Shown here: positions 1-64,000 of the stretch, one piece after another
Position numbering within the stretch: position 1 is the stretch's first letter
Layout of the letters: every line of letters starts with the position of its first letter
From: Botryllus schlosseri
Taxonomy: Eukaryota
Length of the DNA: 64,000 bases
Direction: 5' to 3'
Assembly (NCBI GenBank): GCA_051294905.1
Contig: CM119372.1
Location: 6,946,001 to 7,010,000, forward strand
Notes under the pieces: generated by a model
What the model was told of the DNA's origin: nothing
What the model saw: only the letters and a program-made list of their open reading frames with translations
Database searches by the model: none
Made by a program: the position numbers and the translations under genes

Positions 1-511
1 TGAGAAGACGAATTTGTCACCCATGATGTTTGTAATGCTAGACACGATGTTATCCATGATGTATGTAATGTCATACACCTCGTTTACGTGATTACTTGTG
101 TGGGCAAATAATCGCGAAGTATACTTGATTTGTGCGATGTCTTGTTATTTTCATGGAGACACAGGTTGTGGCATGTTTACTTGAATATGGTTTATCGATT
201 CAGAGTTGATATCCGGATCCGGTTAATTCTTTCTCGGGGTTTCCGATTTCAAACTGAATGGTGTGGTATGTATTGATCAATAAAGAGCGACACAACGTAG
301 TAAACACGTGTGAGATAAATCACAAGTAACCTGGAGTTGTTTTCCCGATGGAAACATAAATTCCTCGATTTCCGACCGCCGTTATCTGCGTGCCAAACAT
401 TTACCGAAGTCGAGGAGGTGTTTTATTCAGACATTTTGATTCTGGAAAATCCAAAGCACGAACCCGGACATCGCAGACATGTCGAAACCTATTGTCCAAT
501 TTCCAAAACAT

Positions 512-2613
512 CAGGGCTGTGGAGTCGGTAAATTTTACCACCGACTCCGGCTCCGACTCCGACTCCAAACATTTTCAATATTCCGACTCCGACTCCGACT
601 CCTGAGTCTTTAAACGTACCGACTCCGACTCCGACTCCGACTCCTGGGTCTTTAAACGTACCGACTCCGACTCCGACTCCCGACTCCGACTCCAGCATTA
701 ATACCAATTTACATCGAAAATTATATGCCACATTGTCGGTTGAATGACTATCATACAACCATTAAACATATGCAAACATATGATTAACGGTGCATGCTAC
801 ATTGTTTCATTGTGGCACAGCTCGAATTATCCACTATGCAATTAACATGAAAGAAAGATTTGCTAAATATCCTTCCTTTTTCAAATTTTTATAACATGGA
901 CTCTCTAATATCCTGAAATGTATGAATCATTCAAATATGGCAGATATCCAATCTTGTATAATAAAAATGTAGATAAAAAATCCAAGTGTAGCTCTTGTGT
1001 ATGAGTCAGCAACTAATAAAGAGATTTAACCTACTAATTTTGTCATTGCACACTATACTGATTACAAGCACACACACTCTTACTACTAACAAACATTGGT
1101 CATAACTGGAATTTAGTTGAGTAGTCAAATACCATAGGCTATGTCTAGTCTACATGTACTTAATCAAGTATTTAAGGATTGGGACTTGCAGTCTTTCTTA
1201 ATCATTTGTTCGACCCAAACAGCTAAGCTACACAACAAATATTTTTAATTTTGTCAAGTGGGAAGCATCGTTTGGTCATATTTACATCATTTTTACAATT
1301 TTACAAAACCAGTCGATGCATTTGCTCTGTCACAGTATCATGGTATAATTCCGAAAATTGCATCAATTTTGACTGCATCCCGAAAACGCATATTGCGATT
1401 TTCTTCCCCTGTGCAACTGAGTTGTAATTTGCAAGTAATGTCTAATTTTATCTATATCAGGGGTGGGCAACTTTTTCGGCAAAAGGGACACATGATATTT
1501 ACGAACCATTGCGCGGGCAACTGGAATGTTGATAACATTTTTTAGTCGTCCGATAGGAGCGAACCGAATTAGGTAACATTGCAAACAATACCTATATTAA
1601 TACGCTCTAAAATTTATAACAATATGTCATGCAACTGTGCAGTGCGCAATAAGGCCCTGGTCACGCGAGGCGCGAATTTTTTTTGCAAGATAATGGCTGA
1701 ATTATAGCAATAAATATGTTTCTAACATACATTGGGGGTTGCATCTGTATACCACTGGACTCATTGAGCAAGGACAGGATTATGCGACGTTTAGACATAG
1801 CAAAATCGACGGTATCAGTGAACATGCCTCTATCATTTTGTGCAAATGTTTTGTCGACGATCTCGCTGCGAGTGCACAAGCGAAGCCGCATTTTGGACGA
1901 CACGTTATCTCCTAATTGCGATTATAGTTAGACTCAATTCTGTGAATAATATGAATTTATAATTTTCAGAAGGGCGCTCAAATACTGAATGAAAGAATCT
2001 AGTGACAATGAATCATGCGAAGTATCGAGAAAAACTTCAAGTCAAATAAATCTGCTATGAAATATTCTACTTTATGGTCATATACGAAGATCTGGGATAA
2101 ATGTGGCTGGCCCCTGGATACGTCAATGCGTCAGAACTGTTGTTTTAGTCATCATCAAATTTCGCGGTCATGCTAATCAAATTTTGCTTGGCCTTGCAAT
2201 TGTACCTGATGTCATAAATAATTTCGAGAATTAACTCGCAGGCCACACCTAACTTTCTCGTGTGCCAAATTTGGCCTGCGTGCCACGGGCTGGCCGCACC
2301 TGATCTGTATGGTTATTATTAACAGTAATTGGTGGTACATAAAAATTCTATTGAAAATTCTTTGAAAGAAAATGTTTTCATGATGGAGAAGTTGGAGTCG
2401 GAGTTGGAGTCGGAGTCGGAGTCGAAGTCAGGGTCATTCTCACAAACTCCGACTCCGACTCCAGTCAGTATTTTCCCCGCGACTCCGACTCCGACTCCGA
2501 CTCCAGCTGTTATAGTTTTCACGACTCCGACTCCGACTCCGACTCCATCAAGCGAAAATTACACTGAGTCCGACTCCGACTCCACCGACTCCGACTCCGA
2601 CTCCACAGCCCTG
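512..2613. mobile_element. Non-autonomous hAT element with (GACTCC)n subterminal arrays
   Basis: TIR CAGGGCTGTGGAGTCGG ... CCGACTCCACAGCCCTG; exact 8-bp TSD CAAAACAT (504-511, 2614-2621). Confidence 0.9.
1458..2302. mobile_element. Charlie-type hAT MITE nested in the 512-2613 element
   Basis: Ends CAGGGGTGGGCAAC ... GCTGGCCGCACCTG; TSD ATCTATAT/ATCTGTAT (1 mismatch). A related 5' end occurs at ~54953. Confidence 0.7.
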
Positions 2614-2804
2614 CAAAACATACACATCGATGTACAACAGCACATTGCATGCGGGTAACTGAGGATTTCAATGGGATGCACCAGAACAAGTGAATATGCG
2701 ATTACACAAATGTATTGGAGTCGTTGTTGGTGTATATTTTGTCGCTGCCTGTTGTAACAATATACAAAAATATCAAATTGTCCGGTGTTGTTGTCCGTTT
2801 TTAA

Positions 2805-3290
2805 AACGAAAATGGTATTGTTTCCCAGGTAAAAGATAGATTTTCAAGTGAAAACTGTATTGGTACTCAGGTAAATGATAGTTTTCCAAACGAAAAGGGT
2901 TTGTTAGCCAGGGAGAAAATATATTTCTAAAAGAAAATGATTAGTTACTCTAGGTAAAAGTATTTTTCCAAGTGAAAATGATATTTTTACTCAGGTAAAC
3001 GACGGACTACCGAGTGAAAATGGTTTGTTGCTCAGAGAAAAAATATATTTCCAAGCGAAAAAGGTTTGTTACCCGGGGAAAAAATATATTTCCAAGTGAA
3101 AATTGTTTGTTGCTCAGGGAAAAAATATATTTCCAAGTGAAAAAAGGTTTGTTACCCGGGGAAAAATATATTTCCAAGTGAAAATGGTTTCTTACTCTGG
3201 GTAAACGTCAGATCTCCAAAGGAAAGTGATATGTTTAGTCAGGTAAACGATGGACTGTCAAGTGAAAGTGGTAATTTTACATAGGTAAAC
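2805..3290. repeat. Minisatellite, ~12 degenerate copies of a 41-42 bp unit
   Basis: Recurring unit like AAGTGAAAATGGTTTGTTACTCAGGTAAAAATATATTTTCC at ~41-bp spacing. Confidence 0.85.
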
Positions 3291-4562
3291 GTCGTGGGCT
3301 CAGTGTCGTTGGTCTTGTTAAACGTAGCTGTCGAGTTGTACAATATACTTGTCGTGAGTATACTATTACGAAGGGAGAGAATGAAATTGCTATTATGAGT
3401 GCCAGAAGGTTGTTATATGTAGATTTGACAGTAACCCTATTATTCGCATATGACAAACACAATCATGACCATTAACTAACTTGCTCGGTCTCGATCAATG
3501 CAAAAGAGATGATTCGTTTTTTGAAACCGTAGCGAAGACCACATGTAAATCTATGCGATAGACTTCTATCTCCTGACATTCAGTCATGTCGTTTGCATTT
3601 TAATACGGACCCCACATGTATGACATGCACACACTAACGCCGTAAACAGAAGTCGATGATTTTGATTATTAAAAATATTTCTTGACTACATCGGAATGTC
3701 TATGTTGTGGAAAGTAAATACTATTATGGTGTTGTGTGTTTAATGAAAGCGATTGGTTACAAGTATGTTTTGGGAAAATAAAATTTATTTTTCTGTATGT
3801 GGCAGTTTGTGAGGAAATGAAAATAGATTCGTGGTTTTTATTGGATTGTGATTGCACTGTTTTAATGTATGCTTCAACATGGAGACTTGACGCTGAACAA
3901 CAACTCGATACACTAAACAATTTGTCACTGGTGTGCAAAGGGTTAGGAAAATTTTAATACAGCTCCATCTACTGGTTGTTTTGTTGTGAGGACAATCATG
4001 CGATGACTCGGCACTTTTCGGTAGCAAGTAGATTGATCTCTGTGAAAGATGTAGGGACCGTGACTAGAAAACATATGTACTCTGTTGTTGGAGTATCTGG
4101 TTTATTGTTATGACATTGACAGAACCCTCGGGAAGTGGGTATGCTTTTCTTTCACGAAAGTTTACACGACTCCGTTGTAATGAATTTGTGTTAACTAAAC
4201 TTGGATGGATACCGCAATTGTACTCGACTTACACATGATATTCGCATACTGCACGCATACAAACTTTTGTGTAAACAACTCTGATGTTTCTGTTCGTACT
4301 AGATCTGTGTTGAACTATTTGATTATTAAGATACATGAACAACCATTCAAACAATAAAGTTCTTGTGACATCGAAACAGTTTGAAAGCGCCACCAATCAT
4401 TGTACAGGTTCGTAGCATGGGAATATCGAATATTTTCGTGTGTCATGAATATCTTTCTTATACACTTAGTATGAAATGAGATAATAATTAGTGTCCTACA
4501 AAAGTAAAACATGTTGTGTTTGATTGCATACTTTTTATCGTTGTTCGTTGTGGTTTTGAAAG

Positions 4563-5044
4563 ATGGATGAGTTTACATTTACATATAGTAAGCGGAGAAA
4601 CTCAAGTAATAAATTTTACTCGTTTGAAAATATCAATCAATTGAGTAACAGTATCAATATGAGTGGTATATTATTTTTCGCGATATGCAACAAACCTTCT
4701 AAGTAAACTTGTCAAAAATTTATCATGTCATAGTCGGTTGTTACGAATTCGAAAGAAATGTACTTCGATATCACGATGATGGAAATTAAGATCAACGCAG
4801 TATTTCGGAGGTGGGTGTGCATCGTTTGGTATGTTCAGCAATCACTAAATGACCAAAATATCAAACTGTGCATACAACTCGGCTAATTAAACGATAGAGT
4901 TACAAGTCGGATGTAATCTCGATTTACAGATGACAGCTTGATGATATAAAGCTCAACCACTCAAATGTGTTCATTGCAAAGTATTTGACACAAACAAAAT
5001 ATCGAACGAAGAGCAACCACTTGGTTTCATTACCGGGTGAGTGA
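4563..5044 (+). pseudogene. Decayed intronless ORF, weakly BRO-N-like
   Basis: MDEFTFTY...ILFF/RDMQQTF*VNLSKIYHVI...QRSISEVGVHRLVCSAITK*PK; needs one T restored in the run at ~4674-4678 and has several stops. ISEVGVHRLV resembles the BRO-N I(S/N)ESGLYxLI motif, by eye only. Confidence 0.3.
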
Positions 5045-5059
5045 AAATTGTTTTCTGTT

Positions 5060-5298
5060 GGCTAGGTATGATTTGCATTTAGAAAAACGATCTACACCGA
5101 TTAGGTGACACTGTTTAATATCCAGCGAGTGAGTGAAATTTCTTAGGGTTTTGATTTACCGAGTTAATTATCAGCGATGGCCAGGTATGATTTGTATTTA
5201 TAAAAAGCGACCCACACCGATTAGGCGACACTGTTTAATATCTAATGAGTGAGTGAAATTTCTTAGGGGTTTGATTTATCGAGTTAACTACCAGCGAT
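5060..5298. repeat. Two-copy ~120 bp tandem duplication
   Basis: GGCTAGGTATGATTTG...CAGCGAT repeated at 5060 and ~5179. Confidence 0.8.
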
Positions 5299-7299
5299 TC
5301 AATCACATCCAAGTAACGTATTTTAGTGACCGAGTATTGTGACGAATGACAATGGGGAAATTTCCAACTTCTCTGATCGTGTGCGTTACACAATTAGTTC
5401 TATAGTACGCATTCAGTGAACATCATACAAATTGACAACAACTTTCCTTAGTTTGGTTACATGATGACAATTATTCTGGAGGTTCAAATCGACATCGCTA
5501 CTATGAAAGCAATACAAACACATTTTTGTAGATTTCAGTGTAGCACACACTTCGATATTATTGTTATGGGTTTTGTATTAACCAAGACCAGTTGAATAGA
5601 ATCGATCCAGTAAAGATACCTCTATTTACTTTTTGATGATCAAAATCTTAGAGTGTGACCTCGTAATGTTTTTACATTTCACGCATTTTCGACAGAGAGT
5701 GTGAACAGAGTTTAACACAGATTAAATGACACCGCCCCCGGAGCCCAAAGTGATATTTTCGTACTGCGTAATGTGCGTATGTTTCAATTCGATGTCGCAG
5801 ATTCCGACAATAAAGTATTGCACCGGTTGTTAATCAGCAAACGAAATTGTTGTTTCATCTTTAGTTTGGTTACTGGAAACAATTACATTTGTAAAATATT
5901 TTCTGATATCCGCGATACGCAGAGTGATATGTACCAAGGTGGAATAATTTTTTCAATCATGAACATTTCATACACGCATAGTTTTACAACTCGATATGTT
6001 AATAACAACGGTACTGAAAAGTTTGTTGCTGTCATAATAACCTTTACCACAACGCCGGGTCTAATTAACGCGAATAATTTAATAATCAAGTCATGATAGA
6101 CCATTACAAAATCTCATATGTTAAATCGATGTGACAATCCTTATGTTTACATCACGATAATTTTCGACATGATACCGGCGTTCGATTGTAATAAATGAAT
6201 TCTCAACTACGTTGGTCAGAAATTCAAATCTCGTATACTCAAACATATTATGTTAATCTCAAGTCGCCGGCACCGAGAAGCAATTACTTTTGTCTTACAA
6301 AATATACCGCGTAGTAATTTCTTTGTCTCGCGGAATAGTAACGACTTTTACAGTTGAACAAAAAAAGACGAGTTGACGGTATATGCCTAAAACCGAACTT
6401 GCTATGGATTTTGGATTGTGGTGATTACTCGCGTAGTCTTGTCTACTTTTCATAAGGATACTGTTGAGTTGGTTGGGTAAGTTACAAACGGATTGACTTG
6501 ACAAGGTTTTTGTATTTTACTCTTTTGTGTATGGCAAGATGTTAAAATGTTGAGATATCATAGTGATAGTATTTCTGAAACTATCTTTGCCAAACGGAAA
6601 GTTGGATCGCGAATATAGTTGTAATATTTCATTACTTGTTTCAAATCAATATGCGTATAATTTCGAAATGTGACTGGGCGAAAGTTGGTAGTTATGATTG
6701 TCAATCTATTTCAATTCAGACTATGTCAAAGTCCTAATATTTCATTTTGGATTATCTGAATTTACCTTTAGTACACCCCGCGAATGGATTCCGACGCCGC
6801 ACTATAACATTTTTGATAATAAGGACTCAAGGATTTTCAATCAATAATAGACCTACCTGATTTTTTGGTAATGCTAGAGTTGACAAATGATAAGTTGTGT
6901 GTTTTTGTTAAGAGTTTGATTTCAAGTTGATAAAGACAATAACTGTATAATGCACATACTTGTGATTCTTGATTCTTGTAGAGTTATAGTTGGTGTTGAT
7001 TCTATAGGTGTGAAAACAGCGACGCGGAATGTGCGAATAATTCGATCTGGCTGAAAGTCGGCGTCAGTAATATTCAGGTTACGGTCGATTCAAAAGAATT
7101 TCTAAAAGGATCAGAGTTGTACCGAATTAAAACATTAAGATACGAATCAACTTGAGTTGTTTAGTGAATTTCATTTCAAGTTGACAAATTGACACATTAC
7201 TTGTATATTCGCATGATTCTTATCATACAACTAAAGTCGACCACGTTCCGAAGTGTCAAAACATATAGCGACCACCAGAAAGTGTCAAATTGTTGGTTT

Positions 7300-7855
7300 A
7301 CGAATCACCGTCTGCGACGACTCTGTGACAAACTAATTACGGAAATATTACCTTGTGAGCGATCGGTATGTCTGTAACACCAAATCATGAGCGATCGCTA
7401 TGTCTGGAGCATTACCCTGTGAGCGGTCGTAGGATTTTAAAATTATTTCACACCTTTATGAATAAGCGTTCACTTCAAAAAGGATTAGGGTTAGAGCAAA
7501 AATAAGTGACAATTTGTCGCTATTCAAGTTACCGACACTGACGGTCTGTTATTCGTTACTTATTAAATCTTACGAGCGAAATCAAGTTCTGTGACAAACT
7601 GCTTACGAATATTTCACCGTGTGAGCGATCGATATGCATGTAACACCAAGTCGCGAAAGATGGCTATGTCCGAGACATTATCTGGTCCGCGATCGCAGGG
7701 TTTGCAAACTATTTCAAACCTATTTGGAGTGTTAGTTTGTGAGCGTGGTTATTGCTGATATTCGAATCGCCGTCTACGCCGGCTCTGTGGTAATCTAATT
7801 ACCCAAATATTATCATGCAAGTGATTCCTAGATTTAGCAAACTATTTCACACCCT
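7300..7855. repeat. Degenerate three-copy subterminal repeat
   Basis: TCTGTGACAAACT...GTGAGCGATC...ACTATTTCACACC block recurs at ~7320, ~7588 and partially at ~7783. Confidence 0.65.
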
Positions 7856-8059
7856 TTTTGGTGAAAGTACGACATGTCGCCCGCAGTCTATAAACGAAAG
7901 TACGAATCATCGCCGCACCCATAATAATAACGATATATCATTGTCGCACTCACCGTAAACTTTAGGATCAACTCGGACCGGTCATATATAATAATTTGCG
8001 ACATATACATCAGCTAAGAACCAATGACGTCACTATTTACCATACCAGATACATATTCA

Positions 8060-8490
8060 ACACCATGCCGCCGCGCCTATACCCGCAACGTTAGTCAAAT
8101 CATCAACAGTCTATACCCGAAGGGTCACCATGTCACCGCGCCTATACCTGAAAGGTAACCATGCCATCACGAGTTTTCACGGCACCGTGCCACCGCGCGT
8201 ATACCCGAAAGGGCGATTCACGGCCGCACCCATAAGACACAGTAGCCGCATGCCACCCCCGCCATAAGACGCAATAGCCGCATGCCAACTCACCCATAAG
8301 ACATAAGAGCCGCATGCCAACACGAGTTTCGCAGCCGCGTGCGAGCGATCCCTATACTGAAAAGAGTTACCGTGCGAGAGGGGCCATAAGACGCAATAGC
8401 CGCATGCGAGCGGGCCCATAAGACATAAGAGCCGCATGCCCACACGAGTTTCCCAGCCGCATGCGAGCGGGCCCATAAGAACCCCTGCCA
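8060..8490. repeat. GC-rich subterminal tandem repeats (TIR region of the Polinton-like element)
   Basis: Units CCATAAGAC..AGCCGCATGC and CCGCGCCTATACCCG repeated many times immediately before the ACTACTACT end. Confidence 0.75.
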
Positions 8491-9783
8491 CATCACGACC
8501 GATCTATACTACTACTAACAGTGCGCAACCACTCTCCAATATGGTGATAAAACAAACTACTGGGGGGCTTTGCCCCCCAGACCCCCTAGGGCTCTAGGCT
8601 TTTCCCGTACTTATCTTCTACATTGGGTGCCCATTTAGTAGCAGTGTCCCTAAACGCGCGAAGCGCGAAAATTTTATATAGTTCATGATTGCATCGGACA
8701 ATATGATCGAGAATTGCATATATCTTGCTATCAATTTTTATCCTTTCCCTGCTCACATAATCAGATTTACCGGTAGAGCTGATCCAGTGAGGTGTGTTGG
8801 AATAGACATGCCCTCTAAATAATAATAAAACATCTTCGGGCGTACCCGTTGATATAATGACTTCGTTACATGATGCTATTTCGTGACCCCTATCTGCTAT
8901 GTCAAAAGATGTTGAAATCGTCAAAACGTACTAAAGTAAAAGACGTACACGATTTCAAATTGGTATTTCTTAACTGGAAAATAATGTTCCCTGGATATGG
9001 CATTTGTCTTGTTGTGGGACTCGGTTCGCCAGGACAGGAATATTCGGCGCCAGCCATTTAGGCGCCGATGGACATGGACAATCACACATATATTTGTATA
9101 TATCGAAGTTTTCGGTCAGCACCGGGGCAGTCTTTTTCGCCCAAGGTTTTCTCACTGCTGATCGTTCTGGCGCACTTCTTGGAGTCGCATGTTACATAGC
9201 CTTTAACTTCATATGTCTTGGCGCATCATGGTGCGGTAATGGCCTACGCTTAACTATGCCCATTTCTATAAATCATGCGTAATTTTTGTTGGGAAAGTGT
9301 ACCCAATAATCAGATATCTGACAATAATAAAACGCGCGTAGCGCGAAAAAAAAATCCTGAAAAATTCCAAAAAAATTCACCATGATTTATGTTAATTCTC
9401 GAAATAATTTTGGACCCCCATCGAGCTCGGCCCCTCCAATTGGGGGGGTTTGTGTGTGAAAGTTACGGACCTGAGTAAATCTTACGCAATGTTCATGCCA
9501 CGCGGAGAAGACTATTCGTTAGTTTCTCGGAGATTAACTTCGAGCTAGCCCATTAATATTTATAACTTTGTTAAACCATGTTATTTCGCCATTCCCAGAA
9601 AATAATGCGCTATTGAAATGATATCAGTATCGCTCACGCGTACGAGGCCATACTAAAAAAATATCTTCGGTGAGGCGCACGTGATAGTGAATTCCTATTT
9701 CTTCACGTAGCGCAATAGTTACCTTTGTGGGGCGCACTTGTACCTCGATTTCAGACTTCAGTGATAACACTATTTGGCCCTGA

Positions 9784-9963
9784 CAATGTTCCATCCTAAT
9801 TTTCACGAATCTGCGCGCCTGCGTGGTCCATTGGACAACAGTGCGCAACAACTATAAAAAAAACATCATTTCTGATTTTTTGTGCGCAGCGTAGATTTTC
9901 TGTGCGCAGAGACCGTTTCAGCACTGCGCATTTGCGCACGTGCGCAGCTTAGAGGGAACATTG
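9784..9963. mobile_element. Short hAT-like MITE (TGCGC-rich)
   Basis: Imperfect TIR CAATGTTCC..TAA ... TTAGAGGGAACATTG; no matching TSD. The interior AACAGTGCGCAAC also follows the Polinton-like end at 8517. Confidence 0.5.
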
Positions 9964-10547
9964 ATGACAATGCTGTCTGTGGATTGAAGCCAGCCTTATT
10001 CCCCGATTTTTGTACCACCGACACATTGCATGTAATGTCATACACCTCATTTACGCGAATACTTGGTATGGGTATTTAATGTGTGGCTGGAATACGCATT
10101 TTTATTTTTCATGGAGACAAAACACGGGGTGTAACATGTTTACTTGAATATTAGTCGTTGGTTCATACGAAGATATGCACGTCGGAACATAAGAGCCTAC
10201 AACTTGCAGGCCAGATAATGTTGAAATTATGGGGATATACAGACATGTCACATTTATGCTGCCCTAGCTTTATAGTTCCCGACTTCTTTTGGTCTTGAAA
10301 TCGAGCCAATCTTGCCGCTTTTGGGTTGCCAAATAATCTATTATATTAATATGCAGTGTAAAATAACTTACTCTGCACGATAGTCTTCACTCACAGCACA
10401 TGAATTTTAATATACAGCGTCAGCGTCGATTTATAATAGATAATCCAGTCGTGTAGGTACATATAGTTACATGGTAAGCGGTAACCAATATACACGTCCG
10501 TAAAGAGCAGACCTGAGCAAAATGCAGCCCACGTGGGAAGTAAACCC

Positions 10548-10972
10548 TAGTGCGGAGAGGATCGACAAATTCTCTGGTCCGACTCCGATCCGGTTGTTCA
10601 ATTCTCTGGTCCGGCTCCGATCCTGCTCCGGCCGTATCAGGAAAAGTACTGATCCGGCTCCAATCCGGTCCGGCCAAAAATGGAAAAGTCCGGCCAGAAA
10701 TCCGGCCCTACTCGGTACGGAGGCTCCGTGAATTGATAAATATGCCTCGTTTATGTTCACACTGGCTTGGAGGTTACTTACGTGTGGTTGGTTGGTAGTT
10801 ATATAGTTATAAAAGTAATGCTTATCCATAAAGATTCTGACCGGATCAAAAAAGTAGTGATCCGGCTCCGGCCGTAACAGAAAAAGTACTGATCCGGCTC
10901 CGATCCGGTCCGACCAAAATTGTAAAAATCCGGCCGGATATCCAATCCGGCTCCGGTCCATGCTCCGCACTA
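10548..10972. mobile_element. hAT MITE with ATCCGG/CTCCGG motifs
   Basis: TIR TAGTGCGGAG ... CTCCGCACTA; exact 8-bp TSD GTAAACCC. Confidence 0.88.
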
Positions 10973-11304
10973 GTAAACCCACAGGCTGCACAAACAGAGC
11001 CGCAAATGCGTGTACTTTTAAGCCTGCTTTGTTTATCTGTCTACAGCAGGGGTGTCAAAATCAACTTGCGTCGCGGCCGGATTCAAACCTTCGGAACGCT
11101 CGCGGGCCGCACCATTCAAATGATTTCAAATTCTTACCTCGAAATCCAAGTCATTGTGTTTTACTGGAGTAGGCCTACTTTATTATCAGGCATTATATTA
11201 TATTACGGATCATAATAAGGGTTCTATTTTAGCAACAACGTTATTCGCAAACAACGGAATTGGCAAAAATACGATGATTGGCAGATTGAAATAAGAGTTA
11301 TAAA

Positions 11305-12372
11305 CAGGGTTGCCATCGACATGGACCTAAAATAAGGACAGTCGAAAAGGTAGATTAGCATTAAAAAAACGTTTTTATACATACTCTGTGTGAGTTGGTA
11401 TAGCGGTCTATCCCATGCCCTCCAGGTTAATGTCACAATTGCATGGTGCGAAAGAGCGAAACACTCGCCCTCCATAAGCTTCGTTTGGTACATTTGAATT
11501 CTCACTCATAATCGTTAAGAATGCTCATTGATCTTAGCTAATCAGATTTAGCCTTATTAGTAGTAAAAACTATATTTGCAATATCATTTAGATAAATTTA
11601 TCATTATAGCTTGACTACTTTTTAACCCAAGTGTCGACTGCACTGCTCCCTTTTTCACTACACAATAGATGCTGCCTTCCCAACAGTTTATTCTGCTGCA
11701 GACTAAACAGCGAAAACCTGGTACTGGCAAGTCGAAAACAAGGACATTTCTTAAAAATAAGGACAGCCGAGTTTTTTAAGACCTGGCCTTTCAAAATAAG
11801 GACAAATCTTAGAAATAAGGACGCAGACTCGAGTCACGTTTTTCAGATGACTCGACTTGTCTCGCGTCATTTTCTCAAAATACGGAAATGACTCGACTCG
11901 ACTTGGACTCGAGTCATTGCGCATGACTCGAACCAATTCATATGACTCGAGAATCAGACGGCCAAGACCGACGTTTCATTGTAATTTCGAGGAATAGTAA
12001 AGTAATCACACTATTGGGTTTTCGTCCATTGGTACTGGTAGTTGTAAATGCGTCTATAGAAACTGCTGAAGATGACGAAAATTAGTATATTATAAATGCG
12101 AACCATTCGATATCACCAAACAAATTTATACAAAGTGGATTTACCAAGCCTTTAACTGGAAAATTGGCAGTCAACACAATGACTTGGAGTCGACTCGAGT
12201 CATAATACCATGACTCGGACTCGACCCCCTGCTCGGTGATTTGGACTCGGACTTGACTCGGTGTCGAATTGAAAATGACTCGAGTCAAAACTATAAAAGT
12301 GAGATGGACTTGTGATTCAGACCCTTGTGACTTGGTTACAACCCTGTAAGGACGGTATTATTGGCAACCCTG
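11305..12372. mobile_element. hAT MITE (TAAGGAC motifs)
   Basis: TIR CAGGGTTGCCA ... TGGCAACCCTG; exact 8-bp TSD GTTATAAA. Confidence 0.88.
11824..12346. mobile_element. Nested hAT MITE with GACTCGAGTC motifs, left TIR partly deleted
   Basis: Flanked by 8-bp TSD TAAGGACG (11816-11823, 12347-12354); right end GTTACAACCCTG. Confidence 0.75.
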
Positions 12373-12409
12373 GTTATAAACCACTAAAACAGTGGCTCTG
12401 AATGCGATG

Positions 12410-13190
12410 CAATGAAAAGATAGGAAAGTGTCGAAGCGACTTGGCTCAGTCTATTGAATCAGACACCCACCTTGGCCTACGCGACGTAAAGAGGAGGCAT
12501 GCACACTTAATGAAATGTAAAGAAGATAGTGTAGAAAAAGGCAAGTAGCAAAAAAAGGGGTGGCATGTCACGGAAGGCGAGATCGATAGGTCAGTCGTGG
12601 TCCGGTAATGTTGAGGGTGGAATAACATTCACTTAGTAGTAATTGCTTGTATTTCGACTTGAATGTGGACAGGACATGCTCGTCGACTGTCGGATGGCCG
12701 GCGGGATACTGTTCCACACATCGGGTTGATGGAGCGATGATCTTTTCGGTCGATCATATGATATTTGGACGACGTGGACGCGCGTGTGTTGTACTTGTGC
12801 GCTTTCGATTCCGAGGTAAAAAAGTCATTGAAATATTCGGGACAACGACCGCAGTGGAACTGATACATAAACTTGGCGATTTCTAGTTTCCGCATATGTT
12901 TAGGATACCGAATCTCTTCAGCAGCGACTTGTTGGATGGACAGCCAGGCCCCTGTGGGGCCCTAGCAATGATACGGAGAACCTTATGCTGTAGTTTTTGC
13001 AGTGGCTCGAGTGCAGTTTTACTGGCTGACCCCCAACAGAGGATGCCATATTGTAACTTCGACTGGATTAAGGATTTAAAGAGTATCAGAAGAACGCAAG
13101 ATGGTATGAAGCGTTTAAGGCTGTAGAACAGGCCGCACTTCGGTGATAATTTAGTGTCTAGGGACTGAATATGATCCCTTTTTTAAGTCG
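12410..13190 (-). mobile_element. 5'-truncated LINE (CR1/L2 group), ORF2 C-terminus plus 3' UTR
   Basis: Minus-strand translation HIQSLDTKLSPKCGLFYSLKRFIP...FKSLIQSKLQYGILCWGSASKTALEPLQKLQHKVLRII.../KLEIAKFMYQFH...HKYNTR matches the post-RT region of CR1/L2-type ORF2; frameshifted. Confidence 0.8.
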
Positions 13191-13310
13191 TAATCCGCCG
13201 TTAGCTTTGCGTATGCGTTGTGAGGTAGGGGAGATGTGGTACCGATGGATCACATGATTACACTCCGTGAACTTGTCTACAATTGCTTGCTGGCAAAATC
13301 ATTCCTCACA

Positions 13311-15226
13311 CACTGGCGTAGCAGCCACCTGGCGGTTCTGGCTCTGCGCCAGGGGCGGCAGGCTCGAAGGGGGCGGCAAAATGAGCCTGCACCAGCCGGC
13401 TAAAAGCAGCGTAATTGGTAGTCCTATAGCTGGCGTCCCGCGAGTTAAATTTAATCAAACTGGTCTCAATCGAAAGCTAGTGTTGCGCTGATTCCGAAAA
13501 CACAAATTAATAAGTTAACATGGCAATGGAACCACTCCGAAATCGCCGTCATGGCCGGTTGTTCATGACAATCGCAACACAATGACCAATTGACCATGAT
13601 AATGGAAATTATATCGAGCGATTATTCGGAACTACGCTGATTTTCAGACTAGCATTTAAATTGTATTTCCGGAATCAGGGCACCAATAGCTTTTAGGATC
13701 AGTATTGTTAAATTTAAGCGCTCAGAAGGCCTTGCCAACTATAGGATGACCAAGGCCAATAATGCTGCTTTTAGCTGGCTCAGCAGTAGGCTTGTCTGCG
13801 TATTCAAGTGTGAGAACTAAGTTGCGCATCTGTTCGTAGGTTAGTGATCTATACTCTGGGTTACGATTTGGTACAGCAGACCGAGATAGCTGTGAAGGTA
13901 AACCAGTCCTAGGAATTGCTTAAGATGGTAATAATTGTCAGATTGACAGATTGCGCTTAAATTTATACAAGTGTTAATTAAGACTCGAAAATAAAACGTG
14001 TCAAGAGAGTGGAGCTTTCTTTAGAAAGAAGAAGAAAGCAAGACAAGCAGAAATACAGAGGCAGATTTAAACTTGAAGCTGAAACTAGGTTTACCGGCAT
14101 ACACCACTTAAATGATATGTTTTGATTTTTAATCCCCAGGCGCTGCTGCAAAGCGAAAGTCCCAATTTATTCACCAGCGCTTTTAAAAGCACTCATGACG
14201 ACGAGGTGGACTTTATGGAGTAGGCTGCGGAAATTGACAGATTTAAGACGCTGGTGCGGAGCAGTGAAACCACGTTTGATCGTATAGTGCAACAGCGTTT
14301 GATGTTTTACAGGTGTTAGTTAATGCAAAGCTACTTGAATCGACACCGTATTTATGCTCGTGTCTGTAACTTTATCTGACCATTGGTGTTTCAAATACGA
14401 GCTGTGAGAGGAGCTTCTCAAAGCTCAAACTGATTAGGTCGTATTTACGTTCTGCCATGAATGATGATCGCCTATCAGCTCTATCCAGTCTGTCTATAGA
14501 AAGAGACTACGTTCAAAAACTTGAATTTGAGGATATTATCGCTGATTTTGTTTCGGCGAAAGCCCGAAATGTTATGTTTTAAGGTGGCTATTGATTTTCT
14601 ATTTGCACAATATTATTATTATTATGAATTCAAGGCACTTCAATGACGCTTGTTAGGCCTTGTGCATCACGACATGGAAATTATACAGTTCAGTGTCATT
14701 GTCTTTTTAAGTATCGTTGATATTTGCGTCTTTCTACAAGCGCTTCGCGATCGTTCACTTTCATTTCACTATTCACTCTTCATTTCACTCTCCCATGCAT
14801 TCAACTTCTGGTCTCGGATGCCGACTTTGTGCAACGTGGCTTACTGCGTTTCTGGGTCTTTTCAAGACACTGTTAGTACAGCGGAATCAGCGATGAAGAG
14901 CCCAGATAAACCTCCGACACATAGAAACTAGCTTGAACATGGGTTCGGACTAACCACCATTGGTGCCGCAGCGCAGTTGATTTACACACTGCGCCACTCG
15001 CCTCCCCTATGTGCACAATACATTCGTTCGCTATTTCTTGTCTTGATTATTTGTGGCCTTATTAACGTTGAGACGGTGACGCTGAAACGCGGCGTATTAT
15101 TTGTAATTATTTTTATCGATAAGATTGCTTGAACTGGAATCTATGTCGAAATTTGCTGCGGTCTACTTAGGGGGGCGGCATTTTAATCGAGAGCCAGGGG
15201 CGGCACCGCATGCTGCTACGCCAGTG
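13311..15226 (+). mobile_element. Internally deleted hAT transposon
   Basis: TIR CACTGGCGTAGCAGC ... GCTGCTACGCCAGTG; exact 8-bp TSD TCCTCACA; carries a transposase remnant. Confidence 0.92.
14292..14582 (+). pseudogene. hAT transposase C-terminal dimerisation domain remnant
   Basis: TAFDVLQVLV...L*LYLTIGVSNTSCERSFSKLKLIRSYLRSAMNDDRLSALSSLSIERDYVQKLEFEDIIADFVSAKAR; one in-frame stop. Confidence 0.88.
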
Positions 15227-15964
15227 TCCTCACATACAAAAAAATTCGACGTGCGCGAGCTATGGGGTCTCTCACAAATGTTTTTTTGTTTTGGGGGGTG
15301 TATAGTAAATTTATATCGACATATACATTTTTCTTTGTAACCTTCAACACGAACAGCCTCGAATTTTTCATTGTTATGGAGATTGGCATTGGGACGCAAC
15401 AATGCTTTTTGGACCTTTTTCTCTTGAGTTAATCTCTCGTTTCGCCAGACAGCATTGTTGCGTCCCAATGCCAATCTCAATAACAATGAAAAATTCGAGG
15501 CTGATTGTGGGAGCTCCAGGGCCACGAGCGGAATAAAATTTATATTTTCGTAATCAGTGCAGAGTCAGCTTTCGATTGATACCCGTTTTACCAAATTTAA
15601 TGCTCGGCAAGCCGGTCAAAAATGACCGTCAAATTGCCTCTGTAGCCAAAAGGAAATTGTGACGTGATACAACTTCACTGAGCCGTGAGATTTGCTTGCG
15701 TCGACACCATATAGGACACTATGGTCCAACGGTCGGATCGAAACAGAACCGCACCTCGCAGATACATCGAGGAGTACTGATGTAGTTATAGGAGTAGTGT
15801 GTGTAAATATGTTGTGTTCTTCATTCACCTCTTGCCTGCCTATTGCTTCATACTTTTGTACCGCTAACTGCCTCAATTCGGATTGTTTATTGTCTTCATT
15901 CTGTGCTTGCGTTGTATATGTTTGTGCTGCTTATAAGCTTTTGTGCTTGTCCCGAGAAGGGAGA

Positions 15965-16099
15965 TGTAGTGGTAGCTCTATGGCGCCACTAGGGTGTGAC
16001 GACATCGCAGGGGCTTCGGTGCTGGGTCGTCACTGAATACATGGCTGCTTGAGAACTCACGTCTCGTATATTAGATAGACCGTCATTCACGTTACTACA
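15965..16099 (+). mobile_element. Duplicated 3' LTR (135 bp) with PPT of the Leu-primed gypsy element
   Basis: AGAAGGGAGA then TGTAGTGG...TTACTACA; inverted copy of 35478-35612. Confidence 0.9.
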
Positions 16100-16888
16100 C
16101 TGGTCTTCGTCCAGGGCTGTGGGCTGTGTATCGTGACATTGAGCCTTGGTGTTTTGACAGCTTCGCTGGCAGGTGCCTGAAAACCCGCGCTTTCTCGGCC
16201 CCAGTCAGCCAACGAGAGTTTGTATTTCGCTGCGTTTTTCTCATTATGTTGATTGGAAATACCTCCAAACACGGCGATCTGCTCACCACAAACTGAAATG
16301 ACAGGTTTACCTTTGAGTTGAGCAAACAAATATGTAGTGCTCCGAATATTCCCTAAATGCCTGCCTTGAGCCTCCACCTTTGTTCATCTTTTATGGGTGA
16401 CCGCTAGTCACGTGGACTGATTGACATGTTTTACGGATTATGGATTGACATGTAGGCCTACGACAAGTACGACATGGAAATAAAATGAAAGCACCAACCG
16501 GGTAATTTGCAATTTGACATAATGGCGACAAACAAGTTCTGAACAACCTGGAATCCGATACTTTTGACTTTAAATGTTGCAGCATTCTTTGCTATATTTG
16601 CACCATTTTGAATCCGTGCAATTAGACTTATATTTAGGCTTACCATATTTTGGAAATAAAATTTGAGACTTGCAAAACTGGTGAATTTTTCCCACTTTGT
16701 GATCGGTTGACTAAAAAAAAAGGGTCATCTTTTCGCTCAGAGCTAAAATCACCGTTTTTCACTCCGAAATACCCGCCGGAGCGTCACTTCTGTGCTATAT
16801 TACGGCATATCATTCGCAATTTGCTATAAATCTGACCTAAATCTTCAGAAAAGAGGACAAATCCTCTTAAAAGAGGACGTATGGTAAC

Positions 16889-19800
16889 CAGAGTTGGATC
16901 AATTGTAATTTGTAATTGTAATTGTAATTGAAGCATTTCTATTTTGTGTAATTGTAATTGTAATTTGATCAAAATTTTGCTCAATTACAATCTCAATTAC
17001 ATTTTCATGGAAACCTGACAATCACAAGATAAAATAATCAATTAATCAATCATTTTTTCGTCGCACCGGTGAATATCCGGTACGAACCAGGATGACGACG
17101 AGGGGCCATAAGGCCTTAGTAAACCAGTGTTGGGATCAAGTCACTACCTTCGAGTCACGAGTCAATTCGAGTCATTGCACATTTTGACTCGAGTCAAGTC
17201 AAGTCAGTCGATTTTCGAAGGTGACTCGAGTCAAGTCAAGTCAGTCGATTTTCGGGGGTGACTCGAGTCCAGTCGAGTCAAGTCAAGTCAAGTCACAATT
17301 CAAGTCAAATTGCCTTTTCGAGGTATGAGGCGTGATTACGTCATTGTATTTTGCTAGCTGCCTGAAATACAGATTGAGTGGTCATTGATTTTGAACCGAT
17401 GAACGAATATATAGTTAAACATACACGCAAGTAAGGCGCTGTATCGCTCACGTTTAAGTAGAACTAATAAACTAATTAAGTAATTGCACAGCCTCAGTTT
17501 ATAGTTACCAGCCAAAATAGAGAATAGAGAAACGAATTGATAAGATGCAATACATTACCCTGTTGCAAATTGATATGATACAATGTCAGCCTGCGCCAAT
17601 GGTTGAGGACTATATAAACTATTTGCGAATTCAATTTCAATAAAACAAGAGGTTTGGTTAAGTTAAGAACACAGAACAGAAATAGACATTTTGCTATTAA
17701 ATTACTTTACTATACTATAGTTTACGACAGGGGTCGGCAACCTTTTGCTAGTCACGGGTCAAATTTCGAGTGCGCAACATTTTGGCGGGCCGGAATTTTT
17801 CTTAATACTATATTTATCGCTCACGTCGGTATATTACCCTACAATGCTGCAATCTCAATCATAAAAATCACAAAAAGAGCAAAACACATGTATTTACACT
17901 TCAACAACGCAAGATAAATGTGACACTTGGCGCAGCCCGCTTTGTGAAAGGTTTTCAACTTCTGGTAACAAGTCAGATGAAGCAAGAATCAGACCATATT
18001 CTAAATGGGCGTTGGAATACGTGATCTTAGCTTGCTCTTCGTGAAATTCTTTGTTGAAAACAAAAGTCGATGCCATTTCTTTTGCATTGTTGGTCAAGCT
18101 GGGATGAAGACCCATTTCAAGAACGTACTCTTTGTCAAAGTCATTCAGCGATATGCTCTTTGTATGAAATTTGTCATTCAATTCAACTGCATCGCATTTC
18201 AAATGGGCCCATTTGAAATTTTCTGGCAATGGTTTTGGCGTCCACATAAAACGGAGTAGCCTACTGAGTAGTCAGAATTTATTTTGTACAGAACGAATGT
18301 CGGAAAAGCGGGTGGAAATTCAGTAATTAAATTTCGTATATCACAGTTACAAATGTATAGTGCTGGTATACTAGGCTTACTCTCCTCCAGTATAGGAAAG
18401 TGAGCAAAATTTTCTTTGCACTGTTGACATTCCCAGAGTCGCAGTTTTGTTTCGAATGCGTCTCAACATCTCATGTAGCCTATTAATTGTTGCTCCCTGA
18501 AGTTGCAAATTCAATTTGTTTAGATGTGACCTTAAATGTACTACGAAAGCTAGATTAGATACCAATTTTCGATGACAAGATTATGAGTCGGCTATGTTCG
18601 TATTTTCAAGGAAAGTTACTATTTCATTTCTCAGTTCATATACACTCGTGCAAGCATAGCTTCTCGACTTAATGCGCGAACATGGCAGATATGCAAGACA
18701 TCGCCACATTGACGCTCTGCTTCTAGTAATATCTGAGGTAGGCTAACTGTCGGTGATTCAGTTTGTGAGACAAAATCAGCTTTCACCATTGTATCCAAAA
18801 CACTAATCAGGTTTGTTGTCTTGGCGTAAAATGTCTTCTGGCGAATTAAACTACAAATGACTAACCTACGGATGCTAGTTATCTATAATGAAACAGGGAA
18901 AGTTTGAGATTTTGTCATTGCGTCTGAGCAGAGGAACGGCACCTTTATTGTCGCACCCTATCTGAGTGGTAAACCCTTAAAAAAGTATGGTATAGGCTAC
19001 CCTCGGTTGCGCGATACACCCGCTAGTTATGCACTGGTCTGGTCTACTCCACAGACATTCTCCATCTCCTACTTTTAGTACAAGATAGGCTACTAGTCGA
19101 CCGCCTTCGCCCCAGTTTTATGGCGTAACAATATACTAATACGACGAAGGATATACTTTATATCGCAGCAATGCCGCATTCTTTCCAAGCAGTGCTGCAC
19201 TGCAGATTGGAACTCATTACGAAACGGCGGCCGTATTCTCGTGGTAACTAGTTATTTCGTCGCGGGCCGGACGATTTCGCTTGGCGGGCCGGATCCGGCC
19301 CGCGGGCCGTAGGTTACCGACCCTTGGTTTACGACAACGTATACTGTCAACTTCGATCACTTCGTTTGCGATCAATATATTTGTGAGAGAACATTGGAGG
19401 CCCAGTAAAACGCACGATCACTAAATGATTGGTCGCTCTCACGCGGGTTATTACACAAGCGTTGCGCGAACAATCCGAACATATATGTATAAGATGCAGT
19501 AGTGATTTTTATCGCCACCGATTACTTGATGACTTGAAATTGACTCGTGAATTTTGCAAATAAACTCTTCTGAAATCTGTGCTGAACCATTTCCTACATT
19601 ACGGTCAAAGTTTTTTTTCAAATCTCTGACCAGTACCATGGCTTGTTGGAACAATAGCAAAAAAAAATTCAAGTTTCCAACCAAGGCTTCATCAAACTTG
19701 ATCACGCATTTGTAGAGATGTTATCCCAATCTTGGCCAAATATACTGGGGCAAGAAACTTTTCGCCCCCTAATGTTCATCAAATGCAACCCAACAGTTTC

Positions 19801-20400
19801 CGAGCAAGTGAAAATGTAAATGCGAACCATAGTATTGTAATTCTTAGTTATCAGGAGGTTCTTTCCTTTTGCATTTATTTTAATTGTACGCACCATATCG
19901 GTATCATCCTTATCGCTGACGCCTTACCAATTACATTTCATTATCCTGACTCGGCTCTGAGTAGCCTTATCGTTTGATTACATTTCATTGACTGGTCTGT
20001 AGCCTATTCGCTGTTATTCGCTCAAACCTTTGGTTCTTAACAGTCGCTTGAAACATTTTTCTGTGCTTGTAGTTTTCAGTACTCATGATTAGGAATAGTT
20101 CGAATACGTTCGAGTTTGTTTTTTTTAATTAAAGGGTATTCTACATATCAGGAATGAAACATGAATAGCTTGAGATTGTTGCTAATTACGTCGCTACGGT
20201 TGTCAAAGAACACATCTTTACTGAATCAATTACCTGTTTAAAAGTAATTGTAATTAATTACATGTTTAACAGTAATTGTAATTATAATTTGATATTTTTA
20301 GCATTTAGTAATTGTAATTGTAATGTAATTGAAACATACAAGGAAGTAATTGTATTTGTAATTGTAATTGAATTAAAATATTGTAATTGATCCAACTCTG
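16889..20400. mobile_element. Non-autonomous hAT element with (AATTGT)n subterminal arrays, carrying nested inserts
   Basis: TIR CAGAGTTGGATCAATT ... AATTGATCCAACTCTG; exact 8-bp TSD ATGGTAAC; mirrored at 24870-28641. Confidence 0.88.
17728..19326 (-). mobile_element. Charlie/Buster-type hAT with decayed transposase (copy 1)
   Basis: TIR CAGGGGTCGGCAACC / GGTTACCGACCCTTG, TSD GTTTACGA; remnants LAFVVHLRSHLNKLNLQLQG and ...LSQSGLRQVSH typical of Buster/SPIN/GTF2IRD2-like transposases. Confidence 0.88.
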
Positions 20401-20644
20401 ATGGTAACCCTACTATAGTATATATAGGCTACGTAATCACTGTAAACCAGGAGTGTCAAAAATACGGTCCGCCAGACTATCTCATCCGGCCTGCGATGCA
20501 ATTCTGAGCAAATTGAAAAATTATGTAGCCTATGATCCAGCACATTTCTAACAAATGTTGAAATTTTTAGTAGAAAGTAATTCGATTAGATAATCTCTCA
20601 AGACAGCAATTGTCGAGCGTGTTCAACTGTTCATAGGCCACGTT

Positions 20645-23600
20645 AGTAGTAGGATGAGCTGGCTTTGGCGCAGCCCAATCAAATGTCGCCACGTCGCCTT
20701 AATTGCCACGCCTACAGGACGCCCATTGCCACGTCACCTACCGCACCTATAGCACACCCATTGCCACATCATCCCCCATTGCCGCACCTATATGACGCCC
20801 ATTGCCACATCGTGTGTATTTATGAGCAAATTTCATTGTTTTGTGAATTTCAATACCGATTTTCCATGTGTATTTAGCAATATGTATTGAATAACTTGAA
20901 ATGTATCATCACTAATTAATTAATATGAAAAGCGATTTTGAGCGCTGCGACTTGAAAATATTAATCCCTACGCTTCTGATGAATGATTTTCTGTGATAAG
21001 GACCTTGGTAACATTCAGATTCTGCAACGATTGTTTGGATATACATTTTAGCAATACCCCACTAAACTATAAGCGGTTATATTACTCTATTGGTCGGAGA
21101 TAACTCATCCGTCAATATTTTTAAACTTGATTTTATGTGTACAAGTTTCGGTTTCTGCGGTCTCCACATTTACGACATATTTTGATTAGACGCAGGTTAG
21201 CGATTCTCAAGTTCGGAGCTATGGAAACAAATCAGTCGCATGTGCACGTTCCGAAGTCGCAACAGCTTACTGAGCTTAGTAGCATATACGCGAATCCCAA
21301 GGCGAAAATAATCGAACGAACTATAGCCGCAGGCGCGCGAAGGGCTGTAATTATACAAACACTTTATCCGCATATACGCGAACCCCAGCGTTATAACGAC
21401 AGGGACTAATTATCGCGTTCTGAAGCCGTAAATTTAGTCAACTTCAATGAGATAGCCATGATTTAAAGATGGTAATATCTCTTAATGACTTAAATACTCT
21501 GAATTTTAAATTATCCACACCTATGAGTTAATACTTCTTTACTTAACAACTCCAAAGGTTAGCACAGTTTGTGGTATTTCGATTACCTGCTAATAAAATG
21601 TTGAAATGTAATGTACTTTTTTTCAGGGGTCTCGATGAATTGTACCAGTTTCATCTATTTCCTACAATGCATTTCGCTGTCCTGAATGACTTATCATCAC
21701 CGTGAAAAAATAGTAAAAATATACCGAAAATTTGGGAAGTCCTACTATGCGATATTTGAGTTTTTCAATTTACATTTCGAAATTAGCCCAGTTGGATATC
21801 AACGAAAACCACGTAAAATTTCACTCCAAACGTTATGGCTTTAACTCGAGCAAATACGTATTCCGAATTTTATGAGTGAAATAACCTTCCTTATGTCAAA
21901 TCTACATAGGGCAGAATAAATCGAAAAAACAATAAATGCGGAGGCCCAGGCTTCGAGATATAGCTCGGCGTCACACCGCGGTCCAATAACGAGAGTGGAA
22001 TAATATAGAAATCATACCGAACCATTGTAAAAGTGACGTTTCTTAGTTTATGCATATAAAATTTCACATTGTAAAAGTTAATATTCAAGGTCCATTTTTG
22101 TTTAATACTGAAACTGTCTTGAATTTGAAACAGGCCTATATCATAAACACTTGAGTAGTTGGTGCATGTAGGCAAAAAAACCACTTGAGTACTTTGAAAA
22201 AATACATGTACTTCTCTGCTCAACATCTCTGAACGATAGAAGTGGAGAAATAGTCTACAAACATAACCAGTTACTCACTTACTTACTTACTTTGAAATCT
22301 GTACTTTTACTTGTATTCGAGCGGAATTGCGCGATGTTGAGTACCATCTGACAGCGTTTATCACACTGCTGGAAAATTAAGGTTCAGTACTCGAGTATCA
22401 AATTAGATTTACTTGAGTGAACGTGAGGAGTTATAATAAGTGATTCTACTAAAGTTTCTATGTGGCGCGGTGCTGGTAAAACCACCAGCTTGATTATTTC
22501 GGAATATAGAATAGAAGACCAGCTTCTATCATCAAGCACCATAAGACCCATCATTCATACATACATACTTACATTATCTGCTTGGGGCTGTCTATCCTTA
22601 TTAAGGTACTTGGTAAGAACGTGGTAAAGCCATTGAACAGCAATTTTACACTCGCGGTTTTATTGTTATATATTCAAATTATACGTACATTTCGCGCGAT
22701 CAACTACGCATGAGTTTATGTGAATTTCATCGATAGTGTCCGAGTTCTATGTGACATAAGTACAATTTCAGCATCGGTATTTGCAATAAAGCCTAAAAAT
22801 TAGAGTTGCACCTTTTCGCGATTTATGCAGCTATTCGCGCAGATTTGCCGCATTTGCTATATCTGAAGTAGAATTTCAGCGTCGTTATTCACTATAAGCC
22901 GAGAAATGCACCTTCGCGCAATTTATATAGACAGACGCATTAACTTTGCTGCATCTGAAGTAGAATTTCAGCGTCGTTATTTGTTATAAGCCGAGAAATG
23001 TAAATTCCCGCAATTTTTACAGGCTCACACACTTTGCTGCGTCTGAAGTAGAATTTCAGCGTCGTTGTTTGCTATAAGCCGGGAAATTAGAGTCGCTGCT
23101 TCGCGCAATTTTTACAGGCAGTCTCACACACTTTGCTGCATCTGAGCTTCATACTAATACATGCATAATTTTTGCATGACGAGAACACGGGTAATTAAAT
23201 CATCAATAAACGCCGGAGGCGAGTCATTTAAACCTTGTTGCTAGATAATACCGCTTTCGGCTACAACAAAGTTGCCCTGCAACAAAAAAAAAAATAGAAG
23301 CCCTAATGATCATGCAGAGAGTTCAAAAATGCTCCACAATTCTTGACATATAATATACTGAGCATATAATAAGCTGACAAAACCTATACTTGAGTACTCC
23401 GAAATGTACAAGTACCTCACCTTCACACGACGTTTTTGTAAAATGAATACTAATTTTAATGAAAAAGTAAAAATTATGTACTCAAGTAGGTTGTTGTCTA
23501 CACGCACCAACTACTCAAGTGTTTATGACACAGGAATGATTCATTAAGTATAGCGCAAGCAGGTAAAACCTATACTTGAGTACTCCAAAATGTACAAGTA

Positions 23601-24625
23601 CTTCGCTATGTACTCCACGTAAAAAGTCACTAGATTTTAGACTACTTTATCGATTTTTGAAGTTGCGCAAATACCATAAACTTTGCTTGCTTTCAGAGCT
23701 GGCAACTAAATGCAACACAGACTTTACGCAAAAGTCTCTATTCTGAAAATTTTATCAAGGTAATAGTATAAAAACTTATACTTGAGCACTACGAAATGTA
23801 CAAGTACTTTACCTTTACACGACGTTTTTTGTAAAATGAATACTAATTTTATTGAAAAAATAAAAAAATAAAAAAAGAGCGAAAAATTACGTTTTATCCC
23901 GGAACGCAACAAGAAAAATCGTATGAATTTGTAAACTACTTATTCATGACATAATAATAATTCTACTTGTATACTATTTCATATTTTGTAACAATTTTAG
24001 TAGTACTTAAATAAAATTCGGAATATAAACTAATCGAAAAATTCGGTAACCAATTTCGCATAGGCTATGCATACAAATGAGGAAAGTTACATCAACGCGT
24101 GTAAACTAATTGTATTATGTAGCTTGTAATTCATGCAAGTTTCGAAACTTCTACACTGAGTCTTTTAAAGTAGATAGAATCGAAAAAACTAATCGAAAAT
24201 ATTTACGAAGTTTGGATGCGACATATTCGGGCTTTTAAAAATTATTCATACTCATGATTCGCAATACTTTTAACTAACTTATGTTTTCTACATAAGATAA
24301 GCGTGAAGTGTACAAATTTCGATGTTGCTCAAAATCGCTTTTCATATTAATTAATTAGTGATGATACATTTCAAGTTATTCAATACATATTGCTAAATAC
24401 ACATGGAAAATCGGTATTGAAATTCACAAAACAATGAAATTTGCTCATAAATACACACGATGTGGCAATGGGCGTCATATAGGTGCGGCAATGGGGGATG
24501 ATGTGGCAATGGGTGTGCTATAGGTGCGGTAGGTGACGTGGCAATGGGCGTCCTGTAGGCGTGGCAATTAAGGCGACGTGGCGACATTTGATTGGGCTGC
24601 GCCAAAGCCAGCTCATCCTACTACT
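20645..24625. mobile_element. Non-coding Polinton/Maverick-like element (3981 bp) with ~299-bp TIRs
   Basis: Begins AGTAGTAGG, ends CCTACTACT; TIRs 20645-20943 and 24327-24625 contain repeated CCCATTGCCAC units; no recognisable ORF inside; no direct TSD because the flanks are inverted copies. Confidence 0.6.
22755..23146. repeat. ~90-bp tandem repeat, about 4 copies
   Basis: CTGAAGTAGAATTTCAGCGTCGTT..TATAAGCCG recurs at ~22863, ~22955 and ~23043, with a diverged first copy at ~22757. Confidence 0.8.
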
Positions 24626-25009
24626 AACGTGGCCTATGAACAGTTGAACACGCTCGACAATTGCTGTCTTGAGAGATTATCTAATCGAATTACTTTCTAC
24701 TAAAAATTTCAACATTTGTTAGAAATGTGCTGGATCATAGGCTACATAATTTTTCAATTTGCTCAGAATTGCATCGCAGGCCGGATGAGATAGTCTGGCG
24801 GACCGTATGTTTGACACTCCTGGTTTACAGTGATTACGTAGCCTATATATACTATAGTAGGGTTACCATCAGAGTTGGATCAATTACAATATTTTAATTC
24901 AATTACAATTACAAATACAATTACTTCCTTGTATGTTTCAATTACATTACAATTACAATTACTAAATGCTAAAAATATCAAATTATAATTACAATTACTG
25001 TTAAACATG

Positions 25010-25264
25010 TGTAGCGTACCGCTCCATGAATAACCTATAATTAACCTCGCTGATTACTGATTATGTTACTGCTGCGTCTCTTGTGTTGTACTCTTTTATG
25101 GAGTCGCTTTTAGTCACCGTCCGAGCGAATCGTCTTTTAGTATCCGTCGGATGAGCATCGTCATGTTTTAGTTGTTTTATTAAAAGAGCAATGCTGACTT
25201 GTCTACTTTGACTTATCGAGCCGCGGACCAAGAAGAACGCGCGCCCACGACAGAGCACGCTATA
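25010..25264 (+). mobile_element. Solo LTR (255 bp), CsRN1-like gypsy
   Basis: TGTAGCG...CGCTATA flanked by 4-bp TSD CATG; the empty site is visible in the left arm at ~20261; differs from 31057-31311 at 2 positions. Confidence 0.92.
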
Positions 25265-26202
25265 CATGTAATTAATTACAATTACTTTTAAACAGGTAAT
25301 TGATTCAGTAAAGATGTGTTATTTGACAACCGTAGCGACGTAATTAGCAACAATCTCAAGCTATTCATGTTGCATTCCTGATATGTAGAATACCCTTTAA
25401 TTAAAAAAAACAAACTCGAACGTATTCGAACTATTCCTAATCATGAGTACTGAAAACTACAAGCACAGAAAAATGTTTCAAGCGACTGTTAAGAACCAAA
25501 GGTTTGAGCGAATAACAGCGAATAGGCTACAGACCAGTCAATGAAATGTAATCAAACGATAAGGCTACTCAGAGCCGAGTCAGGATAATGAAATGTAATT
25601 GGTAAGGCGTCAGCGATAAGGATGATACCGATATGGTGCGTACAATTAAAATAAATGCAAAAGGAAAGAACCTCCTGATAACTAAGAATTACAATACTAT
25701 GGTTCGCATTTACATTTTCACTTGCTCGGAAACTGTTGGGTTGCATTTGATGAACATTAGGGGGCGAAAAGTTTCTGGCCCCAGTAAATTTGGCCAAGAT
25801 TGGGATAACATCTCTACAAATGCGTGATCAAGTTTGATGAAGCCTTGGTTGGAAACTTGAATTTTTTTTTGCTATTGTTCCAACAAGCCATGGTACTGGT
25901 CAGAGATTTGAAAAAAAACTTTGACCGTAATGTAGGAAATGGTTCAGCACAGATTTCAGAAGAGTTTATTTGCAAAATTCACGAGTCAATTTCAAGTCAT
26001 CAAGTAATCGGTGGCGATAAAAATCACTACTGCATCTTATACATATATGTTCGGATTGTTCGCGCAACGCTTGTGTAATAACCCGCGTGAGAGCGACCAA
26101 TCATTTAGTGATCGTGCGTTTTACTGGGCCTCCAATGTTCTCTCACAAATATATTGATCGCAAACGAAGTGATCGAAGTTGACAGCATACGTTGTCGTAA
26201 AC

Positions 26203-27802
26203 CAAGGGTCGGTAACCTACGGCCCGCGGGCCGGATCCGGCCCGCCAAGCGAAATCGTCCGGCCCGCGACGAAATAACTAGTTACCACGAGAATACGGCC
26301 CGCCGTTTCGTAATGAGTTCCAATCTGCAGTGCAGCACTGCTTGGAAAGAATGCGGCATTGCTGCGATATAAAGTATATCCTTCGTCGTATTAGTATATT
26401 GTTACGCCATAAAACTGGGGCGAAGGCGGTCGACTAGTAGCCTATCTCGTACTAAAAGTAGGAGATGGAGAATGTCTGTGGAGTAGACCAGACCAGTGCA
26501 TAACTAGCGGGTGTATCGCGCAACCGAGGGTAGCCTATACCATACTTTTTTAAGGGTTTACCACTCAGATAGGGTGCGACAATAAAGGTGCCGTTCCTCT
26601 GCTCCGACGCAATGACAAAATCTCAAACTTTCCCTGTTTCATTATAGATAACTAGCATCCGTAGGTTAGTCATTTGTAGTTTAATTCGCCAGAAGACATT
26701 TTACGCCAAGACAACAAACCTGATTAGTGTTTTGGATACAATGGTGAAAGCTGATTTTGTCTCACAAACTGAATCACCGACAGTTAGCCTACCTCAGATA
26801 TTACTAGAAGCAGAGCGTCAATGTGGCGATGTCTTGCATATCTGCCATGTTCGCGCATTAAGTCGAGAAGCTATGCTTGCACGAGTGTATATGAACTGAG
26901 AAATGAAATAGTAACTTTCCTTGAAAATACGAACATAGCCGACTCATAATCTTGTCATCGAAAATTGGTATCTAATCTAGCTTTCGTAGTACATTTAAGG
27001 TCACATCTAAACAAATTGAATTTGCAACTTCAGGGAGCAACAATTAATAGGCTACATGAGATGTTGAGACGCATTCGAAACAAAACTGCGACTCTGGGAA
27101 TGTCAACAGTGCAAAGAAAATTTTGCTCACTTTCCTATACTGGAGGAGAGTAAGCCTAGTATACCAGCACTATACATTTGTAACTGTGATATACGAAATT
27201 TAATTACTGAATTTCCACCCGCTTTTCCGACATTCGTTCTGTACAAAATAAATTCTGACTACTCAGTAGGCTACTCCGTTTTATGTGGACGCCAAAACCA
27301 TTGCCAGAAAATTTCAAATGGGCCCATTTGAAATGCGATGCAGTTGAATTGAATGACAAATTTCATACAAAGAGCATATCGCTGAATGACTTTGACAAAG
27401 AGTACGTTCTTGAAATGGGTCTTCATCCCAGCTTGACCAACAATGCAAAAGAAATGGCATCGACTTTTGTTTTCAACAAAGAATTTCACGAAGAGCAAGC
27501 TAAGATCACGTATTCCAACGCCCATTTAGAATATGGTCTGATTCTTGCTTCATCTGACTTGTTACCAGAAGTTGAAAACCTTTCACAAAGCGGGCTGCGC
27601 CAAGTGTCACATTTATCTTGCGTTGTTGAAGTGTAAATACATGTGTTTTGCTCTTTTTGTGATTTTTATGATTGAGATTGCAGCATTGTAGGGTAATATA
27701 CCGACGTGAGCGATAAATATAGTATTAAGAAAAATTCCGGCCCGCCAAAATGTTGCGCACTCGAAATTTGACCCGTGACTAGCAAAAGGTTGCCGACCCC
27801 TG
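26203..27802 (+). mobile_element. Charlie/Buster-type hAT with decayed transposase (copy 2)
   Basis: Same element as 17728-19326, inverted; TSD TCGTAAAC. Confidence 0.88.
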
Positions 27803-29270
27803 TCGTAAACTATAGTATAGTAAAGTAATTTAATAGCAAAATGTCTATTTCTGTTCTGTGTTCTTAACTTAACCAAACCTCTTGTTTTATTGAAATTGAA
27901 TTCGCAAATAGTTTATATAGTCCTCAACCATTGGCGCAGGCTGACATTGTATCATATCAATTTGCAACAGGGTAATGTATTGCATCTTATCAATTCGTTT
28001 CTCTATTCTCTATTTTGGCTGGTAACTATAAACTGAGGCTGTGCAATTACTTAATTAGTTTATTAGTTCTACTTAAACGTGAGCGATACAGCGCCTTACT
28101 TGCGTGTATGTTTAACTATATATTCGTTCATCGGTTCAAAATCAATGACCACTCAATCTGTATTTCAGGCAGCTAGCAAAATACAATGACGTAATCACGC
28201 CTCATACCTCGAAAAGGCAATTTGACTTGAATTGTGACTTGACTTGACTTGACTCGACTGGACTCGAGTCACCCCCGAAAATCGACTGACTTGACTTGAC
28301 TCGAGTCACCTTCGAAAATCGACTGACTTGACTTGACTCGAGTCAAAATGTGCAATGACTCGAATTGACTCGTGACTCGAAGGTAGTGACTTGATCCCAA
28401 CACTGGTTTACTAAGGCCTTATGGCCCCTCGTCGTCATCCTGGTTCGTACCGGATATTCACCGGTGCGACGAAAAAATGATTGATTAATTGATTATTTTA
28501 TCTTGTGATTGTCAGGTTTCCATGAAAATGTAATTGAGATTGTAATTGAGCAAAATTTTGATCAAATTACAATTACAATTACACAAAATAGAAATGCTTC
28601 AATTACAATTACAATTACAAATTACAATTGATCCAACTCTGGTTACCATACGTCCTCTTTTAAGAGGATTTGTCCTCTTTTCTGAAGATTTAGGTCAGAT
28701 TTATAGCAAATTGCGAATGATATGCCGTAATATAGCACAGAAGTGACGCTCCGGCGGGTATTTCGGAGTGAAAAACGGTGATTTTAGCTCTGAGCGAAAA
28801 GATGACCCTTTTTTTTAGTCAACCGATCACAAAGTGGGAAAAATTCACCAGTTTTGCAAGTCTCAAATTTTATTTCCAAAATATGGTAAGCCTAAATATA
28901 AGTCTAATTGCACGGATTCAAAATGGTGCAAATATAGCAAAGAATGCTGCAACATTTAAAGTCAAAAGTATCGGATTCCAGGTTGTTCAGAACTTGTTTG
29001 TCGCCATTATGTCAAATTGCAAATTACCCGGTTGGTGCTTTCATTTTATTTCCATGTCGTACTTGTCGTAGGCCTACATGTCAATCCATAATCCGTAAAA
29101 CATGTCAATCAGTCCACGTGACTAGCGGTCACCCATAAAAGATGAACAAAGGTGGAGGCTCAAGGCAGGCATTTAGGGAATATTCGGAGCACTACATATT
29201 TGTTTGCTCAACTCAAAGGTAAACCTGTCATTTCAGTTTGTGGTGAGCAGATCGCCGTGTTTGGAGCTGA

Positions 29271-29299
29271 TGCGTGTTCATATCACGTCGGGGTCACCA
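29271..29299 (+). other. DNA copy of the 3' 29 nt of tRNA-Trp including CCA (extended PBS, not a tRNA gene)
   Basis: T-GCGTG-TTCATAT-CACGT-CGGGGTC-A-CCA = T arm, acceptor strand and CCA; the minus strand reads as the Trp PBS TGGTGACCCCGACGTGAT, 3 nt after the LTR end. Confidence 0.85.
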
Positions 29300-29302
29300 A
29301 AA

Positions 29303-29497
29303 TATAGCGTGCTCTGTCGTGGGCGCGCGTTCTTCTTGGTCCGCGGCTCGATAAGTCAAAGTAGACAAGTCAGCATTGCTCTTTTAATAAAACAACTAAA
29401 ACATGACGATGCTCATCCGACGGATACTAGAGATCGACTGACTCGGACGGTGACTAAAAGGCGACTGCACCTCCGACGGTGACTAAAAGCCGATTCG
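29303..29497 (-). mobile_element. Inverted partial LTR (U5-R side) of the Trp-primed element
   Basis: Exact reverse complement of the LTR 3' part to ~29429, then a scrambled three-unit version of the LTR internal repeat. Confidence 0.88.
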
Positions 29498-30721
29498 TTG
29501 CATCTCGCGGAAGTACATGTCGTAGAGTTGAACGATCCTATCATTTTCGACAAGTCGTTACCTGGTAAAGAACGTCCCTACGTTCCTGCAGCGCTTCGAG
29601 AGACTGTAATGCACAGTGTGCATGATATTTCGCACCCCGGTATACGCGCGACCACTAAATTAATAGCTGAACGTTATGTATGGCCTGGCATGAAACGACA
29701 TGTGAACGATTTCGTCCGTCATTGTCAGCAGTGTCAACGATCGAAGATTCATAGGCATACTCGAACTGCAATTACCAATCTTCCCGTCCCTTCCGAACGC
29801 TTTCATACGGTTAACGTGGACATTTTATCACTCCCTAATAGTTGCGGCTACTCGTATATTTTGATGTGTGTTGATCGCTATACTCGCTGGCCTGTGTGTG
29901 TTCCAATGATGGACATTCGTGTCCAAACTGTTATTGATGCGTTTAGTTTTGGCTGGGTGTCGAATTTCGGCTCACCCCGTAAAGTCATAACCGACCGAGG
30001 AAGTCAGTTTACCTCGCTTGAATGGACTCAGTATATGCAATTCTTGGGTATTTTCCACATCAAAACCTTGGCGTATAAGCCGGAGCAAAATTCTCTTGTC
30101 GAACTCTATAACAGAACTTTGAAAGCCTCCCTCCGCGCATTAGAAAGTCCTCATAATTGGTATCATCATTTAGGCTTAATTGTTTTAGGGCTGCGATGTT
30201 CTGTCAAGGAAGATCTCGGTTATTCACCAGCAGAGCTTGTGTATGGCACTTCCCTTCGATTACCCGGTCAATTAGTCGATCCCTCTCCCAGTGGCAATAA
30301 CGCTAATGATTTCAACTACGTCGGTGAATTAAAACGCTTTTTCTCAGCCTTGGGTGAGATGCCGACTAAGTTTCATTCGAATCAAAAATCTTATGTCCCA
30401 AACGATTTGAATAATTGCACGCACGTTTTCTTGCGGATAGATGGTCATCGTAGATCACTCGATCCGGTTTATTCTGGTCCGCATCAAGTTTTAAAACGCA
30501 CTCGTGAATGTTTCACAATTCTAACGAATAAGGGTCCGTATGACGCCTCAACCGACAGGCTTATACCTGGCAGACTTCCCATCGAGCGTCTCGACGAATT
30601 GACGCCACCGCAAGCTGACACTTCGCGAGCAAACTCTGTGTCGACCAGTGGCCGTATTATTCGTACTCCACATCACTTGAATGATTTTGTGTTGTCACCA
30701 GTATTTAATATGGATATTTAG
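29498..30721 (+). CDS. Gypsy (CsRN1-like) integrase, 5'-truncated pol fragment with open frame
   Basis: HDISHPG...CQQC zinc finger, VDIL / ITDRGSQF / NSLVELYN DDE core, YSGPHQV GPY/F motif; no ATG start, no RT or gag. Confidence 0.92.
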   Translation: MHLAEVHVVELNDPIIFDKSLPGKERPYVPAALRETVMHSVHDISHPGIRATTKLIAERYVWPGMKRHVNDFVRHCQQCQRSKIHRHTRTAITNLPVPSERFHTVNVDILSLPNSCGYSYILMCVDRYTRWPVCVPMMDIRVQTVIDAFSFGWVSNFGSPRKVITDRGSQFTSLEWTQYMQFLGIFHIKTLAYKPEQNSLVELYNRTLKASLRALESPHNWYHHLGLIVLGLRCSVKEDLGYSPAELVYGTSLRLPGQLVDPSPSGNNANDFNYVGELKRFFSALGEMPTKFHSNQKSYVPNDLNNCTHVFLRIDGHRRSLDPVYSGPHQVLKRTRECFTILTNKGPYDASTDRLIPGRLPIERLDELTPPQADTSRANSVSTSGRIIRTPHHLNDFVLSPVFNMDI

Positions 30722-31056
30722 TGTGTTACTCATTCACTTTTCCGCCATCACTTGTATTTTTTCGCAACAGGCTCCTTCATCTCCTGTATGTTCTATAAAT
30801 CGTGTCTTGAGCCTTTCTCATTGTAAAGTGCATCATTATCGCTAAACGAACAATTGTGTCGTTTATAGCTTTACCACCACGCCCACTCCACTTTCATTAG
30901 TCATTATAACATTTAGAATTGAACTCGTATTCGAATCGTAATCTGTAATCATTGCCGTGTCATGCTGGTAGCGTCGTTCATTCGTATATAGTTGAATCGT
31001 TGACTGATGTAGTGTCCATATCATATCCTAAAGCTTTTACCAACCAGGGGGGCCCT

Positions 31057-31311
31057 TGTAGCGTACCGCTCCATGAATGACCTATAATTACCCTCGCTGA
31101 TTACTGATTATGTTACTGCTGCGTCTCTTGTGTTGTACTCTTTTATGGAGTCGCTTTTAGTCACCGTCCGAGCGAATCGTCTTTTAGTATCCGTCGGATG
31201 AGCATCGTCATGTTTTAGTTGTTTTATTAAAAGAGCAATGCTGACTTGTCTACTTTGACTTATCGAGCCGCGGACCAAGAAGAACGCGCGCCCACGACAG
31301 AGCACGCTATA
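31057..31311 (+). mobile_element. 3' LTR of the Trp-primed element, preceded by PPT
   Basis: AGGGGGGCCCT then TGTAGCG...CGCTATA followed by CATG. Confidence 0.92.
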
Positions 31312-32249
31312 CATGTAATTAATTACAATTACTTTTAAACAGGTAATTGATTCAGTAAAGATGTGTTCTTTGACAACCGTAGCGACGTAATTAGCAACAA
31401 TCTCAAGCTATTCATGTTGCATTCCTGATATGTAGAATACCCTTTAATTAAAAAAAACAAACTCGAACGTATTCGAACTATTCCTAATCATGAGTACTGA
31501 AAACTACAAGCACAGAAAAATGTTTCAAGCGACTGTTAAGAACCAAAGGTTTGAGCGAATAACAGCGAATAGGCTACAGACCAGTCAATGAAATGTAATC
31601 AAACGATAAGGCTACTCAGAGCCGAGTCAGGATAATGAAATGTAATTGGTAAGGCGTCAGCGATAAGGATGATACCGATATGGTGCGTACAATTAAAATA
31701 AATGCAAAAGGAAAGAACCTCCTGATAACTAAGAATTACAATACTATGGTTCGCATTTACATTTTCACTTGCTCGGAAACTGTTGGGTTGCATTTGATGA
31801 ACATTAGGGGGCGAAAAGTTTCTGGCCCCAGTAAATTTGGCCAAGATTGGGATAACATCTCTACAAATGCGTGATCAAGTTTGATGAAGCCTTGGTTGGA
31901 AACTTGAATTTTTTTTTGCTATTGTTCCAACAAGCCATGGTACTGGTCAGAGATTTGAAAAAAAACTTTGACCGTAATGTAGGAAATGGTTCAGCACAGA
32001 TTTCAGAAGAGTTTATTTGCAAAATTCACGAGTCAATTTCAAGTCATCAAGTAATCGGTGGCGATAAAAATCACTACTGCATCTTATACATATATGTTCG
32101 GATTGTTCGCGCAACGCTTGTGTAATAACCCGCGTGAGAGCGACCAATCATTTAGTGATCGTGCGTTTTACTGGGCCTCCAATGTTCTCTCACAAATATA
32201 TTGATCGCAAACGAAGTGATCGAAGTTGACAGCATACGTTGTCGTAAAC

Positions 32250-33849
32250 CAAGGGTCGGTAACCTACGGCCCGCGGGCTGGATCCGGCCCGCCAAGCGAA
32301 ATCGTCCGGCCCGCGACGAAATAACTAGTTACCACGAGAATACGGCCCGCCGTTTCGTAATGAGTTCCAATCTGCAGTGCAGCACTGCTTGGAAAGAATG
32401 CGGCATTGCTGCGATATAAAGTATATCCTTCGTCGTATTAGTATATTGTTACGCCATAAAACTGGGGCGAAGGCGGTCGACTAGTAGCCTATCTCGTACT
32501 AAAAGTAGGAGATGGAGAATGTCTGTGGAGTAGACCAGACCAGTGCATAACTAGCGGGTGTATCGCGCAACCGAGGGTAGCCTATACCATACTTTTTTAA
32601 GGGTTTACCACTCAGATAGGGTGCGACAATAAAGGTGCCGTTCCTCTGCTCAGACGCAATGACAAAATCTCAAACTTTCCCTGTTTCATTATAGATAACT
32701 AGCATCCGTAGGTTAGTCATTTGTAGTTTAATTCGCCAGAAGACATTTTACGCCAAGACAACAAACCTGATTAGTGTTTTGGATACAATGGTGAAAGCTG
32801 ATTTTGTCTCACAAACTGAATCACCGACAGTTAGCCTACCTCAGATATTACTAGAAGCAGAGCGTCAATGTGGCGATGTCTTGCATATCTGCCATGTTCG
32901 CGCATTAAGTCGAGAAGCTATGCTTGCACGAGTGTATATGAACTGAGAAATGAAATAGTAACTTTCCTTGAAAATACGAACATAGCCGACTCATAATCTT
33001 GTCATCGAAAATTGGTATCTAATCTAGCTTTCGTAGTACATTTAAGGTCACATCTAAACAAATTGAATTTGCAACTTCAGGGAGCAACAATTAATAGGCT
33101 ACATGAGATGTTGAGACGCATTCGAAACAAAACTGCGACTCTGGGAATGTCAACAGTGCAAAGAAAATTTTGCTCACTTTCCTATACTGGAGGAGAGTAA
33201 GCCTAGTATACCAGCACTATACATTTGTAACTGTGATATACGAAATTTAATTACTGAATTTCCACCCGCTTTTCCGACATTCGTTCTGTACAAAATAAAT
33301 TCTGACTACTCAGTAGGCTACTCCGTTTTATGTGGACGCCAAAACCATTGCCAGAAAATTTCAAATGGGCCCATTTGAAATGCGATGCAGTTGAATTGAA
33401 TGACAAATTTCATACAAAGAGCATATCGCTGAATGACTTTGACAAAGAGTACGTTCTTGAAATGGGTCTTCATCCCAGCTTGACCAACAATGCAAAAGAA
33501 ATGGCATCGACTTTTGTTTTCAACAAAGAATTTCACGAAGAGCAAGCTAAGATCACGTATTCCAACGCCCATTTAGAATATGGTCTGATTCTTGCTTCAT
33601 CTGACTTGTTACCAGAAGTTGAAAACCTTTCACAAAGCGGGCTGCGCCAAGTGTCACATTTATCTTGCGTTGTTGAAGTGTAAATACATGTGTTTTGCTC
33701 TTTTTGTGATTTTTATGATTGAGATTGCAGCATTGTAGGGTAATATACCGACGTGAGCGATAAATATAGTATTAAGAAAAATTCCGGCCCGCCAAAATGT
33801 TGCGCACTCGAAATTTGACCCGTGACTAGCAAAAGGTTGCCGACCCCTG
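32250..33849 (+). mobile_element. Charlie/Buster-type hAT with decayed transposase (copy 3)
   Basis: Duplicate of 26203-27802; TSD TCGTAAAC. Confidence 0.88.
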
Positions 33850-35850
33850 TCGTAAACTATAGTATAGTAAAGTAATTTAATAGCAAAATGTCTATTTCTG
33901 TTCTGTGTTCTTAACTTAACCAAACCTCTTGTTTTATTGAAATTGAATTCGCAAATAGTTTATATAGTCCTCAACCATTGGCGCAGGCTGACATTGTATC
34001 ATATCAATTTGCAACAGGGTAATGTATTGCATCTTATCAATTCGTTTCTCTATTCTCTATTTTGGCTGGTAACTATAAACTGAGGCTGTGCAATTACTTA
34101 ATTAGTTTATTAGTTCTACTTAAACGTGAGCGATACAGCGCCTTACTTGCGTGTATGTTTAACTATATATTCGTTCATCGGTTCAAAATCAATGACCACT
34201 CAATCTGTATTTCAGGCAGCTAGCAAAATACAATGACGTAATCACGCCTCATACCTCGAAAAGGCAATTTGACTTGAATTGTGACTTGACTTGACTTGAC
34301 TCGACTGGACTCGAGTCACCCCCGAAAATCGACTGACTTGACTTGACTCGAGTCACCTTCGAAAATCGACTGACTTGACTTGACTCGAGTCAAAATGTGC
34401 AATGACTCGAATTGACTCGTGACTCGAAGGTAGTGACTTGATCCCAACACTGGTTTACTAAGGCCTTATGGCCCCTCGTCGTCATCCTGGTTCGTACCGG
34501 ATATTCACCGGTGCGACGAAAAAATGATTGATTAATTGATTATTTTATCTTGTGATTGTCAGGTTTCCATGAAAATGTAATTGAGATTGTAATTGAGCAA
34601 AATTTTGATCAAATTACAATTACAATTACACAAAATAGAAATGCTTCAATTACAATTACAATTACAAATTACAATTGATCCAACTCTGGTTACCATACGT
34701 CCTCTTTTAAGAGGATTTGTCCTCTTTTCTGAAGATTTAGGTCAGATTTATAGCAAATTGCGAATGATATGCCGTAATATAGCACAGAAGTGACGCTCCG
34801 GCGGGTATTTCGGAGTGAAAAACGGTGATTTTAGCTCTGAGCGAAAAGATGACCCTTTTTTTTTAGTCAACCGATCACAAAGTGGGAAAAATTCACCAGT
34901 TTTGCAAGTCTCAAATTTTATTTCCAAAATATGGTAAGCCTAAATATAAGTCTAATTGCACGGATTCAAAATGGTGCAAATATAGCAAAGAATGCTGCAA
35001 CATTTAAAGTCAAAAGTATCGGATTCCAGGTTGTTCAGAACTTGTTTGTCGCCATTATGTCAAATTGCAAATTACCCGGTTGGTGCTTTCATTTTATTTC
35101 CATGTCGTACTTGTCGTAGGCCTACATGTCAATCCATAATCCGTAAAACATGTCAATCAGTCCACGTGACTAGCGGTCACCCATGAAAGATGAACAAAGG
35201 TGGAGGCTCAAGGCAGGCATTTAGGGAATATTCGGAGCACTACATATTTGTTTGCTCAACTCAAAGGTAAACCTGTCATTTCAGTTTGTGGTGAGCAGAT
35301 CGCCGTGTTTGGAGGTATTTCCAATCAACATAATGAGAAAAACGCAGCGAAATACAAACTCTCGTTGGCTGACTGGGGCCGAGAAAGCGCGGGTTTCCAG
35401 GCACCTGCCAGCGAAGCTGTCAAAACACCAAGGCTCAATGTCACGATACACAGCCCACAGCCCTGGACGAAGACCAGTGTAGTAACGTGAATGACGGTCT
35501 ATCTAATATACGAGACGTGAGTTCTCAAGCAGCCATGTATTCAGTGACGACCCAGCACCGAAGCCCCTGCGATGTCGTCACACCCTAGTGGCGCCATAGA
35601 GCTACCACTACATCTCCCTTCTCGGGACAAGCACAAAAGCTTATAAGCAGCACAAACATATACAACGCAAGCACAGAATGAAGACAATAAACAATCCGAA
35701 TTGAGGCAGTTAGCGGTACAAAGGTATGAAGCAATAGGCAGGCAAGAGGTGAATGAAGAACACAACATATTTACACACACTACTCCTATAACTACATCAG
35801 TACTCCTCGATGTATCTGCGAGGTGCGGTTCTGTTTCGATCCGACCGTTG

Positions 35851-36444
35851 GACCATAGTGTCCTATATGGTGTCGACGCAAGCGAATCTCACGGCTCAGT
35901 GAAGTTGTATCACGTCACAATTTCCTTTTGGCTACAGAGGCAATTTGACGGTCATTTTTGACCGGCTTGCCGAGCATTAAATTTGGTAAAACGGGTATCA
36001 ATCGAAAGCTGACTCTGCACTGATTACGAAAATATAAATTTTATTCCGCTCGTGGCCCTGGAGCTCCCACAATCAGCCTCGAATTTTTCATTGTTATTGA
36101 GATTGGCATTGGGACGCAACAATGCTGTCTGGCGAAACGAGAGGTTAACTCAAGAGAAAAAGGTCCAAAAAGCATTGTTGCGTCCCAATGCCAATCTCCA
36201 TAACAATGAAAAATTCGAGGCTGATTGTGGGGGTTCCAGGGCCGCAAGCGGAATAAAATTTATATTTTCGTTATCAGTGCAGAGTCAGCTTTCGATTGAT
36301 ACCCGTTTTACAAAATTTAATGCTCGGCAAGCCGGTCAAAAATGACCGTCAAATTGCCTGTAGCCAAATGGAAATTGTGACGTGATACAATTTCACTGAG
36401 CCGTGAGATTTGCTTGTGTCGACACCATATAGGACACTATGGTC
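35851..36444. mobile_element. Palindromic (foldback) MITE, 594 bp
   Basis: GACCATAGTGTCCTATATGGTGTCGAC ... GTCGACACCATATAGGACACTATGGTC; arms run almost to the centre; no clear TSD. Partial copies at 15354-15726 and 61312-61445. Confidence 0.85.
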
Positions 36445-37309
36445 GGACTATCGCCGCCTCATGATGGTCATCGCGATCGACACTAGTAGCGCTCGAACTG
36501 CTATCTCCTCCCTGATAGGGAAATTTGAAGAATTCAGCTGCCTCACTGGCGGTAATGTCGACGCCTTCTTGCGCGGTATTCTCCATCTGGTATCTCCGCA
36601 CCATTCGGCGATTTCTTCTGAAGGTGCCTCGCCCAGTTCTGATAACCAAGGATCTGGGTTGAGTGTCAGTGTCAAGTTTTTCCACAACACCCTGCGATTT
36701 GCAGTCCGGAATCCAGACGCGATCTCCCACCTTGAACTCATCTCCAGGTACTACTCTGTGTCTTTTGTTGTAATCACGAGTATCTCTGCGTCGGTAATCT
36801 TCTTCGGCTTTCTTCGCGGCGGTTCGGTCGACAGGCTTGGGCAGAAGATCGTCTGGATGACACGGTACTCTTGTTCGTAGATTGCGGCCCATGCTCAATA
36901 CTGCCGGCGAGTAGCCGATAGCCAATGACGTGTTGGGGTATGTGAGTAGCGCCAGATATTCATCGTCACATTTTCGCAGAAGGTTTTTGATGGTCTGAAC
37001 GGCACGCTCAGCCTCCGAGTTCCCCTGTGGATATCTAGGTGAGGACATGATATGTTCAATTTTCCAGCTTTCGCAAAATAACGCAAAGTCACGGGAAGAG
37101 AACATAGGTGCTCCATCTGTGACCAAAGTCTCGCAGATGCCGTGCCCACTGAAAATCTTCTTGAATTTCAGAATCGTCTCTGCTGCGTTCACTGTTATGG
37201 AGACAATGCAAATCTCAATGTCCCTGGAGTAGCAGTCAACGGCTAGCACGTACATGGAATTCTGGTATTGAAAGAAGTCGGCACCAACACGGGACCAGGG
37301 TCTCTCTGG
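36445..37309 (-). pseudogene. Integrase core and C-terminus of the Mag-like element
   Basis: PERPWSRVGADFFQYQNSMYVLAVDCYS...LVTDGAPMFSS...SSPRYPQGNSEAERAVQTIK; the frame resumes past the MITE as QRSDRNRTAPRRYIEEY*. Confidence 0.9.
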
Positions 37310-37712
37310 TGCAGGAGCTCGTGCTCCTTCTCTCCTATCGGTTATTGAACAATACTACATCACGTGACTTATCGCATAGTTATAACGCAGTGCATATCAC
37401 AGATTGACTCAGAGAGACTCATGTACGCTAACTTACTGCTTATACCCGAATTGATATATAACCCTCCGTACAATACATTTGGAAAGGGCAATTGTTTGTG
37501 TCTATTGAACTACAGTCAAGAACTACACAGGACGTTCGTGTCAGCTACTACCAGTTAAATATATACTGTAAGCTGCTATCCGTAGACCACGGACTTGCCG
37601 TATACAATCGCAGACTGACAGACCGATCTCCATCCCGCATGGTGCCCCTCGAGTACGTGACTTAGTTCAAACGAAAAGACTCTTTGCCGCTCCATCATCG
37701 GACTATTAGCAT

Positions 37713-40700
37713 TGCCGCAATACAATGGTACTTGTCCTGGTGAGTAGAAGTATAGCTAACCAAAGTATTATAGGTTTAGCTGGCTGACTACTTAACCTGC
37801 AGTCCTGTACTGTATCCTGGTGAGATCTTCTTAAGACGCAGATATACGCAAGACATACGAATATATTTCAGACGTTGTTCCAAGTAGGGTTAGCAAATGA
37901 ATCTCATCTCGAGTCAACTAAACATGCGCTTATATAGACTCGTGATCATTGCAATCGGAAGTCTTATTCGTTTCCTAATATGGCGTGGAAAACACAATGT
38001 TGGATATTATCATATGGTCCCGCAAGCATGTGTATCACAGCTGTATCAGCGGTATAAATTGCAACACTCTGCCACAGCTTGGCAGCGGTTTCCTCTGATC
38101 GAATGAAGCCAGATCGGATGAGATCTGCTTGCGGTTAGTAGGTTCATCTAGGTTTGGAGGTTGTCAGTTACCAGTTACCAGCTTATAAACACTCGACATA
38201 ATTCCAATAGGAAGTCAACGTCATATGCTAATATGGGTGTGAAATACACTGTTGTCATAACCCTATACACAGCGGCACCGACCCTTGTTTGAGGGAGCGA
38301 ACATGCAATGAAGCGGAAGTAACTATCATACGTATAGGTGTAGACAACAGTAATTCATTTAGCCAAGACAATTCCACGAGTGAATCAACTCAACGAACAC
38401 TAATACAACACGAGAGATGAACAAGGTTTTCTACAGCTTTTATAATATACAAGTTAGCTAACGAAAACACAACACAATTTTTTTTTAAACCTCCAAACAT
38501 ACCAGGCAATTGTTGCCTAAGAAAATACGAGACTAGCACAAGATCGAAACAATAGCAAAGGCATTAGGCCTATAATCTTTTTGTTTACTTAAGTGGCGTT
38601 GCACTAGTAAGGTTTTTATTAATTGTTTTCTAATATACAAGTCAATCCAATTGAAATACACAGCACAACATCTAACACTAACAATACTAAATAATTCTAG
38701 CCTAACAAAAAATGTTAGAATAACACAATACAATACATCCCAGTAGGCTCAAATATCATGCGTGTTACATCTGCCAAGTCTGGGAGGCTATCCAACTCCA
38801 AAAACAAGTCTTGGCCACCAATATGTACAAGTGTGGCTGTTTAAAAATTCGGTACTTATATACTTCGATCAGTATATAGTACGATTGAGTAAAATCGACG
38901 TTTACTTCAATCTCGCGGTGCACATCTGCTACTCAATAGCTGAGGGACATATATGCCTGTGTGCTGTAGCATATCCAAGGCAGGTTTCAAATGGGGTCTG
39001 GCTTGAACAGATTTCAGGGGATTGGGCTCTCGCAGTACCATAACTGCATATTTCGTACGTGGCGACATAATCGGTCGATTGATGTAGAGAGCGGTATTAC
39101 GTCGGTCGAGGTTGAGTCGGTCGGCCGAATGAGGTAGAGAGCGGTATTACGCCGGTAATCTGCTGTGGACATGTGGTCAACAGTCAGCATCATTTTGCCG
39201 CAGTTGGTAGTGTACTGTCGGCGTCAACCGTTTCCCGATTTCTCGTTCCGTTGCGAATCGGTACCGTTGATTTCGTAACACGAAATTTATGCCAGAATTG
39301 TTCCCCAAGTCGATCGAAAACGTTCGATGTCCCTTTGACTATGAGAGCTTGATGCACCGGAAGCGAAGGCGAGATTGGAACGTGCATGCGCAAATCTGAA
39401 ACAGCACACGACAGCCAGTATCACTTTGAAAAGGACTCAACAACTAGGCTTAGCACGAATACGACACAAGAGAAACAAGCAATAAAATAAACTGAAATAA
39501 ATGTCTCCAAAGCCCTGTAACTACAAGCTATGTGGACTTATGGAGGGTAACTACTTGACGTGAAGAGGTGGTAAAAGTACTAGTAGTTTTGAAAACAGTC
39601 GCAATTCGTTTGCATGGACTGTCAACCTTTGCGTGATTATTATAGGCCAACGTTAATCAAAAATATGTTGGATCGGAAAATTACCATATAGTGTATCCTT
39701 ATTTCGGAAAATGGAGGAATTACTATACCGGTACTTGCCTGTATACTTCAACATGTATGTTCTGCAGACAAAAGAACCTAAAGTATTTAAAGCCCAAAGT
39801 ATGATCCTCGGAATTGAAAGAGAAACACAATACCACATTTTAAAAGCGGAAAATATATTTCATGTCTTTTGTCCAGAAAGTGTCAATGGTGGTCTGCTAA
39901 AACAGGTGCAACTTTAAAAAAGACACCGGAGTTCACTTATCCTGATCAGCACATGTCAAGGCTGCTAGATTACGATACAATTGTAATTTGCCAGATTGCA
40001 AAACGGTAGCTTCAAGTGTTTTGATGGGCCATATTTCTGTGATGAAATATTTGATATGGGCGGCAATGCCGTATGAGCGGAACAGCACAATACGGAACCT
40101 AATTTATATTCACCGACATTTTGCGGAAACATATTTGTCAATTTACAACGACTGTGCGCGAAGCGAAAAAAGTCCTGGCTTCACTTGACTTTGATGAAAA
40201 TTAATGTCGGTACTCCGTGAAACAGACCTGAAATTCCTCAGGCTATCTTCTTTATTGGAGGATCACACTACTTCTACTTGACAAACTGAATAGCGAAAAG
40301 TAAGTAAGTAGATCACAAAATATTACGAAGTAGAAGTAGAAGTAGAGGAAATCATATCTACTTGAGTAAGTACAAAAAGTAGCGGAAAACTACTTGAGTA
40401 CTTCAAAAAAATAGAAGTACTTCATTACGGGCCACCTCTGTTGACGTGACGTAAGGCAGGGTAATTCAGTAATCCAAATGAAATAAACAAAGGCTGCACC
40501 TAACAGCATTTAAGGCCGTAAAGGTGTAATATAAACGATTGGCGATATGAGAAGCAGACAACTCACGCAAGTACTGAATTAAAACATGCGGAGATATACG
40601 TGTGATAAAATGCTATCATAATCCTTCCAGGCTAAGGATCCACCTTACTGGACAATCTAAGAACGTCTCAGTAAGCTACGTGGCGCGTCGATTCAACTAT

Positions 40701-43700
40701 ATACTTTAACAATCATGTAATGAGATTTGAATTTGAGTTACAGACGCGTTCTGCGAATGAGAATGCCATAATTATATAAAAAATAATTATTGAACATTTT
40801 TCGTGGGATACGGATATTTAGAATATTTGAACCGAAATGAGCTGTTCCGTTATCTATAAAGTAGCTAGACGTGATAATTCTGACCAAACGAACGAACGGC
40901 CGAGCCGACACTAGTGACCGCCAGGAAAATAAGCTTTCTGTACTATAGCAAACAGACTGTCGGAAGCATTTCTGATCAATGATGAAATTCCCATGACAAA
41001 CCAATAACGGTGCACTCCATTGGCGTCAACTGAAATATAATTATAATGCAGAATTTGCAATAAGTGGAATAAGCGATTTCTGAATCACATATAGCCTATA
41101 TTTGATGTGCAACGTTACATTCGAATGTATTCAAATTGGATACAAGATTTCGGTATTTAGAATTAGATCGTTCCCGTACCTGCAGGAGCGTCGCTAAAAA
41201 GTTTAATGCTGTTGCTGGTTTCATTGAGACGTGCTGCAGCTGCCCCAAACCCAACTACAGCATGTGTCCGACTAACAGCGGTTCGGTATGAGGAAAAAAT
41301 CCATAACCAAACATCTAAAGCTAATCCCAGTGACTTCATCTCAATTCTTGTAACATAAGGTAACGTTGTCCGAACTGCATTAAAATGGGGGAATTCTTTG
41401 ACAGCAAACCGGGGGGATAGCGAATTTTGCGCAGTGAGCTGAATCCCATACAACCGCGGTGCTAAGATCATTTAAACAATGTCCTTCATTCGATAAACAT
41501 AGCCAGATAAATCACACAATTCGGAACGCAATTTGAGGTTAAAGAACCGTATACCAATTTTAAAGCATGTACGTACAATCAATTACGCAGAAATCCTATA
41601 TGTCCACTGGACGCTCAAGGCCAATCCAGTGTCGTATGAAATCGAATATGGCGCGTTACTGAGCCAACTTCCCTATAACTACCCAAGCGAACGCACTAAG
41701 CGCTCTAGGATACCTCAAAAATAAACGAAGTTTAGCAGAAAATTCATAATTCGCACTAACGCAAGATCACGCCAACGTGAGAAGTGAAAGAAAATTCAAA
41801 ACCACTTTCTTTATCGAGGCGCGCAAACATGTACGCTTCTAGAAGTAGGAACAATGGACGGCGTGTATTTCTAAATTACAACGTCCTGAGTCTGCGATAA
41901 ACGCTGTATCGCTGAGAAATTTGAACGGCAATACCAATTTATTAAGTTTGCCTACAATGTCAAAATTTAGCTCGTACAATTTATTTTGTCAAGCCTGTAA
42001 GAGGATCTGAGACAATTCTGTATTAAAAACGAGCGCGTTTAATTTTGAATTAACTGCGCAAGGTGAAATCTCGCGGAGTATATCCTGTTCGCGACACGTA
42101 TACGTCGTGTTCGGTATCGCGGGAAACAGGAAAAGGTGTCATGTAACTCGAATTTGAGTGGAAGCAATCATGTTCTGAACGAAAAACGCGGTCGTCTGGC
42201 GGAAAAAAAAATAAGAATTTGCCCGCGGTCTGTAAATCGCGCCATGTATGGGAAACGTGTCTCTGACGTCACAACGTCCACGTGGTATCGACTGCACCAC
42301 GCCCAAGGCTGAAATCGGTGAAATAAAACATGGCGATTTTGAGGCCAAAAGTAATTCATGTTCACGAAACAGTCTCATGTACAATGGACCCTGTAAAACT
42401 AATACAGAAACAAAAATAACCCGGTTAAACTACGAAGCGGGTAGAGCCAGTACACCACACCAAACGCAGGATTGCTGTATACAGATTCTACCTCAACTAA
42501 AAATCCTGAGCCTGCACTGATTCTGTCAAATTTTTACAAAAATCAATCCAGTGCCAAGAGCGAACATCAGTACATTGGCGTGCTTTTTTATCGTAATTCA
42601 TGTGACGCCAGCACATAAGGTGATTTCTCGCTGAAGATTTAAGCGAGTTTTTGATTGAATGAAAAAGCTGTAATTCTTTCCGAATTCTACTGAGAGTCAA
42701 TTTGAAAGGCACGAATCGCACGGTTTGCGCGCAAGCGCCCAAGCCCACGACGTTACTCTGCTGTGCACTATCTAACATTTGAGCAGAAATTAATTGGGCC
42801 ATAGTCAGCAGCGCGTAAACTAGACGCAAGCGTAATCTAGTCGAAACTTCGAGTTGTGTGGCGCGCGCGTTTTTATTCAACTGCGATTTCTCATCAAAAA
42901 GGAAATTCCCCTGTACGACGTTGGTGTTAATTTGTGAATCAACATTTGAAAGCGAACTAGCCAACCAACGTTCAACATTTGCGTGGGTATCTAATTTATG
43001 ATCCTGAATAACACTTAAATCAGACACGCGCTGTGAAGCTGAATCACATATTACAACAGGAAATATCAAATCTGAGAAGTTATCGCTGTGAGACCCATCG
43101 TCATTCATTCCGTCAATCTTACCTGGTAAAGCTCTTACGGGCTTAACAATGTTAGGGATATCAACGTTAGAATTAACGACTGTAGGTGTAGTTACTAGCC
43201 AAGGAGACATAACATGTGCACAAATATACCATAATATATAACATGTAATACACGAATTGGCTAGGGAATTATATGCTGTCGCGATACTTATTTCAGAAAT
43301 GCAATACAAGCACGTACCGTATTGATCAATGTCCGGAATCCTGATAATTCGATAGTTCGATGGCAACGTCAAAAGTCCTCGTACTCAACGTAGTAGCGTT
43401 TAAGATATCGCTCGGGTCATCATGCCGCAATACAATGGTATTTGTCCTGGTGAGTAGAAGTATAGCTAACCAAAGTATTATAGGTTTAGCTGGCTGACTA
43501 CTTAACCTGGAGTCCTGTACTGTATCCTGGTGAGATCTTCTTAAGACGCAGATATACGCAAGACATACGAATATATTTCAGACGTTGTTCCAAGTAGGGT
43601 TAGCAAATGAATCTCATCTCGAGTCAACTAAACATGCGCTTATATAGACTCGTGATCATTGCAATCGGAAGTCTTATTCGTTTCCTAATATGGCGTGGAA

Positions 43701-43987
43701 AACACAATGTTGGATATTATCATATGGTCCCGCAAGCAGGTGTATCACAGCTGTATCAGCGGTATAAATTGCAACACTCTGCCACAGCTTGGCAGCGGTT
43801 TCCTCTGATCGAATGAAGCCAGATCGGATGAGATCTGCTTACGGTTAGTAGGTTCATCTAGATTTGGAGGTTGTCAGTTACCAGTTACCAGCTTATAAAC
43901 ACTCGACATAATTCCAATAGGAAGTCAACGTCATATGCTAATATGGGTGTGAAATACACTGTTGTCATAACCCTATACACAGCGGCA
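37713..43987 (-). mobile_element. Second-level nested LTR element, non-autonomous, clade uncertain
   Basis: 565-bp LTRs TGCCGC...GCGGCA at 37713-38277 and 43423-43987, about 5 differences; 4-bp TSD GCAT; PBS-like TGATGACCCGAGCGAT and purine-rich AAACAAGGGTCGG on minus strand. Confidence 0.88.
42497..43372 (-). CDS. 291-codon ORF in the gag position of the nested LTR element, no recognised domain
   Basis: Open frame starting ~30 nt after the PBS; assignment by position only. Confidence 0.4.
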   Translation of the reverse strand: MTLPSNYRIIRIPDIDQYGTCLYCISEISIATAYNSLANSCITCYILWYICAHVMSPWLVTTPTVVNSNVDIPNIVKPVRALPGKIDGMNDDGSHSDNFSDLIFPVVICDSASQRVSDLSVIQDHKLDTHANVERWLASSLSNVDSQINTNVVQGNFLFDEKSQLNKNARATQLEVSTRLRLRLVYALLTMAQLISAQMLDSAQQSNVVGLGACAQTVRFVPFKLTLSRIRKELQLFHSIKNSLKSSARNHLMCWRHMNYDKKARQCTDVRSWHWIDFCKNLTESVQAQDF

Positions 43988-44602
43988 GCATTCACTTGGA
44001 ACGATACGGAAATTCACAAAAACACCAGGACTGCAAGACACATCCGGTATTTACCCCTTTTATATGATTTCTGGATTTGTTTGTCGGCTGGCAGTTCGCA
44101 TATACATTTGACTGTAATTTTCCGTGTTATAAAATTTCGCTTTTTGATATTTCGATCATATATTCGCAAATTTATTGCGGTTTTGGTACCATGGCAACCA
44201 ACAGCGAATCAGATGAGGGTGTAGCTTATAAAATAGCGCATAATTACGATCTTAAATACTGCGGGGATGGACCTGCTATTGGCTTCGGCACATCTGATGA
44301 TAATTTACATCACGAAAATCAAAATGTTGATCAGTCCGCCCTTCTGGCAGACGCCGGCGATACTGATGTCGTTTCCCGCGGAGTGAACGATGAAATTCCC
44401 CGGAATGCACGACATATACCCGTGATCTGATTCCTAGCCTACTAATTTGATTGTTTGACTCGTTTTTAGTTATTTTAAAGACGCAACTTTTGATCGAAAA
44501 TCGTCTACTTTATGCTTTATTAATTTAAATAGGTTTTCCGAAAATTTCAATATTACATCACAGTTCGCACGCTCTACATTACACAATCCTACTGCATTTT
44601 AC

Positions 44603-44865
44603 TTGATAATTGTTTTTGACTATGGAACTAACCGAGTATTCCTAATTGATTCGGGAATTGACACGAGCTTCATAAAAGCTCTGACTGATTCGTTTGGTAA
44701 TTTCACCGTTGCGTTCTGCAGCCCAAATGATACAATACTTATCGGTAACGGTCAATCGGAATTGACAATGTCATTTATTAGTTCTTCGTTTATATATAAA
44801 TTCATTTTTGAGATCGCATCGCTACCCTATTGAATAATTGCCTCTGACTTCCTTCGTTATTTTAA
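44603..44865 (+). pseudogene. Gypsy aspartic protease remnant
   Basis: RVFLIDSGIDTSFI...FCSPNDTILIGNGQSEL...FIFEIASLPY*IIASDFLRYF (DSG active site and IIGxDFL-like motif). Confidence 0.75.
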
Positions 44866-47800
44866 ACATTCGCGAGCGCACGATTACAGATGAATACAAT
44901 CAGATAACGGTCTCAGCTCTTTCAGACGCCCATAATTCGATTTGCTATCTAACGTAACTTCAGATTGTATGAATGACCTTATCGCGGCGTGCTATATATC
45001 ACGCTACCAATAAGGGCTTTTTGACTCCGAACTCAGCATACCGCATTTGTATGTATTCTAATTTGATATACATTCAATACATGACGCGTAATTTTCTGGA
45101 TCGTTTAACCCGACGATTCGCCTACTCTAATGCACTGAATAATGTACGTAAATACAAAATTTAGGACAACTGTCCCGCACAAAAACTTCGAGTTCCGGAC
45201 GATGCTTGACGGCGCCTCGGAATTTGCAAGATTCGACCTATCATCCATTTTCGCAGAAAACTAGTTTCTTTTTCATTTCAGTTTTGCTTCATTGACTTCG
45301 CGAAAATCGTCTTGATTACCTCGCGTAACCTAGGTTTCTTTCGTTTTTTTTGGTTACCTCATTATTCATTATTTACTTACTTACTTGATTAATTTTTCAT
45401 TGTACATTTTTACATTTCAAGACATGGCTGCTAACATCTGGTCACCGAAATCCGTGAAACATTTTGTATAGTCACGTGTCTCTTAATTCTCCCTGCCCAT
45501 TTTATAGCTACTTGGGGAACTCGTTAATTAGGTATACGGTTGAAGTACTGGGTGTGTATGGGTCTTCGCTTTCAGCTCCCAGGTCAATCGTGTGTAATGC
45601 TGTGAGCATGGGGAAATTACGTGTCCAAGTAATTCATCTTGTGTTGGCTTTGACATCTCGCCAAACCGTTTTTAGATATGGGGACTGTTAGTGCGCAATT
45701 CAGCAATTCTCTGGACGCGTGGAATTTATGATTTGCATCGCTCCAGTTTAAAACTCATTCTATTTACTTTCACTCTATTGCATAACGATGCTGAAGTAGA
45801 ATTCCGCTTACCCGTCTCGCCCGTACGCTTTTTTTTATCGAAATGACCCAGGACCGGACACTATATAGTGTATATAATGTATTATACGGTTTTTGGATAA
45901 AGTAATTATACAGTGTTGGAGAAATTTGATCTAACACTCACTGTTAAACGATGTATCTTACCGCTCGGTACGTCATTATTATTTTAGACTTCAAAGCACA
46001 TTGAGTAGCTGGGCCCACGTTAACACTTTCAATATGTTGAGTGTGCGTGCTGTGATGATTAATTGCTTGTTATTCCTTTTCTTTCGATCCGTTGGCAAAT
46101 CAAGTTCTTGATTAAATCACGTCAACATTACTAATCTCGATGATTTGATATCGATACTAGATTTCGCTTGCCAGCAAAATGCACGTGATCCGATGTACTT
46201 TGCTGACCAGTTTGATTTCTACCTTTTTTTTCATTATTTTTACGTGAGGTTACCTACGTCACATAGGTGACGTCACCACCACCACTTGAATTGATTGCAG
46301 CGGATAGATGTACTAGTTTCCTACTTAAATGAAGGAGCCATCCATCATCTGTTTCGCTGCCTGCCACACGTTGTTTAATTGTTGCCTTATTATTGTTTGC
46401 ATGCTTTTGTTATTATTATTTTCTTATTGTTACTCGTGTTTACGGCGCGAGCATGTATTGGTTTCATTGATACTGCTGCCGACAATTGTCTTCCAGAAAT
46501 CGTATTTACGCCCCGTGACCGCACCAAATTGCCGAACACCAACTGCTCATGCTCACGAAGGACATTACTAGTTACCTGCCCGCGATGCCCAAATGACGCG
46601 CTGAATCACTTATCTCAAGTGCGGCCTACCTGGCGGAAGGAATCGCATTCACGATTACAACGTGCGGTTCTAAGGACGCTGTTTCAACCGGAATCTTACC
46701 GCACCATTTCCGCTTCGCGTGCATCGAAAGTCTACAAACCCGGTTGGTCATAACGCGATTACATATGGCCATTACATTGGCAGGATTATCAATACATGAA
46801 ATGAGCATAAACTTCTGTAAATATTTCGGCAATTTGGCGTTTTTTTTCGCACGGCTTTGTAAATAACTTCGTTCTTTGACATTACATGACGAACGGACTT
46901 TCCCATTCGCGCCATTAGCGACACATGTGATCGTCACATCCCCTAATGGATGCTGGATGGCTGGACATTGATTTATCCCTCAGAAGAACAACTGTAATGT
47001 GTTTATTATTCCCCTTTTTTATGGTTGCATGTATTTTGCCTGGCGACCATAACTACCGCTCCTTGTCGGCAACCCCGCGTCATTAATTGGATTTGGTTTC
47101 GTTTTTTTAAAAATTTATGACTAGACTCAGACACGGCTTTGTTCACGCAGATTTCTCAAGCCACCGATTTTGCTGTTAACGAATTCTCACAACTCTTGCA
47201 TAAAATTCGCATAATATGACTTCATCATGTCTCAGACCCCTTACATCAATCCGAAAATAATTCCCCCCTAATTGTCGATTAACGAGTTGAGTGATTCGGC
47301 TTTTGTAAACCCGGACTCGCAGATACGGGATTTCCGATGACCCCTTAAAACCGTCTTTCAAGTATGCCACGCCGCACACATTCACTTTCTGCACACATGG
47401 CGCGGTGGTTATGACGCTACTCGCCCTTTACTTTATTGTTCTTTGTTTCTTATAATAATACAAAAAAAAGTTTTGCCTTTTCCAACCCATGCTGCTATCT
47501 CATGATTTCTTGGACACGGGATTCGACCTCACATGGTGACCACGTGCTACCTTCAATCCGCACATTGTACCGTTACCGTATTTTAATTATTGCATTTCAT
47601 ATTCGTGCCTCTGTTCTATTCAGTTACCTGTATGATTGGAATATCGTTATTACTCCGTTCTTGTTGGTACAGTGCAGGAGCTCGTGCTCCTTCTCTCCTA
47701 TCGGTTATTGAACAATACTACATCACGTGACTTATCGCATAGTTATAACCCAGTGCATATCAAAGATTGACTCGGAGAGACTCATGTACGCAAACTTACT

Positions 47801-47958
47801 GCTTATACCCGAATTGATATAACCGTCCGTACAATACATTTGGAAAGGGCAATTGTTTGTGGCTATAGAACTACAGTCAAGAACTACACAGGACGTTCGT
47901 GTCAGCTACTACCAGGTATATACTGTAAGCTGCTATCCGTAGACCACGGACTTGCCGT

Positions 47959-48322
47959 TGCGGTTGTATCGTCCTGAAGTAGCAAAGTAGCGTAACCTGT
48001 GTATTGTAGGTAATTGCTGCGCTATACTTAACTTGACGTCAACTCTGTAGTAAGTTCTTGAACCAAGAGATTGCTCAATACAAGATTTATTAGTCGTCGA
48101 TGTTTGTAGTAGGTAGCGTAAAATGAGTCTGATCCAAACGAGAGAGACTCTATAGTTTTGCAGTCTCTCGAACGAGAGAGTGACTACGTGCAATATTGCG
48201 TCATTAGTATTTACTAAAGCATGCTTGATGTGTAGTACGTGATTTAATTATAATAAGTTCTCCATGCTAATTATTGGTTGTTTGTTTGTTAACTTAAACC
48301 CTTAAGTTGCCGAGCAACTGCA
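47959..48322. mobile_element. Solo LTR (364 bp) inserted in the 3' LTR of the 37310-48364 element
   Basis: TGCGGTTG...CAACTGCA with 4-bp TSD CCGT; the empty site is visible in the other LTR at ~37598. Confidence 0.9.
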
Positions 48323-48364
48323 CCGTATACAATCGCAGACTGACAGACCGATCTCCATCCTGCA

Positions 48365-48749
48365 CTGGGAAGGATGCTGACAGCATCGGTTTCACCCTTT
48401 CTCGCTGATGCTCCGTGCACTTTTCGCAATTTCTGACGGTTTCTTCAATGTCCTTAGAAATTCCAGGCCACCAGCATGACTGTGATGCATTGAGTCGGGA
48501 TTTTGTCACCCCTTGCTGAGCATCATGAAGGTCTCTTAAAACGTCTTGTCTCAGCGTACAGGGGATCACCAAGCGATTCCCTTTAAGCAGGAGTCCGTCA
48601 TGAGAAGATAAACAGGCTCTATCATTCCAGTATGGCCTAAGTGGGCCATGCAGCGTCTCTTTGCATTTCAGCCACCCTGAGGATACATATTGCATCACTG
48701 TGCGCAATACGTAATCTTTCTAGAGCTCTGAGCGAATTTCATCCAACCG
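48365..48749 (-). pseudogene. Integrase zinc-finger region of the Mag-like element
   Basis: RLDEIRSEL*KDYVLRTVMQYVSSGW...RLVIPCTLRQDVLRDLHDAQQGVTK...WWPGISKDIEETVRNCEKC...PMLSASFP. Confidence 0.9.
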
Positions 48750-48790
48750 TCATTTCTATGGCGTGGGTTCGAATCCCACCGCTGCCACCA
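48749..48790 (+). other. DNA copy of the 3' ~42 nt of tRNA-Leu including CCA (extended PBS, not a tRNA gene)
   Basis: GT-CAT-TTCT-ATG-GC (variable arm) GTGGG-TTCGAAT-CCCAC (T arm) CGCTGCC-A-CCA, abutting the 5' LTR. Confidence 0.85.
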
Positions 48791-49218
48791 TGTAGTAACG
48801 TGACTGACGGTATGTCTAATATACGAGACGTGAGTTCTCAAGCAGCCATGTATTCAGTGACGACCCAGCACCGAAGCACCTGCGATGTCGTCACACCCTA
48901 GTGGCGCCATAGAGCTGCCACTACAACCAGCTTCGTAGTATCTCATTCAAGGCCTAGATTTTGACGTCTACATAGCAAAGGGGGTCTGGGTTTGTGTGAT
49001 GTAAATGCTTCGCATTGTTTTGAATAATGACACTGAATGAATAAATGGTAGAATGTTTTGGTAAACTAACCCCCACCCTCTCCTGGCCGAATTCTAACAC
49101 ATCCAATATAGCAGCTTTTGTTAACAATGTAATTCACGGTTGTCTATTTAGAAATAGGTTGCATATGATAGTTCAAACTCTTGGCTCAGCCCGCCAAGTT
49201 TTTTTGCTTATTATTTGA

Positions 49219-52200
49219 CCCAATGGGGCTGTTCCACTTCATTTTGAACACGCGGTGGCGACAAAGGTAACTCGACCCAAATCTGTTTTGTTGCTATATG
49301 CTTTACTATGGGAATGGACTAAACATGGACCGAATTTCGTCTCTTGGCGTACAACGAGGATGGTGAAAGTATCCATATCAATATAAATCAGGCACTTCTT
49401 CGATGGCAGTCAGATATCGAAAAGTGTTCACCATAAGCACCAATGTATGTTTTCCATGAACACAAATATATATTTATAAACGTCAAAATAAATTGTGTTT
49501 TTTGTGCCTTTGGGGAGACGGACATTAGGGTGGGGGAAAGGGAGATCGGAAGTGGGTTAGGTTAGCGTCAAAGTTGGGGTTAGGGTATCCCAAGATTAGG
49601 GTTGGAGAAGGGGGATATTCGGGTGGGGGGGATATTAGGGTTAGGGGAAAGGGGGATATTAGGGTTGGGGAAATGGGATATCGGAGGTGGGTTAGGGTAT
49701 CCCAAGATTAGGGTTGCGGAAGGGGGATATTAGGGTTGGGGGATTGGAGGAGGGTTAGGGTATCCCAAGATTAGGGTTGGGGAAGGGGGTATTTGGGTTC
49801 AGGAAATGGGGTGTTAGGGTCAAAGTTGGGTTAGGGTATCCCAAGATTAGGGTTGGGGAAGGGGGAATTAGGGTTGGGGAAAGTGGGGATTGGAGGTGGG
49901 TTAGGTTTAATGTTGGGTTAGCGTTAGGGTATCCCAAGATTAGGGTTGGGGAAGGGGGATATTAGGGTTGGAGGAAAGGGGGATATTAGGGTTGGGGGAA
50001 AGGGAGATTGGAGGCGGGTTAAACCCCGGTTAAGAGTAATCTAACCCCAACTTTGAACCTAACCCACCTCCAACCCCGCTTTCCCCCTCCCCAACATCCC
50101 ACTTCCCTAACCCTAATATCCTCCCTCCTGCAACCGCCCTTTCCCCCAACCCTGATATCCCCCTCCCCAACCCTAATATCCCACTTCCCTAACCCTAATA
50201 TCCTCCCTCCTGCAACCCTAATATCCCCACTAACCCAACCCTAATATCCCCCTCTCACAACCCTAATATACCCCTCCCGCAACCCTAATATCCCCCTCCT
50301 CAACCCTAATATACCACTTCCCTAACCCTAATATCCTCCCTCCCACGACCCTAATATCCCCTAACCCCAACCCTAATATTCCCCTTCCCCAACCCTAATA
50401 TCCCCCTAAGCCATCCCTAATATCCCCCTCCCGCTACACTGATATCCCCCTCCTCCACCCTAATATGCCAACCCTAATATTGGGATACCCACAACCAAAC
50501 TTTGACCCTAACCCTCTCCAAACGCAAAAACAATATATTTTGACGTTTATAAATTTTTATTCGTGTTCATGGAAAACATTCATTGGTCATCATGGTTAAC
50601 ACTTTTCGATCTCTGACTGCCATCGAAGAAGTGCCATAAATCATCCATATGGATATCGAATAACTGTTAGCCGACGAAAATGAGGCTATTTCTTGGCGTC
50701 TTGTCCTCGTGCTGGACATTGGCACCTGGCAGGTTGCAGCTTACCGGTACATTGCTGTACACTTTCCGAGAGTCGTCGATATGGCAAGTGTTATATGCCT
50801 CATTGTGTAAGGATGACGGTCATTTGATCGCAGAAGATGCATCAATTAGAAACAAAAAGTTATCAGGGGGATGGGTTCCGTTTACGAAGAAGAGGTATGG
50901 ATGCCTGGTCCTCTTCTGGAAAAGTAGTCTGCAGAATATCATTTCACCAACATGATTTATCCTGCTTCGCTGTGTGTTGTGGAAAATTATGCTATGTACA
51001 TTGTACATTTGCTGCTGTGAGGTCCTACAACATATAAAAATCATACGTTTGAATAACAATGAAGCTGATGAAACTTCAGTCAAGGCAGCCTCATCTATTC
51101 TGTTTTCAATGAAAGAGGTTGCAGAAGAGACGTCAGTGTCAAAAGCTGTTGCAAAAGAATAGACCGTACAAGTCATCAGTCACGTCATCTTGTTCTGACA
51201 ATTCAACAATTCGGAAAAGGGGATAGCTGAATCTACAGAGATTCACCCGTTATTGAAAGAAGCATACGCTATAGTTGATAGTGTAAAGCAGCCATCATTC
51301 CAATTATAAATCCTGAACACTCAGCACTGTCGGATATTGAAAGCATGGCGTCATTTGTGTACTTCCAACTGAAAGACTTGGCAATCAGGCTTAGTTGTAA
51401 GACAACTATCTCATATTACCGGTACTTCAACAAAACAGGACTATTGTCGGTTGCTCACTACATGGACTCTTATTATACGTATCTGATTATCTGATACCTA
51501 TTGTGTTGGTAGCACAACGAACTTTGCTACAACCTTCAAGATTTTCAAGTACAAACTCGATGATCAAAAATGACCAAGGCTCACAAGCTCATATTTGTGT
51601 TTCACAATTCTTGGATATGGTAATGCTATTTGTATCAATTTGGTTTACACCATAGTATTTTGCTTTTTGTCTCAGTCCCATACATGGGTTTCTCAAATAG
51701 CAGGTTGACATTCCTTCTTCCTAAGAATTATGTTAATATGTAATAATGAGCATGCATAAATCCGTTGCTTAGAATGTTATAATCCAATGTTTATGTGCTT
51801 ACCATACTATTTATTTTCGGGTCGGGCAAAAAAATATTCGATAACCTCTGCTTTATAGACTATACGCTTTGCTACTTCAGGTTATAACCGTTCCATTTTA
51901 TTCAACAAAATAACGGTAACAATACAACTGGTACAACCTTTAATTGTCAATGATCAGAGAGGATGAGATCTATAGTTGGTATTATTAGTATTATAACTGC
52001 TACAATACTACTGGTAAACTGTTTAATTGTCAATCATGAGAAAGGATGAGATCTAGTTGGTATTATCAGTATTTTATCATTTAAAAACACCAACAGATAG
52101 TGATGAGATTGAAGAATAGGAAGGTATTGGAAGGACATTAAGTCTTTCAACCAGACAGCTATTTGGTTAAGGTAATATTATATCTAGAAATGGTTTGTGT

Positions 52201-52548
52201 TGAACCCAGTCCAACCTGGTGTAGTATTGGGCGCTAAATGGCGAAAATGATAATGATAGAACCATTGCAGTTGGTGATAAGGATAGAATCACAATTTCAG
52301 CACTTCCATCACGAGGACAAGACGCCAAGAAATAGCATCATTTCGTCATCTAACAGCTATTTGATATCCATATGGATGATTTAAGTTGATATGGATACTT
52401 TCACCCTCCTCGTTGTACGTCAAGAGATGAAATTAGGTCGATGTTTAGTCCAGTCCCATAGTAAAGTATATAGCAACAAAACAGATCTGGGTCGAGTTAC
52501 CTTTGTCGCCACCGCGTGTTCAAAATGAAGTGGAACAGCCCCATTGGG
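49219..52548. mobile_element. DNA transposon with ~250-bp TIRs, possibly Mutator-like
   Basis: CAATGGGGCTGTTCCAC... inverted at ~52305-52548 (left TIR interrupted by the 49391-50635 insert); decayed interior includes SCFAVCCGKLCYVH, faintly SWIM-like; no TSD found. Confidence 0.65.
49391..50635. mobile_element. Palindromic Merlin-like MITE with inverted telomere-like arrays
   Basis: TIR GGCACTTCTTCGATGGCAGTCAGA ... TCTGACTGCCATCGAAGAAGTGCC; exact 8-bp TSD ATAAATCA; G-rich ATTAGGGTTGGGG units at ~49525-50020 and C-rich CCCAACCCTAAT units at ~50040-50515. Confidence 0.82.
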
Positions 52549-52905
52549 AGAATTGCCCACCCCTGGTATGGAGTATCGAGTTTCAACTCCCAAGTCTCAC
52601 AAGCCAGATGGGCGTCCGATTGCAAATACTATTTCAAGTCGTCTCGCACCAATCTTGGATAGAATCTAACTATAAACTCAAATCTCTGCAAGTTTCTCTT
52701 CATATACACATTTAGAAGTTGGTATCTGGATTATGCTACACACACTCGTTTAAGTCTAATATCTAAATCTGTGATAATTAGAAGCACGTGCTGAAATGTC
52801 TGTTGTATATCTTTAACGAGTCAATCCGTTATATTAAAAGTATAGAACACAAATAATGGACACAACTAAACCATGAAACGAAAACAAAGTCGGATACTCC
52901 GAGAG

Positions 52906-53018
52906 TCATTTAAACACATTGAAACAACGTCGTGAATGAGATGGGCAGCCGGTTAGCGAGGTAGCGACGATTACCACAACAAATATGAAGATGGAGGTTG
53001 TAAGCCGTCTGGAATCTT
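52906..53018 (-). CDS. ZP protein last exon (transmembrane segment and stop)
   Basis: ttttttag acceptor; EDSRRLTTSIFIFVVVIVATSLTGC...FK*. Confidence 0.7.
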
Positions 53019-56000
53019 CTAAAAAAGAAGAATTTATTGCACACATCTTGCTAGCATGATAGAAAATCTGACACTTATAACAAGCTTCAGCAGCAGCATA
53101 TGGTCCTGAACAACTAGAAGATTTTACGCTTTTTTGAATTATAGATTAGAATTATAGCTATACATATATTTCCAAGTTACAATAGAATTAGAATTATAGC
53201 TCCATTTTTTTCAAATTAGATTATAATTATATATATGCAGGTTTATTCCAAATCAGATTGGGATTAGAATTGCTGACTTTGGGTAAAATTTGAAAATTGA
53301 ATTAGGTTCATATGAAATCATACAGTTCGTTATTATAAGCTCGTGGAAAGCAAACGTTTGTACAACAGCCAAGCTTGGCTCTTTTTGCACTATACAGTTC
53401 TGTAGCATTTCCTAAATGATTTACTTTTACTTAGGAAAATCGCTACTACAACTTGTGCTGTACGCTACAATTTTGAGGTACTCCTTGATTTTGCCTACTT
53501 GCACTACTTTTACAAGGAGCTATGATTTTAGACTGCTACTTCTTGATAATAATTTCCAGTTTATCAAGGCAAACTTGATTCAAAATTATATTTTTACTGC
53601 AAAATAGCTACTAATACTTGCACTAGGGTAGAAATGTACGTTGCTTCTACACCATTTCTACACAACACAATCACTACTTTGACTAACCCTGTTGGCGACA
53701 TCGGGTCTTGCATTTATTCATACAGACCTTGCAGCACGGGAGAATCCACCAGTTCTGTTTCATCTTCATCTGAATATGATATATTTTTTAGAACCCCATC
53801 TTTAACATTCAGGACATATATGGGGCCGAACACGTGACCGGAAACGGAGTCTACGCTGCTACGCTTCTTTCTTGCCCCGCAACGACGGTATGGGGTATCG
53901 CAGTTCTGAAAACCGAGGTTTCTTATCAAATTGGAAGATGCGATATATACATGCATAAGGTGGTTTGCCGATATCGTACATCGAAAATTCAAGGAATATC
54001 AAACCAATAGTTGTCAGATCTCAAAAGAACTGCGGATTTACGGAATATCAAGCTTACAAACTTAACTTTAGATTTGCGTTTTCATAATCCAAGAAACCAC
54101 ACATTTACGGAATATCAAGCTACGGAGTTATAAGATTTCAGATTTCACCGTTTTGAGATTTCGAAAACGGCAGATTTACGGAATATCAAATCCAGAGTTT
54201 TCAGTTATCAGAAATTTCAGATTTCCAAAAAAACGGAGACTTACCGAATATATAGTTTCAACATTTGAGATTTCAGTTTCATATGTCAAATAATCGCAGA
54301 TTTACGGAATATCAAGCTCAGAGTTTCAAGATTTAGGATTCAATATTTCAGTTTTCAGATAACGCAGTTTCCAGATTACGAAAAACGGCAATTTATGGAA
54401 TAACAAGTCAAGAGTTCAAGTTTTCAAATTTAAGATTTATGATCACTGAACACCTCCGGTGTACCAACATTTATCAACAGCTTTCAGGTGGAATCGAAGA
54501 GTTCAAGAAGTCATTATAGGCCTATCTGTCGTTGTATCGGTTGCTTCAATATTGTCTAGTCGGGATTCAGAGAACAAGTTTTCCACAATTTAGCCATCCC
54601 ATTTAGCGTAAAACGACTCGAAGCGGTTCGGTTCAGAAGAGATAACTTACTAGAACGCAGTCTTCCAGCGTGGCGTGGATGTAGAATTTACCGCACGCTG
54701 TCAAATGTGGGACTCTGAACGACAGGCAAACCCCGCCCCCGGAGCTGACGGCCGCCGTGGACAGGTATCGACTGGAAGCATTCTCGTAGCAGCCGTTGGA
54801 GATCAGATCCAGCGCCGAAGGCAGGGTTGAGTCGGTTGAGCAAGATAGAAATAGTCGGACGAGGCGAATAGCTGATAACTGAAAAGAAATTGTCGTTATA
54901 ATATATCAATTATATTTGCAGTTCTTTTTTCATCGCACTATATATATTAGACCAGGGGGGGGGGCAACCTTCTCGGCCAAAGGGACATTTTGGAGTTTGT
55001 TCATATCGCTTCCGTGATCGTAATTATCACATCAACCGGCGGGAATACTGTTAGTATCATGGCAGCAGAGTTTTTCGAAAATTGCTGAATCAGCGGAGTA
55101 GACGGTCGTTTTCGGTTTGTCACAAAGCGTATATTTTGCAGTTTTTACGAAGTCAAACTAGAATTAAGACGGAAAGTTTTTTTTCACAGATTAGAAGTAA
55201 GAATTACTGAATTTGCGAAAACTTGAACATCAAATCATATTTCATTGTTATAAGCAAGACAATGGCAAATGTCTGTACACCAAGCTTGGCTCTTTACGCA
55301 CCGCTTAGTTCTCCTGTAGCATTTCCTGGAAAACCAGTAATTAGATGAGAATTAGAGCGAAGAAATATTCGACAAATTAAGAAAAATTAGATTGCTGGCA
55401 ATCCGCTCTGAATAACTAGAGCTAGAATAATGTAGTTCCGTCATAACTTGCCTTCGTGCGTGGCATGATTCTCAAGTGCATCTTTTCGTTGACCGTGTAC
55501 AATGCCCTGCCGTTGAGAGAGAACTGGTCAGGACACGCGCCAGGGCAGTAAGAGCCAGACTTACAGGCGTCTATCAAACCGAACCCTTTCCTCACTCCAC
55601 GCCGTGTCACTGTGGGCACTGTATCAGTCCTGAGAATGTGGAACGGGTGCACCATCAGATAATACCATATTTTTGGATTTGATAAAAAAGGGAGTGTGCG
55701 ATTTACTCCGGATTTGGATCAAATATGGATTCACGATTATTTTGAAGGCAGATTTGAACTTGGACATGAAATTCTACTCACTGCCAATTTTCATGCGACT
55801 TTCAAAATTTCATTCATTACAGCAGTGGTTCTCAAACTCATTTTAGACACGCCCCCCTTTATGATAGTGAAAATTTCATTTCACCTATTTCACCTAATTC
55901 AAGCCTACACACCAAATTTGGTTAAATTCCAACCAGTAACCGCATTGCTACAGGAGAAGAAAGTTTCTATTCATTATGTAAAAATAAATAACCAAAAATT

Positions 56001-58842
56001 TTAAAATTTTCTGTTCTCCCATCAAAGTGTTGGGTTGTCTATAGAAACGATGTTCACCAAATTTGGTTCAATTCCAACCAGTGGATGCGGAGTCATCGCA
56101 GTCACAAAATTTGGATTATGAATAAAATAGTATTGACGGTGACCAATTCTTTAAATATTTATAGTATTTATATATATTTATATATTTATAATATTTATAT
56201 TCATAGTATAATATTTATATTTATTGTATTTATAATACTATTTTATTCAAATCCAAATTTTTCGACGGCAATAACTCCACTCCTACTGGTTGGAATTCAA
56301 CCAAATTTGGTGAGGTGCCAGTAAACTCGCCCCAAAGTAAATTCGGCCCAGGCTAATTCGGCCATTACATCAGTAAATTCGGCCCACCGAGAATATTGTA
56401 TTAAAATGTATTACCAACCGTTAACAGGAATTAATTACATAATTATACTATTATTAAGTGATTTGGATGTCAGGGCATGCGTAGATCGCGTAATCACGGG
56501 AGATAGCGCGGATATTCACGGGGACCGAATTTACCGACGGCCGAATTCACCGGTCAATTCACTGGTTACTCGGTCAATTCTGCCCTCGGAGAATTTTTTA
56601 TAAAAATGTATTACCAACTATTAATGTGAATTAATTTCATAATTATATTATTATCAAGTGATTTGGAGAACAGGGTATGCGTATAAATATATATATGTAT
56701 ATATATATGCCGATGTTTACGGGGCCGAATTTACCGACAGCCGAATTCAATCGGTATGTTCGGCCCTCGGAGAACATTGTGTGAAATTGTATTACGAACT
56801 AATAATGTGTATTATTATATTACATAATTATAATATTATCAAGTGATTTGGAGGTTAGGGGTTAGGTTTAGGGTTAGGATTAGCGTTAGGGTTAGGGTTA
56901 GGATTAGGTTAGGGTTAGGATTAGGGTTAGGTTAGGGTTAGGTTAGGGTTAGGGTTAGGTTAGGATTAGGGTTAGGGTTAGGGTTAGGGTTAGGATTAGG
57001 ATTAGGGTTAGGTTAGGATTAGGGTAAGGGTTCAGGTTAGATAACGGTATTGTAACTGTTATTGGTACTCTGGCCCTGGCCGAATTTACCGAGGGCCGAA
57101 TTCACCGACGGCCGAAGTGACCGAGGGCCGAATTAGACGGGCCGAATTTACCTTGGGCCGAGTTTACTGGCAATCATTTGGTGAACATCGTTTCCATAGA
57201 CAACCTAACAGCTAACACTACCACAAAAAATTTTCAAATTTTTTGTTATTTATTTTTCTATAATATATAGAAACTTTCTTCTGTAGCAATGCGGCTACTG
57301 GTTGGAATAGAACCGAATTTGGTGTGTAGGCTTAAATTAGGTAACCTAACAAGTAGCCAGTGCGATTTGAGAAAAAAAGTCATTTTTAAAGATCCTTAAT
57401 ACTCACGCTGGCAAGAGGGAAGTCACTATCCGGTACTGCCTCTGATACTCGCATACAAAGCTGACGACCGGAATCGCCATATGCGCGGATCCAACCATCT
57501 TGTTCAACCATATTCGTCCGGACACCAGCGTGCTGCCAGCGCTTTGATTCACAACCACGCCACATTTCGTGAAAGGCAAGGGAACCAGAAATTTATGATG
57601 GGTGCCGTTGTCTAAAGCAAGGGTGTGTTTTCAGCTTTTCCAATTACAATAGAATTAGAGCTATTAAGTTTTCTTTCTAAATAATGGAGTAGAATGAGTT
57701 ATAGCTTCAGCTATTTTCAAATTGGATTATCATTTGAATTTCAGCTACACATTATGAGTAGAATTACAGTTATTCCCAAATTAGATGAAAAATAGAATTA
57801 TGGCTACACAGGTGGTTTTAACAAACGAAGGGTTTAATTAGAATTACAGCTAAAGTTGTTTTCAAATTAGCTTAGAATTAGAATTACATATGCAATGTCT
57901 TTCCAAGTCAAATAAGAATTAGAGCTACAGTTTTTTTGCATACTAGAATTACAACACTGAATTGGCAAAAATTCAATTCAATTACGGATTAGAAAGAAGC
58001 AACAAAATGAAGTTGAGCTCATATCAAATCAGAGTTCCTTCTCATAAGTACGAGAGCGGATATGTATGTACGCTTGTACAGCATGCATGGTTCGCTTCAC
58101 ACTGTACAGGTACAGTTCTGTATATTTTTTTGGAAAATGACAAGTTATTTTAGAATTGAAATTAAGACCATAAAATCATTTCACAAATTAGAGTAACCGG
58201 TATTTCGCTTCAAATAATCTAATTAGACCAGTGGTTCTCAACATTTTTTCCTCCAGCGCCCCTATAAAATTATCGTGCTCCAGCGCCCCCCACCTCATAT
58301 TGCAAGGACTGTAATAAAGACAATGGGTAAGAGGGAGGGCTGTAACAGCACTTCGTCAGCCGCTAAAAAAAAACGACCGTCTTGCGCACTCACCGCGTGA
58401 TAAATCAAACTTCTGAAGGCTTTGCCCCGAGAACCCCGTCGCATGATTTCCATGGTCAGGAAAGTTTGTGACCTGGTCGCCCTATAGACGCCAAAATTTT
58501 CTAGAATGCATGAGTGAATAGGTGGTAATTGCATATATATGTCGCTATAAACTTTTCAGGGGGGGCGCTGGAGGCAAGGTTCAGTAAGAACCACTGAATT
58601 AGACAGCTAGAATTATCTAGTTTTCAAGTCTGGTTGAACAATGGCAAACTATCCATGTTGTACTTGCGCACCTTAGCGTCCTGGTCACTTACCTACGGCC
58701 AGGCAGATATATGACGAGGATATAGAATGAGAACGAGTCATGAACATCGAAAAATCGGAATTTCCTGAGCTGTATTCATCCACCAGCCGAGAATCCACGT
58801 CAACTGTTATCACATCGGCTCCGCATATTACCTCGGGTGCAG
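52906..58842 (-). CDS. Zona pellucida (ZP) domain membrane protein, six exons identified, N-terminus not found
   Basis: Exons 58842-58693, 57611-57407, 55629-55452, 54878-54651, 53905-53728, 53018-52906 splice in phase without stops: APEVICGADVITVDVD (ZP-N start), FTKCG, VSFVCEY, LISNGC, FYIHATLEDC, furin site RKKR, EHP FGPIYVL, TM SIFIFVVVIVATSL. Confidence 0.88.
53728..53905 (-). CDS. ZP protein exon (furin site and EHP)
   Basis: NCDTPYRRCGARKKRSSVDSVSGHVFGPIYVL...; ttttcag acceptor, GT donor. Confidence 0.85.
53990..54430. repeat. Intronic degenerate ~60-70 bp tandem repeat
   Basis: GATTTACGGAATATCAAG core recurs about 7 times. Confidence 0.75.
54651..54878 (-). CDS. ZP protein exon (ZP-C)
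   Basis: LSAIRLVRLFLSCSTD...LDLISNGCYEN...CLSFRVPHLTACGKFYIHATLEDCVL; GTAAGT donor. Confidence 0.85.
55452..55629 (-). CDS. ZP protein exon (linker and ZP-C start)
   Basis: TDTVPTVTRRG...CKSGSYCPGACPDQFSLNGRALYTVNEKMHLRI; AAG/GCAAGT (GC) donor. Confidence 0.82.
56314..57175. mobile_element. Mutator-like MITE carrying a TTAGGG array
   Basis: TIR TGCCAGTAAACTCG ... CGAGTTTACTGGCA, GCCGAATT subterminal motifs, exact 9-bp TSD ATTTGGTGA. Confidence 0.85.
56852..57040 (+). repeat. Interstitial telomere-like array (TTAGGG/TTAGGA/TTAGG)
   Basis: About 30 units, mixed variants. Confidence 0.92.
57407..57611 (-). CDS. ZP protein exon (ZP-N)
   Basis: DNGTHHKFLVPLPFTKCGVVV...IPVVSFVCEYQRQYRIVTSLLPA; ctttag acceptor, GTGAGT donor. 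Confidence 0.88.
58229..58596. mobile_element. Charlie-type hAT MITE
   Basis: TIR CAGTGGTTCT ... AGAACCACTG; exact TSD AATTAGAC. Confidence 0.88.
58693..58842 (-). CDS. ZP protein exon (ZP-N start)
   Basis: APEVICGADVITVDVDSRLVDEY...SYICLAV; tttcag acceptor, GTAAGT donor; phase 1-1. Confidence 0.88.
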
Positions 58843-58964
58843 CTGAAACATGTAAAAAACATGTAAAGTTAGAAGGCCAGTGCACTATGAGTCGAGTACT
58901 GTCATCTGAACCGAATATCAATTCTAATGATTTGAAAGAATCATATCCCGCCACTCGTCTCAAG

Positions 58965-60179
58965 TAGGGTTCGTTCGGATATCAATAATTTTCACTATCC
59001 GGATAACGGATATATCCGGATATTTGGAATTTGTCTAACCGGTTAACCGGATAATAACTGTGAGACAATCGATTTCACGAGGTCTGCATGAAAAACTGAT
59101 CGCAAAATCGTTACTGTTATTGTAGAGTAGACCTATACGTACACACGCAGTACGAGTGAATACGAGAAAAACCACGCAAATTTAGTGTTTACTGCTTCTG
59201 ACGCCATCCTTATAAAACACAATGCATCAATTGCGGCATCCTGTAGCCGGGACCGGAATTTTCTAACAGAGTCCACATGCATTGGATGCTTATTCAGCTT
59301 CCACAGAAGTTGACTGAATAGTAAGCAGCGCTTCGTAGAGAGTGTGAAGGTTGGTAGGTCGTTTCCCGGAAACTTTAAACTTTATATTCCTTTCGACCAT
59401 TCTTCTGTTTAGGTTTGGAGTACTAGTAGGACGAGAAGCTGATACTGGAATTGATGCCGACATGATACCTCGCTCTAATTCCTCCGTGAGAAATTCACGT
59501 GATCAGGCACGCAGCCAGCCGAAAATTAAGGGGGGGGGGTGTTTGAAATAAAATGAGGGGGTTTCGATTTATTTTCGAACCAAGTATCAGCGGAAATCAA
59601 TTGCACATGTACGCACACACATGTTTGCGGACATTCGATGTCATTCAGTTTCGCGATGTCACTCTCACAACCGCTAATCAGAATACACTTAACGCCATAT
59701 CGTCACCAAGCCATCGAGGGATAGGAGCCAAGGCATGCTAGACCCAAGAGGCGATGGTTAGGCCAGCGATGATATCTTTCGTAGGTCTATTGCAGATGCG
59801 ATTGTACAGGGCATCGATGGAATAGTGTGCACACTGCACAGTGCACAGGGCCAATTGCAGATGCGATTCCTCAATCCAGCGGAACTATAGGCTAGTTGAA
59901 GACGCGATAAATCAGGCTAGAGACGATAGCAGAGCGCGCGGCAATCAATGACCTAGTTTAACGATCTTCTCAGCAGGAGATCGCGTCGCGTTACATTGTG
60001 CAGACGCTTCTCGCCAATCGGCCGCGCGAACTACTGAATACGACTTATTGAAGCTTTCTAAAAAGTGTAAAACGCATTAGCAACGATACTCTTTTATCCG
60101 GTTAACCTGCAGAATTATATCCGGATATCAGATATCAAAAATACCTGCGGTTAACCGTTATCCGGATAAACCAACCCTA
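58965..60179. mobile_element. hAT MITE with CGGATA motifs
   Basis: TIR TAGGGTT ... AACCCTA; exact TSD GTCTCAAG. Confidence 0.85.
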
Positions 60180-60709
60180 GTCTCAAGTACTGAAATTATA
60201 CTCTCCTTGGCACTAAGAGTTAATTTAAGTGCTGATTTATCAACTGTAATTATAGTTTATAGTGCAGAGCAGTGGCGACTCGTCCTATAGGGCAACTGGG
60301 GCATTGCCCCACCTAAAATTATGTTCAATAACAATTCTTTACCATTTATAGACGCACAACAATCTATATGTACCGAAATCCCAGCGAAAATCGTATACTT
60401 CTTGTCCTTTCGCTTGTAAATGCCCATGTATAGAGAAGTCTCTGCGAAAATCGAATTCTCTTCGTTTTTTCGCTTTGCGAATGCCTAGCCGGGGCATGCG
60501 CCGGTAGCGCTCATAACAAGCTTTCACTGCCTATTCTCTCAAAGCCGCGCACAATAAAGAAACAGTGATTTACTCTCTCCTATTCATAAAATTACCGAGC
60601 AGGTAGGGCAACATAGCATGGTTGCCCCTAAGGTGTGATGTAACAATCGTATCTATAGCTGAACTCGGTTACCGTCATATGCGTTTGGTCGACCTTTGCT
60701 GGTATAGGT

Positions 60710-61240
60710 CGATTTTGATGGTGTTTCACACCATGATAATTCTTGAAACTTGGTATGTCATGTCGTGATGGTGGTATTTAACACTGTCCTAAGTTTCAGG
60801 GTTTCTACTCAAAGTTTAGGGTAGTAATTCCGTTTCCGAAGTTGAGTGTGTGCTGATTCGTCATGTATCGCAAACACATTTTACTCAAAAGCCGGTATTG
60901 GTATCCATTGATTTTGACGATGTTCCATACCGAAATCGGTCATGACATTTGGTACGGTAAGTCTTAACTTAATGTTAGTATCCAACGCTGTACCAAGTTT
61001 CAAGTTTGACACTGAACTATGTTAGTGGTAATTTCGTTTCCTAAGTCGAGTGTGAGCTGACTCGTCATTTATCGCAAACATATTTTACGCAAAGCCGGTA
61101 TTGGTCTCCATTGATTTTAACGATGCTCCTTAGCTAGATCCGTCATGATATGTCTTGATTTTAGTATCGAACGCTGTGCCAAGTCTCAAGGTTGTCACTC
61201 AATGATTAGGGCAGCAATTTCGTTATCAATGTCGAGTATG
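60710..61240. repeat. ~200-bp degenerate tandem repeat, about 2.5 copies, probably TE-derived
   Basis: CCAAGTTTCA...CGCAAACA.ATTTTAC..AAAGCCGGTATTGG block repeats. Confidence 0.65.
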
Positions 61241-61269
61241 GTAGAGATTTGCGCTGATCTGACACTTAC

Positions 61270-61680
61270 GTTGCGAGCGCAGTGGAGTTCTCGTATAGAT
61301 AACTAAGGTAAACCAAATTTAATGCTCGGCAAGCCGGTCAAAAATGACCGTCAAATTGCCTGTAGCCAAATGGAAATTGTGACGTGATACAATTTCACCG
61401 AGGCGTGAGATTTGGTTGTGTCGACACCATATAGGACACTATGGTTATACAGATGAGATGCGTTTCCCACTACATTTGCACGGCTGAGTTACGCAATTCA
61501 TCAACATTCCTGACATCATCATCACCATGATAAAGTGCTTCTTATAAATATTACATTTTGTTTGCCAGCCGAATAGCCACTGTCAAAATCCACCAGCAAC
61601 TGAATATTTCACAAGTATGTCCAGAATGGACGAACATGATGTGACTATTGTCACATTGGTAGTTGAAAAGTCTTATAAAT
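61270..61680 (-). pseudogene. Degenerate EGF-like coding remnant upstream of the ZP exons, interrupted by a MITE fragment
   Basis: Minus strand NVDE/CVTQPCKCSGKRI (one frameshift) and HSGHTCE resemble calcium-binding EGF repeats; GTAAGT donor after 61270. Confidence 0.35.
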
Positions 61681-61984
61681 TTGTCGGACAATCTAGCGGT
61701 GAATGATTTTTTGTCGTAGCCTTAATAAAGGCTATGGTTTTCACGTAGCAATGATTTTTATAACTGACTGATATTTCACGATTTTGCGACACCTAGCGAT
61801 TTCCACAGCTACTTGCAGCAATTTTGGTCCATCTGGATTTGACAAGTGACAACTGAGAACTGACAACATTGATGGATAGTAAGCATAGGCTAGCTCCACA
61901 CTGACACTGATGTTTCATATGTTATAGGTATATGGAATAACTGTAGTACTGTACTGTAGCTGTGAAGAAGACACATCGTCCTCG

Positions 61985-62058
61985 ATGGCAACGAACAGCT
62001 TGGCTTCATCAAATCTAGACTTCTGCTGCTATCAACGGCACGTGTGTTCAAGGAGAAG
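61985..62058 (+). CDS. KANSL2: KANSL2 exon
   Basis: MATNSLASSNLDFCCYQRHVCSRR; GT donor at 62059. Confidence 0.8.
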
Positions 62059-64000
62059 GTACGATAAATGATTATTGAATGAGGATACACGATTACGCTC
62101 ATAATTTGGATGTGTTTTCTTGATAGGTATTTGAACTACAAATATTGTGCACAACATATCTTAGAGGATGAAAAATCCCCTTTCACATCATGTGAATATT
62201 TGTCGAGAACCACAAAACGAAAATGCCCAAATCCTGCTCTTCGTCCAAGAAAGCAAAACAGGTTACTGATGTGGTTACCTTTTAAATCGTAGCACTATTT
62301 GAATGTTATCGTTGCTCTATCAGTTTGCCCATTTTTTGCTCTGAGCACCTTCATGAACTCATTGTAAAAGAGAAGCATCAGAAGCAGAAAAGGAAATTGC
62401 GAAGAAAACGAAAAATCCAGAAAGCATCTCTCATGTAAGAATTTAGCAATTGTTATACTATTCCAAAGAATTTCCGAAACAATTTTGGTGATGATTTGAT
62501 CAACTAGTATCAGCGCAAACCCCCAAAATAACTTTAATTGGGTTTATCCACCTAAATTTACGAGGACCCGGACTGCATCCTTCTGATTTCAATGGGCATT
62601 AGGGGTAGGCTAATAATCTCTTAGCTCAGATGACCTGATCTGCCCGTAAAGTAGATAATGCATTAGAAAATCTAGATTTCATGAATCATATTGTAGTGTA
62701 GTTGGATCGGTTTCAAGTGATATATAGCCCTCTGTACTGTCCTCAAATTAATAATCTAACAACTTCATGGTACGCAAGACAAATTGAATAATATATGTTA
62801 CATGAAGTTGCTCAGTGATCTTATACATGGTATATATATATATCACGGTTATTGATTTCTTGAGTTTTAATGAATTATATATCACAAAACATTGACCTAC
62901 TAAGGAAACTTATATAAAATATGTAGCTGATTTACTGAAAAAAGGGATTGGAATCACTCACCAAACTGATTCTAGACTCGACCAACTTGAAAAACTCATT
63001 TCGTGAGATGTGAACTTGTCAACATTTCCATTTCTACTCGGGCGGCACAATTTTTTATTACATACCGCAGGCTGCAAACCCCGCTGACATATTTGATTCA
63101 AGAAGGCATTCAGTCTGATTCAGTTGAGTCAGTTCTTATTCAAAGTTCAAACTTTCAGTAAATCAGAATCCGCAAAAAGACAGAAGCTAGTGAATCAGCT
63201 TTATAAATACTCTGAAGAAACACCGAAGACTACTGATGGACAGATGAATCATGAAGACTCTGGTAGGACTTTGCATAACATCCACGAATAATTTGTTTTG
63301 CTAATTCTGTTTTGTGATGGCGCAGAATCTGATGTCGAAGACATTCAGCGTCCGATAAATGACGACTGGCCGCTTGAAAACCCCGCCTCTATCGGTACCG
63401 ATGCAGATTGGGATGATTTTGATCCTGTCAACAATGAAGTCTACGAACCGCTGAGATATGCAGGTATGCTGCGGCTCGTATCTGCCCATGAGAATTGTCT
63501 ATTAGTCAAACGCTACTTTTTTAAATATCTGCAAAAATGTGTCTCTTCCACTTGTAGGGTTCTGGTACTTGAAAAGTCATCAAAAGTTTTTCTTCTCTAC
63601 ATTCTTAAATCTAATTGCTGTGTCCAGCTGTAGTCAACTACATCAGCAATTGTATCTATTATGATTTTCCCTAATCCTGTCAGCCAGGAGTCTAGATACA
63701 AATTTTGCCTGGTCATTGTCCAACTTACAGCCTATGATGACCTTGAAAAAATAATGGTGTCTGTAATATCATGATTCTTGGAAAATACCTGTCTACTTCC
63801 TTGAATTTTCTGTCCTAAACCGACTCTTTGTGGTGATGCCACTACGATTATGCTTTAATCCCGATGTTCATATATTCATATTCTCCTCTTAACCTCGCGA
63901 TTGTCATATTTACAGACGTCTTAACACCCGAGGAAGTGGTGGCTACTGCGCAGAGTAAACTAATTCGTCTTCAGTCGTTATATATTGAACAGTTCAAGCG
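61985..64000 (+). CDS. KANSL2: KAT8 regulatory NSL complex subunit 2, 5' part (continues beyond window)
   Basis: Exons 61985-62058, 62127-62261, 62324-62434, 63159-63262, 63326-63463, 63916->64000 splice in frame: FCCYQRHVCSRRRYLNYKYCAQHILEDEKSPFTSCEY...KCPNPA...FCSEH (zf-C3Hc3H) and EPLRYADVLTPEEVV...KLIRLQSLYIEQFKR. Start codon uncertain (the frame is open from a possible acceptor at 61960). Confidence 0.93.
62127..62261 (+). CDS. KANSL2: KANSL2 exon
   Basis: YLNYKYCAQHILEDEKSPFTSCEYLSRTTKRKCPNPALRPRKQN. Confidence 0.92.
62324..62434 (+). CDS. KANSL2: KANSL2 exon
   Basis: LPIFCSEHLHELIVKEKHQKQKRKLRRKRKIQKASL; GTAAGA donor. Confidence 0.88.
63159..63262 (+). CDS. KANSL2: KANSL2 exon
   Basis: KSESAKRQKLVNQLYKYSEETPKTTDGQMNHEDS; phases fit both neighbours. 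Confidence 0.78.
63326..63463 (+). CDS. KANSL2: KANSL2 exon
   Basis: SDVEDIQRPINDDWPLENP...EVYEPLRYA; GTATGC donor. Confidence 0.88.
63916..64000 (+). CDS. KANSL2: KANSL2 exon (truncated by window)
   Basis: VLTPEEVVATAQSKLIRLQSLYIEQFKR. Confidence 0.92.

Follow-up and report, generated by a model that had tools for sequence, protein, structure and literature searches.

How does an inverted repeat that begins inside the two ends of a transposon come to run on for kilobases into the DNA beside it? The question is raised by a locus of Botryllus schlosseri (assembly GCA_051294905.1, contig CM119372.1), where we analysed a window of 64,000 nucleotides (positions 6,946,001 to 7,010,000, forward strand). 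That the window holds an inverted duplication is confirmed: in a left arm of 5,590 bp, 5,578 positions are identical to the right side, chance does not account for the match (BLAST E = 0.0), and the two arms, leaving out the LTR of a Trp-primed Gypsy element, differ by 12 substitutions and one 1-bp gap. The original prediction had inverted identity starting at the inner TIR edges, 20943 and 24327, and running 5,291 bp past the AGTAGT terminus of the element; recomputation returned the same limits, with outer ends at 15354 and 36223. Its description of a 5.6-kb inverted duplication suits the left arm but not the right side, which covers 11.9 kb and is no single arm because 25010-29266 is directly repeated at 31057-35314. 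The core of the locus comprises:

15354 to 20943, minus strand: left arm, an inverted copy of the right TIR and right flank
20639 to 20644, plus strand: CACGTT, mirror of the right-hand hexamer, at the position expected for a direct TSD
20645 to 24625, no strand: gene-less element of 3,981 bp with (AGT)2//(ACT)2 ends, belonging to a multi-copy family
20645 to 20943, plus strand: left TIR, 299 bp, with three 34-bp subterminal repeats
20944 to 24326, no strand: unduplicated spacer, the element interior (3,383 bp), with no mirror except one short internal pair (22009-22192/23478-23656)
24327 to 24625, minus strand: right TIR, 100% identical to the left
24626 to 24631, plus strand: AACGTG, the surviving right-hand flank hexamer and a candidate half of a 6-bp TSD

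The mirror-image hexamers are those that had been predicted in place of a direct TSD, the left-hand TSD position being taken up by the mirror copy. Two features place the locus in the INV-DUP-DEL class: inverted arms flank an unduplicated spacer, and inverted homology existed at the spacer edges beforehand. The latter is indicated by the right TIR, which stands on the donor side, and by the inner edge of the left TIR, where the join to the element interior is crossed by a contig of another sample (run X17, record 22, depth 829, 11 letters on the TIR side). A reading of the spacer as a decayed palindrome was rejected, its inverted window hits numbering 10 (4-6 in shuffles) and having different axes. 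The duplicated DNA consists of nested repeats, and no host gene is affected.

What kind of element lies at the centre, and is AGTAGT its true end? We compared the window with contigs of four public runs, considering only the matches listed; depth figures are rough. A contig from another sample (run X16, record 13) covers 20379-20674 and ends 30 letters past the start of AGTAGT, the behaviour expected of a 31-mer graph at the edge of a repeat, which puts a repeat boundary at the motif. Summed depth in run X1 climbs from 226 at 20461 to 21,980 at 20774, and in all four runs the rise between these positions is roughly 20- to 250-fold. Contig boundary and depth, rough as the latter is, show that a multi-copy family truly ends at the motif. 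The claim that the element is Polinton-like holds for its ends: it starts with AGTAGT at 20645 and finishes with ACTACT at 24625, a motif that PMC8097293 gives for Mavericks ((AGT)2//(ACT)2 or (AG)3//(CT)3), and its identical 299-bp TIRs fall within the range of 100-1,000 bp given in PMC4196379. It does not extend to the coding content. An autonomous Polinton would have 15-20 kb and genes for pPolB, integrase, ATPase, protease and capsid; here no core gene is present, the longest stop-free frame has 127 aa, and none of the 19 frames scanned against Pfam (of 25 listed in the element, the rest lying in or mirroring a TIR) passes the cut-off. Judged by its ends, the element is a candidate Polinton derivative. 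Exact TIR patterns matched neither viral contigs nor metagenome contigs, the element matched no phage record, and an Rfam search returned nothing.

If the right flank was copied to the left, what stood there before? Both flanks of the duplication lie inside one older transposon, and the copied tract stops within a hairpin.

11047 to 24822, no strand: older host, which we take to be of hAT type from its end motif and 8-bp flanks, within which lie the Polinton-ended element and the break; its ends, CAGGGGTGTCAAA / ...GACACTCCTG, face each other, and its 8-bp flanks are GTCTACAG and GTTTACAG
15353 to 15354, no strand: outer junction
35851 to 36444, no strand: hairpin MITE, 594 bp, whole on the right and truncated in the left arm

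Since both flanks belong to the same hAT-type element, the duplication amounts to a local replacement. The end at 24822 has 11047 as its sole facing partner in the window, and the 8-bp flanks agree at 7/8 positions, a match reached by 31 of the 63,993 8-mers in the window. A related hAT-type element in the window has a flank alike at 6/8; the pairing of ends is weakened because such elements show target preference. At the outer junction the copy ends, as predicted, inside the hairpin-forming MITE (z = -49 against 100 shuffles), which the left arm carries only to 76 bp past its midpoint. We searched the junction for a remnant of AACGTG and for a templated insert of at least 8 bp from nearby DNA, and found neither; a 4/6 likeness just past it is left out of account as microhomology, for which the old allele would be needed. 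The host hAT is discontinuous and the old left flank with AACGTG is absent from the junction, so DNA beside the duplication may have been lost.

Which side was the donor, and when was the copy made? The right side has been much reworked.

25010 to 25263, plus strand: solo Gypsy LTR with TSD ACATG
25264 to 29266, plus strand: right copy 1 of a 4-kb segment X
29267 to 29469, minus strand: inverted piece with an LTR end and a primer-binding site (29282-29299), presumably of tRNA-Trp type, mismatches clustering at the junction
29483 to 31310, plus strand: Gypsy 3' remnant with an integrase frame (29483-30721; Integrase_H2C2 1.4e-20, rve 2.4e-12), purine tract and 3' LTR (31057-31310)
31311 to 36223, plus strand: right copy 2 of segment X (to 35314), followed by segment Y (35315-36223); the outer part of the left arm was copied from here
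35478 to 48925, minus strand: second Gypsy element, heavily interrupted, with both 135-bp LTRs, TSD ACCAG and a primer-binding site that we take to be of tRNA-Leu type

The right side had been named as donor, and this is supported: the hairpin MITE and the Leu-primed Gypsy are whole only there, the latter with both LTRs and its TSD, while the left arm has just its 3' LTR and tail. Support also exists for the proposed order, in which the inverted copy preceded the Trp LTR, as the solo LTR at 25010-25263 and its TSD are missing from the left arm. Segment X occurs in three copies. At 6 sites the left-arm copy departs from both right copies, and it shares none of the changes private to one or the other of them (3 and 2). 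The right side gained its direct 4.26-kb duplication (4,258 bp, 99.84% identical, around the broken Gypsy remnant) after the inverted copy. A switch from TIR to TIR is likewise supported, identity running from the inner TIR edges across the termini without a seam.

The observed geometry, donor side, order of events and family boundary at the element ends are in our judgement probably explained by a recent local inverted duplication, in which the repair or replication machinery of the host changed template from one 299-bp TIR of a single Polinton-ended element to the other, with 5.3 kb of right flank copied in place of the left flank. A break or stalled fork to the left of the element would have exposed single-stranded DNA. 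The left TIR could then have paired with the right one, either as a panhandle with a 3.4-kb loop or in the same configuration on the sister chromatid. The former left flank, left unpaired, would have been clipped off together with its TSD. Synthesis would have proceeded outward through the right flank to just beyond the tip of the 594-bp hairpin, and the new strand would have joined the left fragment at 15353, within the same host hAT. Later events on the right were a Trp-primed Gypsy insertion, the direct duplication with its inverted patch, and LTR-LTR recombination that left the solo LTR.

As a string of letters, the locus fits break repair, a fork switch or a nick by a helper integrase alike. 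Imagine, then, that Polinton machinery supplied in trans nicked only the left terminus, that the 3' end paired TIR to TIR in a racket-shaped intermediate, and that a polymerase extended it through the right flank. The ends are of the Maverick (AGT)2//(ACT)2 type, the TIRs are 100% identical, the family is multi-copy, and a single-stranded racket intermediate is a proposed Polinton route in PMC4196379. A nick at the terminus should, however, have left AACGTG and the rest of the old flank close to the junction, where no AACGTG was found; flap clipping after TIR pairing would yield the same seam with no enzyme from the element, and the case is a single locus. We regard this course of events as unlikely, and are equally doubtful of the general proposition that Polinton-ended elements mirror their own flanks during mobilisation by a one-sided helper-integrase nick and panhandle priming, copying host DNA outward. 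A two-step history is decidedly improbable. Here a fork switch of ODIRA type would first have made an inverted triplication or a more extended palindrome, which a deletion ending in the hairpin MITE and TIR recombination later shortened, a course suggested for F8, where the copy-number pattern is the same (PMC10766186). The outer junction does lie within a strong hairpin and the locus was rearranged again soon afterwards, but more events are required, the window retains no remnant of a further arm and no short-spaced palindromic junction, and the far end of the host hAT is still in the left flank.

Could the arms instead have arisen in the assembly, from a fold-back read or from two haplotypes joined via the TIR? 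A TIR would let the assembly graph exit by its entry path, and among the matches listed from the four runs no contig, and no spanning read, crosses 15353/15354 or the right inner TIR edge, nor do these matches show an empty site or a pre-event allele of the element. Yet the arms are set apart by 13 changes and an LTR with its TSD, and both their flanks lie in one hAT with near-matching 8-bp flanks. In run X2 the window's version of segment X has a depth of 44.4, against 13.7 for a diverged version, a 3.2-fold excess that, taking the 13.7 contig as a single-copy allele, indicates about three copies of the duplicated segment and argues against an artefact. About half of the depth in run X1 at 16180 (26.2 of 51.3) does not carry the right-arm letter, and the other version of segment X in that sample differs much more strongly (10 letters and 6 gap letters in 183). 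As far as they bear on the artefact by which the original prediction would fall, arm differences, depth and shared hAT make it very unlikely. Run X16 has right-arm letters only at both listed diagnostic sites (20461 and 16180) and a 2:1 depth of segment X to TIR flank, so the direct duplication could exist without the left arm; run X2, which derives from the sample that gave X1, likewise has no left letter at 16180. The other way for the prediction to fail, that a larger fold-back element normally carries the 5.6-kb arms as its long TIRs, has a negligible chance of being correct: the AGTAGT ends lie innermost and point outward, the outer end, which has neither end motif nor TSD, falls within a MITE whose remainder is present on the right, and at 16265-16649 the depth is close to that of a single locus and well short of that of the repeats.

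With the TIR-to-TIR switch as the preferred reading, the locus offers a clean natural case of a fold-back duplication whose inverted repeat was supplied by the two ends of a single transposon, an event datable from nested insertions. It also carries a warning for annotators, as a fold-back duplication erases the TSD and conceals the true TIR length. Should mirrored flanks prove frequent at Polinton ends, they would be a mark left in the genome by the racket-shaped intermediate, long proposed but unobserved, and flank mirroring as a by-product of mobilisation would, if true, be a recurrent source of inverted duplications in hosts.

The layout belongs to a known class of deletion, single-copy spacer and inverted duplication, attributed to fold-back at inverted repeats in PMC3907307, PMC10766186 and PMC10164571, and the mechanism is not new; the literature searched held no fold-back duplication using the TIR pair of one Polinton-ended element. 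Polintons/Mavericks and their gene-less derivatives (PMC8097293 and PMC4196379) share the (AGT)2//(ACT)2 ends and the 100-1,000 bp TIRs; they have 15-20 kb, whereas the element here has 4 kb, no core gene and no visible TSD. Sister-chromatid transposition of Ac/Ds (PMC3239180) likewise sets a TIR element beside an inverted duplication of its flank, but needs two nearby element ends and leaves one at the new junction; we rejected it because the outer junction lies inside the MITE and has no AGTAGT end. In yeast (PMC10164571), Alu pairs of about 300 bp, 1.5 and 5 kb apart, anneal in single-stranded DNA, lose the flap in a Rad1-dependent manner and form inverted dimers, although those events are experimental and end in dicentric breakage, whereas the window has a short copied tract that was rejoined. 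The F8 type (PMC10766186) is also interstitial and combines a junction at a long inverted repeat pair with a second that shows little or no homology; the low-copy repeats involved in humans are much longer and more widely separated, and the deletion at our locus is inferred. Similar in spacer and repeat length are the human duplications of Hermetz et al. 2014 (PMC3907307): their inverted arms, too, enclose an unduplicated spacer, of median 3,428 bp as against 3,383 bp at our locus, and about 300-bp inverted repeats are used at 3 of 21 junctions, in one case a 296-bp AluY at the spacer edge where the window has its 299-bp TIR. Theirs are terminal, megabase-scale and formed via a dicentric chromosome, whereas the duplication described here is interstitial, 5.6 kb long and rejoined within the same host transposon, its repeats being the two ends of one element.

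The inverted duplication is real and well resolved, and it is one case of an already known class; no host gene is involved. Self-comparison of the window aligns 24327-25010 with 20943-20260, 25261-29266 with 20268-16263 and 31308-36229 with 20268-15348, all in inverted orientation, with exact limits of inverted identity at 20943/24327 inside and 15354/36223 outside, so that the arm coordinates of the original prediction are borne out. The left arm, an inverted copy of the right TIR and right flank, is 5,590 bp long and runs 5,291 bp past the AGTAGT terminus; 12 substitutions and one 1-bp gap separate it from the right side minus the LTR. The hexamers claimed beside the TIRs, CACGTT and AACGTG, are indeed those that adjoin them.

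Features of the window (forward-strand coordinates)
11047-24822, putative older host element of hAT type
11305-12372, hAT-like insertion nested in it, TSD GTTATAAA
13311-15226, hAT-type element, TSD TCCTCACA; empty site seen as joint 13302>15227 in X1, X2 and X17
20645-24625, central element, with identical 299-bp TIRs
25010-25263, LTR of a Gypsy whose primer-binding site we take to be of tRNA-Trp type
35478-48925, Gypsy with a primer-binding site presumably of tRNA-Leu type, interrupted by about 10 kb of inserts (37309-48719) that include direct repeats of 293 bp (37309-37601/47672-47958) and 565 bp (37713-38277/43423-43987)
35851-36444, hairpin MITE, 594 bp; a third, truncated family copy lies at 61312-61445
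49370-50655, 1.3-kb fold-back whose tandem repeats, TTAGGG-like, lie on opposite strands
56853-57049, GGTTAG array similar to those repeats

Judged by sequence, the central element is Polinton-ended: its ends are Maverick-type (terminal motif in PMC8097293), and its TIR length falls in the range for Polinton/Maverick elements in PMC4196379. Scanning it for a coding remnant yielded none (longest frame 127 aa; 0 of 19 scanned frames pass the Pfam cut-off), and it is likely a non-autonomous Polinton.

The right side is the donor, as had been proposed, because the Leu-type Gypsy is complete there (two 135-bp LTRs, TSD ACCAG) and the left arm holds only its 3' LTR and tail. The copy also ends, as predicted, inside the hairpin MITE, whole on the right and cut 76 bp beyond its midpoint in the left arm. 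Gypsy integrase frames were identified by Pfam. The Trp-type LTR is flanked on both sides by TSD ACATG, whereas the left arm, without this LTR, has a single ACATG. When the three copies of segment X (a piece of about 4 kb found in the left arm and, on the right, at 25264-29266 and 31311-35314) are compared, six sites set the left arm apart from both right copies, and the left arm shares none of their 3 and 2 private changes. Together these observations give the order inverted copy, Gypsy insertion, direct duplication, in keeping with the earlier claim that the inverted copy preceded the LTR; gene conversion could blur this order.

The direct duplication is an addition to the original finding: 25010-29266 is repeated at 31057-35314 (4,258 bp, 99.84% in the window self-comparison). 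Between the two 4.26-kb copies lie an inverted patch of primer site and LTR and the remnant of a Gypsy (integrase and 3' LTR); slipped repeats occur at 29435-29493. This second rearrangement of the donor side (25010-35314) is consistent with several template switches and the subsequent formation of a solo LTR, and may be a sign of fragility once the palindrome had formed.

Logan contigs of four runs (from 24, all Logan contigs) were compared with 12800-24326; figures apply among the matches listed. X1 and X2 share a sample, which may be the assembled one; X16 and X17 each represent a different sample. The central element is clearly one of a multi-copy family, in which TIR sequence is more abundant than interior sequence: summed depth, which is not copy number, goes from 226, 242, 62 and 927 at 20461 to 21,980, 7,888, 15,617 and 18,688 at 20774, and in X1 is about 1,400-7,600 at the interior sites listed between 21177 and 22675. 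Some contigs omit 2,139 bp (X17) or 1,800 bp (X2) of the interior (21528-23668), suggesting shorter family members, or else mis-placed joints among internal repeats. X16 record 13 (20379-20674) has the right-arm letter at 20461 and ends 30 letters into the element, 1 letter under the bridging threshold, yet at the very point at which a 31-mer graph breaks off on reaching a repeat edge. The left inner TIR edge is bridged, by 11 letters, in a contig of depth 829 (X17 record 22), and that join is therefore older than the inverted duplication. In X2, depth is 44.4-47.3 for X as it stands in the window and 13.7 for a diverged version, about 3.2-fold, as predicted for three copies if the diverged version is the single allele. 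At 16180, 26.2 of 51.3 of the X1 depth is not the right-arm letter; X16, X17 and also X2 have only that letter among the matches listed, and since X2 too lacks the left letter, its absence from X16 and X17 proves nothing. Against the duplication, no contig among the matches listed for the four runs crosses 15353/15354.

How might such a product arise? The left TIR, in single-stranded DNA, would anneal with its right-hand counterpart, the old left flank would be clipped away, and outward synthesis would use the right flank as template, halting just beyond the hairpin tip before joining the left fragment. We infer these steps; they would give exactly the product seen, in which the copy crosses the terminus without a seam and the direct TSD is lost. 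As the trigger, the sequence allows for breakage of the DNA, fork stalling or the action of a helper integrase. Had a helper integrase begun the event by a clean nick at the terminus, a TSD remnant might be expected, but the outer junction retains no AACGTG, which counts mildly against this model. We consider it improbable that mirrored flanks are a product of Polinton mobilisation itself, arising repeatedly.

A hAT-type end, ...GACACTCCTG, lies at 24822, followed by GTTTACAG in the right flank of the central element; its single convincing facing partner (at most 4 mismatches in 16) is CAGGGGTGTCAAA at 11047, after GTCTACAG. Just 31 of the window's 63,993 8-mers match as closely as these flanks, although target preference makes such a likeness more probable. 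Both ends also bear a weak likeness to opposite ends of a related element, which lies at 26203-27802 (scores 41 vs 32 and 37 vs 18). On the facing ends, near-matching flanks and this likeness, left and right most likely belong to one locus in one orientation; any lost DNA most likely lay inside the old host hAT and its nested inserts.

Inverted duplications have also been the subject of older P-element and Tam3 work. Among the titles and abstracts listed for the open literature, none deals with mirrored flanks at a Polinton or with one element's TIR pair as a fold-back substrate. Ac/Ds sister-chromatid transposition leaves element ends at the junction (PMC3239180), unlike this locus, and hobo insertions have adjoining repair-linked duplications, but of another form (PMC11226609). 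Among human fold-back duplications the median spacer is 3,428 bp, with inverted repeats of about 300 bp at 3 of 21 junctions (PMC3907307). An F8 case has long inverted repeats at one junction and no homology at the other (PMC10766186), and in yeast, Alu pairs spaced at 1.5 and 5 kb give rise to inverted dimers in single-stranded DNA, with Rad1 required (PMC10164571).

Follow-up and report, generated by a model that had tools for sequence, protein, structure and literature searches.

A 29-nt stretch in a rearranged Ty3/gypsy-type element of Botryllus schlosseri is most probably the copy of a primer tRNA-Trp that was read past its N1-methylated A58 (m1A58) with misincorporation at that base, and whose cDNA was then fixed in the genome. 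It lies in a window of 64,000 nt, the whole stretch of DNA analysed, to which the positions below refer unless another contig is named (Table 1). In the usual course, copying by the reverse transcriptase would cover only the 18 nt at the primer's 3′ end and stop at m1A58; here, 11 more bases would have been copied, as far as position 48, with dA placed opposite base 58, giving T in the tRNA sense.

A copy of mature tRNA-Trp beside an inverted LTR part

Compared with mature tRNA-Trp, the plus strand at 29271–29299 is identical to positions 48–76 at 28 of 29 bases, CCA included. Agreement at all ten bases of 29271–29280 (tRNA positions 48–57) is followed by the sole mismatch, T at 29281, which is T-loop position 58 and where the gene has A, and then by 29282–29299 (positions 59–76); tRNA positions are numbered by our own count along the 72-nt gene. 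The reference was the tRNA-Trp(CCA) gene at L011:1455-1526 of the same genome, found by ARAGORN, to which CCA was appended. The CCA has no counterpart in the tRNA-Trp genes of this genome. As the 29 nt include it and match at 28 positions, the stretch originates from a mature tRNA. The preliminary description had seen here a fossil tRNA-Trp primer with a substitution at position 58, joined to an inverted LTR segment, and had described an 18-nt match, then the T, then ten further tRNA-matching bases; the layout and the gene comparison bear this out. The AAA that it had noted between the tRNA copy and the LTR is present as well, and can now be recognised as the normal spacer between U5 and the primer-binding site of this LTR family (family 1), found as AAA in six of seven relatives and as TAA in the seventh. 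The tRNA copy is thus linked to U5 via the spacer that the element normally uses, as expected of a copy of the primer.

A T at position 58 of the native genes, or a 29-nt match common to all members of the family, had both been raised as other sources of the sequence. In fact, A58 was found in 27 of 27 tRNA-Trp gene or pseudogene T arms read, and none of the 29 other genomic matches to the 26-nt pattern had T. The extension is not inherited; in seven of seven family-1 relatives the tRNA match ends after 18 nt, and the window is the only family-1 site genome-wide at which it goes further. On its other side, the copy is preceded by CTGA (29267–29270), which matches neither the continuation of the flank nor tRNA positions 44–47. 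Reading CTGA as tRNA positions 28–31, reached by a jump over the anticodon arm, was rejected as not significant (by our own estimate, the chance of any 4-mer occurring somewhere in the remaining tRNA is ~16%).

Family 1 is of the Ty3/gypsy type, judging by its LTRs, primer-binding site and polypurine tract and by its domain order of reverse transcriptase, RNase H and integrase; L079, one of the relatives, has RVT_1 and RNase H upstream of its Integrase_H2C2 and rve domains. In the window, an ORF at 29483–30721 (+) is open for 412 aa, and Pfam matches in the integrase frame (+) are Integrase_H2C2 (1.4e-20) and rve (2.4e-12). The integrase-side part is 93% identical to L079, of which it matches positions 6397 down to 4701. 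Before it, 29303–29497 is the reverse complement of the 3′ ~170–195 nt of the 255-bp LTR; the first ~87 nt of the LTR, on the U3 side, are missing from it, and its end falls within both a tandem-repeat unit and a 5-nt microhomology. In the closest relatives, ATTCG immediately precedes the same integrase-side sequence as in the window. The joint between LTR part and integrase part is unique, spanned by one of 44 genomic matches, namely the window itself. LTR_A and LTR_B differ from each other at two places, both inside the first 35 nt, and the inverted part differs from both at several places in the repeat units; therefore at least two source copies are needed. A TATA-like stretch at about LTR position 25–34 and, in the relatives, the first repeat unit with its initiator-like TCAGT suggest different transcription starts. 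The label “R-U5 only” for the inverted part is a tentative one, taken from the missing first ~87 nt.

The “host flank” of the preliminary description does adjoin CTGA at 29266, yet the flank is itself a dispersed-repeat copy and one of two tandem copies, in a region that forms a palindrome of a repeat. Flank copies 1 and 2 show 5 differences over 4003 aligned columns (~0.12%), and the three flank copies are 99.7–99.9% identical, with 3, 2 and 6 private differences. Copy 1 stops at 29266 within repeat sequence that is otherwise contiguous and that continues across this breakpoint in copy 2, in the left arm and in other genomic copies. As assembled, the joint at 29266 is a non-LTR end, devoid of target duplication, inside otherwise contiguous sequence, which is the pattern expected of cDNA captured at a break.

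Table 1. Features of the rearranged family-1 element and its flanks in the window, and read-through events in both LTR families
Feature	Position	Strand	Remark
Target-site duplication CATG, 4 bp, left copy	25006..25009	.	empty site in inverted left arm: single CATG at 20261-20264
LTR_A, complete 255-bp family-1 LTR	25010..25264	+	followed by CATG and flank, no primer-binding site
Flank copy 1 (CATG and ~4 kb), tandem duplicate of 31312-35314	25265..29266	+	
Filler CTGA, 4 nt, between flank and tRNA copy	29267..29270	+	direct sequence reading
tRNA-Trp positions 48-58, sense, outside the normal primer-binding site	29271..29281	+	absent from 7/7 relatives
18 nt, tRNA-Trp positions 59-76 including CCA; complement of the family-1 primer-binding site	29282..29299	+	
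Normal family-1 spacer between U5 and primer-binding site, 3 nt (TTT in element sense; AAA on +)	29300..29302	-	
Inverted LTR part, from LTR 3′ end back to first ~30-bp tandem unit	29303..29497	-	
Microhomology ATTCG, 5 nt, at joint of inverted LTR part and integrase part	29493..29497	.	
Family-1 Ty3/gypsy-type 3′ part, from RNase H/integrase boundary through integrase to polypurine tract	29498..31056	+	
LTR_B, 3′ LTR	31057..31311	+	polypurine tract before, CATG (31312-31315) after
Flank copy 2	31312..35314	+	uninterrupted into 35315 and beyond
Event, window (family 1)	29281		T at position 58
Event, family 2	C6:2536511		G at position 58
Event, family 2	C9:3289012		G at position 58
Event, family 2	C10:16781859		G at position 58
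Event, family 2	C10:16782087 and tandem twin (one event)		1-nt deletion at position 58
Event, family 2	C11:7122870		A kept at position 58

Position 58 in six read-through events

The genome holds 100 exact 18-nt sites, and 7 of them, at 5 loci, continue into the tRNA. These loci are the window, as the sole site of family 1, and four that belong to another LTR family (family 2). C1:12843368 and C13:20823129 were also tried as extended sites and rejected as chance, because their few matching bases belong to partial primer sites repeated in tandem in the family's leader. The four family-2 loci represent five further independent read-through events. In all 14 ordinary 5′ ends of family 2, agreement with the tRNA extends over just 10–14 nt, whereas the aberrant copies carry 18 nt and the extension, so these events derive from the tRNA itself. 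Their joints vary from event to event, with a 5–6-nt microhomology in two of the four that were read (TCTGAT in C6 and TGCGT in C10). Moreover, C6 has been properly integrated: its LTRs are identical, and it shows a 4-bp duplication, ATAT.

Of the 6 events, 5 show a change at position 58, against 0 of 60 bases at positions 48–57 (Fisher p = 6.7e-7), a comparison in which only positions 48–52 escape selection by the search itself (the patterns allowed at most 2 mismatches in positions 53–76) and in which 5 of the 60 control positions sit in a junction microhomology. The alteration is specific to position 58. In terms of the base inserted, family 1 placed dA once, while family 2 placed dC in three events and passed over the base in another. 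The earlier claim that a tRNA modification is recorded in genomic DNA is thus supported, the five independent family-2 events varying at 58 and nowhere else in the extension. The window copy can be regarded as a rare, not unprecedented, genomic trace of an RNA modification.

Taken together, the window and the five family-2 events could be a germline-fixed read-out of gypsy-type reverse transcriptases working on a fully modified primer tRNA, a reading that we hold at nearly even chances, leaning slightly against it. If it is true, A58 of tRNA-Trp is methylated, bypass occurs in vivo and can still yield integrated copies, and which wrong base is inserted may vary with the enzyme. Steps of reverse transcription that failed or were carried out carelessly would leave legible traces in an animal genome, traces that hold information on m1A58 which is normally beyond the reach of DNA, and six events in one genome would amount to a small in vivo spectrum of element reverse transcriptases at this base. 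Applied to whole genomes of different species, the same logic could provide an inexpensive, indirect means of probing tRNA modification and primer use.

The ends of the tRNA copies lie at position 48 in the window and are spread over 38–53 in family 2. They may indicate other modified bases: two events that can end at 48 would point to the variable loop, and two that can end at 38 to position 37. Should this be the case, genome scans for CCA-bearing tRNA ends beside U5 could map tRNA modifications, and such scans would serve species for which there is no tRNA chemistry at all. It could well be, however, at somewhat less than even odds, that the copies end instead where primers consisting of 3′ tRNA fragments had their 5′ ends, or where synthesis jumped at a microhomology. 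The scatter of the ends over 38–53 speaks for this, as does the position of two of the four family-2 ends read within 5–6-nt microhomologies, inside which the exact end is undefined. Yet the window and C10a can both end at 48, and C6 and C10b can both end at 38, beside position 37, which is a stop site in another primer tRNA (PMC13191261).

Proposed origin and alternative routes

In primer tRNAs generally, tRNA-Trp among them, m1A58 is stated to be present (PMC13191261). It is described as the main stop for plus-strand strong-stop synthesis, with later stops at 55, 54 and 37 (PMC13191261); loss of m1A58 leads to read-through (PMC8599865), and read-through of m1A leads to misincorporation (PMC4787781). 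We infer that A58 of tRNA-Trp is N1-methylated in this animal as well.

The tRNA copy, the spacer and the R-U5-like LTR part without U3 would together have the make-up of a minus-strand strong-stop DNA with its primer. From the LTR part, reverse transcription may have switched templates and gone on into the oppositely oriented integrase-to-3′-LTR part. The 5-nt microhomology at the joint with the integrase part makes such a switch the best explanation, and the lack of U3 in the inverted part also favours it. That the strong-stop cDNA switched template onto an integrase–LTR strand, as first proposed, therefore stays plausible and fits the sequence, though short of certain, host end joining being able to yield the same sequence. 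An LTR insertion already resident in the chromosome would then have taken up the dead-end product: the tRNA end of the product would have been joined to the broken flank with 4 filler bases, and its LTR end resolved by homology with the resident LTR, by which 4 kb of flank would have been duplicated. The maker of the joints would be either the element's enzyme or host repair. As for the repair route, a solo LTR plus captured cDNA and a full element broken and repaired would both fit the available differences, i.e. the 3, 2 and 6 private to the flank copies and the two between LTR_A and LTR_B.

Perhaps the same read-through took place on the tRNA, yet the source was plus-strand strong-stop DNA or the end of a finished cDNA, and host joining and deletion made the odd joints and removed U3. 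For the five family-2 events themselves, the best reading is that read-through strong-stop DNA underwent a faulty plus-strand transfer, and a 5-nt microhomology and a 4-nt filler are also typical of host end joining; in yeast, breaks capture pieces of Ty1 cDNA with cDNA-only bases (PMC11372161). Even so, plus-strand strong-stop DNA has U3, which is absent here, and an extra deletion reaching the first repeat unit would be required. We consider this route unlikely, though a real competitor of the minus-strand one.

An error of assembly, such as the joining of two alleles, at the junction 29266/29267 and in the 6-kb tandem arrangement, with the tRNA–LTR piece alone being real, appears improbable. 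In favour of such an error, short contigs assembled from the sequencing runs X1, X4, X7 and X11 gave, among the pieces listed, none across 29266/29267; among those listed, X1, X4 and X7 have pieces whose match ends precisely at 29266, and one X1 piece continues for 42 letters past it, unlike the window. The near identity of the three flank copies and the palindromic nature of the region also speak for an error. However, the private differences mean that the flank copies are not identical, contigs can show presence and not absence, and contig building tends to drop short low-depth paths into a very high-copy LTR. Moreover, misjoining cannot create the stretch that runs from tRNA to LTR.

Less probable still is a faithful copy of the primer, owing to an unmethylated tRNA or to insertion of the correct base, with T at 29281 as an ordinary later point mutation. 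A single base is concerned, the family-2 event C11 retains A58, and some mutation has occurred since the local duplication, as its copies have diverged by ~0.12%. Nevertheless, at 0.1–1% divergence this exact base would be struck in about 1 in 100 to 1 in 1000 cases, and, over the six events, 58 is altered in five while positions 48–57 are unaltered in 60 of 60. Finally, it is hardly credible that family 1 inherited the 29-nt match as a long primer-binding site or that the match is due to chance, for although the primer site of mouse ETn/MusD elements is indeed extended and has a fixed mismatch where m1A lies (preprint 10.1101/2025.05.12.650695), an extension and mismatch common to the family copies is found in 0 of 7 family-1 relatives, the window stands alone in its family genome-wide, and at least 10 matches among the 11 extra bases have P = 8.1e-6 per site, or ~8e-4 over 100 sites.

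Comparison with known systems

The closest parallel is mouse ETn/MusD, with a 22-nt match to tRNA-Lys3 and a fixed C at the position of m1A58 (preprint 10.1101/2025.05.12.650695). The complementarity there exceeds 18 nt as in the window, with a single mismatch at 58, ascribed to misincorporation opposite m1A; three family-2 events have this same base (C in the element sense, G in the tRNA sense). In ETn/MusD, however, the extension is 4 nt long, present in all copies and inherited, while the Botryllus events are separate one-offs of 11 to ~21 nt. They vary at position 58 (T, G, deletion, A) and in their joints, and the window copy is inverted and a dead end.

The principle is therefore already published for mouse ETn/MusD, the only case stating it among the sources found. 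As it is known from ETn/MusD and from the HIV-1 work, the value of the present events lies in their being natural one-offs and in the method that they suggest. The literature search, in which the older subscription literature is thinly covered, returned no genome in which one-off tRNA read-through fossils give a spectrum at position 58. Colicelli and Goff in 1986, and Pulsinelli and Temin in 1991, reportedly encountered tRNA sequence past the primer-binding site beside U5 in aberrant retroviral DNA, namely in circle junctions or vector deletions of vertebrate retroviruses in cell culture. We know of no position-58 spectrum from those studies.

For the capture itself, the comparison is with Ty1 in yeast, an experimental system in which breaks take up replication intermediates with no signature of integrase, many of them with cDNA-only bases (PMC11372161). 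To this, the window adds a 4-kb duplication, suggesting that one end was repaired by homology. As regards the altered base, the RNA-seq signature of m1A58 consists of partial arrest and any of three wrong bases (PMC4787781); that signature comes from the laboratory and from commercial enzymes, whereas here the enzyme would be the element's own and the record is in chromosomal DNA.

In HIV-1 read-through, like here, the primer is copied past 58, with later stops that include 37, and the product no longer fits the other strand (PMC8599865, PMC13191261). Those products came from in vitro work or from cells with a mutant methyltransferase, and are said to be unable to integrate. Unlike them, the products found here are germline-fixed, and at least one, C6, is normally integrated; read-through products are thus not always dead ends.

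A copy of mature tRNA-Trp beside an inverted LTR part

The preliminary description reported a 29-nt tRNA-Trp match with T at 29281 next to an inverted LTR segment, and the sequence bears this out. The match consists of the last 26 nt of the tRNA-Trp gene followed by CCA, T at 29281 being its sole mismatch; in our own numbering of the 72-nt tRNA-Trp gene, this is T-loop position 58. Since CCA is absent from the sequence encoded by the tRNA-Trp genes, the stretch derives from, and is a copy of, the mature tRNA. ARAGORN found no tRNA genes within the window, and in the genome (495 Mb, 219 contigs; the window is C2:6946001-7010000) tRNA-Trp(CCA) genes are numerous, with 25 predicted by ARAGORN across 21 scanned loci.

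Features at the tRNA-Trp copy and the resident LTR insertion (window coordinates)
Feature	Position	Strand
Inverted copy, left arm of palindrome	15348-20943	
Single CATG of the empty site in the left arm	20261-20264	
Palindrome spacer	20944-24326	
CATG before LTR_A	25006-25009	
LTR_A, complete family-1 LTR	25010-25264	
Flank sequence (flank copy 1), ends 29266	25265-29266	+
CTGA	29267-29270	+
tRNA-Trp copy, 29 nt, positions 48-76	29271-29299	+
AAA, the ordinary family-1 spacer between U5 and primer site	29300-29302	
LTR part, 3′ two thirds of the 255-bp LTR, reverse complement	29303-29497	
Microhomology ATTCG at the LTR-integrase joint	29493-29497	
Integrase end of retrotransposon	from 29498	+
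LTR_B, complete family-1 LTR	31057-31311	
CATG after LTR_B	31312-31315	
Flank copy 2	31312-35314	
Telomere-like block	49579-50450	
Interstitial telomere-like array	56848-57053	

The match is no product of chance. The exact 18-nt complement of the primer site occurs 100 times genome-wide, and agreement with the tRNA at 10 or more of the next 11 bases has a probability of 8.1e-6 for one site and about 8e-4 over all 100. The extension beyond 18 nt was not inherited either, as in each of the seven other copies read of family 1, the Ty3/gypsy-type element with 255-bp LTRs, the 18 nt are present (with 1 mismatch in one copy) and the tRNA match then ends. Moreover, T58 is no variant of the native tRNA-Trp genes: A58 was found in 27 of 27 T arms of tRNA-Trp genes or pseudogenes read. 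A 26-nt pattern with up to 2 mismatches gave 30 matches, with T58 in the window only; three carried G58, none of them a tRNA gene.

A large tRNA-Trp gene cluster, with several decayed copies among its members, lies at C15:17.82-18.19 Mb (loci L019-L038). It holds a tandem array of 169-bp period, with TTCAAAT and TTCGAAT T-loop copies interspersed along it.

The integrase joint and the resident insertion

The first ~87 nt of the LTR are missing from the inverted part, which starts at the first of the ~30-bp tandem units and may be strong-stop DNA. The adjoining frame is that of an integrase (Pfam Integrase_H2C2, 1.4e-20; rve, 2.4e-12) and passes a polypurine tract before reaching the complete LTR_B. 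In L079, a complete relative, the counterpart of the joint is the RNase H/integrase boundary (position 6397); the joint lies within a 5-nt microhomology that the closest relatives carry at the same boundary. A 91-nt probe across it had 44 genomic matches, and the joint was spanned in the window alone.

Family-1 LTRs (window 29420-29497 and 25090-25140, and loci L002-L008) vary in their count of ~30-bp tandem units, from one to at least 5 among the aligned copies. Partial primer-site copies of ~10-11 nt each, spaced ~27 nt apart and differing in number between elements, stand in tandem directly downstream of the family-1 primer-binding site in the leaders of L003, L006, L007 and L044.

A 4-bp duplication, CATG before LTR_A and after LTR_B, bounds the resident insertion, and in the inverted copy of this region the empty site shows one CATG only. 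Between the two LTRs the element is abnormal: after LTR_A come CATG and 4 kb of flank sequence, the same flank that adjoins LTR_B. The two flank copies show 5 differences in 4003 aligned columns and the two LTRs show two, both within the first 35 nt. Flank copy 1 breaks at 29266; copy 2, the left arm and many diverged copies elsewhere continue uninterrupted across that point.

We propose that R-U5 cDNA primed by tRNA-Trp, with the primer still attached, would have been copied into a second strand that passed the normal tRNA stop by 11 bases, dA being placed opposite position 58. The far R-U5 end would have been joined, through 3-5 matching bases, to an opposite-sense strand carrying integrase to the 3′ LTR, most simply by template switching within the particle, which packages two genomes. 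Such a linear DNA would have a single valid integrase end. It may have become chromosomal at the resident LTR insertion by a repair route in which the tRNA end was joined to the broken flank with four filler bases, while pairing of the LTR end with the resident LTR, followed by extension along the flank, duplicated the LTR and 4 kb. The joints were presumably made by the element's enzyme or by host repair. Another version, in which a full resident element first broke at the RNase H/integrase boundary, would fit equally well.

The 6-kb tandem arrangement sits in a near-identical palindrome, which speaks for an assembly problem; we consider this unlikely, and the tRNA-to-LTR stretch cannot come from misjoining. 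Among the listed contig pieces from public sequencing runs, with 25,228 more unlisted and such contigs dropping rare variants, none bridges 29266/29267; those from X1, X4 and X7 stop exactly at 29266, and the X1 piece continues for 42 letters that are unlike the window.

Position 58 and similar tRNA copies in a second LTR family

Five similar events were found in family 2, a 4.1-kb (4118 bp) element with 151-bp LTRs. At four hits outside tRNA genes (C6:2536511, C9:3289012, C10:16781859 and C11:7122870), a tRNA-Trp 3′ end that includes CCA adjoins the U5 end of family 2. The tRNA match spans just 10-14 nt in ordinary family-2 copies (14 of 14 read), whereas the aberrant copies hold the full 18 nt and 11 to ~21 more tRNA bases, so the tRNA itself was the template of their primer-site region. 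In the C6 copy the two LTRs are identical and a 4-bp target duplication, ATAT, is present, so integration was normal. The LTRs of the four loci are 8-14% different or from different subfamilies and the joints differ, so the events are independent.

Position 58 and far-end joints in the family-2 events
Event	Position 58	Far end
C6	G	joins internal position ~372-377 via 6-nt microhomology TCTGAT
C9	G	joins internal position 2618
C10, first copy	G	joins antisense internal sequence via 5 nt TGCGT
C10, second copy and tandem twin	1 base deleted	within 232-bp unit of inverted leader pieces
C11	A	joins internal sequence near position 2772

Over the six events, the window included, position 58 is altered in five of six and positions 48-57 in 0 of 60 (Fisher p = 6.7e-7), the search patterns having allowed up to 2 mismatches within positions 53-76 and 5 of the 60 control positions lying inside a junction microhomology. 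The change is thus specific to position 58, and given this pattern a later point mutation at 29281 in the window copy is unlikely.

According to PMC13191261, plus-strand strong-stop synthesis copying the primer tRNA stops mainly at m1A58, with minor stops at 55, 54 and 37, and m1A58 is stated for all retroviral primer tRNAs, tRNA-Trp included. PMC8599865 describes HIV-1 synthesis running on without the A58 methyltransferase, to a product that no longer fits the other strand, and PMC4787781 reports that a reverse transcriptase passing m1A often inserts a wrong base. A spectrum of T, G, one skipped base and, now and then, the correct A matches this signature of m1A bypass, and A58 is probably methylated in this species. 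The main point of the preliminary claim, a tRNA modification recorded in genomic DNA, is supported; its mechanistic detail is plausible but unproven.

The tRNA copy can be read as ending at position 48 in the window and in the first C10 copy, and at position 38 in C6 and in the second C10 copy. In vertebrates, tRNA-Trp carries modifications at position 37 and within its variable loop. These ends may mark further modification stops, though those in C6 and C10 fall within microhomologies.

In the rearranged family-2 5′ region of L085 (C10:16778000-16786000, at ~3855-4500), a 232-bp tandem unit occurs in two full copies and a partial third that runs into a complete LTR. Each unit consists of the tRNA copy, 41 nt of inverted U5, inverted leader, and sense U5-primer site-leader, which looks like repeated back-and-forth template switching. 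In family 2 (L082 and L049-L076), the tRNA-Trp primer site is just 13-14 nt, so a normal 18-nt primer copy would overhang by 4-5 nt in each cycle; this may account for the greater number of read-through accidents in this family.

No description of one-off fossils with a position-58 spectrum was found in the literature searched, most older subscription journals lying outside it. Older papers reportedly noted tRNA sequence in retroviral circle junctions and vector deletions. The closest published case is mouse ETn/MusD, whose primer site agrees with tRNA-Lys3 over 22 nt and bears at the m1A position a fixed C that the authors ascribe to misincorporation opposite m1A (10.1101/2025.05.12.650695). 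That is an inherited family feature, whereas the events here are separate one-offs with varying outcomes at position 58, and the window event survives as an inverted, strong-stop-like piece. For the fixation step, the nearest model is the capture of Ty1 cDNA, with cDNA-only bases, at yeast chromosome breaks (PMC11372161).

The palindrome and telomere-like repeats

The large palindrome is near-perfect, its left arm pairing with 24327-25009 plus 25265-29266 or 31312-36229. This arm repeats, in inverted orientation, the region that took the LTR insertion, with 6 private differences over 4 kb. The arms themselves represent one copy of a dispersed repeat, with 42 matches elsewhere at 68-92% identity. 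Of the two telomere-like stretches in the window, the block consists of AACCCTAATATCCCC-like units on both strands, and the interstitial array mixes TTAGGG and TTAGG units.

Follow-up and report, generated by a model that had tools for sequence, protein, structure and literature searches.

In a 64-kb window of the Botryllus schlosseri genome (the whole stretch of DNA analysed here; positions are counted from its first nucleotide), DNA copies of the 3′ parts of two mature tRNAs lie less than 20 kb apart, each at a rearranged junction of an LTR retrotransposon. No tRNA genes were found in the 64-kb window, and the chance of either match (Trp or Leu) within it was below 1e-8. The locus raises the question of how the two copies arose and whether they share a cause. 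Our analysis indicates that the tRNA-Leu element (E2) was probably deleted at birth, when synthesis overshot the primer and then jumped, and that the tRNA-Trp element (E1) probably stems from a related but rare repair event that is built differently.

Architecture of the two elements

The two LTRs of E2 (135 bp, minus strand) differ at five positions: the 5′ LTR (TG...CA) occupies 48791–48925 and the 3′ LTR 35478–35612. They are enclosed by a perfect 5-bp target site duplication (TSD), ACCAG (35473–35477 on the plus strand; partner at 48926–48930). Adjoining the 5′ LTR is a plus-strand copy of tRNA-Leu(AAG/TAG) (48749–48790), which comprises the 3′ 42 nt of the mature molecule (positions 43–76) with an encoded CCA, has one mismatch against the tRNA-Leu genes of the same genome and keeps A58 (48772). 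This copy overlaps pol by 2 nt at the jump. The landing region (48365–48750, minus strand) contains the end of the RNase H–integrase linker and the integrase zinc finger, with one stop. A nested 11-kb LTR element (37310–48364, plus strand; 4-bp TSD CTGG) splits it from the integrase core and tail (35627–37309, minus strand), which are in turn broken by a 0.6-kb foldback insert at about 35856–36441; the polypurine tract (PPT) follows at 35613–35626. Plus-strand synthesis appears to have overrun the primer and then jumped 2.9 kb into pol.

At the E1 locus, a 255-bp solo LTR of the E1 family (25010–25264, plus strand, TG...TA) with CATG on both sides (25006–25009 and 25265–25268) is followed by host flank (25265–29266, plus strand). 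This segment (25010–29266) recurs at 31057–35314 as a 4.26-kb tandem duplication of 99.8% identity, and the two flank copies, the second at 31312–35314, differ at five sites over about 4 kb. After a 4-nt filler (29267–29270, plus strand), the tRNA-Trp(CCA) copy (29271–29299, plus strand) comprises the 3′ 29 nt of the mature molecule (positions 48–76) with an encoded CCA; the A58 of the genes appears in it as T (29281). A 3-nt spacer (29300–29302) leads to the 3′ 191 nt of an E1-family LTR (29303–29493, minus strand), a repeat variant differing from both LTRs at the locus. The 3′ part of pol (29493–30721, plus strand) then carries an open frame for the zinc finger and core of integrase, and no start context, RT or RNase H was found in it. 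The PPT region (31043–31056, plus strand) and the 255-bp 3′ LTR (31057–31311, plus strand), followed by CATG, complete the element; this LTR differs from the solo LTR at two positions. The tRNA copy and the LTR piece are thus inverted relative to integrase, with the tRNA end abutting host DNA. The reading of E1 as an internally deleted two-LTR element was not accepted, given the inverted tRNA and U5/R piece at the tandem-duplication junction, and a 5-nt overlap at its LTR/integrase joint shrank to 1 nt (at 29493) when LTR variants were compared.

The initial annotation was correct in the LTR lengths (255 and 135 bp), the primers (Trp and Leu) and the tRNA copies at both junctions, each exceeding 18 nt and including an encoded CCA. 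Its TSDs of 4 and 5 bp exist, but CATG is a property of the solo LTR; an empty site with a single CATG lies near 20260 in an older inverted copy (15348–20943). Integrase domains are indeed the only ones left in both elements, although E1 is not a two-LTR element and the integrase of E2 is interrupted. The further claim of one outcome did not hold, E1 being an inverted junction patch and E2 a two-LTR jump product, and one shared cause was not supported.

That E1 is an assembly artefact is a negligible prospect. Its junction was bridged in none of four public contig sets (X1, X2, X3 and X15), a gap that by itself proves nothing, and these runs may come from individuals other than the assembled one. 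A CCA-bearing Trp piece with T58 beside an E1-type LTR occurs once in the genome (1/19 matches), which excludes a mis-joined genomic copy, and the differing sites in the duplicated flanks also speak against an artefact.

Primer overshoot across the genome

Overshoot into the tRNA was found genome-wide at 29/61 independent Leu(AAG/TAG) primer sites and 48/304 Leu(CAA-type) sites, compared with 5/168 Trp, 1/57 Arg and 0/18 Ser-like sites. A systematic process, as initially suggested, does operate in this genome, but in a primer-specific manner. Dead short copies may outlast full-length ones and so raise the apparent share of overshoot. The approximately 90 tRNA captures over 495 Mb predict about 0.3 capture pairs as close as 20 kb, so that a local cause for the proximity of E1 and E2 is unnecessary.

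The predicted association with internal deletion was borne out: 18 of 20 overshot two-LTR copies carried a deletion, as against 6 of 21 without overshoot (Fisher p 9e-5). Primer overshoot is common for Leu-primed families and usually leaves a broken copy. A long primer site is not an inherited family trait, because normal sites match their tRNA over 11–14 nt in the Leu family and 18 nt in the Trp family. Short primer sites alone may account for part of the overshoot; in the main CAA-type family, primer pairing extends over 19/20 nt and overshoot is present all the same. Position 9 of the primer site in E2's family (family A) was A, unlike the tRNA, in 8/21 normal copies and G in all 20 extended sites. 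This contrast indicates that normal cycles, like those described for Ty1/Ty3 (PMC5371799), pass on the element's own version of the site, and that only the accident copies the tRNA.

The 21 family landings lay at 21 distinct places and, one local duplicate aside, no junction was repeated, which identifies the landings as independent events; amplification of one deleted structure at several loci, as in a TRIM-like non-autonomous mini-element family, was not seen. On a ruler provided by one natural full-length copy (RT at about 1664–2135, RNase H at 2324–2726, integrase from 3065), the family-A landings were at nt 1259, 1889, 2489, 2881, 2954, 3074, 3198 (inverted), 3250, 3425, 3466, 3525, 4013 and 4314 of a 4.37-kb interior. 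Only 2 of these 13 independent landings left the whole integrase and nothing else. Integrase-only content is a matter of landing position, and neither its selection as an outcome nor a source of integrase-only mini-elements, as had been proposed, agrees with landings scattered along pol and a sole repeated junction that is a local duplicate.

The junctions had 0–7 nt of overlap; an overlap of at least 2 nt occurred at 11/21 landings, where chance alone would give about 16% (p 1e-4), and several landings were blunt or had short fillers. Deleted copies with 0–2 LTR differences and perfect TSDs (e.g., L204, L219, L222, L223, L226, L228, L232, L247 and L249), together with ACCAG on E2, indicate that the deletion predates integration. 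Nine of 30 events lacked family sequence after the tRNA copy, and at these host-joined cases no flank duplications were found within 176–407 bp upstream and about 5 kb downstream, so the jump model as it stands does not account for them.

These junctions bear on two alternatives. After insertion, breaks within elements might have been filled by a host polymerase with free tRNA or cDNA intermediates as template, and capture of Ty1 cDNA intermediates at yeast breaks has been described (PMC11372161). Such repair would fit the tandem duplication, the inverted patch of a different LTR variant and the filler bases of E1, and perhaps the nine host-joined cases. As a general explanation it is very unlikely: in E2-type copies, the tRNA follows a complete 5′ LTR, precisely in register with the primer, and is always the family's own primer, and many of these copies have identical LTRs and intact TSDs.

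The other alternative, possible but not the one we favor, places a broken template first. The minus strand would stall on cut RNA (e.g., after small-RNA slicing), and overshot plus-strand DNA, a normal dead-end product as in Ty1/Ty3, would be used only upon stalling, so that overshoot would mark the deletion and not cause it. The spread of landings from 1259 to 4314 nt, the blunt and filled junctions, the origin of primer-site variants in the element and the dead-end nature of the first Ty plus-strand products (PMC5371799) are consistent with this sequence of events. However, two copies (L233 and L235) re-entered the LTR and kept a full-length interior, showing that overshoot does not need a stall of the minus strand, and a broken template alone leaves the rarity in the Trp and Arg families unexplained. 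Stalling on a broken template is compatible with overshoot and jump, and both can hold.

Mature tRNA templates and modified positions

All captures carry an encoded CCA. The wobble A34 of the genes was read as G in 6/6 AAG-type sites reaching position 34 (five independent events), and the Arg capture had T26 and G34 where 11/11 genes have G26 and A34; a misread G37 in this capture was rejected, since 10/11 genes have A37. The captures were copied from mature tRNA, as seen in CCA, I34 read as G and alterations at base 58 or 26. End points of overshoot were concentrated after 39–47 nt (17/29) and 56–59 nt (7/29). The clusters adjoin U44, G37 and G26, positions at which blocking modifications are expected. 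Signatures of m1G37 and m2,2G26 have been described in zebrafish tRNA, together with m1A58 on nearly all tRNA clusters, Leu-CAG among them (PMC11417395).

Tabulation of base 58 gave opposite results for the two primers: A was kept in 82/84 LTR-adjacent Leu captures and in 1/5 Trp captures (p 3e-5), position 58 being misread in the other four. The proposal that m1A58 is low throughout the organism, upsetting strand transfer in every LTR element and giving rise to integrase-only mini-elements, would agree with some 90 captures and a strong overshoot–deletion link. It is largely refuted and hardly credible in view of the Trp misreads, the rarity of overshoot at Trp, Arg and Ser-like sites, the absence of any amplified junction and the mere 2 of 13 landings that are integrase-only. 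A profile match also identified four stop-free exons of the TRMT61A family, covering profile positions 1–195 of 247, which together with the Trp misreads makes global m1A58 loss unlikely.

A selective version may hold instead, although the odds lean somewhat against it: the germline tRNA-Leu primer would lack m1A58, crippling up to half of Leu-primed gypsy insertions at birth. The near-universal m1A58 of zebrafish tRNA counts against an under-methylated Leu primer. Primer and enzyme are confounded, because the RTs of Leu-primed families differ from those of Trp-primed ones, and the Leu-family RT might instead pass m1A58 without stop and without error. RTs can insert the correct base (dTTP) opposite m1A in the cases described in PMC4787781. 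G37 was likewise read correctly in 10/10 copies extending past position 37, which could reflect either accurate reading by the RT or primers that are under-modified in general, and all high-rate families measured combine a zero- or two-nt spacer with Leu primers. An enzyme effect is nonetheless unlikely: two errors in 84 are very few for a base with a blocked pairing face, stops still cluster beside other modified positions, and Ser-like sites with the same zero-nt spacer showed no overshoot in 18 cases, although their clade may differ.

For E2, overshoot and jump would proceed as follows. The primer site in its family is short (11–14 nt), and after priming at the PPT, RT would copy the LTR and continue into tRNA-Leu still attached to the minus strand. 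It would not stop at position 58, most likely because m1A58 is scarce on this primer in the cells in which transposition takes place, and would halt deeper, mostly at tRNA positions 38–45 or 26–29. The overshot end, unable to pair at the primer site, would jump to a site within the minus strand with 0–7 nt of overlap, and the normal LTR ends of the product would allow insertion by integrase with a clean 5-bp TSD. Only the sequence 3′ of the landing point would be retained. For E1, a minus-strand piece (U5/R) with the Trp primer attached was probably copied through methylated A58 and then patched a chromosome break, joined to the 3′ part of the element, while the resident LTR and 4 kb of flanking DNA were duplicated. 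It may have formed by recombination of a pre-formed aberrant cDNA with the resident LTR or by template switching on the resident element, and the two LTR differences fit either route.

The approximately 90 captures are fixed natural outcomes with a sharp primer contrast, and the m1A58 stop has so far been tested mainly for HIV-1 in cell lines; such fossils open the question to tRNA sequencing and scans of other assemblies. Overshoot is also a concrete route to LTR elements that have perfect ends but a 5′-anchored deletion, copies that annotation tools class with ordinary decay. By this route tRNA pieces with the B-box region often enter LTR elements. On these genomic data, host restriction via overshoot is possible. 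If the primer selectively lacks m1A58, a single tRNA modification would restrain retrotransposition in an isoacceptor-specific way, and genomes would hold a fossil record of germline m1A58, I34, m1G37 and m2,2G26, minable from any assembly.

Family placement and comparison with known systems

The E1 family is a candidate member of the CsRn1 clade of Ty3/gypsy. Its CHCC Gag motif, a feature of this clade, reads C-x2-H-x9-C-x3-C in 6/6 copies tested (E1 itself has no gag), and its TSD is 4 bp, as seen from CATG at the solo LTR and the empty site. The 18-nt tRNA-Trp match was present in 14/14 family sites sampled, and a tRNA-Trp primer site is a feature of the clade (PMC2582038). We use Mag-like (Ty3/gypsy) as a working label for the E2 family, which has a Leu site, 5-bp TSDs, a 135-bp LTR, a length of 4.6 kb and, in one natural full-length copy, the gypsy domain order RT–RNase H–integrase; the Mag clade is marked by a Leu or Ser primer, a 5-bp TSD, a short LTR and about 4.5–5 kb (compare the table in PMC3286476).

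The overshoot mechanism is known from HIV and Ty. We found no report of genome-wide primer overshoot in LTR retrotransposons, or of its frequency at genome scale, in the largely open-access literature searched. Pulsinelli and Temin (1991) reportedly obtained retroviral vector deletions from strand-transfer errors as laboratory events, anchored at the primer site and arising in one replication round, as here.

In HIV-1 (tRNA-Lys3, m1A58), RT likewise copies the attached primer and, once m1A58 is lost, runs on to later modified bases, leaving a product unable to pair at the primer site (PMC8599865, PMC13191261). That product is described there as minor and non-integrating, whereas here it is rescued by a jump, integrates with clean TSDs and makes up about half of the 5′ ends in some families. 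Ty1/Ty3 share with the Leu-primed families a short primer site, variants derived from the element and a first plus-strand product that is normally a dead end (PMC5371799); here the product extends over 22–59 nt of an elongator tRNA-Leu and has become fixed at high frequency. The closest model for E1 is Ty1 cDNA capture at double-strand breaks, in which LTR-end intermediates are patched in (PMC11372161), but E1 differs in that it retains 29 nt of its primer, in which A58 was misread, and is accompanied by a 4.26-kb tandem duplication in an animal genome. The Helenus/Ajax TRIMs and cqgypsy_1 also have tRNA-derived sequence in or beside their LTRs (PMC10886601, PMC3286476). Throughout the Helenus family, the LTR contains a tRNA-like promoter that bears no relation to the primer (PMC10886601); identity with Helenus (TRIMp3) was ruled out, because the tRNA copy here is outside the LTR and copy-specific. 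In cqgypsy_1, a single tRNA-pair insertion is described (PMC3286476), whereas here each copy captured its own primer.

Genome-wide counts of primer-tRNA overshoot

DNA copies of the primer tRNA that run past the normal primer site beside the LTR (overshoots, or captures) were counted throughout the genome (495 Mb, 219 contigs). A generic pattern consisting of T-arm, CCA, and LTR end, limited to tRNAs with G52, T60, C61, and C62 adjoining LTRs ending in ACA, yielded 100 matches versus 3 in the control. By manual classing, 84 were clear Leu (36 of the AAG/TAG type and 48 of the CAA type), one was a decayed Leu, one was Arg, 10 came from a separate tRNA-like family, and 4 had no class. The 10 (L113, L115, L135, and seven further loci) carry a variable tRNA-like T-arm sequence with a CCA end, two bases before the LTR end, and matched none of the tRNAs seen in the analysis; they are possibly element-encoded primer-like RNAs.

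All 62 primer sites in the Leu(AAG/TAG) families with LTRs ending in CTACA were inspected, and 31 were extended by at least 16 nt and 30 by at least 19 nt. After removal of one local duplicate, 29 of 61 were independent overshoots, with L203, a decayed extended copy, scored and kept as normal. Overshoot was found at 48 of 304 CAA-type Leu sites (control, 18), with 4 among the first 30 inspected. For Trp, 5 of 168 sites were extended at a threshold of at least 28 nt, which is blind to shorter overshoots, yet only 1 extended site was seen among the first 30 inspected. The Arg and Ser-like counts were 1/57 and 0/18 (hand count from 89 rows), respectively; the latter count assumes, on general tRNA features, that captures of Ser would match the generic pattern. 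The results show that failure of the plus-strand stop is real, genome-wide, and primer-specific and leaves dead-on-arrival copies, which bears out the systematic process proposed in the initial annotation.

A tRNA gene search found none within the 64-kb window. Elsewhere (L105–L109; G000:C15:18189311–18193518), tRNA-Trp genes form a tandem array with a spacing of 169 bp, adjoined by an intron-containing tRNA-Leu(CAA) gene that ARAGORN labels Ser.

The captured template and position 58

Judged from sequence, the captured template is mature tRNA, because CCA is encoded in the captures, A34 is read as G, and an Arg capture carries T26 and G34. Position 34 was G in 6/6 AAG-type sites reaching that far and A in the genes. 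In the Arg(ACG) capture (L129:1440–1530; G000:C3:23459737), about 65 nt of the primer were copied beside the LTR end, with T26 and G34 versus G26 and A34 in 11 genes; these are two modification marks within one fossil. The tRNA copies ended after 39–47 nt in 17 of 29 cases and after 56–59 nt in 7.

The Leu captures had A58 in 82/84 cases with the generic LTR-adjacent pattern and again in 82/84 with a second pattern lacking the LTR condition, a few rows of which may be other elements. Position 58 of the Trp captures was G in three, T in one, and A in one. In normal copies of the family of E1, the Trp-primed element in the window, the base following the 18-nt site was T (9), C (3), or A (2), a mixture that may weakly point to one-base misreading of m1A58. 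Because TRMT61A-family exons spanning profile positions 1–195 of 247 are stop-free and Trp position 58 is misread, the m1A58 enzyme is probably present and tRNA-Trp probably methylated. tRNA-Leu is either under-methylated at 58 or accurately read by its own RT. Correct insertion opposite m1A is described in PMC4787781, and zebrafish Leu-CAG bears m1A58 according to PMC11417395.

Two captures of different structure in the window

The Leu-primed element E2 lies on the minus strand. Its 5′ LTR (48925–48791) is followed by 42 nt complementary to own-genome tRNA-Leu(AAG/TAG), including CCA, with one mismatch and A58 retained, and then by pol from just ahead of the integrase zinc finger, the integrase core, the PPT, and the 3′ LTR (35612–35478, minus strand), with the TSD ACCAG. 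With a natural full-length copy as the reference, the landing point is 2881 nt past the primer site, between RNase H and integrase, and the junction has a 2-nt overlap. The LTR pair differs at 5/135 sites, exceeding most of the family, and E2 later received two insertions, one an 11-kb LTR element and the other a foldback element.

The nested 11-kb LTR element (37310–48364; TSD CTGG) has no clear PPT, a site past its 5′ LTR starting TGGTGCCCCTCG, a 565-bp internal direct repeat (37713–38277 and 43423–43987), and a 295-aa frame (42497–43384) without a Pfam match. Degenerate, inverted TTAGGG-like arrays occupy an internal position at 49370–50655 and 56848–57053. The presence of TTAGGG-type repeats, together with the clades of the elements, suggests an invertebrate animal.

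In E1, read on the plus strand, the host flank ends at 29266; next come a 4-nt filler, a 29-nt tRNA-Trp copy that includes CCA and has T58, a 3-nt family spacer, 191 nt of inverted LTR, and normal-sense integrase, PPT, and LTR. A CATG duplication encloses a solo LTR at 25010, which is present again, with 4 kb of flank, beyond the integrase piece. The empty E1 site is preserved in an older inverted copy, and the repeat variant of the inverted LTR piece occurs in other copies and is absent from both LTRs of the locus. E1 is thus a patch at a tandem-duplication junction. The patch may have arisen by recombination of a pre-formed aberrant cDNA with the resident LTR or by template switching at a break. 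In yeast, cDNA capture at breaks is known (PMC11372161). The one shared cause, such as low m1A58, that the initial annotation suggested for both captures does not hold.

The window also contains a young inverted segmental duplication (15348–20943 versus 24327–25009 and 31308–36229; 99.7%), whose 15348–20943 part retains the E1 site in its empty form and also duplicates the 3′ LTR of E2. Counting tandem and inverted copies, the 4-kb flank is in triplicate. Past the primer site, E1-family leaders (L140–L168) carry variable tandem repeats of its last part, which would suit repeated re-annealing by the end of the plus strand, and the LTR termini of these copies are TG...TA, not TG...CA.

Fate after overshoot and known systems

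Among 30 independent Leu(AAG/TAG) events, 17 jumped forward into the interior, 2 entered the inverted interior, 2 returned into the LTR with the full interior retained, and 9 had no family sequence next to the tRNA. The landings, where element sequence resumes after the tRNA copy, differed in 21/21 cases, with overlaps of 0–7 nt and 4 short fillers; the initial annotation was mistaken about integrase-only elements, although its link between overshoot and deletion was upheld. Where the fetched stretch contained both LTRs, 18/20 extended and 6/21 normal copies carried deletions (p = 9e-5), a comparison that omitted minor families and copies whose 3′ LTR lay beyond the stretch (10 extended events and 7 normal copies of families A, that of E2, and B). 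The deleted extended copies had mostly near-identical LTR pairs and perfect TSDs; therefore, the damage preceded integration.

In L189 (= L112), L233, and L235, synthesis overshot and then re-entered the end of the LTR, so that the primer site is present twice and the interior is otherwise full. Two extended copies, L214 and L215 (G000:C3:37435400–37473700), lie 38 kb apart in opposite orientation with exchanged TSDs (CAAAG/TTATA and TTATA/CAAAG), the pattern expected from inversion by recombination between both copies.

No genome-scale report of primer overshoot was found in the literature searched, where most older and subscription papers were missing. PMC8599865 and PMC13191261 describe overshoot by HIV-1 RT without m1A58, with a product that fails. 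For Ty1 and Ty3, PMC5371799 states that the primer site is not inherited from the tRNA and that the plus-strand DNA made first leads nowhere. Family A resembles Ty1 and Ty3 in this: position 9 of its primer site was A in 8/21 normal copies and G in 20/20 extended copies.

Follow-up and report, generated by a model that had tools for sequence, protein, structure and literature searches.

Plus-strand synthesis usually stops at m1A58 of the tRNA primer after 18 nt; products that read through this position are known in vitro, and they cannot pair with the leader (PMC13191261, PMC8599865). As described in these sources, the behaviour of plus-strand strong-stop DNA explains both the 18-nt limit expected of a primer copy and the failure of a longer copy to be transferred normally. 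The consequence of such read-through is documented in HIV-1. According to Hardy et al. 2025, 44 defective proviruses (one of their own and 43 from GenBank) retain intact LTRs and carry at the deletion junction tRNA inserts extending 7–54 nt beyond the primer site, compared with 24 nt in the copy described here, and position 58 is changed in five of the 44 (PMC12657518). In Ty1 and Ty3, the genomic primer site is described as short, and transfer does not normally involve the strand that has copied the primer, which is a dead end (PMC5371799).

The element analysed here lies on the minus strand of the window, that is, of the whole 64,000-nt stretch of DNA under study. It is a dead, internally deleted copy of a gypsy retrotransposon, and the accident that probably produced it is one already described for HIV-1. 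Of the four features by which membership in this class was judged, three were found at the locus, namely complete LTRs, a primer site running past position 58 and a tRNA piece at the junction. The fourth concerns the parent, which should lack the extension; the parent was not found, and the extension is absent from the 23 more distant relatives with a readable site. The likeness to delayed second-strand transfer in HIV-1 lies in intact LTRs, in a primer site extending past m1A58, in a tRNA piece that bounds a large deletion and in the integration competence of the product (PMC12657518). Unlike the HIV-1 proviruses, the copy belongs to a Ty3/gypsy element of an invertebrate-type genome, is fixed in the germ line and aged, has a tRNA-Leu type of primer and shows no mismatch at position 58. 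Its probable origin is a single event in which copying of the primer ran past position 58, second-strand transfer took place at an internal site and integration was normal. A search of open-access literature, consisting mostly of recent papers, found no report of a deletion caused by an over-copied primer in LTR retrotransposons. Deletions from strand-transfer errors in retroviral vectors were reportedly described by Pulsinelli and Temin in 1991.

The tRNA-like stretch and the deletion junction

On the plus strand, the 42 nt at 48749-48790 correspond to the 3′-terminal part of a mature class II tRNA, and the LTR starts at 48791. The initial annotation had described a primer site of about 42 nt continuing as a complete T arm and a variable-arm hairpin, and all of these parts are present in the letters of the plus strand: the variable-arm hairpin at 48751-48760, the T arm at 48763-48779, with a 5-bp stem and a 7-nt loop containing the invariant T-loop bases, the 7-nt acceptor strand at 48780-48786 with A next to it at the discriminator position, and CCA at 48788-48790, which directly abuts the LTR. 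In the orientation of the element (minus strand), the canonical primer-binding site occupies 48773-48790. It comprises 18 nt, is the complement of tRNA positions 76-59 and is identical by eye at 17 of the 18 positions to the primer site of the related locus L029. The further 24 nt at 48749-48772 (minus strand) are complementary to positions 58 to approximately 43 of the established tRNA numbering, comprising the remaining T arm and the variable arm. As judged by structure and invariant bases, the primer site runs on into the tRNA past position 58, which is an unchanged A in the copy.

Both hairpins form in the predicted fold, the energy of which is unremarkable (z −1.4). In a chance test on 87 related loci, a T-arm signature at the matching spacing from TGG was found at 1 of 13,934 TGG sites. 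ARAGORN and Rfam called no tRNA in the region; a 3′ piece alone would not be expected to give a call, and the result does not count against the tRNA origin. The tRNA is presumably of the Leu type, as the long variable arm and A73 point there. Primer sites in related loci agree with this putative assignment: L029 and L048 share the primer type of the copy, for 18 nt (with the 17 matches given above) and for 11 nt, respectively (by eye). The copied part of the tRNA appears to end at about position 43-44, the top of the anticodon stem. The known secondary stops lie elsewhere, at positions 55, 54 and 37 (PMC13191261, PMC8599865). For tRNA-Leu, the literature searched gave no established stop at a modified position 43-44; Um44 has been described for yeast tRNA-Ser (PMC10275265).

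The pol homology starts at 48749, the last base of the tRNA piece, in five of six long relatives compared by tblastn (residue 911 of 1,341 in P0122, 869 of 1,310 in P0123, 936 of 1,381 in P0131, 926 of 1,431 in P0139 and 141 of 569 in P0121). In the sixth relative, P0127, the homology continues to 48806 via a weak gapped extension. Base 48749 belongs both to the tRNA piece and to the first pol codon, so that the overlap at the joint is at least one base. In P0122 the corresponding point is located 55 residues past RNase H and 61 residues ahead of the zinc finger. The tRNA piece ends at the deletion junction and is joined directly to pol upstream of the integrase zinc finger, as had been proposed. 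Approximately 2.7 kb is gone, since homology to a relative of 1,341 aa begins only at about residue 910; estimated from the relatives, the loss is about 2.6–2.8 kb, and the copy lacks the leader, gag, protease, RT and RNase H. The earlier claim that the last four of these are missing agrees with the search of the whole window, where their parts were matched by none of the 61 polyproteins longer than 1,200 aa (E ≤ 1e-3).

Two other explanations of the junction region were tried and rejected. Relocation of gag-RT to another place in the window was dismissed on the same result with the 61 long queries. An origin of the extension from degenerate pol was dismissed as the nine codons before the joint carry two stops and their in-register match to L003 pol DNA is limited to 5 of 27 bases (by eye).

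The tRNA complement lies in the sense strand and is continuous with the LTR, including CCA, as is expected from copying of an attached primer, and the register of CCA with the LTR end gives further support to this origin. It is very improbable that the tRNA sequence entered after integration, as a cDNA that patched a DNA break at which everything from gag to RNase H was lost. A mosquito element is described as having tRNA copies at its primer site, which were read as an insertion (PMC3286476), but the tRNA piece in the present copy is continuous, stands in register with both the primer site and the LTR end, and is accompanied by neither duplication nor filler.

Architecture and decay of the element

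The element spans 13,448 nt of the minus strand with its inserts and about 1.8 kb without them. The element is therefore not a compact unit, nor is its integrase intact: the span is long because two nested LTR elements and a palindrome split a decayed integrase. The 5′ LTR (48791-48925) and the 3′ LTR (35478-35612), both on the minus strand, are 135 nt each, have TG...CA ends and differ at 5 of the 135 sites. They are flanked by the 5-bp target-site duplication ACCAG, at 48926-48930 on the 5′ side and at 35473-35477 on the 3′ side. The two LTRs and the duplication had been called intact; this holds in that both LTRs are complete and ACCAG is found at both ends. Integration was normal, as follows from the TG...CA ends and the 5-bp duplication.

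The first pol piece (48369-48749, minus strand) includes the RNase H-integrase linker and the integrase zinc finger (PF17921) and is interrupted by a stop codon at 48720-48722. A nested LTR element of 11,055 nt (37310-48364, plus strand) lies between the zinc finger and the core of the integrase. Its plus-strand LTRs, at 37310-37639 and 47673-48364 (the second with an insert at 47959-48322), are 95% identical, and it is bounded by a 4-bp target duplication (37306-37309 and 48365-48368). A third LTR element (37713-43987) is located within the second and has 565-nt LTRs (37713-38277 and 43423-43987), which are 99.1% identical, and a 4-bp duplication. The second pol piece (36445-37309, minus strand) contains the decayed integrase core (PF00665) and C-terminal part. 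A palindromic MITE-like insert of 594 nt (35851-36444) interrupts the integrase frame near its end, and the last integrase codons follow at 35800-35850 (minus strand), residues 292-311 of the related protein P0001 aligning to 35859-35800. The polypurine tract (35613-35623, minus strand) adjoins the 3′ LTR. Both the zinc finger and the core of the integrase were detected in the copy by the Pfam search.

Attribution to Ty3/gypsy agrees with the direct LTRs with TG...CA ends, the target duplication, the primer site and the polypurine tract. The H2C2 and rve integrase domains are also present, RT itself being deleted in the copy, and the order RT-RNase H-integrase is found in all three close full-length relatives.

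Within the second element, a start resembling a primer site directly follows the first LTR (window 37640-37712), and 73 nt further on the third element cuts in. In the interior of the second element, none of the 61 long polyprotein queries gave a coding match. A 295-codon frame at 42497-43384 (minus strand), just inside the third element, has no Pfam match and is possibly a gag-like remnant.

The integrase of the copy differs from P0001 at 13 of 236 residues. As compared with 21 relatives, P0001 has the commoner residue at 11 of the 13 positions and the copy at none, and five of the 13 fall in columns that are at least 90% conserved (104 of the 236 columns are such). The decay of the integrase looks unselected in this alignment. 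The LTRs have diverged by 3.7%, with a 95% interval of 1.2–8.4%, and the integrase difference, which we estimate at about 2% at the DNA level, is compatible with this value. The decay appears to fit the age of the insertion given by the LTRs, the wide interval leaving room for brief amplification or a short-lived amplified family. An LTR at 15965-16099 was considered as a second insertion and rejected: it has the same flank, lies within a 99.7% inverted duplicate and shows no differences from the 3′ LTR.

These data bear on another explanation, namely that read-through and deletion occurred once in an ancestor and that the resulting 1.8-kb element, supplied with the proteins of the parent, was afterwards amplified as a non-autonomous family. 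The retention of the LTRs, primer site and polypurine tract is consistent with such a history, as is the presence of a 94%-identical integrase on another contig of 1,481 nt. However, the integrase has decayed approximately as the LTR age predicts, without clear excess, and the sole other LTR copy in the window is the segmental duplicate mentioned above. It is unlikely that the copy descends from an amplified derivative, and a single event remains the preferred explanation.

Relatives, their primer sites and the parent

Of the 87 related loci, 30 with a gag start were scanned, and 23 of them (about 20 distinct) have a readable boundary between LTR and primer site; seven were dropped. The 23 loci are 33–59% identical to the copy in integrase, so the comparison tests the extension at the level of the clade only. 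An extension into the T arm was found in none of the 23, including L029 and L048, which share the primer type of the copy. At this level, the long extension is not a feature of the clade as represented by these sequences. The primer sites of most relatives agree among themselves over only 11–14 nt (by eye).

It can be supposed that a long stretch complementary to the tRNA had been fixed earlier in the leader of the parent family, where it perhaps served to dock the primer over a greater length, and that an ordinary later deletion joined it to pol. A deletion beginning inside a longer tRNA match would look identical, and short over-extension sequences are described as conserved beside lentiviral primer sites (PMC13191261). 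Nevertheless, the lentiviral extension amounts to a few bases, against 24 in the copy, and neither any of the 23 relatives nor the short agreement of most of their sites speaks for a long parental one, which makes this origin quite unlikely.

The 11–14-nt sites of most relatives resemble those of Ty1 and Ty3 in this respect, and Ty3 is described as copying only 12 nt of its primer (PMC5371799). If the clade works like Ty1 and Ty3, the copy would record the rescue of a dead-end strand. The primer sites of L010, L029 and L033 look complete to 18 nt, as opposed to the agreement over 11–14 nt in the 20 other loci (by eye). These sites may be milder products of primer copying up to m1A58.

The closest protein, P0001, is 94% identical, contains the integrase only and is a singleton without an accession, originating from the 1,481-nt contig. 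Among proteins that reach upstream of the joint, the best are 65–66% identical, and none of the representatives is closer. No relatives were found in viral contigs, and neither viral nor prokaryote contigs gave an exact match to the LTR; the direct parent of the element was not found among proteins, viral contigs or prokaryote contigs. At least 20 of the 24 listed public runs (from nine studies) contain part of 48372-49200 (shares 0.24–0.58), and no RNA run is among those listed; these matches have no bearing on copy number or on the parent. Three of the related loci (L081, L082 and L085), which lie in contigs bearing the titles of bacterial genomes, are complete gypsy elements of animal type, and their LTRs are near-identical. 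It is likely that these contigs are host DNA binned with bacteria.

The name ‘K02A2.6-like’ is in use for Mag-type elements. Assignment of the copy to the Mag lineage is a lead, suggested by its features together with this naming. The likeness consists of short LTRs, a 5-bp duplication, a tRNA-Leu primer and, in the relatives, a single gag-pol frame of about 1,300–1,400 aa (PMC3286476, PMC8220671); the copy differs in having no RT. The 135-nt LTR, the 5-bp duplication and the Leu-type primer site agree with Table 1 of PMC3286476, where a tRNA-Leu or tRNA-Ser primer is given.

Origin of the deletion and other features of the window

The initial annotation explained the junction by an over-extended plus-strand strong stop that jumped to an internal site, the product then integrating normally. 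This explanation is supported by the features shared with the HIV-1 class, by the absence of an extension from all 23 relatives and by the TG...CA ends with the 5-bp duplication. Plus-strand DNA started at the polypurine tract would have copied the LTR and then the attached tRNA-Leu, running beyond position 58 through the T arm and the variable arm to a stop at the top of the anticodon stem. As the extra tail would not have matched the normal leader, its 3′ end would have encountered the minus strand at an internal place, about 1.5 kb from the tract within the RNase H-integrase linker. The plus-strand end may then have primed synthesis at the internal site, a stalled minus strand may have switched onto the plus strand, or both may have been extended mutually; the sequence is compatible with a jump by either strand or both and cannot tell between them. 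The product, with both LTRs and lacking everything from the leader to RNase H, integrated with a 5-bp duplication. Afterwards the copy would have decayed and acquired the two nested LTR elements and the palindromic insert that the locus now contains.

The choice of landing site may have depended on a cryptic sequence of the RNase H-integrase linker that resembles a primer site and stands in exact register with the real one. Three of the four residues at codons −13 to −10 are the commonest ones among 59 relatives, a coincidence noticed after the fact, and the DNA identity to L003 is 13/42 over the 42 nt and 7/12 in the codon block (by eye). The idea of an in-register cryptic site is weak.

A second over-long primer copy was observed in the window. 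About 29–33 nt at 29267-29299 (plus strand) read as a tRNA 3′ end with T arm, acceptor strand, A73 and CCA, extending past position 58, where T is found instead of A. The tRNA is presumably tRNA-Trp-like. This copy adjoins an inverted 167-nt piece of a different LTR (29303-29469) and lies upstream of a frame (29483-30721) that encodes the integrase of a different gypsy clade. The far end of the copy joins a duplicated flank, which suggests aberrant integration.

The element is probably a germ-line fossil of an error of reverse transcription that has so far been documented mainly in HIV-1, and it indicates that a gypsy integrase accepts such an over-copied product. Taken singly, a dead copy alters little. 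Collected across the genome, such copies would show from sequence alone where reverse transcription stops on native primer tRNAs, and they would document one concrete route to internally deleted elements. It is conceivable, though doubtful, that gypsy copies in this animal are repeatedly deleted through over-copying of the primer and that the modification state of germ-line tRNAs can be read from the fossils. If this is true, the record would consist of the end points and of the match or mismatch at position 58, which is unchanged in the Leu copy and changed in the Trp-like copy.

The window also contains several large repeats. The regions 25010-29266 and 31057-35314 form a direct repeat of 4.26 kb (99.8%), each unit starting with the same LTR of about 255 nt, and an empty site for this LTR is found near 20260, in an inverted duplicate. 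The latter (15348-20943) duplicates 24327-36229 in inverted orientation (99.7%) and contains a single repeat unit; the copy of the 3′ LTR of the element lies in this duplicate, which ends inside the palindromic insert and is either a real duplication or an assembly artefact. Large palindromic elements, the arms of which contain telomere-like G-rich repeats, are located at 49370-50655 and 55892-57342.
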